Positions 1 to 64,000 of a stretch of 64,000 nucleotides of DNA are shown here, in pieces. The position numbers and the translations under genes are program-made. Each line of letters begins with the position of its first letter. Within the stretch, counting starts at the first letter, position 1. Source of the stretch: Euglena gracilis. Lineage: Eukaryota. The DNA is taken from the NCBI GenBank assembly GCA_039621445.1, contig CP154954.1, positions 24,936,954 through 25,000,953 of the forward strand, given 5' to 3'. Under the pieces are notes generated by a model. The model made no database searches and was not told the DNA's origin. It worked only from the letters and a program-made list of their open reading frames with translations.

Positions 1-1066
1 GGGGGGGGGCGAGATGCTGGGCCAGAAGCGAAGTCAGCGTCGGCCATAAACAGAAAAATTCCGAACATAGCACTTTTTCAAAAAAAATTTGGCGCCCTCG
101 GCGCCGAAAAGTATATCCCACTCCCCCTGGGGTGACCCCGGGGGGGGGGGGGGGGCCGCTCGGCAGGACCCACCCATCCACCCATAGTGGGCCTGTGTTT
201 TTTTGGACGTTGTTTTTTTGTTTTTTTTTTCAATTCTAACAATGTTTTTTTAAAAAAAACAAAAAAAACGCCCAGTGGGTTTTGCATGGAAAATTTTTTG
301 AATGCACATTTTCAATGATTTTTGGCAACTTTTGGGTAATTTCTGCCAAAAGTTTCCTTGCACAACAAATGAAAAAAGTCATAAAATTCCATTTTGTTGC
401 ATTTTTGGATGTTTTGACCATTTCTGGCAGTTTTTGAACTTAGTAGGATTCAAAGGAGGCTAGGCAGAGCGGGGGGGGGGGCTGGGGGGGGGGGCGAGCG
501 GCCGCGCGGGCGGCCGCGCGGGGGGGGGGGGTCTGAGGGCGGCCGCGCGGGCGGCGCGCATCCTAAAATCAGTGATTTCGGGTCCAAAAAGTGGTCATTT
601 TTTGCCTTTTTGGGCCATTTTTGACCAAAGAAGTAGCATTGCGACGTAATTTACAGTTGTAAGTTTGCTTGTAAGTTTCGCTTGTAACTTACGCGTAACT
701 TACGGCATAATTCATTTTTTAATTTCCGCCGTGTAATTTATGTTCTGCCTTTTTTCAGAAATTTCAGACCGTTTCTCCCTTTTTTTTGTGTGCAAAGCAC
801 CTTTTTTCCCATTTAAAAATTGGGTTTATGTGTTGTTGTCATCCCATGTGAGAAAAAACAAGTCAAAGGTCACTGCAAAAAAATGCAGTTCAAGTTTTTT
901 TTTACAGCCAAAGGGGGAACCGTTTTTGGACCCGAAGGCAGCAACCTGCCTGAAAAAGTGCATTGGCTTGGATGAATTCCAAAGTAAAAATTAGCGGCGT
1001 ACTTAATCGGCGCGGTCTCGCCCCTCAAAGGAAAAAGCGGTGTGACCTCGTGGGTTTCGAACCCAT

Positions 1067-2935
1067 GGGGTTTTCTCTCCGCGTCCCCCCCGCGTCCCCC
1101 CCCCGCGTCCCTCCCCCCCCGCGTCCCGATTTGCGCCCTGTTTCGCAGATTTTTTCCAATGCAGAACAATGCTCGCTTAGCAGAAACTTTGAAGAGGAAG
1201 AGGGAAAGGGAGAAGGAAAGAAGGCAAAAGAAGTGTGAATTGACCGAAGAGCACTTGGATTACTTGCAATCCATCTTGGAAATGGTGTGCCTTTTTGTTT
1301 GGTTCATAGTTCCAAAAACCCATTGCCACAGGTTGATAACAGCAAGCCCAAATTTGCTGAAATTGCCCAGGAAATCAAGGATTTCGTCAGAAATATTTTG
1401 CATTTTTGTTTGGGCTTCCACAACGACAAGGACCTGTGAAAAACATTTGTTGGTGGATAAAACAAAAAAGGGTTTCCCATGCCTCATAATCAACGCCACT
1501 ATCACCAACTTTAGGATCTTGTTGGGCCCGCCGCATTGCCCCATAACTTGTCCACTTTTTCCATTTCGTCTTCACAACGTTCCGAAGGAAGTCCATGCTG
1601 CAGTGGAGGTCAAAATGTCTAGCTCCTTTTCCGTTCTAAGAAAAAATGGTCTGTTCCAGAGCATGTGCTTTCTCGTTTGTGGCCCTTCAACATCGTCCGC
1701 GATGTTTGGAGGGGGAAGGGGACCGATGGCGCCTTTGATCTCCAAAGGCGTCTTCATGTCCTTTTCCATTTTGTCAACTTTGCCCTGAAACGGCGGTTGA
1801 TGTACGAGCCCCCAGGTGTTTGGCCCATTCTCCCGCGGAGCGCCACTGCTCCCGCCCGGATCATTATTCACCCTGGAAAGTGATGGCCTGAAGTTTGTCC
1901 TTGATACAATGGGGCGTTGGCAGGGGGAGGGGGGTCCCGAGGTCTGATGGGGGGTTGGTACACCCCTCCCCCCCCCTCTCCGAGGGCCTCGCCACGCCAT
2001 TTACCCCCCCCCCGTAGCCGGACCCCCTCGCCACGCCACCGGCGATTTTCGCGATTTTTTGAACGAGAATTTTGTTGGAAAACCATGGTACACCCCTCCC
2101 CCCCCCCTGGTCGCCGACCCCCTCGCCACGCCATTTACCCCCCCTCCCCCCCCCTATTCGGACCCCCTCGCCACGGCGTACGAACCCCCCGATGTTTTTT
2201 GCATTTTTTGGCACTTTTTGCTATACTGTCTCAACACCGGGGGGTCCCAGGGTCCCAATTGTACTGCCAACCCACCTCAAATATTGGCGTTTTTTAAGGC
2301 CTTTTTTTGGTCTAAATAGGCCAAAAATGGTCAAAATTTTCATCTGTCTGGGGGGGTCGGCACTGGGGGGGGGGGGGTCCCGAAAATCCCAACTGTACAG
2401 GGGGGATCCACTCCATGTTGGAAACAATTTTTTGCAGGCGGTATGGATGTGGGCAAGGATTTGGCCACTGCTTTTTCTGATGTTGTTCTTGAATCTGAAG
2501 AGGAGACAAATGTCCCCGCGAGTGTTTCTGACCTTCCCAGCAGCTCTAATAGCTCCAATGCGCCCTCCGTTTGGCAGCCAACAACGACGAGGGAGCAAGC
2601 CAAACAATTGCTTTCTTTTTCAAAGGGAGAAATGAATGTTTTTTTGTGAAGTTTTTTTTTGAGAGACAGGCGAAAAAGAAAAGTGTGCAACTGTTTGGAG
2701 AAAATCAACCAGCATGCTTTGGCTATGGGTATATCCCCTGATGAATTCCGCTGTCTTTTGTCTTCTGACCTGCGAGACAGCAACCGATCGTTGTGTGGCT
2801 CGGAGTCCCTTTTGGCATGGTTACGTCATCAATGATGGAAATTTAGGTTGGATTTTGTCCATCTATGAACGGCATCCGGAAGGTGTTCTCCCCGCGTCCC
2901 CCCCCCCGCGTCCCCCCCGCATCCCGAAAACCCCC
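1067..2935. mobile_element. GGGGTTTTC...GAAAACCCCC TIR element, 3-bp TSD (cat), with decayed coding fragments
   Basis: Absent from copy 2 (aacccatgacc at ~16484-16494); TSD cat. Subterminal cgcgtccccccc repeats. Internal KKCELTEEHLDYLQSILEM (~1225-1284) could be an HTH-like remnant (weak). Confidence 0.75.
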
Positions 2936-3242
2936 CATGACCATACCATCATAAGACATACTCCGCCATTATGTTAATGGTCACTCTGTATGCATTTGTC
3001 ATGGACTTTTATCAAAATTTCTTAAGGAATGTCATTTTGGCCATTTTTTTTTGCCAAACAAGCGCTCTTGTAGTGAACTTCAACAGTGAAGTTAACTTCA
3101 CCAGTGAACCGAACAAGGCATCGCGTGACAGCGTCATGCACCTCCATAGCTGTGACGGCGCCCCCCTCCTCCGTGCCCGCCTCACATCACGTCCCACCTG
3201 TTCCCTGATCCATTCATCTGTCCATTTTCACAAAAAAAACTG

Positions 3243-3425
3243 CGTCAACGGGTGCATTATAGTGCACCCGTTGACGGTGGAATCCGTTAACGGGTGCCCA
3301 CATGGGAAATCGGGGTCCGTCAACGGGTGCACTATAGTGCACTTGTTGACGGTGGAATCCGTTAACGGGTGTCCACATGGGAAATCGGGGTCTATCAACG
3401 GGTGCACTATAGTGCACCCGTGGAC
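3243..3425. repeat. ~75-bp tandem units each containing the palindrome CGGGTGCACTATAGTGCACCCG
   Basis: Three units seen directly; repeated at ~16903-17085. Confidence 0.85.
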
Positions 3426-4705
3426 GGACCCCGATTTCTCACGTGGGGAAGCCCGTGAATGGTTAACGGTTTTAACTTACCCTCACCCCCCTCAAAATGT
3501 CCCCCCCCCAAACGTGGCCAAATTTTTTGGCAAAATTTGGTTTTTCCCCTCAAAGGGTTTACCCCTGATTTTCCTTCGACACGACAAAGGCCAAAATTTG
3601 ACCTCCCCTCCAAAGTGCCCCCCCCTTGAGGGGGGGGGTGAGGGTAGTGAAATTAAGTTAGTTAAGCTAACATCATTGAGGCAGATGAGGGGGAGGGTTT
3701 CCGGGACCCCCCCCCAGTGAACTTCACCATAGTTTCAAACAGTGAGCTTCATGGGAGGTCAAAATGCAAGGAATGACTGAGCAAGGAAAGAGGGGTCCTG
3801 GGGTGTGTGATTTTTGTAAATTTCATAACTTTCACAAATTTCAAAAGTTACCGTAAGTTACGGTAAGTTACGGGTGTGCAATTTATAAATAATAAATTAC
3901 ACAAAATTTGCAATGCCACAAAGAAGTGCTTTTTTTGGCCGCGCACGGAGCGCGCGGCCCCCAAATTTGCCATTTTATGTCCGAAAATGGTCATTTTTGG
4001 TCATTTTTGGGCCTCAAAAAAGTCGCGTTTTTTTCACAAAATTTTTTTGCTTGGCTATGCTAGGCACAGTGGGGGGAGGGGGGGTCCAGGGGGGGCGAGC
4101 GGCCGCGCGGGCGGCCGCGCAGGGGCCGCGCAGGGGGGGGGGGAGGGGGGCGTCCCGGACCCCCCCGAGCGGCGCGCCTAGCCTCCAAAGTATGGTTTGG
4201 GAGTTTCATAACGAGTTTTTTCAATGAAATGTTCCTTTCCTTTTTTTTGATATTTTTTTTGCTGTTTTTTTTTAAAATAAACATGTTGTTTTTTTTAATA
4301 AAAAAAAAAGCAAAAAAATGCCCACTATGCACCCCCCCTCCCCCCTCCCCCCCCCCCGGGTCCACGACTGAAAAACCCCTGTTACCAATGTTGTTTGTAT
4401 GTGTTGTTTCCTTTTTGCCGCCCAAAGGACGGCGAGACGGTAGCACTTTTTTGAAAGAAGGCATTGAACGTGACAAAAAAATGTGGCAATTTTTTTGACA
4501 TCGTGCCAATTTGACATTTTAACACCATCACAATTTGAAAGGTTTCAAGCTGCCAACGGGCGGCAAGACGGCTTTGCCTTTTGTGTTTTGGGATATCAAA
4601 CGAGGGAAAATTGCAAAAAAAGAGTCCTCGGGGCCATTTTGTAGAACAAAAAAAATATATTGCCGCCCAAAGGGCGGCTGGATGGTAGCGCAATTTTCCA
4701 AGAAC

Positions 4706-4928
4706 CCATCATGACCCATGATGCCCATCATGACCATTTGATGCATCATGACCCACGATGACCATGATGACCCCTGACCACGATGACCATGATGACCCCT
4801 GATGCCCATCATTGACCCATGACGCCCATCATTGACCCATGACGCCCATCATTGACCCATGACGCCCATCATCACCCATGATGCCATCATGACCCTGGAT
4901 GCCCATCATGACCCATGATGGCCCTGAT
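4706..4928. repeat. Degenerate ATGACCC/ATGCCCATC minisatellite (21-bp units in part)
   Basis: attgacccatgacgcccatc repeated tandemly at ~4811-4870 with diverged flanking units. Confidence 0.8.
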
Positions 4929-5756
4929 GGCCACTTTGTACATTTTTCCCACTGTCCGACGTTTTCGAGGGTGGGGGCAAAAAAATAAATGTTTTCAAAA
5001 TTTCTCGAAAACGATGCAAAATTAAAGAAAATGTCCGGAGACCTAATTTGAAGCCCTTGGAATGCAAGTCGAAAAAAACTTTTTTTGCCCGAAACGATTT
5101 TTTTTGGCCTCCCGAACCTGGAAAAACTGTTTTTGAGCTAAAATGAGTGTTTTTCGACCTGCCAACGCCCCGTTTTGGGCTGCCAACGCATTGACTTAGG
5201 GTCATTTTTGGGAGAATTAAGTCGAGAAAAATCGAAAAGTTTTTTTTTTTGCCGGAAGCGATGTTTTTTGGCCTCCCGCAAAAACATTGCCTCCCAGACG
5301 AAAGTGTTTTCCAGCCCAAACCCAACGTCCTTTGACTCCCCAGCCCCCCCCCCCCCGTTTGGTCCGAAACAACGGATTTAGGGTCAAAACCGGGTCAAAA
5401 AGCTGAAAAATTCGAATTTTTTTTGCCCAAACCCATGTGCAGGAAAACTGTACAGTGTACCTTGATTGACTGCTTCCATTTTTGTCGTCATCAGTTCCAA
5501 AGCTGCGCAAAGAAAAGTTAGGTGAATTGGGGCGTGATCATGTGGCCGCAATTTACGTTGTTTTGCATATGCACACCATTTCAGCTTGTTTATTGTCTTT
5601 TTTTTGTTGAAGTGCAGCTTTTTTGCAGGTTGTTTTGCAGTTTTTTCTGCAGTTTTTTGCAGTGCAGTTTTTGACTGGCCCATGTGCAGTTTCCCCCCCC
5701 CTGGGGACACTTTGGGGGGGGTGAGGGTGAGCGTCGTTGCAGCAATGACCTGCATT

Positions 5757-6160
5757 GGAGGCTAGGCAAAATGGGGGTTGAAGGGGGGGCGAGCGGCCGC
5801 GCTGGCAGCCGTGCAGGGGGTGGGGTCTGAGGGCGGCCGCGCGGGCGGCGCGCATCCAAAAATGGTGATTTTTGGGTTTAAAAGTGGTTATTTTGGCCAT
5901 TTTTGGGCCATTTTCGATTAAAAAAAAAGTGCTTTTTGGGCTTGGCCCATTGTGTGCAGCCCCCAAATTTGCAATTTTATGTCCGAAAATGGTCATTTTT
6001 GGCCATTTTTGGGACTCAAACAAGTCGCAATTTTTTTCGGGCATTTTTTTGGGGGGGAAGCTGGGCATAGTGGGGAGGGGTCGAGGGGGGGGTGAGCGGT
6101 CGCGCGAGCGGCCGCACAGGGGCCGCACGGGAGGGGGGCGGAGGGGGGGGGGGTCCCGGG
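5757..6160. mobile_element. Partial copy of GGAGGCTAGG element
   Basis: Colinear with 455-633 plus 3927-4160; serves as empty site for the 634-3918 insertion; right TIR not found. Confidence 0.7.
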
Positions 6161-7413
6161 CAATTCAGTTGGACCTTCTGCCAGCAGAGATGATCCAGCA
6201 AAATGCATCTGGATGGGGGGGGAGGATCCGGGAATCCCCCTACCAATCAAGAGAGAATTTCTCATTTTCAATTCGGGGGAGCACACAGCTGATGGCTGGC
6301 CTGAGGAGGTCAATGGGATGTTCATTGGGTGAATTTATCAAGGTAAAAAAATTGACCACAAATGTGTAATTACAAGCAATATTTTCCAATTTTGAATGAG
6401 GGGTGAGAAGAAATTGTGAAGCTGCCACAATTCTTGTCAATTAAAAAAACTCCCCAATGTATATGTGTATGTCATTGGAGACTGGGCAGGGGGGGGTGCG
6501 CTTTGAGAGGAAAGGAGCAAAATGTTACCCATGAAAATTTCACCCCCAACCATCAAAACGGTGAAGTTCACCGGTGAACTTCACCGGTGAACTTCACCGT
6601 CGAAAGTCCCCCCCCCCCCCCCCCCCCCGGTGAATGTTCACCAGTGAACTTCACCGGGGGGGTCCACAGCCCCCCCCCCACCCCTGCCTAACCTCCTAGG
6701 ATCTCGGTACTTGGGCACTCACAATATGAACACTGCCTACTACGATCCTCTGCGGATGTGTATCGGATCATGCATTTGCTGAGAACCGCTGACACTACAC
6801 ACGTTCAAGACACCTTGCGACATATCCACCAAGGTCTTCTGGAGGCGGTGGAAAACATAATTGGACGCTCCCTGCCGGAGGACCAAGCACTCCAGACCTT
6901 TTTTGCCAACCAAATTAGCTGGAATTGGAATCAAATCTCCACCGGAAAACCAAGAGGTAGCCAGGGTTTCCTGTATTGTGAGTTATGTGCGCTATGAAAC
7001 CACTTACCTGTGCGCCATTCCTTGTGATAATCTGGAAATTGTGCTGCCTGATTTTGAGGGTTCCCTAGAAAGTCTGCGACACCGACTTGGGCAAGAGGTA
7101 CAGCCGATTGGTATGAGACGCCCTCCTCCATCCAAAGAGCAAGCCTACACTCGACAACAATTTTGGTAAGATCGCATGAAAGCCCAGAGATACAAGAACT
7201 GGAAGCAAACTGGCAGCCACCGAGATCTGTGTCGCAAGAGCTTACAAACTGTCAACCCAGGGGCTAGCAATGGCCAAAACTTTTCAAAAGGCCTGAAATT
7301 TCAGTAAAGTGAAATTTGCACGGTTTTATTGCATTTTCCCATATTTTCATGAAATCTCAGAAAATTGAAAAGTAAAAAGTTCCCGTCGCCTCGCGATCAA
7401 CAGCGAGTCCTAC

Positions 7414-7716
7414 TCTCCTCACCCACACCTGCAGGGAGATGCCCTGCCCGTGTCCACCGTGCTGTGGCACCTGCCAATTCGTACAGATGTAGAAAGAAAG
7501 GTGAAGACAATGAAGTGCAGACACTGGTGGACAGTGGCATCGAACACACGGTGGGCACTACGCCTACAGTACTGCTTTTCTCGTTTTTTTCTTATTGAAC
7601 TGCATCGTACAGATAGCTTGGGTGGTAGAGCATTCTTCCCAGAATTGGGAGGTCGTGGGTTCAAATCCCACTCTGTGCGTGTTTTCCCCGTTCAGATATT
7701 TTTGTTATGGTTTTGC
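7414..7716 (+). repeat. 303-bp direct repeat, copy A
   Basis: Nearly identical to 8269-8571 with only scattered substitutions. Confidence 0.9.
7607..7678 (+). pseudogene. tRNA-like sequence with degenerate anticodon arm
   Basis: Acceptor GTACAGA/TCTGTGC, D-arm GCTT/GAGC, T-arm GTGGG-TTCAAAT-CCCAC; anticodon stem pairs poorly. Confidence 0.65.
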
Positions 7717-8268
7717 CTTTGGCACATGGGGTGGATGGGGCCCAGAAGGCGCCAAAAATATCAAAAGAATAATTCAGAGAGCAGCTTCCTGACATGAGGG
7801 AGAACAACGCCACTAAAGCAAACGAACTGCACGAACAACTGTCCATCTCCCTGATGAGGCAGATCGTGAAGGTATTGGCAACAAAAGCACGCATCCCCTG
7901 ACGATCCGGGAAAAAACCTGGAAGCAAGGGGACAAAGGCCAAACACCAATAACACACAAGGAGAAGCACAGGCCTAAGCAACCCACAGCGAAAGAAGGAA
8001 AAAAAAACACCACGCTCACCTGACCATGCGCCAAGCGCTCCCCTCACTCCGCTCCCTACCACACCCCCGGACCTAAAGCATTCAACATTCCGTGCCCGTT
8101 GTATCTCACGCTTTGCACTCTCTCCCTGACCGCTGCTACCCCTCTGACTATCCATGGGGTTCCCCCATCTGTACATAGCCTCCGACCCCCCAGAACACTC
8201 AAATCCAGTACTGGTAGGCTGTGCTACTGGTCGGTGGATTCGGCTCGCCCCACCACCGTTCCCTTTTT
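7717..8268 (+). mobile_element. 5'-truncated CRE-type retrotransposon: RLE C-terminus + 3' UTR
   Basis: FGTWGGWGPEGAKNIKRII..LHEQLSISLMRQIVKVL*; 3' motif gtaggctgtgctactggtcggtggattcggctcgccccaccaccg shared with ~22401-22446. Confidence 0.7.
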
Positions 8269-8571
8269 TCTCCTCACCCACACCTGCAGGGAGATGCCCT
8301 GCCCGTGTCCGCCGTGCTGTGGCACCTGCCAATTCGTACAGATGTAGAAAGAAAGGTGAAGACAATGAAGTGCAGACACTGGTGGACAGTGGCAGCGAAC
8401 ACACGGTGAGCACTACACCTACAGTACTGCTTTTCTCGTTTTTTTCTTATTGAACTGCATCGTACAGATAGCTTGGGTGGTTGAGCATTCTTCCCAGAAT
8501 TGGGAGGTTGTGGGTTCAAATCCCACTCTGTGCGTGTTTTCCCCGTTCAGATATTTTTGTTATGGTTTTGC
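8269..8571 (+). repeat. 303-bp direct repeat, copy B (tRNA-like at 8462-8533)
   Basis: See copy A. Confidence 0.9.
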
Positions 8572-9352
8572 TCATTCGCGAAATGGCTTACATTCCTGAT
8601 CCTACCCCCCCTCCCCATCCCCAGTGCCACAATGTCACTTCGAGTGGAAGCGGTGTGGGATTGCCTATGGTGAAAGCACAGAGTGCCGATAATGAGGTGG
8701 AAATGCAGGAACTGTTTGCGTTGTGGAAAGAGGGTTAGTACCACTTGGCAGTCCACCCAGGCCTTTGCTCTGAACAAATACACACTCGATCGAGCAGAGG
8801 CCTGCCTGCAGCACGCCGACAAGCCCTTGGTTGGGCTACTTGTGAAGCCACTTCGCCCCTGGTGGGGTCACAAGTTACATGTCTGTGGACAGATTTCACA
8901 AACATTTCATCATGAGATGCTTGTTTTCTTGCTTGTTTTATGTTTTTAAACTGCGAAAGAAAAGAAAAGGGGCCAGTTTTTTGGGGACCACATCTTGGGG
9001 CCATTTTGGCGCATTTGTTTTGGGGCCAGTGGGCCAGATGATTGGTGCAAACTTTTGGAGCCAGTTTTTTTGGTGCAACATCTTGGGGCAGTTTGGGGGC
9101 CACATCTTGGGGCCAGTTTTTTCGTGCAACATCTTGGGGCCAGTTTGGTGCAACTGTTTTGGCAGGTTTAGTGGAACATTTTTACGCCAGTTTGGTGCCA
9201 CACCTTGGGCCAATTGGGCCAGTTTAGGACAACAGTTTTGGCCACAGTTTCAGGCCAGCCCAAAACTCAGACAAAAACTGATGAGAATTTACTATTGGTG
9301 GTTCACTTTTTTTTCTTTCCGTACATTTTTTCTTTTTACTGACCCAGCAGGG

Positions 9353-9763
9353 TTAAACCCCCCCCAAATAATACCCCCCCCCAAATAATACCCCCCCCCA
9401 AATAACACCCCCCCCTTGGGGTCCGACTTCGGCCGCCGAAATAATACCCCCCCCCCGGTTTCGGGCCGAAGGCCCGGATTTTTGACCTGAAAATGTAGGT
9501 AAAAATCACAATTTCTGACAACAAATTATGAAAAAAATGGATTTTTCTGGCTCATCTGACCTCCAAAAATGGTAAATTTCACAAGAAAGTGCAAAAAATG
9601 ACCCCAAAGGGCGGTTTTGGGTGCTATTTTGGGTTTTACGGGACTTCGAAAAATTTCGAAAATTTTGGAAAAATAATACCCCCCCCAAATAATACCCCCC
9701 CTCGGGCCGGGACTTCGGGCGAAAAAATAATACCCCGGGGGGGTATTATTTGGGGGGGGGTTA
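9353..9763. mobile_element. TAA-C(n)-AAATAA TIR MITE; relatives at ~43122-43309, ~50112-50512, ~56591-56695
   Basis: ttaaacccccccaaataata ... tattatttgggggggggtta; internal AATAATAC(n) repeats; TA flanks suggest Tc1/mariner type. Confidence 0.6.
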
Positions 9764-10579
9764 CTCCACTTTGGGACCAGTTTTGGTCACGGGATTCTGG
9801 ACAGGGGGGGGGATTCCAAAGGTTTTCTTGGTCCTTTTTCTTCCTCGACAGAACCCAAAATACGGTGGGGGAAAAGGGAAGTTCGCCCAAACGCAACCGT
9901 TCTCTCACGGACGGATTTCCCCGTGGGCGTTAGCAGTCGGCGGCTAGGATGTCCTTGTAGGTGCTGACCATCCAGGCCACCGCTCATGGACAATGAAGCA
10001 GAGCGGTTTTCGCAGGTTTTCGAAAGATACCCAATGCTAACTGGAGTGCTAGGCGATGGTCAACATGTTCCATCTGGGTTCCAAGCGCTTGGGAAGGGCG
10101 ACAATTTAGCCAGGCCCCTGGTAGCAAAGGCCGTAATCTTTCACATAAGTAATTTTCATGAAATTTCACGGCTTTTGTAAGTAATTTCGTGGACCATGAA
10201 AAGTTCGTTTTTCATTGACTATTAATATTGCCGTCAATTTGGAAAATACGTTTCATTTCAGAAATTTTCCAGAAATATTTCGGAAATTTTTCGAAAAATG
10301 AAATATATTGCCTTCATTTTGCAACCATGAAGGATACACCAGGACCTTGCCATGGTTTTCCTATTCAAGTAGGTTGACGGGAAGGGTCCATATTTCAATC
10401 TTTCAACGAGGGGGAAAATACATTTCTGAAATTTCATGAAATATCCCAAGTAAAGCATTTCAATATTTTTTTCGCCGCGATGCTAACTCCAGTGGTGGCT
10501 CGGGCTCCCACTGCTCAACCCCAACGAGAGGAGCACTTGTGCCCAACGTACAGCCTGCTTGGATGCATGGGGAGACCAT

Positions 10580-13500
10580 GGAGGCTCGGCGCGCTGCTCG
10601 GGGGGGGGGTCCGAGACCCCCTCCCCCCCCCCCCCGCGCGGCCCCTGCGCGGCCGCCCGCTCGCCCCCCCCTCGACCCCCCCCTCCCCCACTGTGCCTAG
10701 CATAGCCAAGAAAAACGCATTTTTTTGAGCAAAACGGTCCAAAAATGGCCAAAAATGACCACTTTTTTGGACCCGAAAATGGGCCGCGCGCCGCCTGCGC
10801 GGCCGCCCTCGGACCCCCCTCCCCCCTCCCCCCCCCCCCCGTGCGGCCTCTCCACCGGGACCCCAACGGCGCCCAGCCTCACCGATTTCGGCGGAGAGGT
10901 GGCAACATGTAGGCATGGCTAACCGGGCAAACCTGGGATGAGGTGGCCCCCCCACCTTTTATCAACTGAGCACCGCTGACCCCCCCCCGCCACACAACCC
11001 TCCCCCCAACGCACGGCTATCGGTGCCCGATCGCCCCTAACGCCCCCCCCCCACTGCGCCACGTGGCCCTGACAGCAACCCCGACCGCCCACACCCATTC
11101 CAGGGGTCTCGTAGGTTTTTCCCTCATGTTCTCGGAGAACCTACCAGGCCTCCTTGGACTTCTCCCCCCCCCCTCCACTCCGCCCCACCAGTGGTGGGGG
11201 GGCCGCTTCTACACTAGCTCTTCCACCACTCGGCCCGGAGACCCCGGCCCGGCCTCCGACCTCGTGCACCTCCCCGCACAGTGGGATTCTATGTGCCATC
11301 GGGCACCTTCGCACACTCGGGGGGGCCTCCCCAGGAAACCTTGAACAGCCACCAGCCCCCCACCCCCGGAAACTAGTCTTACTATATATTTTTTTCCTCC
11401 CTCCCCCCCCCCCCACAGAGTGCAACGGGCAAGGGCCGCCACACCCCCTCCACCCACCCGCGCCTCAGCTTCACAGTGCTGCTCAGTAAGCCTTTTCCCC
11501 TCTCATCGCCCTACCCCCCAACGCCCCAGCAGGCACGCTCTACCAAAACCGAGCGCCAATTGAACACCAATCACACACTCAGAACCCGACCCGACTTCCC
11601 CGGAGCGGGCCGTCATCCCCCGCCCGGGGCCCAAAATGGACTCCCACGGCCCTAAGGGGAAGCAATCGCCCCTGGGGGCCCCCAGCCCTGCTCGAGAGCC
11701 TCCACGAGCTCATCGTGATCCTCCCACCCGGAACGCATGCCGGGTGGTCACACAGCAAAAACCCTCCCTCCCCATGTGGCCGGCCATCGCCCACGGGGCA
11801 CAACGTACTTAGGTCACACACGGGGGGCTCTTTTTCCGGTGTTACATGTTCTCGGCGGGCAAGCGACACCGGACCGTGAAGTTCCCGGCCGGCAAGCGTA
11901 CCCCGACAAGACTGTGCCAGGCTCGGGGCCGCCCGACACAGTCCTGTGGGCTTGGTATACGCCCCTCAGTCCCCCCACCCCCATCACCTCTGCCACCGAA
12001 GGACAGAGACAACACCTCAAGCATTCCCAGGTTGCTTTCCCCGCTTTCTGGCCCAGTCACACTGGGCAACACTTGACGTGCAAGGGACCGAGGCGTACTA
12101 GGTCGTGCTTCGCCAACTGAGACTGACTCACTTGACTGCCCTAGCCACTCCTGAACCATCAAGCTGACATAGGCATACCCCGAAAGGAGCGCCCCCCCCC
12201 CAAATATCTTTTTCTCAACCCAGCACACAAGACCGAAGGGACCCCCCGAAAAAAAAGCAAAGCAAAACAAAACAAAAGACTACACATGACCTTCGCCTCG
12301 GCAAGTTTCATTGGAGCCACCGCGAAACTCGTCAGGGAGGGACACCCAGACACAGCACGTCACCACATCGTGCGCACCCCCCCCGTCCGGAGGCCTCACC
12401 GGACGGCACCCGCGCTAACCCAATACACCTGGCTGCCCTGTGCTGCCCCAACATTCAAAGACCAGCCCCATCCGTTACCTGGCCTTTGCTTGCCCGAGCC
12501 ACCCAAACATCCCCCACCTGCAATCACAGTTACCTGCGGTTAATTCTTACATGGAGAACCCCCTCGAAGGCACACCAAGGTTGCCCCCCCCAGCTAGCGC
12601 ACAGTCACCACTACCCCCAACCTCAGGCTCCCCTGTTTTTATTTCTTTATTCATTTACGCGATAACCACCCGCAAGTCCCCCCTCCCGATTTTTCACAGC
12701 CTAGCACCATTCAGGCACTGTGCCCATTAACACCCCCCCCCCTCAAAACAGCATCACCTCAGCCCCGAACCCACACGACCCCCCCCCGTGCACCTGCTGC
12801 GAAAATCCAGGGACGGGCCACAGCACGCGGACCCCCCCCAACAGACACCCCCCTGTGTGGTTGCCTCGCCCACGCCGGGAGGCAGCGCCGGCATCCGCTC
12901 CACCGTCCAAGCCCGGCCCCAACCCCAGCTTCTGTACGGGCCTGAGCCTGCGGCGGTCCATCCCCCCCCCTCCTGGAACCGATCGCACGCGCCCCCCCCC
13001 CAATCACCCAGACACGGCACGTCCGCACCTTGCGCGCTACCCCTTCCCCCCCCCCCGTCCGGAGGCCCCGCCCCTGCATTCAGAGACAAGCCCCAACCTG
13101 TTACCTGGCCTTTGCTTGCTCCGACCCCGAATGACCCAGACACCCCTCGGAGGCACACCAATTTTTTTTTCCTTTTTCAATACTCATTTCAAAACGCGAT
13201 AACCAGCCGCAAGTCTTCCCTTGAGAGTGCCGGGCCACACCCCTGGCATCATCATACAGTACCACCAACCAGGCTGACCAGGGTGACACCAGCCCTCTGA
13301 GAAAAAACCCCCACCCTAGCACCAGGCTGCCTCCCCCCATCTTTTCACGGCCTTGCACCGCCCAGGCACTGTGCCCATTAACGCCCCCCACCCCCCCCCC
13401 TCAAATCAGCATCACCCCAGCCCCGAACCCACACGATCCCCCGTGCGCACTTGCTGCAGAAACCCAGGGACGGGCGCCTCACAGCACGCGGACCCCCCCA

Positions 13501-16086
13501 CCCTGTGTGGGTATTTGGCTCACGCCGGGCGGTAGCGCGATAACCCCAAACCACCTTGTGTTTCTCACCCACCAAAATCCTTCCACCCCACAATGTTTTT
13601 ACCTCAAACTTCGGGGTACCCAATATATTCCGCCCTGTGGTGTGCCCATGGTGTTTCTTCCACGAACTTCCGGACACCCTCATCCCTGGTTCCAGACCCA
13701 TCAAACTTCTGGACTACACCAATTTACCCACTAAACCACCCCGTGGTGTGGACCCCCCCAATGATGTCTTACTCACCGATTTTTGTTTCACCACCAACCA
13801 ACCCGGTGTCCTATGCAACAAACTTCTGAACAGCCCAACCCCCCCCCCCTGTGCTGTTCTTCACACCGACTGCCCGGACCCCCCATACGCTCCGGATAAC
13901 CACAACCAACCGAACTTTCCGATAACCCAACCCCCACGGTGTTCTTTCCGATTCCCGAATAAACCTGATAGCCCCTTGGTGTAGAACTTTGTCCCACGGA
14001 TAACCCCCTTGCCCAGATGGTGTCTTACCCACCGAGTTCCCGGACCACTCCGAATACCCTGTGATATTCAACCCGCTGTATTTCAGGCTTGCCTCAACCT
14101 CTCCTTTGTTTTGCACCACCCACCGAACTTCGGTATAACCCCAGCCACCCTGTGGAGCCTAACCTGTCGAGATTCCGGATAATCCTGACCAACCCATGGT
14201 GTTCGATCCGATGAAACCTGGGACCCCCCCCCGTGGCCTTCCACACATATCACTTCTGGAAATTCCATGCACCAAACTTCTGCATAACCGTGAACCCCCC
14301 CCCTGGAGTCTCTCCCACCCCACTACCAAACTCCTGGATAACCCCACAACCATGGTGTACTGCATACCAACCATGTCTTTAAAATCAGCTGCCGGACCAT
14401 CCCAACCTACCCACCATCTCTCCGGACGTCACAATCACCCTGTGGTGCTTTACCCCATATATTTCCGGGTGACCCATCAATTTTCTCAGTTACTCAGCCC
14501 GCCATGGTGTGCTACCCTTCCAACTCCCGCGTAAACCCACCTATCGAGCTTCCACATAACCCTAATCACCCCGTGCCCTCAGAGCTTCCGGACCACCTCA
14601 AACACCCCATGCATCCAACTTACTGCATTTCCAGGCCTCCCTCAACCACCCCGTGGTGTTGTAACCACCGAACCTCGGAATAACCACAACCACCTGGCAG
14701 TGTCCAACCCACCGAACTTCCACCTGCCAAACTTCCGGACAATTTAACCCCCTCCCCGGAGTGTTCTACTTGCCGACTGCCTGACCTCCCACCCCAGTGT
14801 TCCGCCCCCAACTTCTGGAACATCCTAACCACCCCATGGCCTCCCACCCACCGAATTTGTAGATTACCGCAACCACCCCGTGTTTGGCTCTGCTCTTCAA
14901 AATTTTGGATAATCGCTATCACGCGCCCATTTCCGGCCCTTTGCCCGTCCATGAAATCGAAAAATTTTCGCCCCCCCCCCCAGGGGTACGGCGACCACCC
15001 AGCTGGTTTTTTTTTTCTGCATCACTTCTGCGTTCCGCACCCTCTACCCTGATCGACCCTTGAGAGGAGGGCCCAATCCGGTGGGAACATCACATCATTC
15101 CGGCCTCTGCCCCCCAGCAGGCACGCCCTCATCTCCCCATCATATCATACCGGCCTCTGCCCCCCAGCGGGCACGCCCTCATCCCCCCATCATACCATCA
15201 CGGCCGCTGCCCCCCCCCCCAGCGGGCACGCCCCCATCCCGGCCTCTGCCCCTCAGCGGGCACGCCTCATCCCCCCATCATATCATCTTGCCCTCTGCCC
15301 CCCAGCGGGCCCGCCCTCATCCCCCATCACATCATCCCGGCCCCTGCCCCCCAGCGGGCACGCCCCTTGCCCCGGGCCAGCGTCCCTTCCATCCCCTGCC
15401 TGCCGACCTCATCGTACGAAGTTCACCAACAACTCACCCTCTCGTTGTTCGTCGCCATCCTTCCCCTCCCTGCCGTTCCCCGCAGCGAGATCATCGTACG
15501 AAGTACTTCGCCTCTGCCCCAGGACACCTCGCCTATCGCCCATCATCAACCCTGCTGTTCCACGCGGCCTTCATTTCCGCAGACGACCACTTCCCTCGTC
15601 GCCCTGGCCCTGTTCCCTGCTCTTCGCGCTCGGCGGGACCATCGTACGATGTTCGCGACTGGCCCTTTCCCAACACCCACCCCTTCCACCACCCGCCACA
15701 TAGCCAGAACCCTCGGCACTTGCCTGGGGATTTTTATTTTTCCGCCGCCACCACCATCCGCCCACGTTTTTTTTTCCCTCTCCCCCACCCCGTTGGTACT
15801 ATTATGGTATTTTCTAGTTTTCGCAACTCACTCTATTAACCCCCTGGACACCAAACCCCACACACCCCCACGGGCGAACCCCCAACCAAATCCCAAAATC
15901 CCAAATCAAATCTTAATGCCCGGGCTCCGGGGGTGCCCTCCTGAGTGGTGCTTGTGTACGCCCACGGCTGGAGGCACCGCGCAGCAATGCGGGGCACAAC
16001 AAATCCAAATCCAAATCCCCCCGTGCGGCCGCCCGCGCGGCCGCTCGCCCCCCCCTCCTCACCCCCCCCCACTGTGCCTAGCCTCC
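10580..16086. mobile_element. 5.5-kb GGAGGC-TIR element, TSD cat, reverse orientation, C-rich interior
   Basis: cat|GGAGGCTCGG...CCTAGCCTCC|cat; removal restores GDH-AVT in the CRE1 frame. Internal duplication ~12340-12900 vs ~13005-13535; tandem repeats ~15095-15370. Confidence 0.8.
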
Positions 16087-16465
16087 CATGCAGTCACCTT
16101 CAAGGCAAATGGTCTAACCCAACGCCACACCATACTCCAGCACTGCCTACTTGCCACAGCACGAGAGGCTGGTATTACTTCCTCTAAGTAGTATTGCGAC
16201 GTAATTTACAGTTGTAAGTTTCGCTTGTAACTTACGCGTAACTTACGGCATAATTCATTTTTTAATTTCCGCCGTGTAATTTATGTTCTGCCTTTTTTTC
16301 AAAAAAATGCAGTTCAAGGTCTTTTTTTACAGCCAAAGGGGGAACCATTTTTGGACCCGAAGGCAGCAACCTGCCTGAAAAAGTGCATTGGCTTGAATGA
16401 ATTCCAAAGTAAAAATCAGCGGTCTCGCGTCATCAGCGGTCTCGCACCTCAAAGGAAAAAGCGGT

Positions 16466-16536
16466 GTGGCCTCGTGGGTTTCGAACCCATGACCATACCA
16501 TCATAAGACATACTCCGCCATTATGTTAATGGTCAC
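16466..16536 (-). pseudogene. Degenerate tRNA-like (A-box/B-box) module inside hAT-type element
   Basis: Minus strand GTGACCA-T-TAACATAATGG...ATGGGTTCGAAACCCAC-GAGGCCAC; interrupted in copy 1 by the 1067-2935 insertion. Confidence 0.5.
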
Positions 16537-16599
16537 TCTCAATTCTGAGAGAGCGCAGTGTTCCCCCTGGCACCCCCTCCTGTTGCATTGTGTCCTCGC

Positions 16600-16737
16600 T
16601 GTGGTGTGTGTGCGTTCGGTGGCACTGAGGTGGCCGCAGCCAAAAGTGTTCGTTGCTCCGTCTGTGGTGAGGTATATCATTTTGCGTGTGCTGATTTGCG
16701 TTGTGACCCAAAAAAGGAGTGGATTTGTGCCGGTTGT
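16600..16737 (+). pseudogene. PHD finger coding fragment
   Basis: CGVC-x14-CSVC-x4-H-x2-C-x10-WICAGC matches the C4HC3 PHD pattern with the conserved W. Confidence 0.75.
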
Positions 16738-18133
16738 CGTCAAGTACCAGTCCCCCCCGACCATGCCGAACAAGGCATCGCGTGACAGCATCATGCACCT
16801 CCATAGCTGTGACGGCGCCCCCCTCCTCCGTGCCCGCCTCACATCACGTCCCACCTGTTCCCCGAGGTCCATTCATCTGTCCATTTTCACAAAAAAAAAC
16901 TGCGTCAACGGGTGCACTATAGTGCTCCCGTTGACGGTGGAATCTGTTAACGGGTGCCCACATGGGAAATCGGGGTCCATCAACGGGTGCACTATAGTGC
17001 ACCTGTTGACGGTGGAATCCGTTAACGGGTGTCCACATGGGAAATCGGGGTCTATCAACGGGTGCACTATAGTGCACCCGTGGACGGACCCCGATTTCTC
17101 ACGTGGGGAAGCCCGTGAATGGTTAACGGTTTTAACTTACCCACCCCCCTCAAAATGTCCCCCCCCCAAACGTGGCCAAATTTTTTGGCAAAATTTGGTT
17201 TTTCCCCTCAAAGGGTTTACCCCTGATTTTCCTTCGACACGACAAAGGCCAAAATTTGACCTCCCCTCCAAAGTGCCCCCCCCCCTTGAGGGGGGGGGGT
17301 GAGGGTAGTGAAATTAAGTTAGTTAAGCTAACATCATTGAGGCAGATGAGGGGGAGGGTTTCCGGGACCCCCCCCAGTGAACTTCACCATAGTTTCAAAC
17401 AGTGAGCTTCATGGGAGGTCAAAATGCAAGGAATGACTGAGCAAGGAAAGAGGGGTCCTGGGGTGTGTGATTTTTGTAAATTTCATAACTTTCACAAATT
17501 TCAAAAGTTACCGTAAGTTACGGTAAGTTACGGGTGTGCAATTTACAAATAATAAATTACACAACATTTGCAATGCTACTCTAAAGAAGCCCAACTACCT
17601 CTTGATGACTCCCGACCTGGTGACGTGCTCTTTCATACCTGGCGGGGTGGACCACCCTTGGCTATTCATCTTACTATTGTGCTCCCATTACGACCTTCTG
17701 AACCCCGCTCCTCACCAGACTCTGTCAAGAAAATGTTACTACGTGAAGAACAAGCAAACTCAACAAATATGCGGTGGCATGTGAGAAAGTCCAATGGGAC
17801 TTCAAAGCACTAGTTTTTTTTTAAAGCAAGGAAATACAGAAAAGACAGCTTCGTCAGGACCAAAACAAGACCCCTTGCCGAAGTGCAATGACATCTTGGC
17901 AGCCCGTATATCCCATTCTGGGCCCGGTGGGGTATGGGGTGCGATGGGCAAGACAGTGTGGCACTTGCCAGCAGGTAATCGTCCTTGACTAATGTTCGGC
18001 CGCATTGATCCGTGCAAATTTTCGACCTTGGGGGTCTCCGTCGGCACCTCCAACGGGGATTGCCTTTTTGGTTTGCCCTCAGTTTCCCCATCGTTAAGAG
18101 GCCACCGCCTCTCCAACCCGGCACAAAAAGACA

Positions 18134-18184
18134 GGGCGGGGGAGCCTATTGTCTTGCGGCGATGTGGAGAGCAACCCGGGGCCT
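18134..18184 (+). other. 2A-like ribosome-skipping peptide GRGSLLSCGDVESNPGP
   Basis: Matches the D(V/I)ExNPGP consensus; 15/17 identical to Thosea asigna virus 2A GRGSLLTCGDVEENPGP. Confidence 0.85.
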
Positions 18185-18537
18185 CCTACCCGGCGGCTTG
18201 ACAATCCCACAAGCAGGAGCGACCACCTTTCTCGCAGTGAAGTGGAACACAATATGGGTCCGCAACTACCGGAGGGAACGGTACCGTCCCCCCGCCGGGC
18301 AATGGACTTTGACATGACCACAGATCCGGAGCGGGCGGTTGGATTCCTGCTGGCCACAACCCTTGTGCCACCCCTGGCTGCCGGCCCGATGGAAGTGGCC
18401 TCCACCCAGGACGCGAACAACCTGCAACAGCTGTTACAAGACCTCATAAGCCGACCACCCCCGGAAGTGTCACTTGGGGGGTCCCAAACACCAGGGGCCC
18501 AAGCGCCCTAGATGATGCCGACGTGGAAATGAATGCC

Positions 18538-19712
18538 GGGGGTGGTGCGGGTCACGGGGGGGTCACGGGGGGGGGGGGTCACGGGGGGGGTCACGTGGGA
18601 AGTATGCCACTTTGGAGGTGGTCGGGAGGCAGCATCCATTTTGTTGCATCCCATCACGAGAAGGGCGGCACGCCTCCTAAAATCGGTGATTTTGGGGTCC
18701 AAAAAGTAATCATTTTTTGGCCATTTTGGGGCCATTTTTGAACAAAAAAAAATTGGTTTGAAAATGGCGCTTCTTTGCTATATGAGTTTGACCCAAAACA
18801 TTGGCAAAAGGGGAGATTGCGCAAGTGGGAAAGAAATTCATGGCAAATCTGCAACCAAAACAAATTTTTTTGGCTACCATTTTCAAAGAGGCAATCAAAA
18901 AAAAACGTTTTTTGGGGGTTTTTTTGTGTTTTTTTTAAAAAAAACGCCAACGAGGGTTTGGGAATTTTTTTGGGGAAAAAACACAGTCTCACCTCAGTGA
19001 TGGTGAAGACGAGTAGCTGTTGCGCCTTGTTTCCGCTTCATCCAAGTCCGTCAAACTGAGTGGTCTTCAAAAATGGGAGTTCTTGATTTGCTTTGCCTTG
19101 TTTCTCAAAAGTTGGCCGGAGGTTAGGGAACCTCAGTTGCAAAACCCATGCCGAGAGGTGGGGGGGGCAAATAATGTGATTTCAAAGAAAAATCCACTTG
19201 ATCAAAAAAAAACGCAGTTTGTTTAAAAAAACGCAGTTTTTTAAAAACAAAAACACAGTTTTTTTCAAACAAAAACACGCTTTTTGCCAGCTTTGCCTTT
19301 TTTTTCCCCTTCAAAAATAGCCATTTAGCCATCCCAAAAAATGTAACGGTCAAGAAAATCCTGACAAAATTCCTTATCAAAAATGAAAAAAATGACCAAA
19401 TTTGGACATAAAAATCACCCAAAAATGACCACTTTCAATGTTTGGGTCGAATTTTTTCCCCCCTCAAATCTTGGCATTTCTTTCCATTTTTAGACCATGT
19501 CAAGGCAAACTTTCAATGGTTTGAACCGGAAAATTGATGAAAAGCAACCAAAAACGCCACCTAGATATCAAAAAGCAGGCTGAAATGATGAATGAAAAGA
19601 AAGGCTGAAGTGATGAAGGTTGATGCATTGTATGAAAATCGAAGGCTCGATTCTCGGGTCACGGGCGGGTCACGGGGGGGTCACGGGGGGGGGTCACGGG
19701 GGTAGCACCCCC
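18538..19712. mobile_element. GGGGGTG...CACCCCC element, 3-bp TSD gcc
   Basis: gcc|gggggtg ... caccccc|gcc; subterminal gggtcacg repeats at both ends. Confidence 0.7.
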
Positions 19713-20044
19713 GCCGTGTTCCTGCCGGGAATGAAAACGGGCACTCCATTGACGGATCCGTGCCCATCACTGTCACCCTCGTGGACAGACATTTCCCTGG
19801 ACCACCGGGGGACGGTATCCATCATCCCGAAAGGGGCCTTGCCGGCCGTCTGTGATTCATACGCAAACCAACATGGGAGACCCTCCACGCCTTGTGGGCC
19901 TTCCCAAAGTCTGTCCTAGCGCCCTTGGGGAAAGGAGGGCGGGGCCACTGGGCTGCTCCTGCTCCTGGCTAACATCCGCTCAATCCTTCTGTGATGACCC
20001 CCGTCGACACGAATTGTTGACACCCGTGCCTGGCCACCGCTTTG

Positions 20045-20546
20045 GGTGGTGCGGATGGTTTCGCAACCCAACCCACAACCCAACCCACAACCCCCCCCCA
20101 CAAATGCCGGTCCCACCACCACTGCTCGACATCTCTGTAGACACGGGTTCGAATCCCGGTCGTTGGGGGCGACTTCCTGTTTTCTCTTAGGCGGCAAAAA
20201 TAATTTTCATAAAAGTACATGGACGAAAATGATATCGCCCCCCGTGGCATAGCGGTTCTGTGGTTAGCGTGTGACCGGTAGGTCGCGGGTTCGAATCCCG
20301 CCGGGGGGGGGGGGCAACTTCGTGTTTTTCTTGATTTGACGCGAGGAGGAGAGGGAAGCGGTGAATGCTTTTCGAAAGGAAGGAATTTTTTTCTTGGTCC
20401 GGCCGGCTGGCAAGACAGGCATTGGTCCGGCTTGACGGACGGCTGGCGAAAAAATGCTTCGTCCGGACGGACGGCTGGGCGTCCAGCATTGGTCCGGCTG
20501 AAGAGGTCCGGACGGCTCGTCCGGACGGACGGCCAGCCCGCACCCC
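20045..20546 (+). mobile_element. TIR element with two tandem tRNA-like modules, TSD ttg
   Basis: Removal restores LATALEGTEKL in CRE2. B-boxes GGTTCGAATCC at ~20146 and ~20288; GGAC repeats near the right end; related to 23695-25107. Confidence 0.7.
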
Positions 20547-21116
20547 TTGGAAGGGACAGAAAAATTGAAGTTCTCCTGCCAGATGAAGCCACATGCCATG
20601 GCATGGGCCTCAGTGACACCGTGTGCCTCGACCAAAACACTGATTCCCACCAGAGAATTTCAGGCAATCGTCCAGTGGTGTCTGGGTGCGCCGGTGGTCA
20701 GCGCTACGGACAGCCCACCTGCCTGCCCAAGGTGCCACAACCCCACAGATGTCAGAGGCCACCACCTTGTCTGCTGCCACAAAAACAACATTATCCGGCG
20801 GCACAATGCGGTGCAATCACACATCCTCGGGCTCGCGCAGCGTGCAGGCTTCCCAGCCAGAAGGGAAGAAAGTGCCCCAGATGGCTCACGACCAGGCGAC
20901 GTATTCGTCATGAGGTACGATGCAAACGGCCCGGCAGCCATCGATGTCACCATTCGTCACCCACTTGCGCCTTCGCGAAATCGCGCTGGCTTGGAGGATA
21001 TTGGCAGGTGGCATGAGGCACAAGAGCAGGACAAGATAAAGAAGTATGGAGATGGTTGCCAACGCAGAGGCTGGACATTCATACCCTTTGTCTTGGACTG
21101 TTATGGTGGCATGGGG

Positions 21117-21572
21117 TAAGGTTGCCCGATTAATCGATCTTGAGGCTGTCGATCGGTAATTGCCGATTAATTGGGGGGGCCGATCAATTAATCGATTAAT
21201 GCTCTCCTTTGTGGAAAGAAGTTTTCACACCAGAGTTTGCTCCAAGTGTTTTGCGAGCGAACCCGGATGATGAATCGGTCAAACCCCTGATGTCAGTTCG
21301 CATGAATATCCCACGTTTGTTGACCCTTTCTGCCCTGTAAAGGAGGAGGTGGACGAGTGACGGTTGAAAGAAATCGTGTTTCGCAAATGATCCATCTTCT
21401 GTGTTTGTTGCATGCCATTGTCATCATCTTGAAGTCAAGCATGCGGACTTTATCCATGTGCAATGGGTGATTTTTAACGGAGGCGGTTATTTTCGATTAA
21501 TTGACCCCCCTGCCGATTGAATGATTAATCAGGGGGTCTCGATCGATTAATCGATTAATCGAAGCAACCTTA
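21117..21572. mobile_element. hAT-type MITE TAAGGTTGC...GCAACCTTA
   Basis: Flanks catgggg / catggggg; subterminal CGATTAATCG palindromes. Confidence 0.8.
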
Positions 21573-21621
21573 CATGGGGGATGGTGCGCTCACCTTTGTT
21601 GGTAACTGCATCCAGTTGCTA

Positions 21622-21828
21622 CCACCCCCCCCTTTATTTGACCCCCCCCCTTAATTGAGCATTTGGGTCCGGGGAAAATTTTTTTTCATGCGCCGAAGGC
21701 GCCGAAAATTTTTTTTGCCCTATTTCTAAAGGAATTTTTGACCCCCCCCTTATTTGACCCCCCCCTTATTTGAGCATTTGGGGGGTCCGTTGGCCCGTGG
21801 GTGTGCTCAAATAAAGGGGGGGGGGTGG
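21622..21828. mobile_element. TA-TSD MITE CCAC(n)TTTATT (Tc1/mariner-like)
   Basis: ta|ccacccc...ggggtgg|ta; removal restores QLLAGQ. Confidence 0.75.
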
Positions 21829-22489
21829 TAGCAGGCCAACACGGCGCCTGGGAGAGGAGGGGCGTCGAGGGGACCTGCTGGCAAGGAATAAGCATGACTC
21901 TGGCCCGGGAGGTTGGATGACAATTGGTTTGGGGACAATGCCCCGAAGAGCTCGCTGACCATAGCCTCCCTGAATCTCATAAACCCTACTGTTCTTCATA
22001 GCCCCGAGGCTTAGCACCAAACACCCGAAATGGAATACCAAAAGCCGAGAACTCTCTCCGGACGTCCACCATGGAGGTGCAGAAGTCACACACAATCGAA
22101 GGGGGGGCTGAACCCGCGTGAGGGACCTCAAGCCAAGTGCCAGCCAGGTCCACCATACAACCTCTTCAAGCGCACCTCCTGACCCGAACCTGGTGCAGTA
22201 AGAAACGAAGGGCCCGTCCACCCAATCCAGATCTCAACGACCAATCAGAATTGCGGTGGTCGAGAACAGGATTACAAATCGCCTGTGCACCCGCAGCATG
22301 TCGAGATCTTTTCGCTAAGCTCACCCCTCTTACTGCCCCCGCACCTCTCACGGACTCTTTCTTCTGTACTTAGCCTCACTCCCCTGAACTCGTCAAATCC
22401 AGTAGGCTGTGCCACTGGTCGGTGGACTCGGTTCGCCCCACCACCGCCTGTCTCTCAAGTGCACTAGTTTCATGAAATTTGGTTGTATA

Positions 22490-22663
22490 CCACCCCCCCC
22501 CTTTATTGTCCCCCTTTATTGTCCCTGGGCCCCGGCCGACGGGGGGTTTTTTTGGCCCGGCCAATGAAATTCCTTTGGTACCCCTTTATTGTCCCCCCCC
22601 CCTTTATTGTCCGGTCGGGCCTCCTGGGGGCAGGTCGGTGGGACAATAAAGGGGGGGGGGTGG
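22490..22663. mobile_element. TA-TSD MITE with the same termini as 21622-21828
   Basis: ta|ccacccccccccctttattgtcc...ggacaataaaggggggggggtgg|ta. Confidence 0.75.
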
Positions 22664-22723
22664 TAGTCAAGCCTGTTGGGAAAAAAAGTCCACCAGAATA
22701 TTCCTGGAAAGAATCCCAAAGTG

Positions 22724-23194
22724 CAGGGGGGGGGGAAATGCGCTCGCCCGGCCTCGGAAAAAATGTGCAAAAATGCGCAAAAATGCGCAAAAAATGCGCA
22801 TTTTTGGAAAAAATGCGCAAAAATGTGCAAAAATGTGCAAAATCCGAGAAAAAATGTGCAAAAATCACGAAAGTGCAAAAATTACCCAAAAACATGCAAA
22901 AATGGCACCAAATTTGAAGAAATTATGTGGAATAGTGAGGAAAATGTGTGTTTCAAAAAAAGTCAAAAATTTCAAATTTTTGCAAAAAAATGCAAAAATG
23001 GTCAAAAAATGCGAAAATTTTGGAAAATCACGAAAAAATGTGCCAAAAAGCAAAAAAATGTGCTGAAAAAAAACGAAAAAATGCGCAAAAAATGCGAAAA
23101 AATGCGCAAAAATGCGCATTTTTGGAAAATTTGAAAAATTGCGCAAAAATGCGCAAAAATGCGAAAAAATGCGAAATGCATTCCCCCCCCCCTG
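22724..23194. mobile_element. CAG(G)n...(C)nTG MITE with AAAAATGCGC repeats
   Basis: Flanks share caaagtg; reverse-orientation copy at 43322-43774. Confidence 0.8.
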
Positions 23195-23694
23195 CAAAGT
23201 GGTGGCAAAGTCATTTTTTCCTTGTCTTGTGGCCGTGTTGACCAAATGGTGAGCCATAATCTCAATCTCATCTGGGGGGGAGCACGCCGTCGACCAGCCG
23301 TCGGCCAGGAAAATGACCCGAGCCACAACCTTGCAATGCAGAAACAATTTCGCCGCCAATCTCCCTTCAAGGTCATGTTCATCGTTGGTGGAAGCTGCAT
23401 TTTTGCCCGTTTGAAGTCATTTTTCGTCAATTTTTTATCAATTTTGCCAACTTTGGACTTTTTTTAGCCTTTTTTTTTGACCACGTCAGCCTTTTTTTGG
23501 GTTATAATACAATCATTGTGAAGTGTTATTTGCCTACATATTATTCGAATGACTAAAAAATGCTCAGCTGGTGTCCCACTGGCAAAATTTACCTATAATG
23601 CACACCAAATGTTGGCATTAGGTGCTGAAATTAAGCAATTTTCACCCCGAAATGTATATTTGCCACTCACACAAAATTAGGCATTTGCCACTCA

Positions 23695-25107
23695 GGGGGC
23701 GGACGGACGGACGGACGGACGGCTGGTGAAAATTGTGAAGGTCCGGACGGACGGCTGGCCTTGTGGGCTTGGTCCAGACGGCTGAAGAAAATTCAAAAGG
23801 TCCAGCTAGCCGGCCGGCCGGCTGGCCGGCTGGCCGGCTAGCCGGCTGGCCGGCTAGCCGGCCAGGTCTTTGGAAGCGCAGGCGATGGAAAAACGCGAAC
23901 AACACGGATTCCTATTTCATTACCTTTTGTCACACAATGTCCGCAACCTCCTGGAGATGCCATCTGGTTCCCCGCAATTGATACCTACATATCCAGTATT
24001 TTTTGCCGAGCCTGTTTCACCACCGCTTTGCTTACCACGTACCAGTTTCTGGTTTTGCTGTCCATTGTCCATTGGTGTACCCATGCCATGCTGGAGCATT
24101 ACTTTTTGCTTTTACTGGAGCATTGCAAGTAACTGCTGGGCCCCAGCAGCCCCTCACAAGCCCACCAGCAGTTCTAATTGCCACAGCTGTTTGTTTTACG
24201 TATCCAGTGTCGTGTTTTGCCCTCTGCAAATCTGGAAAAGGGATGGTGGCACATCTGCTGGAATCACCTACCCCCTTCCACCAAAACTTTGGGCCCCCCA
24301 GAACACCCCCAGTCATTGGGGGATGTGCACCCAATGCCCATTTCACGTATGGGTTCGCCCAGGGGTTTCCCCCAGATTTGGGACCCTCCAATTCTGGGAT
24401 GGGTGTGACCTTGCCCCAAACCCGTTTCAGTGGCAGATGCCCCCCCTTGTGGGACAAGGCTGTCAGAAAATTAACTGCCACACTCCTGCCCCCCCTGCAG
24501 GGAAACATGGTTTTGGCACCCCCCTGTGCCCCAACCCCGGGTATGTTGACGACCAACCGACACATTGCAGAATGTGGCCCCGTCACCACTGTGGAGCTGA
24601 ATAAGCATCTGAATATCATTTGGTAGAGATGGGCAAGGGCAGAAGATAAATGGCACTTGTCAATACATCGTCAGTGTAGTTCAGCGGTCAAAGTGCTAGG
24701 CGACGTCTCTGAAGACACGGGTTCGAATCCCGGGCGCCGCGGGCGAATTTACGTTTTTCACTGGGGCGGGAAGAATAATTTTCATAAAAGTACGCGGACG
24801 AGAATGGTATCGCCCCGTGTGGTTAGCGTGTGATTGGTAGGTCGCGGGTTCAAATCCCGCCGGGGGGCAGTTTTGTGCTTTTCTTGTGTTTTTCCTGATT
24901 TGACACCACGAGGAGAGGGACGCCGTCACTGCTTTTCAGGGAGAAGGATTTTTTTTTGTTTCCGGCCGGCTGGCCAGACAGACATTGGTCCGGCTGGACG
25001 GACGGCTGGCGAAAAAATCGAAGGTCCGGACGGACGGCTGGGCGTCCAGCATACGTCCGGCTGAAGACGTCCGGACGGCTCGGACGGACGGACGGCCAGC
25101 CGCCCCC
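23695..25107 (+). mobile_element. GGGGGCGG-TIR element, TSD tca, with tandem tRNA-like modules (~24668-24745, ~24811-24867)
   Basis: tca|gggggcgg...ccgccccc|tca; right ~400 bp homologous to ~20127-20540. Confidence 0.7.
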
Positions 25108-25439
25108 TCAAAATTCGGAATTTACACATGAAATTAGGAATTTCCTCCTCGAACTAGGAATTTGTCTCTCAAAATTCGGAACTGGCACGCCAAATTAGGC
25201 ATTTGCTACCCATATGAGACAGACAACCTGACCCAGCTTCCGTCACGTCGTCGGCCAGCCGTCGGCCAGCCGTCGACCAGCCGTGTGCTCCCCCTGGAGT
25301 GGTTTGCTTTGTTGTGGTCGGCTGCACTGTTTGCCAACAGCAGGCTTTTGTGTTTGCCCTTTTTGTTTCATTTTTTCCCCTCGTGTAGGTTTTCATGTCA
25401 ACAACAGTTGTGTCCTTCCCCCGCTCCGCTTCAAAGGAG

Positions 25440-26460
25440 CAGCGCGGCTTTTCGGAAGCACCAAAGAGCGTGCAGGGTTTCCCACCCTAGCTTTGACACA
25501 AATTCGGCCGAGGAGGGGATATGCACCAAGGTGCCCGGAGTGTCTTGGGAAATTTCTTCCCAAGATGGTTGCAATGGTGGCAGGGTTGCGAGAAGGGAGT
25601 GACTCTGTGGCCCAAAACCATAGTGGGCCGGCCTGTTTTTTTTGACGTTGTTTTTTTGTTTTTTTAAATTCTAACAATGCTTTTTTAAAAAAAAGAAAAA
25701 AAAGTGCCCAGTGGGTTTTGCATGGAAAATTTTTTGACTGCACATTTTCAATGATTTTTGGCAACTTCTGGGTAATTTCTGCCAAAAACTTCCTTCCACA
25801 AAAATGAAAAATGTCATAAAATTCCATTTTTGTTGCATTTTTGGATGTTTTTGACCATTTTTGGCAGTTTTTGAACTTAGCAGGATTCAAAGTATGGTTT
25901 GGGAGTTTCATAACGAGTTTTTTCAATGAAAGTTTCCTTTTGTTTTTTTTGATGTTTTTTTTACTGTTTTTTTAAAAAAAACACGTTGTCTTTTTTAAAA
26001 AAAAAAAACAAAAAAAATGCCCACTATGCCCAAAACCATGAATTTTGGCAATCGTTGAGCGTACCCGGGACTCTAGTCCGTCAATGACCATGATTTGTTC
26101 AGCTGCAGATGCCCCGGGGTCCCCGTTCAAATGGGGAAAGGGCATGATGGCCTGGAGCAGGCGAGAAAAGCGGCGCCGAGAGCACTGGGAACCAAGATCC
26201 GCAGAGTGGTTGTTCCATTTGAGGCGAGCAAGAGCTTTGCGAGGCTGAGACCATTTGGACGTCCTCCTGCTGGGGGCAGGATTCTGTGGGGCCTGGGTTG
26301 CTTTCCATGTCGGCACAACTGGCAAAGCTTTTGCCCCTTCCAAAGCGGCGGGGGGTGGTGCCGTAAACAAGCAGCAGGGGGGTTGTGCCATATTGTGTAT
26401 TCTTATGGTCCTTCAAAGTGGCATTCGGCTGGTCAGATTGCTGTCTGCTATGGCCTTCCA
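25440..26460 (-). pseudogene. Degenerate 5' part of another CRE-like element with 2A-like motif (26288-26341)
   Basis: GRGKSFASCADMESNPGP; downstream RVRSTIAKIH..PKTLRAPW..GGK resembles CRE2 TVSIIP..ETLHALW..GGR. Confidence 0.55.
25619..26028. mobile_element. Intact CATAGTGGGC MITE
   Basis: Exact 8-bp TSD cccaaaac; 10-bp TIR. Confidence 0.9.
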
Positions 26461-27049
26461 CTGAGGATTTAGGAGAGAGGGGGGTTGCGTCCAACAGGAT
26501 GGGGCCAATTGGGGCCAGATTTTCTGGAAATGTCTGGGGGGCTGGGCCCAGCAGGCTGGGGTAAAATGGGGCCGGACGTTTTGGCCAAAAGTTTTTGAAA
26601 TATGAGGGGGGATGGGTCCAAAAGGCTGGGGCAAAATGGGGCCAGCAGTTTTGGAAATGTCTGGGCGGCTGGGGGGGTAGCTACATCCTGGGGGGGGGGG
26701 GTAGTGGGGGTCGACCATGGTCCACCCACGGTCGCCCTCGGTCGCCCTCGGTCGTGGGGGTCGACCGAGGCCAGGCCGTATTCGGTCGTGGGGGTCGACC
26801 GAGGGCGACCATGGTCGACCCCCACCCCATGACAGGAACCCCCCCCCTTTTCAGGGGCGACCATGGTCGACCCCCACCCCACGACGGGAAACCCCACCCC
26901 CTTTTGAAGGGCGACCATGGTCGACCCCCACCCCACGACGGGAAACCCCCCCCTTTTGAAGGGCGACCATGGTCGACCCCCACCCCACGACGGGAAACCC
27001 CCCTTTTTGAAGGGAGACCATTCGACCCCCACCCCAAGACATGCCCCCC

Positions 27050-29648
27050 AAAACGGGTGGGCAACAAAAGGGATATGCCCCCCAAATGAGTTGGGCAACA
27101 AAAGGGATTTGCCCCCCAAAACGGGTGGGTAACACAAGGGATTTTGTTATTTTGGGGCGCTCGAACAGTTGGGCCACAAAAGGGATTTGCCCCCCAAAAC
27201 GGGTGGGTAACACAAGGGATTTTGTTATTTTGGCGCCCTGGAACAGTTGGGCAGCAAAAGGGATTTGCCCCCCAAACCGGGTGGGTAACACAAGGGATTT
27301 TGTTATTTTGGGGCCCTCGAACAGTTGGGCAGCAAAAGGGATTTGCCCCCCAAAACGGGTGGGTAACACAAGGGATTTTGTTATTTTGGGGCCCTGGAAC
27401 AGTTGGGCAACAGAAGGGATTTGCCCCCCAAAACGGGTGGGTAACACAAGGGATTTTGTTATTTTGGGGCCCTGGAACAGTTGGGCAACAGAAGGGATTT
27501 GCCCCCCAAAACGGGTGGGTAACACAAGGGATTTTGTTATTTTGGGGCTCTCGAACAGTTGGGCAACAAAAGGGATTTGCCCCCCAAATCAGTTGGGCAA
27601 CAAAAGGGATTTGCCCCCCCAAACGGGTGGGTAACACAAGGGATTTTGTCATTTTGGGGCCCTGGAACAGTTGGGCAACAAAAGGGATTTGCCCCCCAAA
27701 TCAGTTGGGCAACAAAAGGGATTTGCCCCCCAAAACGGGTGGGTAACACAAGGGATTTTGTTATTTTGGGGCCCTCGAACAGTTGGGCAACAAAAGGGAT
27801 TTGCCCCCCAAATCAGTTGGGCAACAAAAGGGATTTGCCCCCCCAAACGGGTGGGTAACACAAGGGATTTTGTTATTTTGGGGCCCTCGGACAGTTGGGC
27901 AGCAAAAGGGATTTGCCCCACAAAACGGGTGGGTAACACAAGGGATTTTGTTATTTTGGCGCCCTGGAACAGTTGGGCAACAAAAGGGATTTGCCCCCCA
28001 AATCAGTTGGGCAACAAAAGGGATTTGCCCCCCAAAACGGGTGGGTAACACAAGGGATTTTGTTATTTTGGGGCCCTCGAACAGTTGGGCAACAAAAGGG
28101 ATTTGCCCCCCAAATCAGTTGGGCAACAAAAGGGATTTGCCCCCCAAAACGGGTGGGTAACACAAGGGATTTTGTTATTTTGGGGCCCTGGAACAGTTGG
28201 GCAGCAAAAGGGATTTGCCCCCCAAAACGGGTGGGTAACACAAGGGATTTTGTTATTTTGGGGCCCTGGAACAGTTGGGCAACAAAGGGGATTTGCCCCC
28301 CAAAACGGGTGGGTAACAAAAGGGATTTGCCCCCCAAAACGGGTGGGTAACACAAGGTATTTTGTTATTTTGGGGCCCTCGAACAGTTGGGCAACAAAAG
28401 GGATTTGCCCCCCAAATCAGTTGGGCAACAAAAGGGATCTGCCCCCCAAAACGGGTGGGTAACACAAGGGATTTTGTTATTTTGGGGCCCTCGAACAGTT
28501 GGGCAGCAAAAGGGATTTGCCCCCCAAAACGGGTGGGTAACACAAGGGATTTTGTTATTTTGGGGCCCTCGAACAGTTGGGCAGCAAAAGGGATTTGCCC
28601 CCCAAAACGGGTGGGTAACACAAGGGATTTTGTTATTTTGGGGCCCTGGAACAGTTGGGCAACAAAGGGGATTTGCCCCCCAAAACGGGTGGGTAACACA
28701 AGGGATTTTGTTATTTTGGGGCCCTGGAACAGTTGGGCAACAAAAGGGATTTGCCCCCCAAATCAGTTGGGCAACAAAAGGGATTTGCCCCCCAAAACGG
28801 GTGGGTAACACAAGGGATTTTGTTATTTTGGGGCCCTCGAACAGTTGGGCAACAAAAGGGATTTGCCCCCCAAATCAGTTGGGCAACAAAAGGGATTTGC
28901 CCCCCAAAACGGGTGGGTAACACAAGGGATTTTGTTATTTTGGGGCCCTGGAACAGTTGGGCAGCAAAGGGGATTTGCCCCCCAAAACGGGTGGGTAACA
29001 CAAGGGATTTTGTTATTTTGGGGCCCTCGAACAGTTGGGTAGCAAAAGGTATTTGCCCCCCAAAACGGGTGGGTAACACAAGGGATTTTGTTATTTTGGG
29101 GCCCTCGAACAGTTGGGCAACAAAAGGGATTTGCCCCCCAAATCAGTTGGGCAACAAAAGGGATTTGCCCCCCAAAACGGGTGGGTAACACAAGGGATTT
29201 TGTTATTTTGGGGCCCTCGAACAGTTGGGCAGCAAAAGGGATTTGCCCCCCAAAACGGGTGGGTAACACAAGGGATTTTGTTATTTTGGGGCCCTGGAAC
29301 AGTTGGGCAACAAAAGGGATTTGCCCCCCAAATCAGTTGGGCAACAAAAGGGATTTGCCCCCCAAAACGGGTGGGTAACACAAGGGATTTTGTTATTTTG
29401 GGGCCCTCGAACAGTTGGGCAGCAAAAGGGATTTGCCCCCCAAAACGGGTGGGTAACACAAGGGATTTTGTTATTTTGGGGCCCTCGAACAGTTGGGCAA
29501 CAAAAGGGATTTGCCCCCCAAATCAGTTGGGCAACAAAAGGGATTTGCCCCCCAAAACGGGTGGGTAACACAAGGGATTTTGTTATTTTGGGGCCCTCGA
29601 ACAGTTGGGCAGCAAAAGGGATTTGCCCCCCAAAACGGGTGGGTAACT
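27050..29648. repeat. Homogeneous satellite: 78-bp units with optional 34-bp subunit (112-bp variant)
   Basis: aacagttgggcaacaaaagggatttgccccccaaaacgggtgggtaacacaagggattttgttattttggggccctcg, with or without atcagttgggcaacaaaagggatttgccccccaa. Confidence 0.95.
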
Positions 29649-29847
29649 CAAGGGTCGGGGTCGACCATGGTCGCCCCCCGATCAGGGGGGGGGGGTTTCC
29701 CGTCGTGGGGTGGGGGTCGACCATGGTCGCCCTTCAAAAGGGGGCAAGACTGGGCAAATTTCACGATTTTTTATTTTTTCAGAAAATTTCAAAATTTTCA
29801 ATATTTTCAATATTTTCATTGAAAAAATGGGAGAATCCTAATAGGAA

Positions 29848-31835
29848 ATGCCCAAGCGGCCTATTCATACTTATGGGAACGATTTCGATGTTCTCACAAG
29901 GGACAAGCAATTGAAGGCGCTGACTGTAAGATGCAAGCACTGCCCCTGGGAAAGTGTCTTCAATATTACAAGAATGAAGGAGCACTTGGCATCAAAACAC
30001 GCAGAGGATGGTCCCAAGACAAAAAAACAATGCACGTTGTTTGCATACGCCGACCGATCATTTGGCCCCTCCCAGCAGGAGCGAACAACCAGCCTTCTGG
30101 CGATGCTGCAAGTGCACTATGGGCTGTCATTCTCTGCCGTGACCAGTATGGAAATGCAGAATCTTCTGAAGTATTTGCGGCCAGAGGTTCACGTGCCGTC
30201 CCGAAGGACATTGCAAAGACGAGTGGACGGCCTGTACCACAGCCTGAAGGACAAAGTGTATTCCTTTCTACAACAAGTGGAGAGTGTGTCTTTGATGATC
30301 GATGGGTGGGAGGACCACAACAAGTGTGAGTGCATCGCCGTCACTGCCAAGCCACTGAATCCATCCCTGCATCCTGTGCTGATCCGCTTCCATCGTATGA
30401 CCACCCGTGCGACAACAGAACAGTTGCATGAATGTTTGGAGGTTTGCCATTTGTAATCGGCCCATCCAATTTGTCATCTTTGGTCAGGGCTGTGTACGAG
30501 ATCTTCTGTCTGCGGGTTGCAAAGTGGTGGCTGCATGTGCTGACAACGCCCGCAACATCCAAGGAGCTGTGAACACACTCAACAACAGCCACAGTTGTAT
30601 TCCACTCAACACTGCATGAAGCCCTGAATTAGACTGACAGAGCATGTGACCGAGTTCATTGTGTGGCTCAAAGGAGATGATGCCACGTTGGGGGCTGCGA
30701 TGCAGCGTTACATCGACTTACGCGGACATCTGGAAGAGGTGCTTGCAGACCTGCCGAGCAGTCTGCGAAAACATGGTCAGCACAGGCAACCACAGGTCAC
30801 CTTGGGCTTGGGCAGGGTTGGGTGCAATGCTCGTCCAGAAAAGGTTCCCTGGGGAAGTTTGTCTTTGTAGTATGCTAGTCCATGGTGCGTCCTGGAAATT
30901 GCATTGCCTGGTGTGGTTATGAGGTGTCTTTGTAGTACGTTTCTGTCTGTGGTGTGCATGGCCCCATCCTTCATCGAGGAACGCGACACGTTCTTCTTTC
31001 GGGACTGGAGCTGCCTGGCGTACATCATGGACCCGAACTACAGAGGTGCCCAGTTGGGTCCTCATCCAGGCACTTCCACATTGTCATCCCCATTGTCCTG
31101 AATTTGCACTTAAAATTTTTTTTGATTTCAGGCAGGGAAGCGGTTTCTGAAGCTGTGCCGTAATTCTTACTCTTTTTGTTTTGCATTCTTTTTGCCTTGC
31201 ATGACCTCTGCTGATCTGCTGTTGGGGGAACCTGAGCCTGACGGTTGAGGGACACATTGGCCTTCTTCCATGCGACGGCCTGGAAGACCGTCATGGGCGA
31301 CGCCGAAGCGCCCACTGCTGACGACATGTGCGACTATTTGAAGCTGGATGGAGTTTACTCTGTACCTCCTGGAATGCAGACCAGGGGCTTTCAGTTTACA
31401 GTTGACCCCCTAGCCTCTGCCGTAAAATTTGCAGCCCCCCCCCCCAGCCTCAGCCGTAAAGTTAGCAGCCCCCCCCCCCCCCCAGCCTCAGCCGTAAAGT
31501 TAGCAGCCCCCCCCCCAGCCTCAGCCGTAAAGTTAGCAGCCCCCCCCCCGCCCCAGCCGTAAAGTTAGCAGCCCCCCCCCCCCAGCCTCAGCCGTAAAGT
31601 TAGCAGCCCCCCCCCCCAGCCTCAGCCGTAAAGTTAGCAGCCCCCCCCCATCCTCGGCCATAAACCCCCTGCTGCAGACTGAGGGTTTGTCGGGGTACAA
31701 GTGGTGGGGCCTCTACAAGGACACGAACCTCAGTGCATTTGGCGCACTCCTGTGTGGTATACCGGCATCAGCAGCAGCAGTTGAAAGAGTCTGGTCTGTG
31801 GCAGGCCATCAGGTGGGTGATCGTGAATCGTTGGC
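29848..31835 (+). pseudogene. hAT transposase (BED finger, DDE, dimerisation domain), intron-containing, probably internally deleted
   Basis: RCKHC..MKEHLASKH; MIDGWED; GT-AG intron 30442-30487 joins CLE|GCV..ADNARNI; LAYIMDPNYRG; WW..IPASAAAVERVWS. A stop at ~30617 occurs where the CxxH motif is expected. Confidence 0.85.
31382..31671. mobile_element. CAGGGG...CCCCTG MITE inside transposase coding sequence
   Basis: TSD atgcagac / ctgcagac (7/8); internal ccagcctcagccgtaaagttagcag tandem repeats; removal gives PGMQTEGLSGYKWW. Confidence 0.8.
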
Positions 31836-34491
31836 AGGCCAGTCAAGGTGGCTCCTATGCCTTTTTTGGGGGGGTATTAACCCCTTCTTTTACGGTAAGG
31901 TTTGCTTTTGGATTGCCTGGCAAAAGCGTTGGACATTCTGGTGCAACTGGTTTATATTCACGCCAACTCATGGTTTTTTTCATTTGCGAGCGGTAACACC
32001 CCCTTCATTTACGGTAATGTTTGCCTTTGACGTGCCTGGCAACAACGTTGGAGAACCTGGTGCAAGAGGTTTTTATTCGCTTTAACTCCAGAGCTCTCCC
32101 CCCTGCTTTCCGTTTGTCGTTCTGAAGGTGTTTGTAAACACCTTCCAGTGGGATTTCCACTTTCAATGACAGTCGCCCAAAGACATGGTTTCGCATTTCC
32201 TTTTCTGCTTCCCCAAAAAAAGGAGGAAAAAAAAACATGTAGAACCACTGGAATGGAAAATGCAGAACCCATGTGGCCGCCCCCCCTCAAATAAAATACA
32301 CAAGTCCCAAGCCCTTCTTCAAACCTTAAAGGAAAAAGAAAAACCCTCCTGTGACCGAGAGAAAACACAAATCTTCGTTCCGTGCAATAGGGCCGACGAA
32401 GGAAATTCGTCTTCCATACTGAGGACGAATGAAATTTTTGAAAAAATGCGTGAAATTTTCAACGGCCGGCCATAAATTTCACGATGGAAAATTTTCACGA
32501 GCGAATTGAATGCCCAGTCTTGAAAGGGGGGGTTTCCCGTCGTGGGGTGGGGGTCGACCATGGTCGCCCTTCAAAAGGGGGGGGTTTCCCGTCGTGGGGT
32601 GGGGGTCGACCATGGTCGCCCTTCAAAAGGGGGAGGTTTCCCGTCGTGGGGTGGGGGTCGACCATGGTCGCCCCCCTTCCGGGGGGGGTTTCCCGTCGTG
32701 GGGTGGGGGTCGACCATGGTCGCCCCCCTACTGGGGGGGTTTCCCGTCATGGGGTGGGGGTCGACCATGGTCACCCTCGGTCGACCCCCAGGGTCGCCTC
32801 TGTCGACCCTCCCCACTACCCCCCCCCCCCCGACCGAGAGCGACCGAGGCGACCGTGGGTCGACCATGGTCGACCCCCACTACCCCCCCCCCCAGTCCAG
32901 ATCCGGGAGCCGGGCGGCTGGGTCCAGCAGGCTGGGGTAAAATGGGGCCGGACGTTTTGGCCAGAAGATTTTGAAATATGAGGGGGGGATGGGTCCAGAA
33001 GGTTGGGGCAAAATGGGGCCAGAAGTTTTGGAAATGTCTGGGGGGCTTGGTCCAGCAGGCTGGGGCACAATGGGGTCAGAAGTTTTTGAAATATGAGGGG
33101 GGGATGGGTCCATCAAGCCGGGGAAAAATGGGGCCAGCAGTTTTTGGAAATGTCTGGGCCGCTGGGTCCAGCAGGCTGGGTCAAAATGGGCCAGAAGTTT
33201 TGGAAATGTCTGGGGCCGGGTCCAGCAGGCTGAGGCAAAATGGGGCCACACATTTTGGAAATGTCTGGGGGGCTGGGTCCAGCAGTTTGAGGCACCCCCA
33301 TCAGATTGGAATGAATGGGGACCAGTTTTGGGGACTTGCAATCAAAATTGCAACAAGACTTCCAGACTGAGTGTAAAGCAAAAACAAAAGAAAAAGCAAC
33401 AGAGAGAGAGAGAGAAAGTTGCACTTAATAATGGTGCTTTGTGGGCCTTTTCAGGCCACAGGTTGTCCATGGACTGCAGGGCCTTTTCAGGCCACCGCAT
33501 GGATTGCAGGGCCTTTTCAGGCCACTGTGTAGACCAAATGTCAAAGTGACCAAGTAGCACGTGCTGCTGAAAAGTTGATAAACCAAGGAATACTTGTGGC
33601 GTGGAGATTGCTCAGTGCAAATTTGAGTCTTGGGTCGCAACTGCCAGTGAAAAAAACGAAAGAAATCAGCCAGACCAGGCCTACGTCAGAGTCAATTAGG
33701 AATTTCGGGAGGTTATTTGTCTGGTTCGCTAAGACCAAGTGTGAGGCTATTCTTAATTTTAAAAGTTTTCCCACGAGGCCCAAGAGGGACGAGGGCACGT
33801 TCTGGGTGAAGCTGTGATATCCCTTCACCAAAAATCGTTTCATTCTGCTTCGAACAAGAGCATCAATGTGTCTGGTGCGGAATTATTTTTTTGCATCTGC
33901 GTCGTCATTGGAACCTTTTTGGCCCATTTTTTCTTCTTCGAGAAGTTGAAACATTCATGGAAGACAATTGTCTGTTGACACCCCATTTGGGGGGGGTGGC
34001 GTTCAATGTGTGTTGTCCTCCATGGGGCCAAAATTTGGTCACTTTTTCAATAAAAAATATGAAAAGAGTCACTTTTTTTTGGCAGCTTTTTGGGTCGGGA
34101 TGGAGTTTTTTTAAAGTTTTTTTAAAGTTGGAAAAATCAGCACAATTGTTTTTGGGCCATTTTGGGCGTCAAAGAATTTTTCCCCTCAAACGGCGTGCCT
34201 GGTCCCCACACCCATGTTGATCCAAAATTATTGGCACAAAGTTTCAGAATTTTTGAGTAATGTGAAAACCCCAGCCCCCCCCCCCAGGGGATGGGGTTCA
34301 GGAGGGGATGGGGTTCAGGGGGTGCTGACTCAAAACGTGTCGGAAATTTTCAGTTCCAGTCGGTTTCACCTGACTCAACCTGACCCAAAAACCTTCAAGT
34401 TTTTTTTGGCCAAGAACCCCCCCCCCCCGCTTCCATTCAAGGATGTTGTTTCCTTCACTGAATTTGGACACCATTCGCCGGAAAGGATGGC

Positions 34492-34508
34492 TGTCTTTTT
34501 TTTTCTAG
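34492..34508 (+). promoter_or_regulatory. Polypyrimidine tract + AG; candidate spliced-leader trans-splice acceptor
   Basis: gtc(t)9ctag ends 5 nt upstream of ATG 34514. Confidence 0.55.
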
Positions 34509-34513
34509 GTGAG

Positions 34514-34883
34514 ATGGCTTTCACCGCAAAGCGTGAGCATCACCCAGCATTGCCCCTATACCTTTTGACTGATGCTCTTCTCTTCCTTGCCATCCTCCTT
34601 GGATTCATCGCACTGTTTGTGCCTTGGGCTCAAAAAGACGTCGCTGTTGGTTATCGTGCTTTTTCGTACCCATTCAAGACGTGCTATGTGCCAACAACCA
34701 GTCCAGTGCATCAAGAAACTTGCATGGACAATGACTTTATTGCTGGCCCAAAGGGAGCTCCTGTGACAGCTGGTGACGCCACTTGCAAGACATTCATCAT
34801 CACGGCTATCGCCCTGGGATTTTGCGGAGTGTTTGGTGGATTTTTAGTTTTCTTGTTTCTGATCTGGGTGATCGTCAGGCTTT
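34514..34883 (+). CDS. Amastin/claudin-like four-TM protein, exon 1
   Basis: MAFTAKREHH..LLFLAILLGFIALFVPW (TM1), Cys-containing loop, TM2 FIITAIALGFCGVFGGFLVFLFLIWVIVRL. Confidence 0.8.
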
Positions 34884-36063
34884 GGGCAGGCTATTCCCTG
34901 CAAGGGACAGGAGCAACTCATTCGGACTGTTCCGTTGGTTCATACTCGGAAGTGCATCAACTCCGTTAGTCAATCGGGTATTTGTTCGCTGCTCGACCCC
35001 CACCCAAAATTTTTCGGTACTTATCTGTTATCGCACGACACCTTATTTTTTGGTTTCGCACGACACCTTGTTTTTAGTTCTATGGGGTTATTTAAGGAGT
35101 AGGGTTAGGTGCGCACAGGCCATGTAGCGCAACATGGCCTGTGCGCACCTAACCCTACTCCTTAAATAACCCAATATTAACCCAAAAAAAAAAGGGCGTC
35201 GTGCGATAACCAAAATAAGGTGTCGTGCGATAACAGATAAGTACCAATTTTTCAAGTCGTCAGGTTATTTGAAGGAGTAGGGTTAGGGCGACATGGCCAT
35301 GCTCGACGCCCCTTCGACGCCTCACCCGGGTCCCCCATGTTTTTAGCTCCAGTTGGGCGGCTCTTTGGGTTCGCTGGAGACACCAATCTAACAACGTTGA
35401 GCGGGAAATGTTCTGCTGTTTGCATAAGAATTGTAACCCCAACCCTGCTCCTTCAAAGAACGGCAGAAAATCTTTTTGGCCACGGGAAAACACCATCAGC
35501 AAACTTTGTTGCCTTTGGTTGGACTGGCGGGGATGCCCCCCCCCCGCACCATATATACTGTAATAGCCCTTCTTTATGTTTGGCAAGGGTCTGGATGTTT
35601 CTGAATTGGAAAACTACAGAAGTCGTTTCAATCGACCACATGGTCGGCCTGACCACCATTTGGGGGGTGTTACCCCCACGTCCCCCCCCCCGCGTCCCAC
35701 CCCCGTCCTTTTGGTCGACCAAAGGAAAATTTGGGTGACGCCAAAGAAAACGTGCGGGGGTGGTTGGGCCACGGTTCCCCCCCCGGGTCCCATAACTGAT
35801 GCCCCCCTTCTGAAGCAGCCAAAACGGGCAGGCACATTGAGCAATTTTGAAAATTTTAAAAGTTCCTGAGAAAGCCAATCCCCTGAACGTCCAAGTGCAA
35901 TGAAATTTGGAAGGTGAAATAGGGCTCCAATTCCACGTCCATACAAAGTTTGGCCAGTTTTGGACATGGGGGGTCATTATGGGGGGTATAAATTGACAGG
36001 GCGCCGAGCAATGCACGCGTTGCCTTCTTGCTGCTTCTTTCCTTTTGTGAGTTGCCTGGTGCT
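34884..36063 (+). other. Nonconventional intron 1 (1180 nt)
   Basis: ggg-CAG...CTG-gtgct|g; CAGGC/GCCTG and GCAACTCA/TGAGTTGC pairing; in-frame join RLW-YRPIK. Confidence 0.75.
35016..35245. mobile_element. Almost fully palindromic MITE with GGTAC termini (Merlin-like)
   Basis: Exact 8-bp TSD aatttttc; arms of ~113 nt with a few-nt loop. Confidence 0.8.
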
Positions 36064-36284
36064 GGTATCGCCCCATCAAATCTGCCATTGGTGCACAGAT
36101 CTGCATCATTCTTGCTTGCATCTGCTGTGCATTGTGTTGGATACTTTTCATCTGCTATGCCGAACGCACGTGCCGACCCTACACAATCTTCCCTGTGAAG
36201 GGTTATTCTTATGGGTTCATCCTCTTTATATTTGCAACAGCGCTGTCCCTCGCCTCGGTTGTGACAGGTTTCATGGCCTTGATG
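36064..36284 (+). CDS. Amastin/claudin-like protein, exon 2
   Basis: YRPIKSAIGAQICIILACICCALCWILFICY (TM3)..GYSYGFILFIFATALSLASVVTGFMALM (TM4). Confidence 0.8.
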
Positions 36285-37074
36285 GATCAGGGGCTGGAGC
36301 ACCGCCTTAAGATTGCAAGCTAACCCCCCCCCCAAATAACCTGGCGGGGTGCCAGGTTATTGGAACCAACTTTTGTCCCTGCCCCCCCCCCCCGAGCATC
36401 AAAAAGGAATTTTGCCTGGAACCATATTTTTTGCCCTTCCCCCCGCCAAGTTATTCGGCCCCTGCCACGAGCAAGGACCCCGCCAGGTTATTTGGGGATA
36501 ATTTTTTGCCAGTGTTTCTGAATTTTTATTTGTTGGCCCAAGCATGCAGTCACTAAAAAATCATTGGCAGGTGGCCGATGATCCCCCTCATAGGAACAAG
36601 AACATGGGGGGACAGGCTGCTTCCTTTTTTTTAATTTACCGCGGAGTACCCAAGGTGGTTCCAGGCAAGACATCCAAAGGCCTTTTTAAAAAACTCAGAA
36701 GCCCCTCCCCCCCGAGAAGGATGGGTGGGCAGGCTTGGGAACTGCCCCTCGGGGGGGGGGACCCAGGGTGCCAGACCCTTTTGCCGGAGTGTCATGGCTA
36801 AACTTATGTATGTTTGCCCCAAGCCCAAATATTTTTGCCACCCGTCCCTGGTATTTTTGCCACCCCATCTAAATATTTTCGCCCCCCGTGTACACCTTTC
36901 TGCCCCCTGTTTCATTTTTTTTGCCCCAAAGAGCCACAATGTCCAGTCAAAATGGTTCTGATTCCAGAGCCAGAGGCAGGTTGAAAGGGCATTACAATTT
37001 GCTGAATGTTGAACACCATTTCTGCTGCATATCAGTAGCGATTTTTTTTACTCAAAGCAGCCTGATTTCTATAC

Positions 37075-37178
37075 AAAAACCGACCGACACAAACAGATTC
37101 AGCAGGGACACTGGGCGCGAGCGAGCGAAGCGAGCCGCCCAGCGCCCCTGCTGAATCTGTTAGTGTCGGTCGATTTTT
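37075..37178. repeat. ~100-nt hairpin with GCGAGCGAGCGAAGCGAGC apex
   Basis: aaaaaccgaccgacacaaacagattcagcagggacactgggcg / cgcccagcgcccctgctgaatctgttagtgtcggtcgattttt. Confidence 0.8.
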
Positions 37179-37180
37179 CT

Positions 37181-38014
37181 AAAACCTATTTTGTCTGGGC
37201 CCGACGCCTGTCTTGAAATTCATTCAACCGAACCGCCTGGACGGAAATATGGCCAAAAAAGTGGTTTTTGGCCCATTGACGGGCGCCTGAATGGAAACCG
37301 TTAGACATAAACGGGCGCCTGAATGGAAATCGACCGACATGAACAGGCGCCTGATTGGAAATCGACTGACATAAACGGATTCCGATGTCATGGAAATCGA
37401 CCAACCTTTTGTGTCCTTTTTCTGAATGCTTTTTTGTTCCATTTTGGGACATTGTCAATTTCAGCCTGAAGTCCGTTAATCGACCTTTTTTCTCATTTTT
37501 CTGAATACTTTTTTCTTCCATTTTGACAGAATAGAATAATAACAATAGAAATTCCAACACAGGCGTGGAGCCCAGAAAACAGCCCTATTTTTTCGACATT
37601 TTTGGTCCTGTGGGGTTCTGGAGGCGTTATGAACCATACAAAAAAACAAATTTTGCGACTGATTGCCGGAAATTGGTGATATATTTTTTGGTGGTCGCTA
37701 GCGACTGGTCCCTAACGACCATTAGGGACCATGGTCGCTAGCGACTAGTCGCTGGCGACCATGGCTACTGAAATCCAAAATGTCCAAAAGTCACTAAAAA
37801 TTCCCAATCAGCAACAGATTTCAATGGAATGGAAATCGACCGACATAAACTGGCGCCTGAATGGAAATCGACCGACATAAACGGGCGCCTGAATGGAAAT
37901 TGACCGACATGAACAGGCGCCTGAATGGAAATCGTCTGACATAAACAATTTCAGGCTGAACCGTTAATGTCAGCAGAATTTCAAGACAGGCGTCGGGCCC
38001 AGAAAATAGGTTTT
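37181..38014. mobile_element. TIR element (~38-bp TIR) with 36-bp subterminal repeats
   Basis: aaaacctattttgtctgggcccgacgcctgtcttgaaattc / gaatttcaagacaggcgtcgggcccagaaaataggtttt; ggcgcctgaatggaaatcgaccgacataaac units. Confidence 0.75.
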
Positions 38015-38143
38015 AACTGGTTTTCGCTTTTGGGTGGGAAAAAAACCGAGATGCTTGCAGTGCTGTGAAAACTTCTCATTGCACTCCTGTGGCCTTATTT
38101 TGTTTCAGATTTCCAGATCAGATTTCATTACATTTGTTTCAAC

Positions 38144-38705
38144 GGCTCATTGCGGGAAATTGGCCGTGGAACTTTTGGTGGTCGCTAGCGACCGGTCACT
38201 AGCCATGGTCGCTAGCGACCGTTGGTCACGGTCAACCTCCCATTGGTGGTCGGAGCGACCGGTCGCTAGCGACCACCAAAATTTCGACCCCCCCCTCCTC
38301 CAGAAAATTCGGGCCAGGAGGGGGGTGGGACCCCCCCCCACCTAAACAGTGGCGCGGTCTGGGTGACTGGGCCGGGCCGAAAATTTTTGACCCCCAAAAC
38401 GACCAAAAGTGCCTTTTTGGGCACTTTTTGGGGAAAAAGGTGCCAAAAATGCAAAAATTTTCGGCGCGAAGCACAAAGGAAAAAATTGACCCTTTCAGGG
38501 GGGGGGGGTCCGGACCACCCCCCCACCTGTCCTTATATCGAACCCTGGCCCCCCCCATTGGGATGTAATACAAAACCCCCCCTGTTGTACTGCAAAACGA
38601 TGCTACCAGGGCCAAGCGCGCATGTGATGCCACGCGCACCATAAACAAAACCGTCCCAAGGCGTCTTCGGCGCCCTTGGTCGTCTAGCGGGGGGGGGGGG
38701 GGGGG

Positions 38706-38740
<35 letters not shown>

Positions 38741-39270
38741 CCTCCAATAACAAAATCCCCTCTGGGGGGGGTAACCGACCCAGGGCAGGTGCGCATGTAC
38801 CCTCACCCCCCCCTCCGGGGGGCAAATTTTTGGGCTTTGGCGCCAAACGAAAGGGGCCACTTTGAGGGGGGGTAAAGCAAATTTGACAAAAAAATTTGGC
38901 CACTCTGAGGGGGCGGGGGTGAGGGTAATGCCACCCCCCCCCCCTGCTGCCGCCCCCCCGTACCCCCCCCGCCTTCCAATGACAAAGTAATGTAAGCATT
39001 GTGTGACATCATGCAAGATCCTAAAAGCAGAAAAAAGGAACTTTTCATATAAAATTTCATGGCTTTCTCTGGGGGAAATTTTTCCTTCACGGGGGGGGGG
39101 GGGCTTAAAAATCTTCTGAGAGGGGGGGGGTCGAATTTTTGGTGGTCGCCAGCGACCGGTCGCTCCGACCACCAACGGTCGCTAGTGACCAGTCGCCAGA
39201 ATTCGGTCGCTAGCGACCATGGTCGCTAGCGACCACCAAAAGTTCCATGGCCAATTTCCCGCTCGGAGCC
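38144..39270. mobile_element. GGCTC...GAGCC element, 9-bp TSD (Mutator-like)
   Basis: TSD tgtttcaac (38135-38143 / 39271-39279); long TIRs containing GGTCGCTAGCGACC palindromes. Confidence 0.8.
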
Positions 39271-40187
39271 TGTTTCAACAACCCCACCTTTTATTGAAGC
39301 GGAAATGCCATTACTACAAAAGCCGATGGACCTTAAAATTTGTCCCATTCCAACCTTTCCCAAATGAGTTGCATTCAAGCCCTTTTGGGCTGTTTTCTCA
39401 AATGCACTTGGCGGTCAATGGACAATAAAACTGCACAACCAACATGTGGTGTTGGGAAAAGTCAAAGGAGTTCTTGGACTTTTCCAAATGCCAAATTCTG
39501 GTTGTGGATGATTTTGAGTTCCTCTCTGTCTGAGGAGAGAGTTCTCATGGGTGATTCCGACTTCTTTTGAAGTCATTGGTTTTGAGGCAGTGGGAAAGGG
39601 GGGGCTTCCCCTTCTTATGAATCCGCTTATGACTTAGTTCACATATTTGTGCATTTTTTGTGCGAATAAGTAGTTTGTGTGCTTTACAGAGTGCATGTGT
39701 CTGTATTATTGTTCCTGCACGTGCTGACAATTCGAAACTTGCTGCAGAGAAATTCTTACAAAATTGAAATTTATAATTGCCAAAGGGCCCAAATATTTTG
39801 GGTTCTAGTGGTGCGTTGGTGCATGTGTTGTACATTTAAGGTTCCACATCCTTTCCCATGCACGTTAGATGCCTTTGCAGCACCAGTGCCTAAAACGTGG
39901 ACACATTTCCAAGTGCCAAGGGTCCTGGGAGTCCCGGGAGTTGTAATTGCCAGATGTGACGAAAAAAAAAACGAGGATTAGGGGCAAAGTTAACCAGGTC
40001 AAGGTACGAAAATTTGTAGCAGGGCCGGGGGGGTGAAAGGTTCCTGGCCTGGGGGCAGAAATTAGTAAGGTTAGCCATAAATGAGGAGGGGGGCTGGTCC
40101 CGGACCCCCTCTCTTGGAAAAAACCTGACGCCAGAATTTTTTTTTGCTGGGGTCGGTGAGGAATTGTGTGGTCCAGAGTCTGTTGCC

Positions 40188-40352
40188 AAGCTGAAGAATT
40201 ATCAGCTGCTCTCCCTGGATGAACAAGAGAAGGATATTGATATGGACGTCCAGGCACCCCAAATGGACATTGTTTACCCAGAGTATTCTCCTCAGGGCGC
40301 TGTTCCAACACCTGTTGTCCAGTACCCCACCTACACCCCTGTTATTGACTAG
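40188..40352 (+). CDS. Amastin/claudin-like protein, exon 3 (acidic, Pro/Tyr-rich tail)
   Basis: KLKNYQLLSLDEQEKDIDMDVQAPQMDIVYPEYSPQGAVPTPVVQYPTYTPVID*; total CDS 756 nt. Confidence 0.72.
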   Translation, partial: KLKNYQLLSLDEQEKDIDMDVQAPQMDIVYPEYSPQGAVPTPVVQYPTYTPVID

Positions 40353-41025
40353 TATGTGTGCTTTTTCATTGTGTTGAAGCGGGTGTTTCTCTGGGGTGGC
40401 TGAAAGATCAGAAGGCAAATTCCTGGGTCCCCTCAAAAATAACCCTGGGGGGGGGGTCCCGGGCCAGTGTGGGTTTTGGCGCGAAGCGCTGAAAAATCTT
40501 TGGGAAATGGCCTCAGACGGCTGATTTGGGGGGGACCCCGGGGGGGGGGGGGTCCCACGCCGGGCTGGGGTGGGTTTGACCCTCCCCCGGTTCTTAAAGC
40601 CCGGGTCTTGAAGCCTGCAGGGGGGGGGGACTGCAGGTCCCCCCGCCCCCTCCCCATTTCTCTTTCGCCATTCCTGTGTGTCAATATCTCAACGCGATGA
40701 AGTCCTGATTTTTTGGCAGACTATTTTTCAATATTCAATGCAACAGTCAATTTTACACAACGGTTTACAATACGAATGAATCCAATCCTACTGCAGCTCA
40801 ATTGGCAAGGCGTCCGTTTTCTGAAACAAATGTTTTGGAACTGTTTGTTTTCATTGGTCTGATTTTTTTTGGCAGTTGTGTTCAACTGTTCAATCAGAAA
40901 ATGTTTCACCTTAATTTGCAACCCATTTGTAATGTGCTTGATGATTCTTCCTAATTGTTTTCAATGGTGCGTTGTGTTTTGGGGAGGGGACAAAATTTGG
41001 TCAAATAAGTGGGCCCAGCAAATGT

Positions 41026-41190
41026 GGAATCCTAAGTTTTGGTTACCTTAGCCTCCGGGGAGCCTCCGCGGAAGCCTCTGTGGAGGCTGGTTACCTTGGA
41101 GCCTCCGCGGAGGCTGGTAACCTTGGAGCGTCCGCGGAGGCTCCTCGGAGGTAACCACTGTTGTACAACCACTGTTGTACACAGGCCATG
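41026..41190. repeat. GGTTACC / AGCCTCCGCGGAGGCT minisatellite element
   Basis: Palindromic ~27-bp units; relatives at 42587-42843 and split around the DIRS element. Confidence 0.75.
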
Positions 41191-41499
41191 TCTGAAAATA
41201 GGAAAAATATTTTTACAGGTTGACGCCAATCTCCCTCCACACCCCTTCCTCCTGTTCCCCACACTACTGCCCAGAGGAAGAGGAATTTTATTTTAATTTT
41301 TTCTCCCCCATCTCCACAAAAAAAACATTTTCCCCCATTTTTGCTGTGAATCCCCCAAAAATTTAAATTTTTTTACACTCCAACACTGCCCACATCGCCA
41401 CAAAGAACGAAGCTTTTCGCCCTCTCACACGCACCCATCCCCTCCATTTTCCACAAAAAGCGATTTCCATTGATGTGGTACAGACCGTTCACCCATTTT

Positions 41500-41725
41500 G
41501 CCGTTTACGCCATGTCCGCCAAACTTGTTGAAAACCATTCATCCATTTGATACAAAAACACCATGTCCGCCTGATTTTGCTTTTACCGTTTACCGATTTG
41601 CTATTGACGCCATGTCCGCCAAACTTGTTGAAAACCATTATCCATTTGCTACAAAAACGCCATGTCCGCCTGATTTTGCTTTTACTGTTTACCCGTTTGC
41701 TATTGACGTCATGTCCGCCAAACTT
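41500..41725. repeat. ~120-bp tandem duplication built from cgccatgtccgcc subunits
   Basis: Seen directly. Confidence 0.75.
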
Positions 41726-42211
41726 TGTCCACACAAAAGGATGTTGTCATTGGGGAGCGGGGGAGGGGGGGAGAGGGGAAGGGGGTGGGGGAGGGGGGCG
41801 GGGGGGGGTGGGGGCGGCGGCCCCCTCCCCCCTGGGCACAGCCAAATGGACACCACTTTGGGTTTCACCTGACCTTTTTTGCAACATCACATCCATGCTG
41901 ACGTGCAGTTTGCTACCATCACCCTTTCCAAGTGACTGTTGGTTCACCTGGTTGAAAACATTTCAGTGCAATCCAGGATTAAAAGTTGTGGCAAATCCCA
42001 GTGGGATCACAATCTCAGGTACAATTTTGGCCTCTGGATAATTTAGGTATTATTCTGGCTGAATAAATTCATTTTCGGTTTTGTTTAAGCTCAATGTTGC
42101 CTCCCAAAGTCCGTGAATTTCTTTAGTCTGGGAATTAGTCCGTGAAGTAGTCCGTGAATGATTTTCCCCTCTGTGCAAATGGGCAGCAGATGATCTGCCA
42201 CTGAGTGCCGT

Positions 42212-42487
42212 CAGGGATTTTTTTAAGTTTGGACCCCCGGGGGGGGGAGGGGGGGTAGGGTGGGTGGGTCCGCCGGACCCCCGCCCCCCCCCCCGGGGGG
42301 GGGGGTCCCCCCGGAGGGGGGTGGGATATACTTTTCGGCGCCGCAGGCGCCGAAAAAATTCTATTTTTAGCACTTTTCGCGATTTTTTGGCCATTTTTTG
42401 TGGGTCCCCCGGGCCCCCCTCCCCCCCCAGGGGGGGGGGTGGGTGGGGGGGGACCCCCCCTCCCCCCCGGTCTTAAAAAAACCCCTG
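42212..42487. mobile_element. CAGGG...CCCTG MITE
   Basis: TSD agtgccgt / agtgcagt (7/8). Confidence 0.8.
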
Positions 42488-42586
42488 AGTGCAGTCACCG
42501 TGTTTGACATTGAAGAATGTTTCTCTTTATAATACAAAAAAACAAACAAACAAACAAAAAAATTCCTGTTCAGTTGTATGTTCCCA

Positions 42587-42843
42587 ACATGCTCCTGCAA
42601 AATTGGTTACCTTGGCCTCCGAGGAGCCTCCTCGGAGCCTCTGCGGAGGCTGGTTACCTTGGAGCCTCCGCGGAGGCTGGTTACCTTGGAGCCTCCGCGG
42701 AGGCTGGTCACCTTAGCCTCCGCAGAGGCTGGTTACCTTAGCCTCCGAGGAGCCTCCACAGAGGCTGGTTACCTTGAGCCTCCGCGGAGGCTCCGCGGTG
42801 CCTCCCCGGAGCCTCTCGGAGGCAACCAAAAAGTTAGGATTCC
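42587..42843. repeat. GGTTACC / AGCCTCCGCGGAGGCT minisatellite element, second copy
   Basis: Same units; terminal motifs appear swapped relative to 41026-41190. Confidence 0.75.
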
Positions 42844-42855
42844 ACTTTTGCGGCA

Positions 42856-42918
42856 GACCGTTCAAACCCAGGTTTTCCGCGTGACGGACAGAAGCTCTAT
42901 CCACTGAGCCACGGTCAC
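42856..42918 (-). pseudogene. tRNA-Asp(GTC)-like pseudogene
   Basis: GTGACCG TG GCTC AGTGGATA GAGC T TCTGT CC-GTC-AC GCGGA ... CTGGGTTTGAA; 3' side of T-stem missing. Confidence 0.6.
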
Positions 42919-43321
42919 CTGCTTCTTCCACGTTTCTACTGAAATTTCTCTAACATAATTCTAAACGCCGTGACAAATTGGTCACCTGAGGCTCCGGGAA
43001 TTTCCCCAGAGGCTGGTGACCCTTCCTGGAGCATCCCGGAGCCTCTATCCAGGTAACCTCCTTCGGCAGGATTCCATTTTTGCGGCAGGCCCGGGTTATC
43101 CAGCCATTCCTCTCATTGTGATTAAACCCCCCAAATAACACCCCCCCCCCGGTGTGTTATTTGGGCACCCGAACTGGGGGTCCAAGGAGGGGTGTGTTAT
43201 TTGGGGGGGGTATTTTTACAGGGAAACCCAAAGGAAAACAGGGGGGGGGGTGTTATTTGTGCGCTCGAAATCGGCCCTCGAGGGGGGGGGTGTTATTTGG
43301 GGGGGTTTAGTCCCCCCAAGG

Positions 43322-43774
43322 CAGGGGGGGGGAAATGCGTTTCGCATTTTTTCGCATTTTTGCGCATTTTTTGTGCATTTTTTCAAATTTTCCAAAAATG
43401 CGCATTTTTGCGCATTTTTTCGCATTTTTTGCGCATTTTTTCGTTTTTTTCAGCGCATTTTTTTGCTTTTTGGCACATTTTTTTGTGATTTTCCAAAATT
43501 TTCGCATTTTTTGGCCATTTTTGCAATTTTTTTGCAAAAATTTGAAATTTTCGACTTTTTTTGAAATTTACATTTTCCTCATTATTCTACATAATTTCTT
43601 CAAATTTGGTGCCATTTTTGCATGTTTTTGGGTAATTTTTGCATTTTCGTGATTTTTGCGCATTTTTTCTCGGATTTTGCACATTTTTGCGCATTTTTTC
43701 CAAAAATGCGCATTTTTTGCGCATTTTTGCGCATTTTTTCCGAGGCCGGGCGAGCGCATTTCCCCCCCCCCCTG
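43322..43774. mobile_element. CAG(G)n MITE, reverse copy of 22724-23194
   Basis: Flanks share ccaagg. Confidence 0.8.
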
Positions 43775-44625
43775 CCAAGGGAAATTATCGCCATTGAACG
43801 AACTCAGCATTGATCAAAGCCTGGAAACTACATTTAAATATCAAACCTGTCATTCAATGGCTTCATTTTATTCTCAGATGGAGAAGATGGGAGCATTCAC
43901 TGGTTGTTTTATGGGCAACAGCGACGATTCGAACCGGATGCTTCTGCGAAATTCACGTTGCATTGGACAGGCATTATGCCATTCTTTTTGCGAAGTGAGT
44001 TCCTGCTGTCCAAATCTGCAATGACGTGTCTCTCACAGACAACAAACAAACAAACACAACCAGCCACAAGAGATTTCTGTTTCATTTCTTTCTTCTGCTT
44101 CTTTTTTAAAAGTGGAATGTGCCACCCGACTTTCCCAGGTTTTGAGAAAAGGAGGGAGTCACGGCTTTGGATGAGGGGTTCGGACGATACCAGTGCGTCC
44201 GACCCTGGGTGATTGACTGGTGTTTTTTGTGGTCACTCTGCTGGTAGGTGGGGGTTGACCCCCACCTGGGTGATGGGTCAACCTCCTCCCCCACACAGCT
44301 TTCCCAACAGCCCTGTCCTGGGGGAAGGACAGAAAGGAAGGGGCGAAAGTGGTGAACCGGTGCCAAAGGCGCTGGGATTTTCTTTGGGACAGATTCATCT
44401 AACACCCATGACCCCCCCCACCGGGGGTGGGTGGGCTTTTGAGAGTGGGGGGGTTTCGGGTTTCTTTTTAGGTCAGAAGACCCGGGGGGGGGGGAGGGGT
44501 CCCTGGCCACTCACCACGCAGCAAACTGGGCCAGAAGCGAAGTTAGCGCCGGCCATAAACAGACAAGAAGCCTTAGTGCAACTAAGGGGGGGGGAGGGGT
44601 CCGGGTCCGGGCCAGAGGTCCAAGT

Positions 44626-45106
44626 CAGGGAATTTCTTAAGCCGGAGGGTACCCTACCCCCGGGGGGGGGGGTCCAGCCAGCCAGCAGCTCAAATCCAGC
44701 CAGCAGCCCAAATTCGGGCTGGGAGCCCCCCCCCCCGGGGTCGAGTGAAATAAAGTCGGGTCCAGCCCGGCCGGAGGCCGGGCCAGCCGGCCGCAGGCCG
44801 GCCAGCCAACTGGGCTGTCCAGCTCACTTATCCCTGCATTTTTCCCCCTCATCACAGCCCCTCCATCACAGCCCCCCAGCCTTGATCTATCTCCACCCAT
44901 CAAAATGTCGAAAATGGCCAAAATGTGTTAGAAAATTTTGTTTTTCGTCGACCCAGCCCAGCCCAGCCCGCTCCAGCCCGGGACCCCCCCCTCCCCCCCC
45001 CACCCCCCCGGGGGGGGGGCCAGCCAGCAGCTCAAATCCAGCCAGCAGCCTTTTTGCCAGCCGGAGGCTGGACCCCCCCCCCGGGGGGTCCTTAAGAAAT
45101 TCCCTG
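44626..45106. mobile_element. CAGGGAATTTCTTAAG MITE
   Basis: 16-bp perfect TIR; exact TSD gtccaagt. Confidence 0.9.
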
Positions 45107-45260
45107 GTCCAAGTATGGTTTTTGGCGCAAAGCGCCGAAAATTTTCTGGGGAAGTGCCCAAATGGAGGGGGGTCCTCCATGAGAAACCTGGGACCAGGGT
45201 TCGATATATGGTTCCCCCCCCCCCCCCCCTCCTGGACTGGAATGGGGTTCCCCCCACCTG

Positions 45261-47178
45261 CAGGGAATTTCTTAAAGACCCCCCCGGGAGGGTCCAGCCT
45301 ATCCATCAAAATGTCGAGAAGGCAAAAATGGTTCAGAAAATTTTGGTTTTCATCGACCCAGCCCAGCCCCCCCCCCCCAGCCCCGGACCGCGTTTCCAGC
45401 CAGCAGCCTTTTTGCCAGCCGGTGGAGCTGGATCAAGGCTGGGGGGCTGTGATGGAGGAAGCTGTGATGAGGGGAAGAAATGCAGGGATAGGTGAGCTGG
45501 GCAGCCCAGTTGGCTCGCCAGCCTGCAGCCGGCTGGCCCGGCCTCCGAGTAAAATCAAGTTGGGTCCAGCCCGGCCTCCGGCTGGGCTGGACCAGGCATT
45601 ATTTTTTTTTAAGGCGAGATTTCTCAAAAAATTTTAAGGCGTTTTTTAAGGTTTTTTAAGGTTTTTTAAGGTTTTTTAAGGCATTTTTTTCCGTCACTTT
45701 CTGATGACAAAAAATTATTTTATAACTTTTTCCTCATAAAATGGCCATTAAACTCCCTCAAACCCCCATTTTTCACACCTTCTGAAAAATCAACATTTTC
45801 TCAAAGTTTTGAATTTGAGAGTTTTTGAAGCAAAAAAAATGCCATTGAAAATCCAACAAATTTGACAGAGGAAAAGTGTCAGTAAAATTTGATTGTGCCA
45901 AAATTTGGTCCACCTTTTTTGACCTTCGTTATTTTCCACCCCCCCCTCCAAATTTAACCCTGAAATCTTTGAGTTTTTTTGTCAAAATCAACATTTCTCA
46001 AAATTTTAATTTTGAGAGATTTTGGAAGCAAAAAAATGCCACTGAAAATCCAAAAAATTTCCAAGGGAAAAAATGTCAGTAAAATTTGACTGTTCCAAAA
46101 TTTGGTCCCATTTTTTTGACCTGCATTTTTTGACCCCCTCCTAAAAACCAACAATTTTCATCCCTAAATTTTTTGAGATTTTTTTTGGGAAAATGTGATT
46201 TTCCATCAAAAAACCAACCATGCATTTTGGGTTCATTTTTCAACGTAATTTTCAAAAAATTTTCCCCTGCCAAAATCCCTTTTTCCTTAATTTTTGGTTG
46301 AAGTGTTTGGGGACAGGATTTTTTTTTGCCTAAGGACCGCCCTGGCACGGGTTGCCGCATTGCAGGTCTGCAAATCCGCGATTGCGGTTCGGATATCCAC
46401 TGTGTCATTTTGCCACTGTTGTTGCAAATTCTCAATCCTACTTTGCGATATTCGAGATTTTGGGGTGAAAGCATGCAAATTCAGCAGGAATTTCTCCACA
46501 ATGGCAAGGTTTCTGATCCAAACGAGAAAGTCTTTCTTCCAACTGCTGCACATAAGTGCGGGGACCAAAACTTTCGCGCGCTTGGGCAAAAAAGTGGGAA
46601 AAATCCACTTTTGAGCAATTTGGGTTGACTCCTCTAAGAATGTCTCAAGTAATTCAAATCAAGAAAGATGTGGTTGCAAGTTTTGCTTATTCTGGCCGTG
46701 TGTCACAGCTTTTGGTGAACCGAGGCCAACCGAACTATGCCAGAAACCTTGGCAAACAATCCGGTTTTCATATTGTTTGTTCACAACCGCTTCTGCATTG
46801 ACAGGCTTTATGCGGGGTTTCAGACATGCCATTCTTTGTTTGGTACAAGAAAAAAATTCCCAGGAAAAAATTTTAAGGTTTTTTAAGGTCATCACGGGGA
46901 AGAAAAACTTCCCCGGGGTGATTTTTTTAAGGTTTTTTAAGGTTTTTTAAGGTTTTTTAAGGCATTTTGGCAAAAAAAAATTTAAGGTTTTTTAAGGTTT
47001 TTTAAGGCGCCTTAAAAATAATAATAATGCCTGGGCTGGACCCAATTTTATTTCACTCGACCCCCGGGGGGGCTCCCAGTCGGAGTTTGGGCTGCTGGCT
47101 GGATTTGAGCTGCTGGCTGGCTGGACCCCCCCCCCCCTCCGGGGGGATAGGGTACCCTCCGGCTTAAGAAATTCCCTG
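45261..47178. mobile_element. CAGGGAATTTCTTAA element (1.9 kb) with TTTTTTAAGG repeats
   Basis: 15-bp TIR; exact TSD cccacctg. Confidence 0.88.
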
Positions 47179-50100
47179 CCCACCTGCCTTTGCTTTGAAC
47201 CCTGCCTGGCACCCCCAAGAAAGTTCTTTTTGATGCAGTGTGCCAAACATTTTGAGCAATGTGGCAAATTTCTTTTTCAAAATGTGCCCGAAATTGCATT
47301 TTGGGTCAATATTGTGCAAAGTTTGGACCATGCCACTGTTTTGGTTGGGGGTGGCAGGGTTTGGCGTAAGGAGTAAGGCAAAATTCTTAAGGTTTTTATG
47401 GTGTTTTTAAAGGTTTTTTTGAAGGGGTTTTTAGACATTTCAAAAAATTTAAGTACTTTTATGGCGTCTATTTTCCAAGGGCGGCCAAAGAGCCATCCAG
47501 GCATTGAACCAATGTTGGTCCTTTTTGAGTTTTTGGGGGGATAGACAGTGTTTCAGCGGTGCAGAAATCCTTGATTGTTTTTGCCGAGATTTTTCAAGTT
47601 CTTTTTTTTGCTCAAAATTCGAACGTTTGTCGTGGACGAATTATTTTATGGTTTTTTAAATTTTTAAGGCCTTTTGGTCAAATTTTTTTGAGAGTTTTTG
47701 AGGGTTTTTGATGGCGCCTTAAAAATAATGCCTGCCTCCCACCTGCCAAGGGGAATCCTCGGAAGACACCCCCCAGGGGGGCAGAACGGGAATTGGCCAC
47801 CCCCCCCCCCACCAGGCCACCATACCGGGCAAGAGGCCCAGGTTCGGGTTTCCCATCGGCGCGAAGCGCTGGAAAGTTTTTGGTAAATGCCTTTGAACGG
47901 CCCGATTTTGGGAGGGGGATCCTGTCTTAAAAAGAAAAGAAAAGAGGTCTTAAAAACAAAGCCTGGTCCGGCTCGACCCGGGACCGGTTGGGGGTCACCA
48001 GGACTCTCCAAAGGGCAGAGCCTCCTCTGTGCTTGCTCATCCAGAAAATGTTTTGATAAAATTCACAACTTTTTTTGGGGATTTTCAGCTTGTTATTACC
48101 CAAAGTGAAACCCGTGGAGGCCTGGCGCTTCACACAAGTCCAAAAAATCGGTCATCTGATGTTTGGCTGAGGGGGGGGGGGTGTCCGGGAACCCCGATAG
48201 AACCAAATTTTTTTCTTCCCCAGCGCTTTGCGCTGGCAGACTTATGTTTTTATTATCTGTTTTGTCAATTTGGAGAAAAGGCCACCTGGAAAGGCAATTC
48301 TGGGCACTTGTTGAAGCCCCTCAAAATATTTTTTTCCAGCGCTTTGAGCTTTTTTTTTTCCACCCAGGGGGCAGGGGGGGTCGACCCCCCCCCCCCAGAT
48401 CCAGGACCACCCCCCTCCCCCTTCCCCTTACCCTGCAGGTGTCCCGGACCTGTCTTCTTTCCCCCAACCGGGCTTAATTTTAAGGCGTGGCCACCCGGGG
48501 GGGTTCCTGGCAGGGGTTTTTTTTTTAAGCTGGAGGGGACCCCACCCCCGGGTTCGCCGGGCTGGACCGAAAAAAATTTCGGCGCAAAGCGCCGAAAATT
48601 TTGGAAAGAACGGGGCCAAAAATGACCAAAAATGCCCCCAGGGGGGGGACAGCCAGCATCTTTTTTTCCAGTCGGCACCTTTTTCCAGCTGGCCCGAGGG
48701 ATTCCCCCCCTGGCGCCTTAAGAAAATCTCTGGTTTTTGGGCAGGCACTCCAAGGCACCAAGATCTGGCCCCCGGGGGAGGCCACATAGCAAAGTCGGCC
48801 CAGGCACTTCCGGTGCCGAAGGTGCTGGAAGCCCAGAAATGGCACGTATGTGTATTTAGGCATTTGAAGCATGCCACCTGTAATGACCAGAGGTGTTTCC
48901 TGCTGCAAAATCAACAGATTCTACAATTGGGGCCCAATTTTTCTGCAAATGAAATTTGTTGGCCAAAAAGTCCCAAAATAACAAAAAAAATCAAAATTTT
49001 TTTGATCTTTTAGCCAATGAATAAATAAATTGAATGTTTTTGAATGAGCACGTTCCAAAAATTCATCCAAAAATACATCAAATCATGATCAAAACGTTGA
49101 AAATTTGTATTTTTTTCTCGCAAAATTGGGTGCAAAATGCATGCAAATTTTTTTGTTGTTTTGTGCATTTTTTTCCACAAGAAAGGCATTTCAAAAAAAA
49201 CACCACATCGAAACATGCACATATGTTGCATAAACTTTAATGCTGCATGTCGAGAAAAAATCGCTGGAGTTTTTTTTTTGGAAGTCTTGCACATCCCAGC
49301 ATTTCCTGAAGGAATTCACATTGCGCGGCTTTGTGTTTATTTGCGAATTTGCATTTTACGCATTTTTTGTTTTTTTTGCGTCGCATTTTTCTTGTGTCCA
49401 CGTTGTCCCTCCCCCCTGCTCTGAGCGACATTCAAATCTTCCTGAAACTGTAGATGATATAGAGTGCTGGAAAATCAATACAAATCATTTGCTGTGAAAA
49501 AAAAAAAGGTTAAAAAAAATGCCCAAAAGGGCCCAACCCAGACAATTCTTCGCAGTCTGAAAGAGTCACTGAAAATCATTAATGACAATCAGGAATGAAT
49601 CAGAATGTCATTCCAAGGTGTTGCAGGAAAGCATTTCTCTCCATAAACTCCAAACTAATTTGAGTTGTACAATACAAGTGAAGCACTGTCTTCTGCTGCA
49701 TGTCTCTTTTGGCAATATTGAATGTTTTTCTGGGTTTGATGGGAGGACAGCAAGTGGCTTGGTTTTTTTTTGAATTCACGATTGAGGTGACCCATCGTTG
49801 CCTGCCAAGAGCAAAGACAGTCACTGTGTCTGGGGAGAGTCGTTGTGTCTAAATTTGATGGCAGTTGTGGAAGATCCCCTCCGGCCCTGAATTCTCATTT
49901 TGCACGTGACAAAAATGGTGATTCAGGGCTCAGTGCAGGGCAGCTTGGCCAAAGTAGTTGTTATGGGTAACAGCTTTTGGTGGTCTGCACCATGCTGTGG
50001 AGAAGCACGGCTGTACGGGAATCCCCAACCCTGTCAGTGGTGGGTGAGGGGATTGTCCCACCACCATCCTGCTGGGTAGAGGAGGGCACCCCCCCCCGCC

Positions 50101-53068
50101 AGACCTTCCCGTAACCCCCCCCGCAAAATAAGACCCGCGTCTTATTTTTTGGGTCCGTTGCTGGAAACCTCCAGGGGGGGGTCTTATTTGGGGGAGTCTC
50201 ATTATTGGATTTTTTCTTGACCGACCAGGGCCTGAAAAAACAACATTTTTCAGGTTCCCCAAAATATTAATTTTTTTCTTTTGGCGTTTCGCGCCATGTG
50301 CAAATTGGTGTAAGTTGATATTTAGCATGTTTTTTTGCACTTCAAAAAACTGAAAAATTTTGAATTTGCATCATTTTTGTGTGTGAAATTGGGGTTTTTG
50401 GTAATTTTTCAGGGAAAATTTTCACCGTCTTCGGCACTTCGCGCCGTCAGGGGGGTCTTATTTTTGGATTTTTGCTCGATCGGCCCAGGGGGGTCTTATT
50501 TTGGGGGGGTTATTTACTTTTGGCGTCGAAGGAATTTTTCCTCGTGGTGCGTGAGGGGGTCAATCCTCTCACCAGGCTTTTCTGCACAGCCCTGTGGACA
50601 AGTGCCCCCCCATTTGTATTTTTAAAATTGTTTGTCGTTCATCCTGGCTTTGGTTTGTTGGCAATTTTGGTTGTGTTTTCAGGCAGTGCCAGGGGGAAAG
50701 ATTTTTTTCGTGACCCCGGGGGGGTGTCCGGACTGAGTGAGTACTCCAGGGTTTTCTTCTGTTTTCAATGCTTGAAATTTTTTGACCCAAAAATGGACTT
50801 GGGGTGGGTGGGTCGGTCCAGACCATACCATTGCTGAACACCTGTCCCACCCCACCCCGGGGGGGGGGGTGACTGATTGGTTTTTTCAGAGTGATTGACT
50901 GGTTTTCTGGCCAAGACCCCCCTCCCCCGGGCCGGGGGTGGGGTAGGCGTGAAAATGAAAAGTGGCTGGCCTGGAGCCGAAGGCGCGGGAAAACTTTTGG
51001 ATTTTTTGAGACTTTTTGGCAAACGTTCATTGCGCATTCAAGAGTGGCCGATCCCTCCAGGGGGGGGGGCGAAAGTGACTGACTGGTTTTTTTGGAAAAA
51101 GTGGCTGAATGGTTTTTTCGGAGTGGAAAGTGACCCCCCCCCCCCTCAGGCATTTGCTTAAGGGATTGCAGTACCCCCCCCCCCCAGGGGGGCTGGACTG
51201 CAGATCCAAATTTGGCTAAAGGGATTTCTAGCAGACCCCCCCCCCGGGGGGTCTGCTAGCAGGGCTAGCTAGTGGAAAATTTTTTTCCAGTGACCGGCGC
51301 GAAGCGGCAAAATTTTTTTTTGGGGACCCCCAAAAATGGCCCCAAATGCCCGTTTTTGGCCATTTTTGGGAATTTTTGGAACAAAATCAGTCAAAAACCT
51401 ATTAAAAACCTCATTTTTCCTCTGGCGCACAGCGCTGGAGGAAAATTTTTTTTCCAGTGACCCCCGGACCCCCCCCCCCGGGGGGTTCTAGCTAGTCCAT
51501 TTTTTTCCAGTGTCTAGCCAATTGGCTAGCCAGCACCCACCCCCCCTCCCCCGGGTCCTTAAGCAAATGCCTGCCCCCCCTCCCCCCGGCGGTCGCTAAG
51601 CCATGGTATGGTCCGGACACCCCCCCCCCGGGTCCTAAAAAAACTTCTGCAGGAGAGGGGGATTTGCTTGGCCTGGTTTTGTGGGGGTGCAAGCCGCTGC
51701 AATGTTCCAAGGGTGTGACATTTTGATCCAGGGGGTGTGTCAGCAACACATTTCGAAAAATGCATCTAATTTTCATTCCAATTGGCGGAATGTGCAGCTG
51801 ACATGGACCTTGGACCAATGGGGGGGAGAAGCAATTCCCCCCATCCAAGGTGCATTATGTCGTTGACCCCCCCCCCTGTCTCGACGGCACATTCCCATGG
51901 CATTTTTTCTGAATTACTGTGATTTTGGCACCACTTCATTGTCGACACCCTTTGGTCAGGGGGGGATTTCATCCTAAACCCCCTTTTTTGTTGAGGTGTG
52001 TTGGCATATGCTGCCCTGGCGTTTGCCCGGAAGGGCTGAACTGCTTGCTGCGCGCCATTGTTGTTTGGGGATTGACCTGTCAGCTTCAACCAAGTGTTCG
52101 GACGAACTCCGGAAACTGCGCAGGTGGTCTGTGGATGACATGAAAGTACCTCAGAAAAAGTAAGGTTTTTCATTTATGTTTTTTTTGCAGGCTTTTGTTT
52201 TATTTGCTGGACGCAGAAAAAAGCTATAAAAAGGGACTAGCTAGATCCCTTCCCAGGGCCTGACTGCAAAAGAAAAACTTCCTTCGGTGCTGTGTGCCAA
52301 GGTGGAAATGAGGGTTTAAAAGCGAGCCCCCACCATTGCTCAGCGAGCCCGGGGGGGAGCAGGGGGGGGGTCACTTTTCACTCTGAAAAAACCAGTCAGT
52401 CACTTTTTCCCATAAAAGCCAGTCAGTCATTTTACCCCCCCCCCCCCGGAGGGGATCGGCCACTCTGGAATGATGAGGAGGCAATGAACATTTGCCAAAA
52501 AGTCTCAAAAAATCCAAAAAAAATTCCGGCGCCGGCTCAAAGCGCCGGCCGAAAATCAGTCGCCGCTGTTCCCCAAAATTGTTCAGGTGGGGTGGAGGTC
52601 CCCCCCGCCCCCCCCTTCTGGACTGGAGGGTTCCAGACCCCCCACCTGCCCTTATATCGAAGCCTGGTCCGGACCCCCCTTGACGTTTGGGGGGGAACCC
52701 CTTCCTTCCCAAAAACAACAGCAATAAAAATCCCTTTTCTTCATTTTTGAGCATATTCGACTTTGATGTTTTGGTGTTTTCCAATAAAATGAGTTGAAAA
52801 TATTCAAAAAATGAGCATTTTGGCTAATTTTCGACGAAAAATCAGGGATTTTCCAACAATTTTGGTCTGGTATTCAGGCTTTTGCCGGTCCATAAGTCCG
52901 AAAATTTTCCCGGCCCCCCTTCAGTTTCAAGGTAGGAGCCCCCCCCCCCAAGGCTTCCCATGCATCCCTGCACCCGGGGGTGTTAAAAGGAAGCCTGACC
53001 CCGGCCCCCGGGCGGGGGTCTAGCTGCTCCATTTTTTTTCGGTGTCTAGCAAAATTGGACCTCTGGGG

Positions 53069-53461
53069 CAGGGTTTGATATAAGGAGGGCGTACATGGTT
53101 TAGGTGAGGGGGTGTCCCCCCCACCACCCCCCCCCTCCTGGCCCGCAGGGGGGGTCCGGACGCCCCCCCCCCCCACCTGCCAGGGGGGTCCGGACCGACC
53201 CTGGGGGGGGGGGTTCCCGGGACCCCCCAAAAAGGGTCAATTTTTTCCTCCGGCGCTTTGCGCCGAATTTTTTTTTGCATTTTTTGCACATTTTTGCCCA
53301 AAAAGTGCCCAAAATGGCACTTTTGGTCGTTTTGGGGGGTCAAAAATTTTCGGCCCGGCGCTTTGCGCCGGGCTGAAATTCGGTCACCCAGACCGCGCCA
53401 CTGTTCAGGTGGGGGGGGTCCGGACCACCCCCCCCCCCACCTGTCCTTATATCGAACCCTG
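53069..53461. mobile_element. CAGGGTTTGATATAAGG MITE
   Basis: Exact TSD ctctgggg; related ends at ~38530-38547, ~52650-52666, ~57005-57020. Confidence 0.88.
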
Positions 53462-54266
53462 CTCTGGGGTCTTTCAGCAACAGCCTGTTTACAAGACCCC
53501 TGACCAGGAGTGTGGGTTTAAGAAATTTAAAGTGCCGACCATTTTCAAAAAAAAAAAGAAATGGCCCAGGAATATGAGCAGGGGGAGGAAAATGCAGATT
53601 TGTAGAATTTGCATCTTGTTGCAAAATGTTGTAATCGGCATTCTTTTGGAGAATAAAATATTATTTTTTGTATTTTTTTGCAAAGTTCGAATGACTTGGG
53701 CTATTCATCCAAAGTTCAGGGCTGGGAGGTTATAGCTCGGAAAAAGTTTTTTGGGTATTTGAGGGCAAAAAATCGCATTGTATTTGTCTTTAACAGATTG
53801 GATAAAATGTCGAAACTTTTCTTCCGGCACTGAAAATACCCCCCCCCCCTCATTTTCAAGTGTGTTGCCAATTTTATGATGTTTGGGTATTTTCCACAAA
53901 AACAAACACAAATACACAAATTCACTTTTTTTTCAGTGCCCAACTCTGGAAAGCCAAAAACTTTGTCCATGAAGGTCAGAAACTTGTCCAAGAATCCTTT
54001 CTTTTGGAGTTGTTATGGCCAGGGAGGGGTTGTATTCTGATTTCCCAGTTTGTCAAAAAGTTTAAGTCTGCACCTTTTGGCGCGTCATTTTGATTTATTT
54101 TTATTCATATTTGTTTTGTTTTGTTTTGTATTTATGTATATTTTGAAAAAGTATGCAAGAAACTCTTTTGCATCTTTTTTAAAGAGGGAAACAAACAAAA
54201 CCCAGAGTTTAAGAAAGCGTCAATAATGATGAAAAAGGAGGCTGTTATTTCATGTCCTGTCCAACC

Positions 54267-54551
54267 CAGGCTGTGCCGACCCCACCCCGGGGGGGGGGGT
54301 GCCTGCCTGGGCAGGCACTCCAAGGCACTCCTGATCCGACCCCCCCCGGGGGGGGGGGGCACACGGCCAAAAGTGCCCCAGCACAGACCCCGGCGCCTTT
54401 GGCGCCGGGGAGCCAAAAAAATGGCCTATTTTCAAAGGAATATGCCTGGGCACAGGCCGAAATCCGACCCCGGGGGGGGGGTAGTGCCTGCCTGGGCAGG
54501 CACCCCAAGGCACTCCGGACTCCCCCCCGGGGTTGGTAAAAAAACAGCCTG
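54267..54551. mobile_element. CAGGCTGT...ACAGCCTG MITE
   Basis: TSD gtccaacc / gtccgacc (7/8). Confidence 0.8.
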
Positions 54552-57500
54552 GTCCGACCTGGTGGGGGCATTTCTCAAAGGGCCCCCTTTGTAGGGTCGA
54601 TATTAGAAGGATGTGCGGGGTGGAAGAAGGGCATCCCCCCACCTGCCTTTGCATCGAACCCTGAGGCACCACATAGGGGGTGCACTCAAATAAAGGCCAG
54701 CTCAGCCCGGCTTGGTCGAGACAACAGGCTTGGTGAAGTGTTGTCTTTTCCTTCGGACATTCCACGCCGAATTTCTTGCAGCAATTTTTCCCAGTGTCTT
54801 TTTGCCCCAAAGGTGCCCCCAATTGCATTTTGGAAAAGTTGAACCCCGAAGTCCACAAAGTTGCAGGATTCCATTCAGGGCAGATGGAAGTGGTCCGGCC
54901 TGGACGCCCAGCCCTCCCCCAACACGCAGGAACCATTTTTGAAGGCGAAACTCTTCAAGGTTTTCTAAGAATTTTTCAGGCACATAATTTTAAGGCGTAA
55001 TTTTCCAAGTTTGTCTCCTTTATGTTCTTTGTCAATGCTGGAGTTTTGTTGGAGTTTGGGATAACGGGAGCGCAGAGACGAGTTTTTTTTTGGCTTTGAG
55101 ACCAGGCCTCTGTTTAAGGGCTCGAAGGGGTCTAGCTTGTGGGTGGTCTGTTAGGCTTCGAAGCCTGATTGGGACAAATAATTTGGGCTTATGTTGTCTT
55201 GGTTTTGGGTGTTTTGGGTGGGTGTGGTCAATATATGTGAACTGGATTCACCATTTCCGAGGACAGTTGGTGTCATGGTGATTGGAGCTGTCACTGCTCG
55301 TGAAATACTGTTTGTTGAGGCCAGGCTTCCTCTTTGCAACAAAATAACAAAAAAAGCACCTGGGTTCCCTTGTGAAACGTTCAAGAAATGCCGGAACTCA
55401 TTTTCATCTTCCATCTCAGATTCATGCGGAAAAATTGCGGAATTGCGGGAAATTGCAGGAAAATTGCAGATTTCAATTTCTCCACTGACTTTATTTGTGA
55501 AGCCAATGAAATGCTTTCTGTTTTGGACTTTTGGAATGCACTTGCAAATCAAAACAAATCAAATTTGCCAAAATTTGCCAAAATTCACAAATTTTGAACA
55601 ATATTGGCAATTTCTGTGCCCTTTTTAGGATTTTCCCTAATTTTTGCTGGGAAATAATTTCGATTTAAAATTTTTTGCATCCTGGACCAGATTTTACCTC
55701 AGACCAAAGATTTCGGCAATTTTTTTGCCAATTTTGGATTTTTCACCCAAGAAATTTTGCATTTCCAGATCCATGCATGATCCCATAATTGCCCAAATCA
55801 TGTTTTTGGACCTTTTTGTTGGATTGTGAATTAATTCCCAAATCAGCAATTTCTGCATTTTTCCCTCAGTTCTTCCACAGTTTTTCCTCCGGTGTCGATA
55901 CCCCCCCTTGATAAATCCCTCTCCCCACATATCCCCCACCTGGGGCAGACCAACCAAAGGACCCCTGGCCTAACCAGGGGCCGTCCAGGGGTCCCTGGGG
56001 CCCCCACCAGGGTGCGGGGGTACAATGAGGATTTTTGGGCAAAATCCCGGGGGAGGGGTGTTATATGGGGGGGGCTACCTCCCCCTTAGTTGCACGAAGG
56101 CTTCTTGCCTGTTTATGGCCGGTCGCTTAAAATCGCTTCTGGCCCAGTTTGCTGTGCGGTGAGCAGCCAGCACCACCTACACAACCTTCCCCCATCTCCC
56201 CCCTCAATTGTCCAAGACAGGCCACTGTTCATTGAATGTGCCGTTTAACAGAGCACATTCCCCATTTGGGGAGGGGGGGGTGGATTTTGGGTCCCAGAAA
56301 ATTTGAATTCCTCGTTTTTTGGTCACTTGAGCCTCCAGGGAGCCTCCCCTGATCTCCCAGATTCCCGCCCCTCCCCCCCTGGCACAATGAAACAACTGAC
56401 AACAAGACGCTTTTGTCCTGCTGTAAACGGCAAAAAATGTCTTTGAACCACGCATTACATTGCATGGCGGACTTTGAAAACGACTCCGAACCACGGTATA
56501 AATAATTGCCCAATTCAATTGCCCAATTCAACACTGCACTTCGCTTCCTCGTAGAAATGATCTGCCACAAAATTGGTTATTGAGCTTATGTTAACCCCCG
56601 CCCAAATAATATCCCCCCCCCCCCCGGGGGTATTATTTTTTTTGCCCGAAGTCCCTGCCCCAGGGGGGGAATGATATTTGGGGGGGGAGGGTTTAGTTAG
56701 GGAGCCCCCCAGAGGCCTGCCTTTGCACCTCCTTAGCATGATTCTGATTTTGCGTCGAGCTGGTTTTTTCTTCAGATGGAGGGGGGATCAGGCTTCGTTG
56801 TCTTCGGGGTGTTGGAAGGTGGGGGGGGGGTCAGAACCCCCTTCGATCGGTCCGGGGGGGGGGGGGGCACCCCCACCTAAACAGTGGCGCGGTCTGGGCG
56901 ACCAATTTTCGGCCTGGCCAACACATTTTGACCCACCAAAAATGCCATTTTGGTCACTTTTTGGCCCCCCTCCTGGACCGGAGGGTTCCTGACCCCCCAC
57001 CTGCCCTTATATCGAAGCCTGGTCCGATATAATGATAATCCCTTGATGTTGGAAAAATTGAAAAATTTTGTCAAAAATCACAAGAACAAAGCGACGGAAG
57101 GAAAAACTTGATCTTTTGGGGGATCCCAGGAATCCTTTAAAAGTGGGTCTGGAGCCCGGACCCCCCGGAGGGTTACAACCCCCCCACCTAAACCCCATAC
57201 ACCCTCCTTTTATTGAACCCAGGTGGTTTTGGGGACCCAATTTCGGGGTCAATTATGGGGTCAAAAAAACTGGGTGTGGGGAAGCACAGGCCCTTTGGGT
57301 TGGATGCTGTCCCCCATTACAGGGAGCAAACCTGACCCTCATGCCATTCTGACCAGATGGCGGTGAACATCTTGTGATTTGCTTTCCTAACAACGTTGTC
57401 AATTGTTCACCGTTGCTGAACTCTTTGCGCATTTTCATGCTGAAAAACTATAAAAAAGACCTCTTGAATCGGTTGGGGCAGGATTTTTTATTAACTATGC

Positions 57501-58397
57501 GTGCATAACCAATTTTTTTTGTGTAATTTTGTGTGTAACTACAAGTGGATCATGTGCTAGCATTTATGAACTGGGTGTGATGGGGCGTGACGGGCAAGTT
57601 TTGCCATTTTTTGCCATTTTTGGTCATTTTTATGGTTTTCTCGTAACTCCGTCTGGCCCGAGAAACGGCCATTTTTCGGCCATTTTGGGCCTTTTTGGAC
57701 CTAAAAATTGCGAAATACCCATTTCTCTTCGGGAATGAAGCAGAAATTAAGCAAAAATTCCAAGACCTAAAGCTCTTGAAATAGCCCCAGATATGCCCAA
57801 ACCCAAGTTGAAGGAGAAAGCGCACGAAAGGGCGGAGGCACGCAGACTCGAACCAGGATTGTCTGCATCAAACGCTAACGATGTGGGGGCAATTTTCTAG
57901 CTTGGCGCCAATTTTGCAACACCTCGTGGGGGGTTTGGTTTAATTTTTTTGGGATTTGGGGAACACAAAAAAAGTTCTTTTTTTGGGCGGGGGTTTTTGG
58001 GAGGGCATTTTTATTTTGGGTGGAGGGGGTCCCAGAAAATTTGGAATCCTCACTTTTGGTTACCCGGAGCCTCCACAGAGCCACCCTGGAGGCTGGTTAC
58101 CTGAGCCTCCCTGGAGACGCCTCGGGCTCCGCACTTTGCCCTTGTGAGGCCATGCCTTGTTCGCCGGCGGTGTTGTGTGGTTGTTTGGCGTTGGGTTAGG
58201 ACTCCCTGCTTAGTGCCTTTTTCGCCGGAGTTGGCTGATTCCTAAATTGCCCTTCGACACCCAGAAGAAAGGAGAACACCTCAACTCAAGACTACGAAGC
58301 CACAAAAGAAAGTTCAAGTCAAATTCAAATTCCAGAACGAGAAGAACCAACTGAATATCAAACTTCAAAAAAATTCAAGAACTGACTTCAATGAAAG

Positions 58398-59450
58398 ATG
58401 AATTGGAGAAGAAATTGGAATTACGACGATAAGCAGCAGTGGCCGCAGCAGCTGGAGAACCTGGAGATGCGGGCAAGCCGTGGCAAGCTGTGGTCACCCC
58501 TTCCCCACCCCTCTCAGAAATTTCAAAACAGCCAAACCCCCCCAGTGACCACAGCTATTGGCAGACAGTGGTCAGGAAGTCCAGAAAGGGGAAAGGACCA
58601 ATGGCCCCAGGCCCTCCAAGGCCCAGGGCCCAGTCCAGACAGGACTTCCAGGGCCAAGTACCCTTACATTTCAAAATACCAGCCAGAAATTCAGGCCAGA
58701 GGGCCAGAGCCCACATGGGCAGATGGAACCAAGGCCAAGGGGGAGAGCATCACAGAGGCCATGGCGGCCAGTATTTCAAGTCAACCCCCACTGAGAGGTC
58801 ATCCAAAAGGTCTGCCAAAAATTTCTTTTCAAAAAGTCTTTTCCACATTCCCCACAAAGGGGCAGGGTCAATGCCCCCCAAGATTTCAATTGGGTATGGA
58901 AGCCCAGGACAGAGAAAGATGCCCAAGACCCACGGGGGGTCAAGACCATTCAACAAGGGCAGGGGACCCTTTCAAAGCAGGGCCATGGCGGCCAATATCT
59001 GCTGGGCCACGACGGCATTCCCCAGGCCATGGAGGCCACACACCAGGGCCATGGCGGCCATTTATTTTCAAGCCCGCTGGGCTCATTATGCACAGGCCAC
59101 TGGGGCCAGAAGCTAAGGGGCAGCCCCACAAGGGCTCTTTATATAAATCAGCAGCCCCAGGAGGAAGAGGGAACCCCAGTTTCCCTCAAGGAGGATCAGG
59201 TGGAAGGGGGAGAACCCCTAAAAGCATTTACGCTTCTTCATTCCAAAGTGAATTTGTCAAGGGGGGGACCCTCAGAGGCCCCCCTATGGTATGGCAACCA
59301 ACCACATCAACAGCAAGGAGGCGAGTTAGGCAACATAGGGGCAGTAAGCCCTATGGTATGGAAACTAACAACAAGATCCCCCAGAGAGAGTGTGAGGAGA
59401 GAGGGAGAGCATGCACGCACATCCCCCCAGAATCATTTAACTTTGCAAGA
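58398..59450 (+). pseudogene. DIRS ORF1 (gag-like, Pro/Gly/Arg-rich)
   Basis: Position upstream of RT and low-complexity basic composition; no motif confidently recognised. Confidence 0.45.
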
Positions 59451-61496
59451 TGCTCAATCCCTGGGGGCTCCAAGGGCTGTCCCATGTCCAACAACCCCAA
59501 CCCAGCCCCCCAAAAATTCATTGCTGGAAATGATAAATGCAAACGAGAAACAATGGGGAGACACCCCCCTGCATCAAAGACTCCAAAAGAGCATAAAATG
59601 GTGGCAGAAAAATGCACCCCCAGCAACCTGTCAGCTCATCAAGGATGGCATTCAACCCCCCTGGGTAAACCCCCCCAAATTGTCCACCCACCCAAAGACC
59701 AGAGCCAACCTGGATTTGAATCAGGCAGAGAAAATTCTTCTGGACTACGAAAAAACTGGTTCAGTAAAAAGAGTGGGGAATTCCAAAACCCAGCATTTAA
59801 TCCCCTGGTTTTTGATATCAAAACCAGAAGGGGGGGCAGTAAAATGGAGAATGATCAGCGACTGCAGGGAAATAAATCAACATTTCCAAGTAAAACCCTT
59901 CAGACTGGATCATATCCAGAACATTTTTCCAGTTTTGCAAAAAGGCCACTGGGCAGCCAAAATAGATTTAAAGGATGCGTATTTCCACATCCCAGTAAAC
60001 CCAGCCCTCAGGCCCTTTTTAAGACACCAGGTGGGGGGACAGACCTGGGAATTCCAGGCAGGCTGTTTTGGCCTAAACGTAATGCCCCAGATTTTCATGG
60101 GGGTTATGAAAACATTCGAAAACTTTGGAGAAAACGGGGCATCCAGGTGTTTATATACCTGGACGACATTTTACTTGTTGCTCCCACCCAAAACATTTTG
60201 CAAAGTCATCTGAACACAGTGACAAAAGATTTATTGAACTCAGGGTTCAAAATAAATGTCAAAAAATCAACCCTGCAACCCACCCAAATTGTAAATCACT
60301 TGGGCTTTCAACTAAACTTTCAAGAAGGAAAATTGCAAGTGCCCCCCCAAAAAGTCAAGACAATAAAGAAGGAACTGGGAAAAATCGTGAAAAAGGATTA
60401 CATGTCAAAAAGGCAACTAGCTGCCATTTTGGGACAAATAAGGTGCAAACTCATGGCCCTGCCCTTTTTAAGGGCTTTTAAAGATTCTCTGGCCAATTTT
60501 CTTGTTACAAATTCTGCAGCCCCCTGGGACTCAAAGCACCTCATTTCTCAAGACATCAAAACCCAATTACGGGAAATAAAAATTCTGCTGGACACCTGGG
60601 GGGGCAGACCCTTCCCCCAAGGTGCAACCAGAGAGTTGCACTCAGACAGCAGCACCCATGCGTGGGGGGGGCTGGACATCCACACTGGAAGTACTGTCCA
60701 GGAATTTTGGAGAGAAAACTCCATTTTACATATAAATGTCAAAGAATTGCACGCAGCAATCAACACAGTGAAAAGTTTAAGCAAACCAGGGGAAACCGTG
60801 TCCCTGTCAGTGGACAATCAGGTAATTTTCTATTACCTGACAAAAGGTGGGGGGAGAAAAGACCCCTTCAACAAAATGCTTCGACCCTTTTTCAAATGGT
60901 GCATGGAGCACAACATAAACCTTCAAGTAAATTGGGTTCCTTCAGACAAATGCCTAGCAGACCCCATCAGCAGATGGGAAATGGACAGGGGGGATTCCTC
61001 CCTAGACCCACAACTTTTTCAATGGCTAAGGCAGTATTTCCAAAATTTCATTCAGTTGGAAACAGATTTATTTGCCTCCCCAGGCAACAAAAAACTGCCC
61101 AAATTTGTGGCCAGGTGGCCCCATTGGGAGGCCACAGCAGTGGATGCATTACAATGCCCACTGGACAACATGGGGGGACTTTATGCCAACCCCCCTTGGT
61201 CAATAATTCAAAAATTTCTCCCCAGACTGAAAGCATTTCCCCACACCAAAGTTTTGATGGTCACCCCCTTTTGGGATTCAGCCACATGGTGGCCCCAATT
61301 AATAAAGATGAAGGTTCCAGGGACCCCCTGCCTGAAAATCACCCCCTACAGGGGCATGTTCAAAAACTGCAGGGGGGAGAAAATGCCACCCCCCAGATGG
61401 CCCCTTCTTTGCATGATTTGCTCAGGCAAATCCTGGAGGGGAAACAAATACAAAATCAGACCATTGAATATTTCCTGGGAAGAAACCCCGGTCTAA
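59450..61496 (+). pseudogene. DIRS pol: reverse transcriptase, RNase H, N6-adenine DNA methyltransferase-like; 1-nt frameshift at ~60120
   Basis: WRMISDCREIN, IDLKDAYFHIP, CFGL, YLDD (60156), SDSSTHAWGG / HINVKEL / VDNQ / ADPISR, DLFAS and YANPPW (~61182-61199). Confidence 0.92.
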
Positions 61497-62350
61497 AACG
61501 GTATCAAAGTGCTTTCACACTGTTATGGGCAATTTTGCAAAAAATGGGGGTACCCCCCCCCCTGAAGCCACAACCGACCAAGTGGCTGACGCTTTGGTAC
61601 AATTATTTCAATTTTCTAAGGCCCAGGCACGTAATGCATACAGTGCTATGCTTTTGATTCCTGGGTTTGGTGGATTGAGATTCCACACCATGTTGGCACC
61701 TTACAAGAGGCTCTGGAACCAAAATCTGGAAAAATATGGTGCATTTTGGGATCCCCTCCCAATTCTCCTGGGGCTGGCCAAGGCCCCCTTTCCCACTGAT
61801 ATGTGTACATTGCGTACACAACTTATTTTTTGCTCACGAATCCTCTGTTTATACAGATCTTCAGATTTGGAGAGGATCAAACGCACAACCAGTGTGTTGG
61901 GCAAGGCGCCCTATATTAAAATTATGCGTAAAGGCCAAAAATTCCACAAATGGGAAAGAGTTGTGTCCATTCCACAATGCCCCCAAATCAGCCCATTTCA
62001 TTTGATGATGTCATACGATGCAGCAACAAGGTCATTCGTCAGACCCGGGGGACCCCTTCTGATTTCACTAAAACCCCCTTTTAAGCCCATTAGTGCAGAT
62101 ACCATTGCTTCTATAACAAAAGAATTTTTGGCCAAGCATGGGGTGACCCCCCAGGTGTGGGGGGGGCACACTCCACCAGAGGGGCAGGAGTTGGTTTGCT
62201 CAAAAAACTGGGCCTTTCTGCCCAAGAAGTGTGTGAGATTGGCCAGTGGAGGGGGGTGGAGGCTTTTACAGCCCACTATCAACAACTTGGTGCCCAAGGT
62301 GCCCTAGAAAATGCCCTGGCCCCCCTAATTTCAGTGCACAATCTGGCCTC
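61400..62350 (+). pseudogene. Tyrosine recombinase, two homopolymer frameshifts (~61555, ~62160)
   Basis: LYRSSDL (R), RKGQK (K), HSTR (H-x-x-R), IGQW, AHY (catalytic Y). Confidence 0.88.
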
Positions 62351-62833
62351 ACAAGGGCAAAGTGGAGCAGATGTGGGATGGAGCAGATGCGGGGATGCGG
62401 TTATTGTAGGGATGTGGCCACATGCAAGTAGATGCGGGATGCGGGTGCTGGAGCAGATGCAGCGGATGCAGCTATGCGTGGATGCGGGAGTGGATGCGGG
62501 GATGCGGCTATTGGAGAGTGGAGATGCAGGTACGAGAGCGGATGCAGGTCAAATCAGCCAAAAGTGACCAAAGTGGCCAAAAGTAGCCAAAAGTAGTACA
62601 AAAGCTCCTAAAGCGGCACAAAGCAACGCAAAATGGCCAAAAGTGACCACACGCAGTCGATAACAACCAAGGAGCAAAAAGGGCACCATCGAGAACCTCA
62701 AAGACGATGCAGGGCCATACAGGGCGATGTGGGAACCAAAGGGGTGGGTGACCGAAGGCGCTCGGTTGTTGCGTCCCCCACTTCTGGATGACCCCGGCCA
62801 AGTCTTGTTTGAAACCAACTTCTCTCCGGCAAC

Positions 62834-63135
62834 CAGGCTTGTGCTTAGTCGGGTGCCTACCCCACGGGGGGGGGTGGGTGGTAGGGGCAGGCACCCCATA
62901 GCCGATCCGACCCCCCCGGGGGGGGTAGGGTTTTGGGGGGTGCCTGCCCCTAGCAGGCACCTCCCTCCGACCCCGGCGCTGAAGGCGCCGGGGGCCCGGA
63001 AAAGGCCATTTTCAATGAAAATTTTCTGGGTCCGGCCCGGACCCCTATCCCCCCCGGGGGGGTGTGCCTGCTAGGGGCAGGCACCCTATAGCACCCACCC
63101 CCCCTCCCCCCCCCCAGTTGGTAAGCACAAGCATG
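62834..63135. mobile_element. CAGGCTTGTGCTTA MITE within the DIRS 3' region
   Basis: Exact TSD ccggcaac; TIR 13/14. Confidence 0.85.
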
Positions 63136-63923
63136 CCGGCAACCCTCCACCATCGTCAGCGTTGGTCACGGCCCCTCCCTCCCTCACCCCGGCGTTGGGC
63201 TGCCCCGGTGGGGGACGTCCACGTGCGTGGAGTGTGTGCGGGGCTACTTCGGAGAGCAGTGCCGCCAAGCCTGGCCAGCGCCTGACCTCACTGCCCTCGG
63301 GGGCTCGCTGGCCTGCGCTGCCCGCCCCACCATCGGGACAGTGTCACACCTGACAACCTGTTGCGGCCGCGCAGAAGACTGTCCTCGGTTCGGGCCAACC
63401 TGTCATCATGGGGAGTTGTCAGGGTCAAGCATCGATAGCTAAAATGGCCTAAAATGGCCCTCGAGGAAAACCGACCAGGGAGGAAGGGACACCGAGGGCG
63501 AAGCACAAAGACCTTGTGAGCCCGACCCCCCCACCCGTAAAAGAAAATTCATCTTCAAAAGCCCTCGGTCAGAGAGTGGGGGACAGGGGGGGCAGAGGGG
63601 GGGGACCCCCCCAAGGGGAAAGAGAAAACGCCACAGCCGTCACGTCGGAGCCACATCGTCAGCCAACTCCGGCGAGGCGGCACTAAGCAGGGAGTCCTAA
63701 CCCAACGCCAAACAACCACACAACACCGCCGGCGAACAAGGCATGGCCTCACAAGGTCTTTGTGCTTCGCCCTCGGTGTCCCTTCCTCCCTGGTCGGTTT
63801 TCCCCGAGGGAGTACGAGCCTCCCTGGAGGCTGGTTACTTGAGGAGCCTCCCTGGAGCCTCCGGTAGGTAACCAATTTTGTGAACAGGCCATGTTCGACA
63901 CTCCACCACCACAGCACAGAATA

Positions 63924-64000
63924 CTCGTACTCCGTCGAGGCAAGCCGAAAAGGGAGGAAGGGACACCGAGGGCGAAGCGCAAAGACATTGTGAGGCCATG
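63924..64000. repeat. Additional diverged copy of the DIRS terminal sequence, running off the window
   Basis: Imperfect reverse complement of 63742-63818. Confidence 0.8.

Follow-up and report, generated by a model that had tools for sequence, protein, structure and literature searches.

A T2A-like peptide in Euglena gracilis as the probable last 2A site of a polyprotein-encoding, RLE-type non-LTR retrotransposon family

The peptide GRGSLLSCGDVESNPGP, encoded on the plus strand at 18134-18184 of a 64-kb stretch of Euglena gracilis DNA (64,000 nucleotides of contig CP154954.1, hereafter the window), is a real 2A/StopGo peptide and neither a chance match nor a viral insert. Very probably, it is the last 2A of a family of R2-like non-LTR retrotransposons of the restriction-like endonuclease (RLE) type, without an APE, whose single ORF is a polyprotein linked by 2A sites. 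Because the copy in the window is a dead relic, the biological weight of the window taken alone is small.

The earlier note had described the peptide as near-T2A, with two differences in 17 residues. Its GRGSLL-CGD context is T2A-like. Over the last nine residues, there is one difference from GDVEENPGP, the motif given for Thosea asigna virus, and the 9-mer GDVESNPGP that is actually present is listed with ~99% cleavage for Providence virus and ~90% for cricket paralysis virus (PMC8623073 Table 1). The residues DVESNPGP, encoded at 18161-18184, conform to the class A motif D(V/I)ExNPG|P as defined in the available text of PMC3708506 and 10.64898/2026.09.24.754024. The predicted break falls between the Gly codon at 18179-18181 and the Pro codon at 18182-18184; ribosome skipping at this and the other predicted sites of the family is an activity that we infer from their sequence. 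A six-frame scan of the window returned one canonical match to D[VI]E.NPGP, and 100 block shuffles returned none (mean 0.0, max 0), which argues against a chance match. The possibility of an endogenized RNA virus fragment might be raised by P0017, a viral-type capsid protein (Peptidase_A21) that has a 2A motif too. However, P0017 matches over the 2A itself only (query aa 6-38), and the flanks of the 2A match retrotransposon proteins, not viral ones, so we give chance or viral origin next to no credence. The 2A is held by a 137-aa open frame at 18098-18511, which begins directly after a TAA at 18095-18097; neither this frame nor the RLE ORF of the window had a meaningful match in Pfam.

Full-length metagenome proteins, among them P0037 (1513 aa), run colinear with 18116-21998; in P0037, aa 374-518 correspond to 18107-18510 and aa 1454-1513 to 21834-21998, in the same order and orientation (tblastn). 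These full-length relatives, which are gene calls on metagenome or transcriptome contigs with at most 50% identity to the RLE part of the window, arrange in a single ORF the 2A sites, a conserved N-terminal domain, the reverse transcriptase (RT), a CCHC motif, and the RLE. A canonical 2A upstream of RT-RLE and in the same ORF is found in 6 of 36 RT-RLE proteins, the 36 being P0037, P0042, and 34 further matches. The number of [DG][VI]E.NPGP sites is two in P0037, three each in P0044 and P0045, and one in P0050; P0042 has four and a weaker NIESNPGP, hence five NPGP sites, and P0049 has two together with two variant sites. The remaining 30 proteins are without a canonical 2A, and among them P0046-48 begin too near the RT to judge. 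In a quick maximum-likelihood tree of 32 rows, many of which fail the composition test, the six 2A proteins and P0046-48 form one clade (SH-aLRT 99), in which all six relatives that extend far enough upstream carry one to five 2A sites. The earlier note had asked whether, at the level of the family, the 2A is in frame with RT-RLE. It is: in P0037, P0042, P0044, P0045, P0049, and P0050, the 2A lies in frame and upstream of RT-RLE within one ORF, and in these full-length relatives it is placed neither in a noncoding frame nor in an APE-encoding or unrelated element.

The sites themselves are well conserved. From 55 NPGP sites in 18 relatives, we derive the consensus GRGxxLL[ST]CGD[VI]ExNPGP, in which E at -5 and V or I at -6 occur in 52 sites each, D at -7 and G at -8 in 49 each, and L at -11 and -12 in 40 and 41, respectively; the GRGSLLSCG that precedes the motif in the window agrees with the GRGxxLL[ST]CG part of this consensus. 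A metagenome scan with alignment A2 yielded 93 relatives, 80 of which were retained at 22 to 52% identity. None of these 80 loci had a canonical 2A, and two had a GEA[AS]NPGP variant, suggesting that the trait is confined to one subclade; on the ends or targets of the 2A clade, such distant loci are uninformative. When P0037 was used, the metagenome scan gave 15 pattern matches and no confirmed one, and the Protein Atlas gave nothing usable (best score 0.88, RVT_1 clusters only). The closest relative of the window 2A frame is P0008, with 86% identity over aa 6-133 of the 137-aa frame. When longer proteins close to P0008 were sought, just P0044 and P0011 were returned, matching over the 2A alone, and no full-length copy from the organism itself was among the results.

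The RLE domain reported in the earlier note is borne out by seven homologues of the ORF at 20502-21119, with 50 to 53% identity among 1558 scored candidates, two of which have RVT_1 upstream. Likewise, the window RLE retains the invariant positions of the family alignment, namely C-x2-C...H...C, RH, E, PGD, D-V-T, and K. The family profile A1 matched the R2 structures 9nl3 and 9dou at E 1e-32 in a single stretch from RT through RLE, aligned with R2 residues 409-1158 and colinear with the R2 RLE, as against just 1e-12 and the RT alone for LINE-1 ORF2p. The relation to R2 is distant, since P0037 by itself found no PDB chain at E<=0.01. The RVT_1 domain of a non-LTR RT is present in all six 2A-bearing relatives and missing from the window copy, and a CCHC motif and a PD-(D/E)XK nuclease lie C-terminal to the RT. 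By sequence profile (Pfam), no APE (Exo_endo_phos) was detected at E<=1 in P0037 and P0042 or at E<=0.01 in P0044, P0045, P0049, and P0050. These comparisons support the predicted affiliation of the 2A with an RLE-type non-LTR element that is R2-like and, by Pfam, has no APE. Conceivably, an APE-type or Dualen-type element, or else a host gene, could be the source of the 2A, with an unrelated RLE fragment simply lying beside it, as the 2A-bearing non-LTR clades named in the literature portions available to us are APE-type or Dualen. We consider this very unlikely, given that the 2A is flanked to its left and right by residues homologous to proteins that extend into RT-RLE and that the Pfam result for the APE holds in six of six full-length relatives.

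What the 2A sites might separate is suggested by the modules that lie between them in the relatives, which are SLBP-like RNA-binding, zinc-finger-like, and Dam-like methyltransferase modules. SLBP_RNA_bind was matched in P0045 at 50.6 bits (Pfam cutoff, 27) and Dam in P0042, P0021, and P0015 at 37, 31.3, and 28.7 bits (cutoff, 28.1); Dam in P0037, P0044, and P0045 and SLBP in P0044 remained below the cutoffs. The Dam-like module, in which an NPPF motif is present, resembles the methyltransferase region of a DIRS-like element in the window (23% identity over 95 aa, pairwise E 0.007), and P0015 matches 60984-61406 of that element at E 9e-6. The earlier note had proposed that the polyprotein may be cotranslationally split from an upstream product. 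The relatives do have real upstream modules, and cotranslational release is the natural reading of this arrangement, with skipping itself predicted from the motif. In intact relatives, the ribosome would leave the Gly-Pro bond unformed at every D(V/I)ExNPG|P, thereby freeing the SLBP-like, zinc-finger-like, and Dam-like modules, which vary by member, as separate proteins, and would then proceed into a product comprising the conserved N-terminal domain, RT, linker, CCHC, and RLE. Once released, the modules may act as proteins in their own right. In its most far-reaching form, which we put forward as quite possible but tentative, an RLE-only LINE clade has turned its ORF into a StopGo polyprotein in which two to five 2A sites free SLBP-like, zinc-finger, and DIRS-derived Dam-like modules ahead of RT-RLE.

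Alternatively, the 2A-like sites, real and conserved as they are, might act mainly as translational brakes that tune how much of the upstream modules is made relative to RT-RLE, through a lower yield of the downstream RT-RLE or through stalling and decay in place of clean separation. According to the accessible part of PMC13405545, 70% of the ORF1p-type and 59% of the ORF2p-type retrotransposon 2A-like peptides tested reduced protein abundance, for which reason clean skipping should not be assumed here. Highly active 2A peptides were found in just 43 of 580 RT-element contigs in the accessible part of 10.64898/2026.09.24.754024. On the other hand, the family consensus is near the most active viral class, GDVE[SE]NPGP at ~90 to 99% (PMC8623073 Table 1), and the GRGxxLL[ST]CGD context is retained at most sites. 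Braking and skipping are, moreover, not mutually exclusive. A predominant role as brakes thus seems rather unlikely to us, and we prefer the release of modules by skipping.

In the window copy, the 2A is not within an intact ORF, since the TAA lies 12 codons upstream, no ATG occurs between the two, and a frameshift follows near 18475. The in-frame stop at 18095 that the earlier note recorded is indeed present (18095-18097, plus strand), but it lies to the left of the start of family homology at about 18114-18116 and hence belongs to a rearrangement breakpoint instead of being a point mutation of the canonical ORF. Near 18114, the 5' end of the copy has undergone inversion or truncation, and the segment from 17922 to a putative right-hand limit at 18113 (minus strand) is an inverted copy of the sequence that canonically lies just upstream of the 2A. 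Thus, P0008 aa 38-59 match 17987-17922 on the minus strand with an alignment score of 39, which was reached by 2 of 300 shuffles, and opposite-strand joints connect 17909/17928 with 18114/18116 in three contigs of X1 and one of X6. As the upstream sequence is inverted, nothing canonical stands upstream of the window 2A. The inversion may have arisen during insertion, by twin priming. The preceding segment at 17817-17921 starts with a T run and has no match to P0008 or the family proteins; nowhere else along the stretch is the summed contig depth as low as in its bin, 17854-18030.

Downstream of the breakpoint, the direct segment at 18116-18534 (plus strand; 88% identity to P0008 aa 58-178) contains the 2A and the start of the RT-bearing product. 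The loss of one base near 18475 changes its frame, and three contigs each of X1 and X6 have an extra G behind 18475. A 1178-bp nested insertion with GGGTCACGGGG-type flanking repeats occupies 18535-19712. It is skipped by the joint 18534->19713 in two contigs of X1 and two of X6, and P0008 is continuous at this point. Parts of this insertion recur elsewhere in the window. Next, at 19713-19957 (plus strand), comes the N-terminal domain (..SWTDISLDHRGTVSIIPKGALP..) that is conserved in the RT-bearing product, with 75% identity to P0008 aa 198-272 and 57 to 71% to P0037 aa 509-588 at 19743-19957 (tblastn). The window copy lacks the RT, as P0037 aa 589-1245 have no counterpart (tblastn). The site of this deletion, 19958-20546, holds a tRNA-Thr-like SINE at 20127-20547 (81% identity to 24701-25108; tRNA-like call at 20238-20309), and other copies run on upstream of 20545 with linker-like sequence, seen as a loose end. 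The linker, the CCHC motif, and the RLE domain are at 20547-21113 (plus strand; 50% identity to P0037 aa 1246-1437). Two MITE-like insertions follow, one at 21110-21572 with inverted ends ..GGTTGC..ATTAATCGAT.. and one at 21613-21828 with inverted ends CCACCCCCCCCTTTATTTGA... The first is skipped by the joint 21109->21573 (463 bp) in two contigs of X1, two of X6, and one RNA read of X24, and the second by the joint 21612->21829 (216 bp) in two contigs of X1. A unit similar to the second is present at 22489-22665. The C-terminal tail of the ORF at 21834-22000 (plus strand; 47% identity to P0037 aa 1454-1513) ends with a TAG at 21998-22000 and, as read from the sequence, has an internal stop or frameshift. 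All three nested insertions of the window copy are absent from other copies in the same organism. Lacking both the RT and an ATG between the TAA and the 2A, the window copy itself is functionless. Its history probably began with an insertion that was inverted or truncated a short way 5' of the last 2A. Afterwards, the copy lost its RT at the site where the tRNA-like SINE is now found and acquired the 1-base frameshift and the three nested insertions.

The 3' untranslated region at 22001-22460 (plus strand) contains a very highly repeated unit at 22394-22446, with a depth peak, copies that end at 22446, and loose ends before it at 22393/22394. Loose ends behind 22446 amount to 118 records in X1 and are present in X21 and X24 as well. 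The predicted RNA fold of 22340-22460 was nothing unusual (z -0.58). As for the 10-bp target site duplication of the earlier note, the repeat GCACTAGTTT does occur at 17807-17816 and again at 22461-22470 and is plausible as a duplication. It is the sole 10-mer common to 17500-18135 and 21990-23500. Rough independent support for the boundaries comes from a flanking-repeat contig that ceases to match at 17809 and from the loose ends at 22446. No empty-site joint 17816->22461 was among the 15 joints listed (134 further joints are unlisted), and no long terminal direct repeat around the element was found in the window. The left flank of the element reads as a decayed RLE-like coding fragment.

These ends also bear on whether the piece with the 2A (18116-19957) and the piece with the RLE (20547-21998) might be two neighboring insertions of the same family. 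The RT is wholly absent, with a SINE at the gap, the family is multicopy with a second fragment 5 kb off, and by arithmetic estimate chance alone would yield about 0.9 such 10-bp repeats over the wide search space. However, the two pieces lie on the same strand in the order seen in P0037 and have diverged from it to about the same extent. Furthermore, in boundary zones of 140 x 50 bp, set independently at 17809 and 22446, GCACTAGTTT is the sole shared word of at least 8 bases, with a chance expectation of about 0.007. We therefore regard two insertions as distinctly improbable and a single decayed copy as the better reading; the conclusion on the family stands under both. The second fragment is another decayed family copy, with a degenerate 2A-like site, GRGKSFASCADMESNPGP, at 26288-26341 (minus strand; six-frame scan) and the N-terminal domain at 25407-25580 (minus strand; 41% identity to P0037 aa 516-586), where the ORF at 25431-25670 (minus strand) contains ..PSWEEISQDTPGTLVHIPS... 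Hence, this copy likewise couples a 2A-like site with the N-terminal domain.

Elements of the CRE clade (CRE1/2, SLACS, CZAR), to which the earlier note had likened this one, insert site specifically in spliced-leader RNA genes, and their RT protein has an N-terminal C2H2-type zinc finger. Named relatives of the present family were confined to the R2 structures. At Rfam gathering scores, which cover curated families only, no spliced-leader, rRNA, or other RNA-gene target was found at the insertion flanks of the one copy searched, and the 64-kb window gave three tRNA-like matches only. The stretch between the window 2A and the RLE is the family's own conserved N-terminal domain, and inspection by eye revealed no C2H2 finger between 2A and RLE in the window, P0037, P0044, or P0045. 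Also by eye, C-x-C...H...H segments were seen after the last 2A in P0011, P0012, P0018, and P0049 and, among distant relatives, at the opening of the ORF of P0051, P0055, and P0070; Pfam called zf-C2H2 in P0069 only. In the RNA runs, of which ~5 to 6% each was read, 118 reads of X21 and 230 of X24 matched the window. These matches were mostly partial and mainly on repeats, so that they neither support nor refute expression. Within the same ~5 to 6%, the 2A bin (18031-18207) had a depth of 0 in each of the two runs, and 20686-21039 had a depth of 1.8 to 2.9 in X24, in both orientations.

As far as the accessible parts of PMC3708506 and PMC3894237 go, recoding by 2A has been framed as a trait of "young" APE-type LINEs and tied to the loss of ORF1. 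Here, the 2A occurs in the "ancient" RT-RLE layout, with several sites per ORF that string on extra modules. If the sites skip, acquisition of 2A is unlinked from APE architecture, and the family would offer a naturally occurring cellular polyprotein with multiple 2A sites, along with a testable idea of how single-ORF LINEs may gain an RNA binder or a methyltransferase. If the polyprotein reading is true, the SLBP-like RNA binder could be a stand-in for ORF1p, which would amount to an answer to the "ORF1 problem" separate from that of APE-type LINEs and to the first Dam-carrying LINE. Besides, the 55 sites offer dozens of natural T2A-like variants for structure-activity work. Our literature search found nothing on 2A in RLE-only elements or on Dam in LINEs; supplements of 2026 preprints could hold cases. 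With 2A previously described in APE-type and Dualen elements, its occurrence in an RLE-only LINE would be new.

Among known systems, the viral class A 2A peptides share their last nine residues with the window peptide in the motifs of Providence virus and cricket paralysis virus; in contrast to these, the window peptide resides within a cellular retrotransposon with no viral genes around. R2 (9nl3, 9dou, 9nl2, 8gh6) has the same order of RT, linker, CCHC, and PD-(D/E)XK nuclease, but by Rfam no rRNA gene was found at the window insertion site. To our knowledge, no 2A is known in R2. With DIRS and LTR retrotransposons, to which Dam domains are assigned in the available text of 10.64898/2026.05.21.726589, the family shares a Dam-like (PF05869) module inside a retrotransposon; in that text, Dam is not assigned to RLE-type LINEs, and the term "2A peptide" has 0 occurrences. 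SymbioLINE elements (PMC5890265), by the text at hand, are APE-type and make up a different family.

Dualen/RandI elements reportedly carry both APE and RLE, as is said to have been described by Kojima and Fujiwara in 2005. Those of Haematococcus lacustris carry 2A-like peptides, according to the available part of a 2026 preprint (PMC13405545), and the view that 2A is unknown outside APE-type elements needs to be softened to this extent. In common with the window family, Dualen/RandI belongs to the non-LTR lineages and combines a 2A-like peptide with additional N-terminal domains, which the same text gives as deubiquitinases and repeat domains, in contrast to the SLBP-like, zinc-finger-like, and Dam-like modules described here. 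A further difference is that in the window family the RLE is present and an APE was not found by Pfam. The APE-type elements are likewise comparable in part. Heras et al. 2006 is reportedly a source for 2A-bearing APE-type non-LTR retrotransposons. Those named in the available text of Odon et al. 2013 (PMC3708506) are L1Tc/Ingi, Rex1, CR1, L2, L2A, and Crack. Like them, the window family has a class A GD(V/I)ExNPGP in the N-terminal part of a long RT-encoding ORF, where, as far as that text goes, the 2A is considered to detach upstream functions from the RT protein. In those elements, however, the APE is N-terminal to the RT and there is usually one 2A, whereas in the window family the RLE is C-terminal, Pfam detects no APE, and one to five 2A sites separate recognizable modules.

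The translation of 18134-18184 on the plus strand, GRGSLLSCGDVESNPGP, bears out the earlier note's reading of this segment as a 2A peptide: D[VI]E.NPGP occurs a single time in a six-frame scan of the 64 kb and was absent from each of 100 shuffles that kept the local composition. Its upstream half, we assume, resembles that of the Thosea asigna virus 2A (T2A). The peptide lies inside a 137-aa open frame (18098-18511) that starts directly behind a TAA at 18095-18097. Among 1.84 billion representatives, this frame found 29 matches (E<=0.001), the best of which, the 272-aa database protein P0008, is 86% identical across residues 6-133. Most of the other matching sequences retrieved carry several 2A motifs apiece, and the similarity to the viral capsid-type protein P0017 is confined to the 2A.

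The RLE open reading frame at 20502-21119 found no match in Pfam; its 7 homologues (50-53% identity) lie among longer proteins, and in 2 of them RVT_1 precedes the region of similarity. Built from 16 RT-RLE proteins, a profile matched the R2 structures 9nl3 and 9dou (E ~1e-32) as one continuous alignment that spans RT to C-terminal nuclease, with the C-x2-C, RH, E, PD, D-x-T, and K positions in register; its match to LINE-1 ORF2p (E ~1e-12) covered the RT alone. Pfam detected RVT_1 in the six full-length 2A-bearing proteins and the APE domain (Exo_endo_phos) in none of the six. On this basis, the family is a lineage of RLE-type non-LTR retrotransposons, and one distant from R2, since the full-length reference P0037 as sole query matched no PDB chain. 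Its assignment to the CRE clade, proposed in the earlier note, is tentative. At the insertion site of the window copy, Rfam recognized no gene for spliced-leader RNA, rRNA, or snRNA.

A cluster look-up yielded P0037 and P0042, long members of 1513 and 1805 aa, and the RT-RLE part of P0037, a query free of 2A bias, retrieved 34 proteins, giving 36 with these two. In 6 of the 36, a canonical 2A lies upstream of RT and RLE in one ORF. Sites of the form [DG][VI]E.NPGP number two in P0037, in tandem, three each in P0044 and P0045, and one in P0050, at residue 8; P0049 has two, plus two variant sites, and P0042 has four, plus a weaker NIESNPGP, hence five NPGP sites. The core of the earlier claim, a 2A in an RLE-type retrotransposon, therefore stands on these relatives, in which it is in frame upstream of RT-RLE, whereas details claimed for the window copy do not.

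The other 30 proteins have no canonical 2A upstream. Three of them, P0046-48 (40-46% identity to P0037), are uninformative in this respect because their ORFs start ~35-75 residues ahead of the conserved N-terminal motif; the remaining 27 are at most 31% identical, and several begin, as judged by eye, with C2H2-like fingers. The six 2A-bearing proteins and P0046-48 form one clade (SH-aLRT 99) in a 32-row maximum-likelihood tree, a quick search in which many rows failed the composition test, with P0003, P0069, and P0071 omitted as partial and P0076 and P0077 also outside. A canonical 2A was found in 0 of 80 more distant loci in a scan of metagenome contigs. Its presence in one clade and absence from distant relatives and these 80 loci make the 2A a trait of one subclade. 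In two distant RT-RLE relatives from metagenome loci (L008:844 and L010:746), the ORF that encodes the RT (995 and 743 aa) also has, ahead of the RT, ..C-R-[GV]-..-GEA[AS]NPGP, an NPGP end without the D(V/I)E core that may be a variant recoding site.

The consensus GRGxxLL[ST]CGD[VI]ExNPGP derives from 55 NPGP sites in 18 relatives, a count that includes one non-2A-like NPGP near the P0037 C terminus. E at -5 and V or I at -6 each occur in 52 of the 55, D at -7 and G at -8 in 49 each, L at -11 in 40, and L at -12 in 41. The 2A sites of relatives are separated by recognizable modules: an SLBP-type RNA-binding domain (P0045, 50.6 bits with a cut-off of 27; P0044, 20.1 bits, under the cut-off), Cys/His-rich segments, and a Dam-like methyltransferase domain with an NPPF motif (P0042, 37 bits; P0021, 31.3; P0015, 28.7; cut-off, 28.1), for which P0037, P0044, and P0045 score under the Pfam cut-off. 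The final 2A always stands ahead of a product that opens with a conserved ..W..I..D.RGT..HIPRGA.. domain, followed by RT-RLE. The Dam-like module is similar to the methyltransferase region of a DIRS-like retrotransposon at the other end of the window (58395-62307, plus strand). That element has a 1033-aa frame with RVT_1 (E 6e-9) and a Dam-like region (PF05869; E 0.0016, under the cut-off) and a further ORF at 61468-62307.

The window copy itself is a fossil, and it is the family that merits full description. By tblastn, residues 374-518, 509-588, 1246-1437, and 1454-1513 of P0037 match 18107-18510, 19743-19957, 20547-21113, and 21834-21998, respectively, in the same order as on the protein, and nothing corresponds to residues 589-1245, the entire RT. 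In its details, the earlier interpretation fails for this copy, which lacks the RT and in which the upstream sequence is inverted and the stop belongs to a junction. The RT gap holds a tRNA-Thr-like SINE copy (20127-20547; 81% identity to 24701-25108). Its tRNA-Thr(CGT)-like sequence (20238-20309) sits in a ~420-bp unit with an 81% identical copy 4.5 kb off on the plus strand, and further tRNA-like Rfam matches lie at 7607-7679 and 8462-8534. Possibly, these are real tRNA genes; to us, the tRNA-related repeats of the window look like tRNA-derived SINEs.

Other copies were assessed by aligning to 17500-22800 the contigs from two DNA runs that bear the same organism label (X1 and X6). These copies lack 18535-19712 (joint skipping 1178 bases; two contigs in each run), an insertion point across which P0008 runs uninterrupted, as well as 21110-21572 (463 bases; 2 + 2 contigs and one RNA read) and 21613-21828 (216 bases; two contigs of X1). 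The frame change in the window copy arises because an extra G behind 18475 of some other copies (three contigs in each run) is missing here. Upstream of 20545, other copies run on into linker-like sequence (a loose contig end). Summed contig depth, which is not copy number, increases between the 2A part and the 3' end, consistent with frequent 5' truncation. The last ~53 bases of the 3' UTR (22394-22446, plus strand) stand far above the remainder in summed depth, are sharply delimited in many records, and may be a unit common to a non-autonomous partner repeat. Small MITE-like units at 21613-21828 and 22489-22665, with inverted ends CCACCCCCCCC-TTTATT.. and ..AATAAA-GGGGGGGGTGG, are missing from the organism's other copies (joints skip 216 and 177 bases).

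Similarity to P0008 and to the other copies begins at ~18114-18116. Three contigs of X1 and one of X6 join 17909/17928 to 18114/18116 on opposite strands, and the minus strand at 17987-17922 aligns with P0008 residues 38-59, the stretch ahead of its 2A (score 39, matched by 2 of 300 shuffles). Together, these joints and this alignment indicate that the sequence expected upstream of the 2A is present but inverted. Such 5' inversion is familiar from LINE-1 twin priming; a later rearrangement is a possible alternative. The TAA at 18095, described earlier as an in-frame stop, does exist, but it lies left of the start of homology and, because the upstream sequence is inverted, is part of the junction rather than a mutated position in the canonical frame. 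Upstream of its 2A, the window copy has no canonical sequence and no ATG. The 10-bp repeat said to enclose the element, GCACTAGTTT, is present at 17807-17816 and 22461-22470. A 10-mer match is expected ~0.9 times by chance in a wide search space (by arithmetic) and is weak on its own; a flanking-repeat contig stops matching at 17809, many records diverge behind 22446, and these narrow boundary zones have no other word of >=8 bases in common (expectation, ~0.007). A target-site duplication is therefore plausible, with no empty site seen.

The surrounding sequence is repeat-rich eukaryotic DNA. A second copy of the family has a minus-strand 2A-like site (26288-26341) that reads GRGKSFASCADMESNPGP, and ~700 bases downstream, beyond low-complexity filler, 25580-25407 (minus strand) matches the N-terminal domain (P0037 residues 516-586, 41%), so that 2A and N-terminal domain are paired twice within the window. 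To its left, the window copy borders on what looks like a decayed piece of RLE-like coding sequence from another repeat. On that side lies a second repeat family (16212-17816 and 669-3916, both plus strand). It encodes a PHD finger (16549-16785; PF00628, E 3.7e-5), and its end, ..KLNKYAVACEKVQWDFKALV.. at ~17750-17816, is RLE-like and decayed; 16766-17576 and 3109-3916 are 97.8% identical. It may be another RLE-type LINE that served as insertion target for the 2A element. Long arrays of a ~75-bp tandem unit at 26400-29700, open in several frames on both strands (..FGGQIPFVAQLF.GPKITKSLVLPTR..), are in our reading satellite-like DNA and not a gene. A 203-aa frame at 29845-30456 (plus strand), in which ..CKHCPWESVFNITRMKEHLASKH.. 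forms a Cys/His segment and ..DGWEDHNK.. also occurs, looks by eye like a hAT/BED-type transposase fragment.

At the 2A sites of viruses and APE-type LINEs, the ribosome lets go of a nascent chain that ends in ..NPG and then carries on from Pro (PMC3708506; 10.64898/2026.09.24.754024). By analogy, we infer that skipping at each 2A of an intact family member would turn its one ORF into several proteins, with the upstream modules made apart from the RT-RLE enzyme. In the principal functional alternative, these sites would chiefly reduce downstream yield, as described for 59% of the ORF2p-type 2A-like peptides of retrotransposons (PMC13405545), and highly active sites were found in only 43 of 580 RT-element contigs (10.64898/2026.09.24.754024). 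The final nine residues of the window 2A, GDVESNPGP, are a motif tabulated with ~99% cleavage in Providence virus and ~90% in cricket paralysis virus, that of Thosea asigna virus being GDVEENPGP (Table 1, PMC8623073).

The clades for which Odon et al. (2013) described 2A, namely Rex1, Crack, L2, L2A, CR1, and Ingi, are without exception APE-type (PMC3708506), and a 2013 commentary frames retrotransposon 2A in the same way (PMC3894237). It is also reported, along with DUB fusions, in Dualen/RandI of Haematococcus (PMC13405545), and a survey section without clade detail counts 330 class A contigs among RT elements, mostly non-LTR-like (10.64898/2026.09.24.754024). Our literature search found no 2A in RLE-only LINEs, no multi-2A LINE polyprotein with SLBP, Cys-His, and Dam modules, and no Dam-carrying LINE, though the 2026 survey supplements may well include cases of each. 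Where the published clades combine 2A with APE, this family combines it with RLE, APE being absent by Pfam. Likewise, Dam domains have been placed in DIRS and LTR elements (10.64898/2026.05.21.726589), whereas here a Dam-like module appears in an RLE-type LINE. With R2, the family shares the order of RT and C-terminal nuclease, across a distant relation.

Follow-up and report, generated by a model that had tools for sequence, protein, structure and literature searches.

Within the window, i.e. the complete 64,000-nt stretch of Euglena gracilis DNA that was analyzed, the locus at 34514-40352 very likely is a nuclear gene of ordinary type in a Euglena-type euglenid; it is actively transcribed from the + strand and encodes a four-TM protein of claudin fold that is related to IP39. 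The gene model is sound but ordinary and does not represent a new phenomenon, since its odd introns are of the kind that is normal for Euglena. The coding segments proposed by the first-pass annotation (34514-34883, 36064-36284 and 40188-40352) were reproduced, as was their arithmetic (756 nt, 251 codons plus stop in a single open frame), and in the ORF track the gene is indeed broken up into three stop-to-stop frames. Its designation as 'hidden' is valid only with regard to this track, as the spliced transcript is already present in public RNA runs from several studies. The features are compiled in Table 1.

Table 1. Features of the gene and its introns (positions in the window)
Feature	Position	Strand	Description	Support
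Outron 3' end	34490..34508	+	Polypyrimidine run and AG acceptor (34507-34508) for trans-splicing	Sequence, reads
Exon 1	34509..34883	+	5-nt 5' UTR (34509-34513), ATG at 34514; codons 1-123 and one further base	
Intron 1	34884..36063	+	Nonconventional, 1180 nt, GGG-CAG...CTG-GTGCT|G, 'slidable' by 3 bases	328 reads, 3 contigs
Foldback (MITE-like) element in intron 1	35016..35245	.	34-nt perfect terminal inverted repeats	
Exon 2	36064..36284	+	221 nt, up to codon 197; rest of TM2, then TM3, the second outer loop (GYSYGF) and TM4	
Intron 2	36285..40187	+	Nonconventional, 3903 nt, GAT-CAG...CTG-TTGCC|A, junction unambiguous	539 reads, 3 contigs
Exon 3	40188..40351	+	164 nt; C-terminal tail, codons 198-251, plus TA of the stop codon	
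Intron 3	40352..43877	+	Conventional spliceosomal, 3526 nt, GTATGTGT...TTATTCTCAG, within the stop codon	GT-AG borders, pyrimidine tract
Exon 4	43878..44134 (end is a minimum)	+	A completing the stop codon TA|A, remainder 3' UTR	

The transcript structure is demonstrated by data from four studies together, comprising raw RNA-Seq reads (X21) and assembled contigs that are presumed to be derived from RNA (X1, X3 and X9). As X21 is unstranded, with first mates on both strands, the + strand was assigned from the leader, the reading frame and the splice motifs. Both nonconventional junctions that had been predicted, 34883|36064 and 36284|40188, are exact to the base: the joint 34882->36063, which due to three ambiguous bases covers 34883|36064, occurs in 328 X21 raw reads and the joint 36284->40188 (ambiguity 0) in 539, and X1, X3 and X9 each contribute one contig that contains both joints. 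Raw-read depth in X21 is 88-265 in the exon bins (88-196 over exon 1) and does not exceed 2.2 in the intron bins that are free of exon sequence (34936-35871 and 36340-40083). The in-frame TAA at 36321-36323, named beforehand as a possible alternative end, is hardly used: depth is at most 1.2 in bins 36340-36807, which begin 19 bases 3' of this TAA (36285-36339 being binned together with exon 2), compared to 185-265 over exon 2.

At the 5' end, the reads carry a leader end directly before 34509, as had been anticipated. All 127 X21 reads over 34505 and 34507 have T and C at these positions, where the genome has C and A, and the mRNA thus reads eight T, then C and G, upstream of 34509. This read-derived end equals the conserved end of the Euglena spliced leader, printed as TATTTTTTTTCG (PMC4778363); in the read layout, molecules start aligning at 34499. 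The leader is trans-spliced at the AG at 34507-34508, which leaves a 5' UTR of five nucleotides.

As originally described, neither of the first two introns has GT-AG borders (GG..CT for intron 1 at the cut chosen at the time, GA..CC for intron 2), and both have CAG at +4 to +6 and CTG plus five bases, followed by a purine. Both conform exactly to the published code of nonconventional splicing in Euglena, N3-CDG-/-CH'G-N5-6|R, for which mutagenesis showed that CAG and CTG are required and that the length of the 3-nt spacer is fixed; nonconventional introns outnumber the others, with 87,843 among the 101,105 introns that are non-slidable (PMC12501133). Introns 34884-36063 and 36285-40187 are removed, and their recognition would proceed through this CAG/CTG end-pairing code, with the fixed spacers of 3 and 5 nt and the purine opening the next exon. 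The calculated energies of the end duplexes are -21.0 kcal/mol for intron 1 and -20.8 kcal/mol for intron 2. When the frame-compatible motif pairs are ranked by the energy of the end duplex, the true pair comes 4th of 10 for intron 1 and 3rd of 12 for intron 2; of 2000 motif pairs drawn at random, 11% pair equally well. By sequence alone, splice motif and end pairing are not beyond chance, and the proof of the introns rests on the RNA reads.

The proposal of three exons joined only by nonconventional introns had to be revised, as the gene consists of four exons, and the stop codon is interrupted by its last intron, 40352-43877, which is of the conventional GT-AG type. The contigs of X1, X3 and X9 leave the genomic sequence at 40351 and resume at 43878, as do 366 X21 raw reads, so that this intron begins with the G of the genomic TAG and the stop codon of the mRNA is TA|A. 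The 30 letters past the joint exactly match 43878-43907, which occurs once in the window. The minimum end of exon 4 follows from the contigs of 865 nt, which run on for 257 letters past the joint (431 in the X9 contig), the first 30 of these letters having been checked. The end duplex of intron 3 amounts to just -5.4 kcal/mol, and this intron is removed by the spliceosome; in an unspliced copy, translation would end at the identical position, with TAG. In published genes the conventional intron is removed first and the nonconventional ones later (PMC6221363), and by analogy this order probably applies here as well.

The prediction of a 251-aa four-TM product was borne out by hydrophobic segments at residues 10-41, 89-128, 127-160 and 171-197. 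Coding is further supported by the minor variants in the reads, which hit five codons, four of them synonymously. From exon 1 come the N-terminus and TM1, the large first outer loop with FVPW and the cysteines Cys57, Cys70 and Cys91, and the greater part of TM2. The tail encoded by exon 3 is cytoplasmic, with an acidic stretch followed by a Tyr/Pro-rich part. Both termini are predicted to be cytoplasmic; the large first outer loop would form a beta-sheet with conserved Trp and Cys residues, and GYSYGF would lie ahead of TM4, followed by the Tyr/Pro-rich cytoplasmic tail. The exact 251-aa sequence was not found in the protein collections searched. A phmmer search with exon 1 alone returned 21 relatives, and family homology is demonstrated by two of these that align co-linearly over all three coding exons, namely E. 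gracilis EG_transcript_8625 (P0001; residues 1-239, 52% identity, E 1.6e-82) and P0025 (residues 1-248, 59.7% identity, E 6.5e-92), the latter with a homologous tail sharing YPEYSPQGA with exon 3. Another protein, EG_transcript_9777 (P0035), is 41.6% identical to the product and labelled 'IP39-like hypothetical protein' in the supplement of PMC6366073.

The gene is well expressed, and its product is a membrane protein with four helices that shows kinship to IP39 of the pellicle. Sequence comparison points to IP39 as its nearest characterised relative: the product matches P0015 with a BLASTP E of 2.6e-26, and P0015 and P0041 agree with the printed IP39 alpha fragments when compared by eye. IP39 (alpha, beta) predominates among the integral membrane proteins of the E. 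gracilis pellicle (PMC3644091; PMC2116094) and is described as a four-TM, W-LW-C-C protein of the PMP-22/claudin superfamily with 263/264 aa (PMC3644091).

The claudin-like character suggested from the sequence was supported at the level of the fold, which is demonstrated for a paralogue, as the structure was modeled for P0001 (52% identical) standing in for the product of the window itself. AlphaFold2 with an alignment of 18 sequences yielded four helices and a loop sheet (pLDDT 85.1, pTM 0.76). With this model, Foldseek reached E<=0.001 for 48 PDB entries; the matches listed were all TARP, GSG1L, GARLH4, claudin or Cav gamma chains. In VIA-align, TARP reached a Z of 17.3 (rmsd 2.3 A over 164 residues), a designed claudin fold 17.2, MP20 16.8 and claudin-4 16.0. 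In addition, the family profile matched TARP gamma-2 among the PDB sequences (E 0.0013, profile positions 25-227).

The original three-exon model, in which the gene ends at the TAG at 40350-40352 and the nonconventional introns are old, decayed transposon insertions, predicted the protein and both nonconventional junctions correctly, and foldback elements do occur within the introns. It is nevertheless very improbable, given the 366 raw reads and three contigs in which 40351 is spliced to 43878 over a GT-AG intron, and the X21 depths of 36.5 and 35 in bin 40318-40551, about what is expected from its first 34 exon bases. The counts of TSD-like matches at the intron ends (4/8 and 2/8) were right, but their interpretation as relics is not supported: at least 4 of 8 matches occur by chance with P=0.11, 2/8 is the chance expectation, and the 3-base ambiguity of intron 1 represents the common 'slidable' state, which is reported for 69.1% of nonconventional introns (PMC12501133). 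The foldback element in intron 1 encloses a nested palindrome (35081-35176, 48-nt arms), and the interior of intron 2 is full of nested inverted-repeat elements (e.g. 38144-39270, 37191-38006, 37072-37181 and 36330-36497); since these elements are located inside the introns and not at their ends, they are uninformative on intron origin. It is even harder to believe that the joined reads stem from an intron-less processed copy or a close paralogue elsewhere, with the locus itself being spliced otherwise. In about one quarter of the reads, exon 1 shows six variant bases, which implies the existence of a second allele or of a near-identical copy. However, the window's own variant is present at all six sites in three quarters of the reads, 2284 of the 2693 raw reads placed on the locus are at least 99% identical to it, the reads bear the spliced leader as a mark of RNA processing, and the junctions lie exactly at code-conforming sites of the locus.

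With respect to the protein, the assignment to the amastins was not upheld, as the HMM scores remain below the Pfam threshold and the nearest characterised relative is IP39. A true amastin (PF07344), i.e. the euglenid equivalent of these surface glycoproteins of kinetoplastids rather than an IP39/claudin-type protein, appears unlikely. This possibility is favored by the match of exon 2 to the Amastin profile (14.8 bits, cut-off 27.2; E=0.027), which covers profile positions 105-155 of 157, by P0015 (E 9e-4), and by a protein-atlas feature search, providing leads only, in which a Euglenozoa 'Amastin-like protein' cluster came first (0.93) and a PF07344 cluster ranked 14 (0.89). However, every Amastin score is below 27.2 bits, with E<=1 in just one of the 21 relatives, and four of the same 21 match PMP22_Claudin or Claudin_2, also sub-threshold. 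The best scores among the relatives were 25.3 for PMP22_Claudin (cut-off 26.7) and 19.6 for Amastin, so that the proposed comparison with the two profiles gave sub-threshold matches for both; for the exons of the window no Pfam family reached its curated cut-off, and exon 1 was without any match. Precomputed annotations place PF13903 on one further relative and PF00822 on four. The 'amastins' of Figure S6 in PMC6366073 may be members of this family; the word 'amastin' does not occur in five supplement files of that paper. The fold matches comprise no amastin structure, which carries no weight, as possibly none has been solved. The two labels may not be mutually exclusive if amastins branch from the same superfamily.

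An IP39-related protein is thus the preferred reading, and by analogy the product would sit in the plasma (pellicle) membrane and, like IP39, may act as a self-associating scaffold or membrane-skeleton anchor. With IP39 it shares the euglenid family, four TM helices, a similar size (251 vs 263/264 aa), a large first outer loop with a conserved Trp and two Cys residues, FVPW after TM1, GYS[YW]G[FW] before TM4 and the Tyr/Pro-rich cytoplasmic C-terminal tail. In contrast, the LW of W-LW-C-C is PF in the product, before Cys57, and the product, which is about 30% identical to the IP39 subgroup, belongs to a sister subgroup containing the 'IP39-like' member. The modeled paralogue has the fold of claudin/TARP structures (Z 16-17.3, rmsd 2.2-3.0 A, 160-175 residues), whereas sequence identity is 8-16% and Pfam scores stay below threshold; as the host is unicellular and lacks cell junctions or AMPA receptors, only the architecture, not the function, can be transferred. 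With kinetoplastid amastins the product has in common the architecture of euglenozoan tetraspan surface proteins, weak sub-threshold profile matches at TM3-TM4 and the nearest-cluster leads in the protein atlas, but it is set apart by the Pfam profile, with sub-gathering scores in all sequences tested. Finally, introns 1 and 2 share with the Euglena CAG-CTG introns (PMC12501133; PMC3935182; PMC11170887) the non-GT/AG borders, the spacers, the purine of the next exon, the pairing ends and the occurrence beside a conventional intron within one gene. They do not differ in kind; their lengths of 1180 and 3903 nt are large compared to group means of about 520-540 nt, but are encompassed by the maxima of 4682-5931 nt (PMC11170887).

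Both junctions that the first-pass annotation had proposed for this gene, which it assembled from three pieces (34514-34883, 36064-36284 and 40188-40352; adding up to 756 nt, in which the only stop is the last codon), are used in RNA. As had been observed, the pieces appear in the stop-to-stop ORF list as three unconnected frames. RNA was aligned over 34000-41000 and comprised raw reads of a public RNA-Seq run (X21; about 5% of the run) and assembled contigs of runs from other studies (X1, X3 and X9, for which the label as RNA is a guess). The junction 34883|36064 is spanned by 328 raw reads (121+207) and by one contig in each of X1, X3 and X9, the joint being placed at 34882->36063 with an ambiguity of three bases that covers 34883|36064. 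The same contigs and 539 raw reads (247+292) cross 36284|40188 with zero ambiguity. Raw-read depth is 88-265 in the exon bins, compared with at most 2.2 in the exon-free intron bins (34936-35871 and 36340-40083). Termination at the in-frame TAA at 36321-36323, named beforehand as an outcome that would argue against the gene, is not what the reads indicate: retention is negligible, with a depth of at most 1.2 from 36340, where the depth test starts 19 bases beyond the TAA, positions 36285-36339 being binned together with exon 2. A minor, out-of-frame joint (34884->36064, skipping 1179 nt) is carried by 3 raw reads versus 328 for the main joint and might reflect an error of splicing or of sequencing. 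Among the RNA joints listed, no back-joint links the two ends of an intron; the libraries are of the poly(A) type and thus uninformative on circular excision.

At the RNA-confirmed joints the introns have neither GT-AG nor GC-AG borders but GG..CT (intron 1) and GA..CC (intron 2). A CAG follows after exactly three intron bases in both (34887-34889 and 36288-36290), and a CTG stands close to both 3' ends (36056-36058 and 40180-40182), followed by GTGCT and TTGCC, respectively, and by a purine as the first exon base (G 36064, A 40188). The full readings are therefore GGG-CAG...CTG-GTGCT|G and GAT-CAG...CTG-TTGCC|A, for which the first-pass annotation had given the form N3-CAG...CTG-N4-Y|R. According to the sections of PMC12501133 consulted, genome-wide data and knock-in mutagenesis have yielded the rule 5'-N3-CDG-/-CH'G-N5-6|R, in which CAG and CTG are required and the 3-nt spacer is of fixed length. 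Introns 1 and 2 fit this published code and are thus typical representatives of an established class.

From the DNA alone, the CAG/CTG pattern is not more than chance. The + strand of the window has 1076 copies of the donor half-motif (16.8 per kb) and 554 of the acceptor half (8.7 per kb); pairs of the two that lie between the open frames and preserve the frame number 10 for intron 1 and 12 for intron 2. The duplex energy of the ends is -21.0 kcal/mol for intron 1 and -20.8 kcal/mol for intron 2, compared with -5.4 kcal/mol for the conventional intron 3; ranked by this energy, the true pairs come 4th of 10 and 3rd of 12, and a value of -20.8 kcal/mol is attained by 11% of 2000 motif pairs drawn at random. 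Motif specificity and end-pairing energy were both rejected as junction predictors, as neither singled out the true junctions. Relics resembling target-site duplications had been seen at the intron ends, and the counts of matching positions, 4/8 and 2/8, are right; they are at chance level (P(>=4 of 8)=0.11), and the reading as duplications was dropped.

The coding sequence had been taken to run to 40352 as its end. Instead, 366 raw reads and all three contigs stop at 40351 and resume at 43878, and the letters with which they continue occur a single time in the window, at 43878. The skipped 3526 nt start with GTATGTGT at 40352 and end with TTATTCTCAG at 43877, have GT...AG borders with a pyrimidine tract ahead of the AG, and are a conventional spliceosomal intron. 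As the reads jump over a GT-AG intron, the gene has at least four exons and both intron types, a mixture described as common within single genes in the consulted parts of PMC12501133. Exon 4, whose first 30 letters were matched, extends over at least 257 nt in the 865-nt contigs and over 431 nt in the X9 contig. Intron 3 interrupts the stop codon: the last base of the genomic TAG is already part of the GT donor, the mRNA stop reads TA|A, and the protein still has 251 residues when the intron is removed. It might be speculated that this arrangement, TA|A after splicing and TAG if the intron is retained, has been maintained to let the protein end with one and the same residue regardless of splicing. 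Just downstream of exon 4, a 474-codon open frame is present on the + strand (44213-45634, or 44213-45637), for which Pfam returned no family at E<=0.01; it may belong to a following gene as an exon, represent a repeat or have arisen by chance.

A spliced leader had been suggested at 34509, and the leader end is carried by 127/127 reads that cover this stretch. Alignments of the X21 reads start at 34499, and all 127 that include 34505 and 34507 differ from the genome there, with T in place of C and C in place of A, respectively; the mRNA therefore reads T8-CG right before 34509, and the X3 contig has an additional A ahead of the T run. PMC4778363 gives TATTTTTTTTCG as the conserved 3' terminus of the spliced leader of Euglena; this end was matched ahead of 34509, the remaining leader being clipped from the reads. 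The acceptor is the AG at 34507-34508 after a pyrimidine run, leaving a 5' UTR of 5 nt. Because X21 is unstranded, the strand was assigned from the leader, the reading frame and the motifs of splicing.

Coordinates of the exons and introns of the gene (+ strand) and of the repeat elements within the introns
Feature	Position	Description
Exon 1	34509-34883	ATG at 34514
Intron 1	34884-36063	1180 nt, nonconventional
Foldback element, MITE-like	35016-35245	230 bp, in intron 1; 34-nt perfect terminal inverted repeats
Palindrome nested in foldback element	35081-35176	48-nt arms
Exon 2	36064-36284	
Intron 2	36285-40187	3903 nt, nonconventional
Inverted-repeat element in intron 2	36330-36497	stacked
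Inverted-repeat element in intron 2	37072-37181	stacked
Inverted-repeat element in intron 2	37191-38006	stacked
Inverted-repeat element in intron 2	38144-39270	stacked
Exon 3	40188-40351	
Intron 3	40352-43877	GT-AG
Exon 4	43878 onward	

The bulk of introns 1 and 2 consists of nested inverted-repeat elements (see table). The foldback element looks like a MITE that was inserted into intron 1, and many of the elements of intron 2 are built on GGTCGCTAGCGACC-type palindromes. All are located in the interior and not at the intron borders; they are later passengers, uninformative on the origin of the introns. Over the intron 2 elements (36330-39270) contig depth reaches up to 3853 in X1 and X9, while X21 raw reads are near zero; the contigs thus probably derive from copies elsewhere. 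Intron 2 also contains a very long homopolymer block at 38679-38753, a G run followed by a C run, where reads seem to be cut, and similar C/G runs recur in intergenic and intronic DNA. A search of 33000-45500 against Rfam at gathering scores gave 0 matches, hence no known snoRNA or other RNA family in the introns. Elsewhere in the window, the region 10001-16000 differs from the rest by its G+C content of 0.59-0.60 and a GC skew of -0.24 to -0.42.

The joined frame is open and, as the first-pass annotation had stated, encodes 251 residues with four transmembrane segments, visible in the hydropathy profile at 10-41, 89-128, 127-160 and 171-197; its N-terminus and inner loop are short. FVPW is found at 35-38, cysteines at 57, 70 and 91 in the long first loop, and GYSYGF at 170-175. 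When exon 1 by itself was searched with phmmer against a set of 1.84 billion representatives, 21 proteins were returned, 11 of them at E<=1e-10 and all but three 209-296 aa long; a word-index protein search with the same exon gave 1347 candidates, none at E<=1e-10. The product is co-linear with P0001 (EG_transcript_8625 of Euglena gracilis, from which P0035, EG_transcript_9777, also stems) over residues 1-239 (52% identity, E 1.6e-82) and with the relative P0025 over 1-248 (59.7% identity, E 6.5e-92), sharing with the latter the tail peptide YPEYSPQGA of exon 3. Since relatives found with exon 1 align on through exons 2 and 3, the joins are supported at the protein level independently of the reads. 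The exact protein is absent from the protein collections searched, in which 59.7% identity is the best match, and tblastn of the spliced product against the window hit only the gene itself (other matches E>=0.88), giving no indication of a tandem array. About a quarter of the reads carry variant bases at six positions in exon 1 (34567, 34571, 34573, 34771, 34804 and 34846), which affect five codons, four silently and one as D20N. This pattern is consistent with constraint on the coding sequence, and it suggests a second allele or another expressed copy that is nearly identical.

The family had been given as amastin- or claudin-like. With respect to amastins, exon 2 scores 14.8 bits versus the gathering score of 27.2 bits of Pfam PF07344, and among the 21 relatives the sole match to this profile is P0015, with 19.6 versus 27.2 bits. 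Pfam searches with the three exon translations returned only sub-threshold hits to DUF4870, Amastin, DUF6223 and Inhibitor_I53, and 'amastin' has 0 occurrences in the five supplementary files of PMC6366073 that were searched. The protein is not filed as an amastin, and a deep relationship to that family is possible. The product aligns with P0015 over residues 9-248 (29.8% identity, E 2.6e-26), and the subgroup of P0015 and P0041 agrees by eye with printed fragments of IP39 alpha, IP39 being the major integral membrane protein of the Euglena pellicle (PMC3644091). A cluster look-up returned no IP39 name or accession. Judged by these similarities, the product is likely a member of the IP39 family, linked to IP39 through the P0015/P0041 subgroup. 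Of the W-LW-C-C motif, W38, C57 and C70 are present, and LW is replaced by PF in the product and in the majority of its subgroup, which is sister to the IP39 subgroup; the latter has LW.

With respect to claudins, the profiles PF00822 and PF13903 did not match the three exon translations of the product, and none of the 21 relatives reached the Pfam cut-off, the best being P0019 with 25.3 versus 26.7 bits for PMP22_Claudin; precomputed flags for PF00822 or PF13903 exist on five more distant relatives. A family profile run against PDB sequences detected TARP gamma-2 (E 0.0013) over nearly the whole membrane domain. A profile-profile comparison of alignments A1 and A2 was discarded, as the two had members in common. 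An AlphaFold2 model of P0001 from an 18-sequence alignment (pLDDT 85.1, pTM 0.76) has helices at 11-35, 89-121, 128-157 and 173-218, a first loop of four strands and a short helix, and a second loop contributing one bridge residue. Foldseek with this model gave 48 PDB matches at E<=0.001, and every row among the matches listed is a TARP, GSG1L, GARLH4, a claudin or a Cav gamma subunit. VIA-align scores were Z 17.3 to a TARP (2.3 A over 164 residues), 17.2 to a designed claudin fold, 16.8 to human MP20 and 16.0 to claudin-4, above the helical-bundle background of the tool. The claudin fold, a four-helix bundle with a beta-sheet from both outer loops, is thus predicted by the model for this paralogue of the product.

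Taken together, the locus is transcribed, the leader is joined at 34508|34509, and introns 1 and 2 as well as the conventional intron 3 are removed; the resulting mRNA encodes a 251-aa tetraspan protein, likely of the IP39 family. We are highly confident in this gene model. In the consulted portion of PMC6221363, spliceosomal introns are reported to be removed first and nonconventional ones later, and we infer by analogy that the same order would apply here. Based on IP39, an abundant protein of the pellicle plasma membrane that assembles into ordered strands and serves as a membrane-skeleton anchor (parts of PMC3644091 and PMC2116094), and on the fold, the protein would reside in the surface membrane with both ends cytoplasmic. 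It might self-associate or co-assemble through its helices, and the Tyr/Pro-rich tail, encoded wholly by exon 3, might be offered to the membrane skeleton or to kinases. Such a specific cellular role, predicted by analogy, is tentative and somewhat less probable than its contrary. The PF-type, 'IP39-like' subgroup, in which this well-transcribed gene falls, may form a second component of the euglenid pellicle membrane and could co-assemble with IP39 in intramembrane strands or line a different pellicle domain, and the IP39/IP39-like family may be the free-living euglenozoan stock ancestral to kinetoplastid amastins; if true, such descent would tie amastins to the claudin fold. A joint reading, in which the PF-type subgroup is a second pellicle block, the IP39 family is the stock of the amastins and the stop-codon arrangement has been kept, we consider unlikely.

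The initial observation was right to the base and the gene is real, an exactly mapped new addition to kinds already known; introns of this type and proteins of this family had been described before, and public RNA data contain the transcript. Knowledge of these introns or of the protein family is unchanged, and the stop codon split by a conventional intron is a small curiosity. Applied with care to raw euglenid DNA, the CAG-CTG code can yield a correct coding sequence whose pieces any ORF finder would leave apart. RNA is required before such a result can be trusted: the code by itself permitted 10 and 12 alternative in-frame joins, and the conventional intron that splits the stop codon was overlooked. 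The locus provides an exactly mapped, putative IP39 paralogue that combines a leader acceptor with introns of both types, two nonconventional and one conventional, and with foldback elements nested in the introns; as such it offers a possible natural model for studying mixed-type splicing. IP39 itself is the protist representative of the claudin superfamily (PMC3644091) and makes up the cell surface of Euglena. In the consulted sections of PMC12501133, nonconventional introns are the majority (87,843/101,105 non-slidable introns), and 69.1% of nonconventional introns are 'slidable', owing to short direct repeats at their ends; compared with these classes, intron 1 is slidable by three bases, whereas intron 2 is not.
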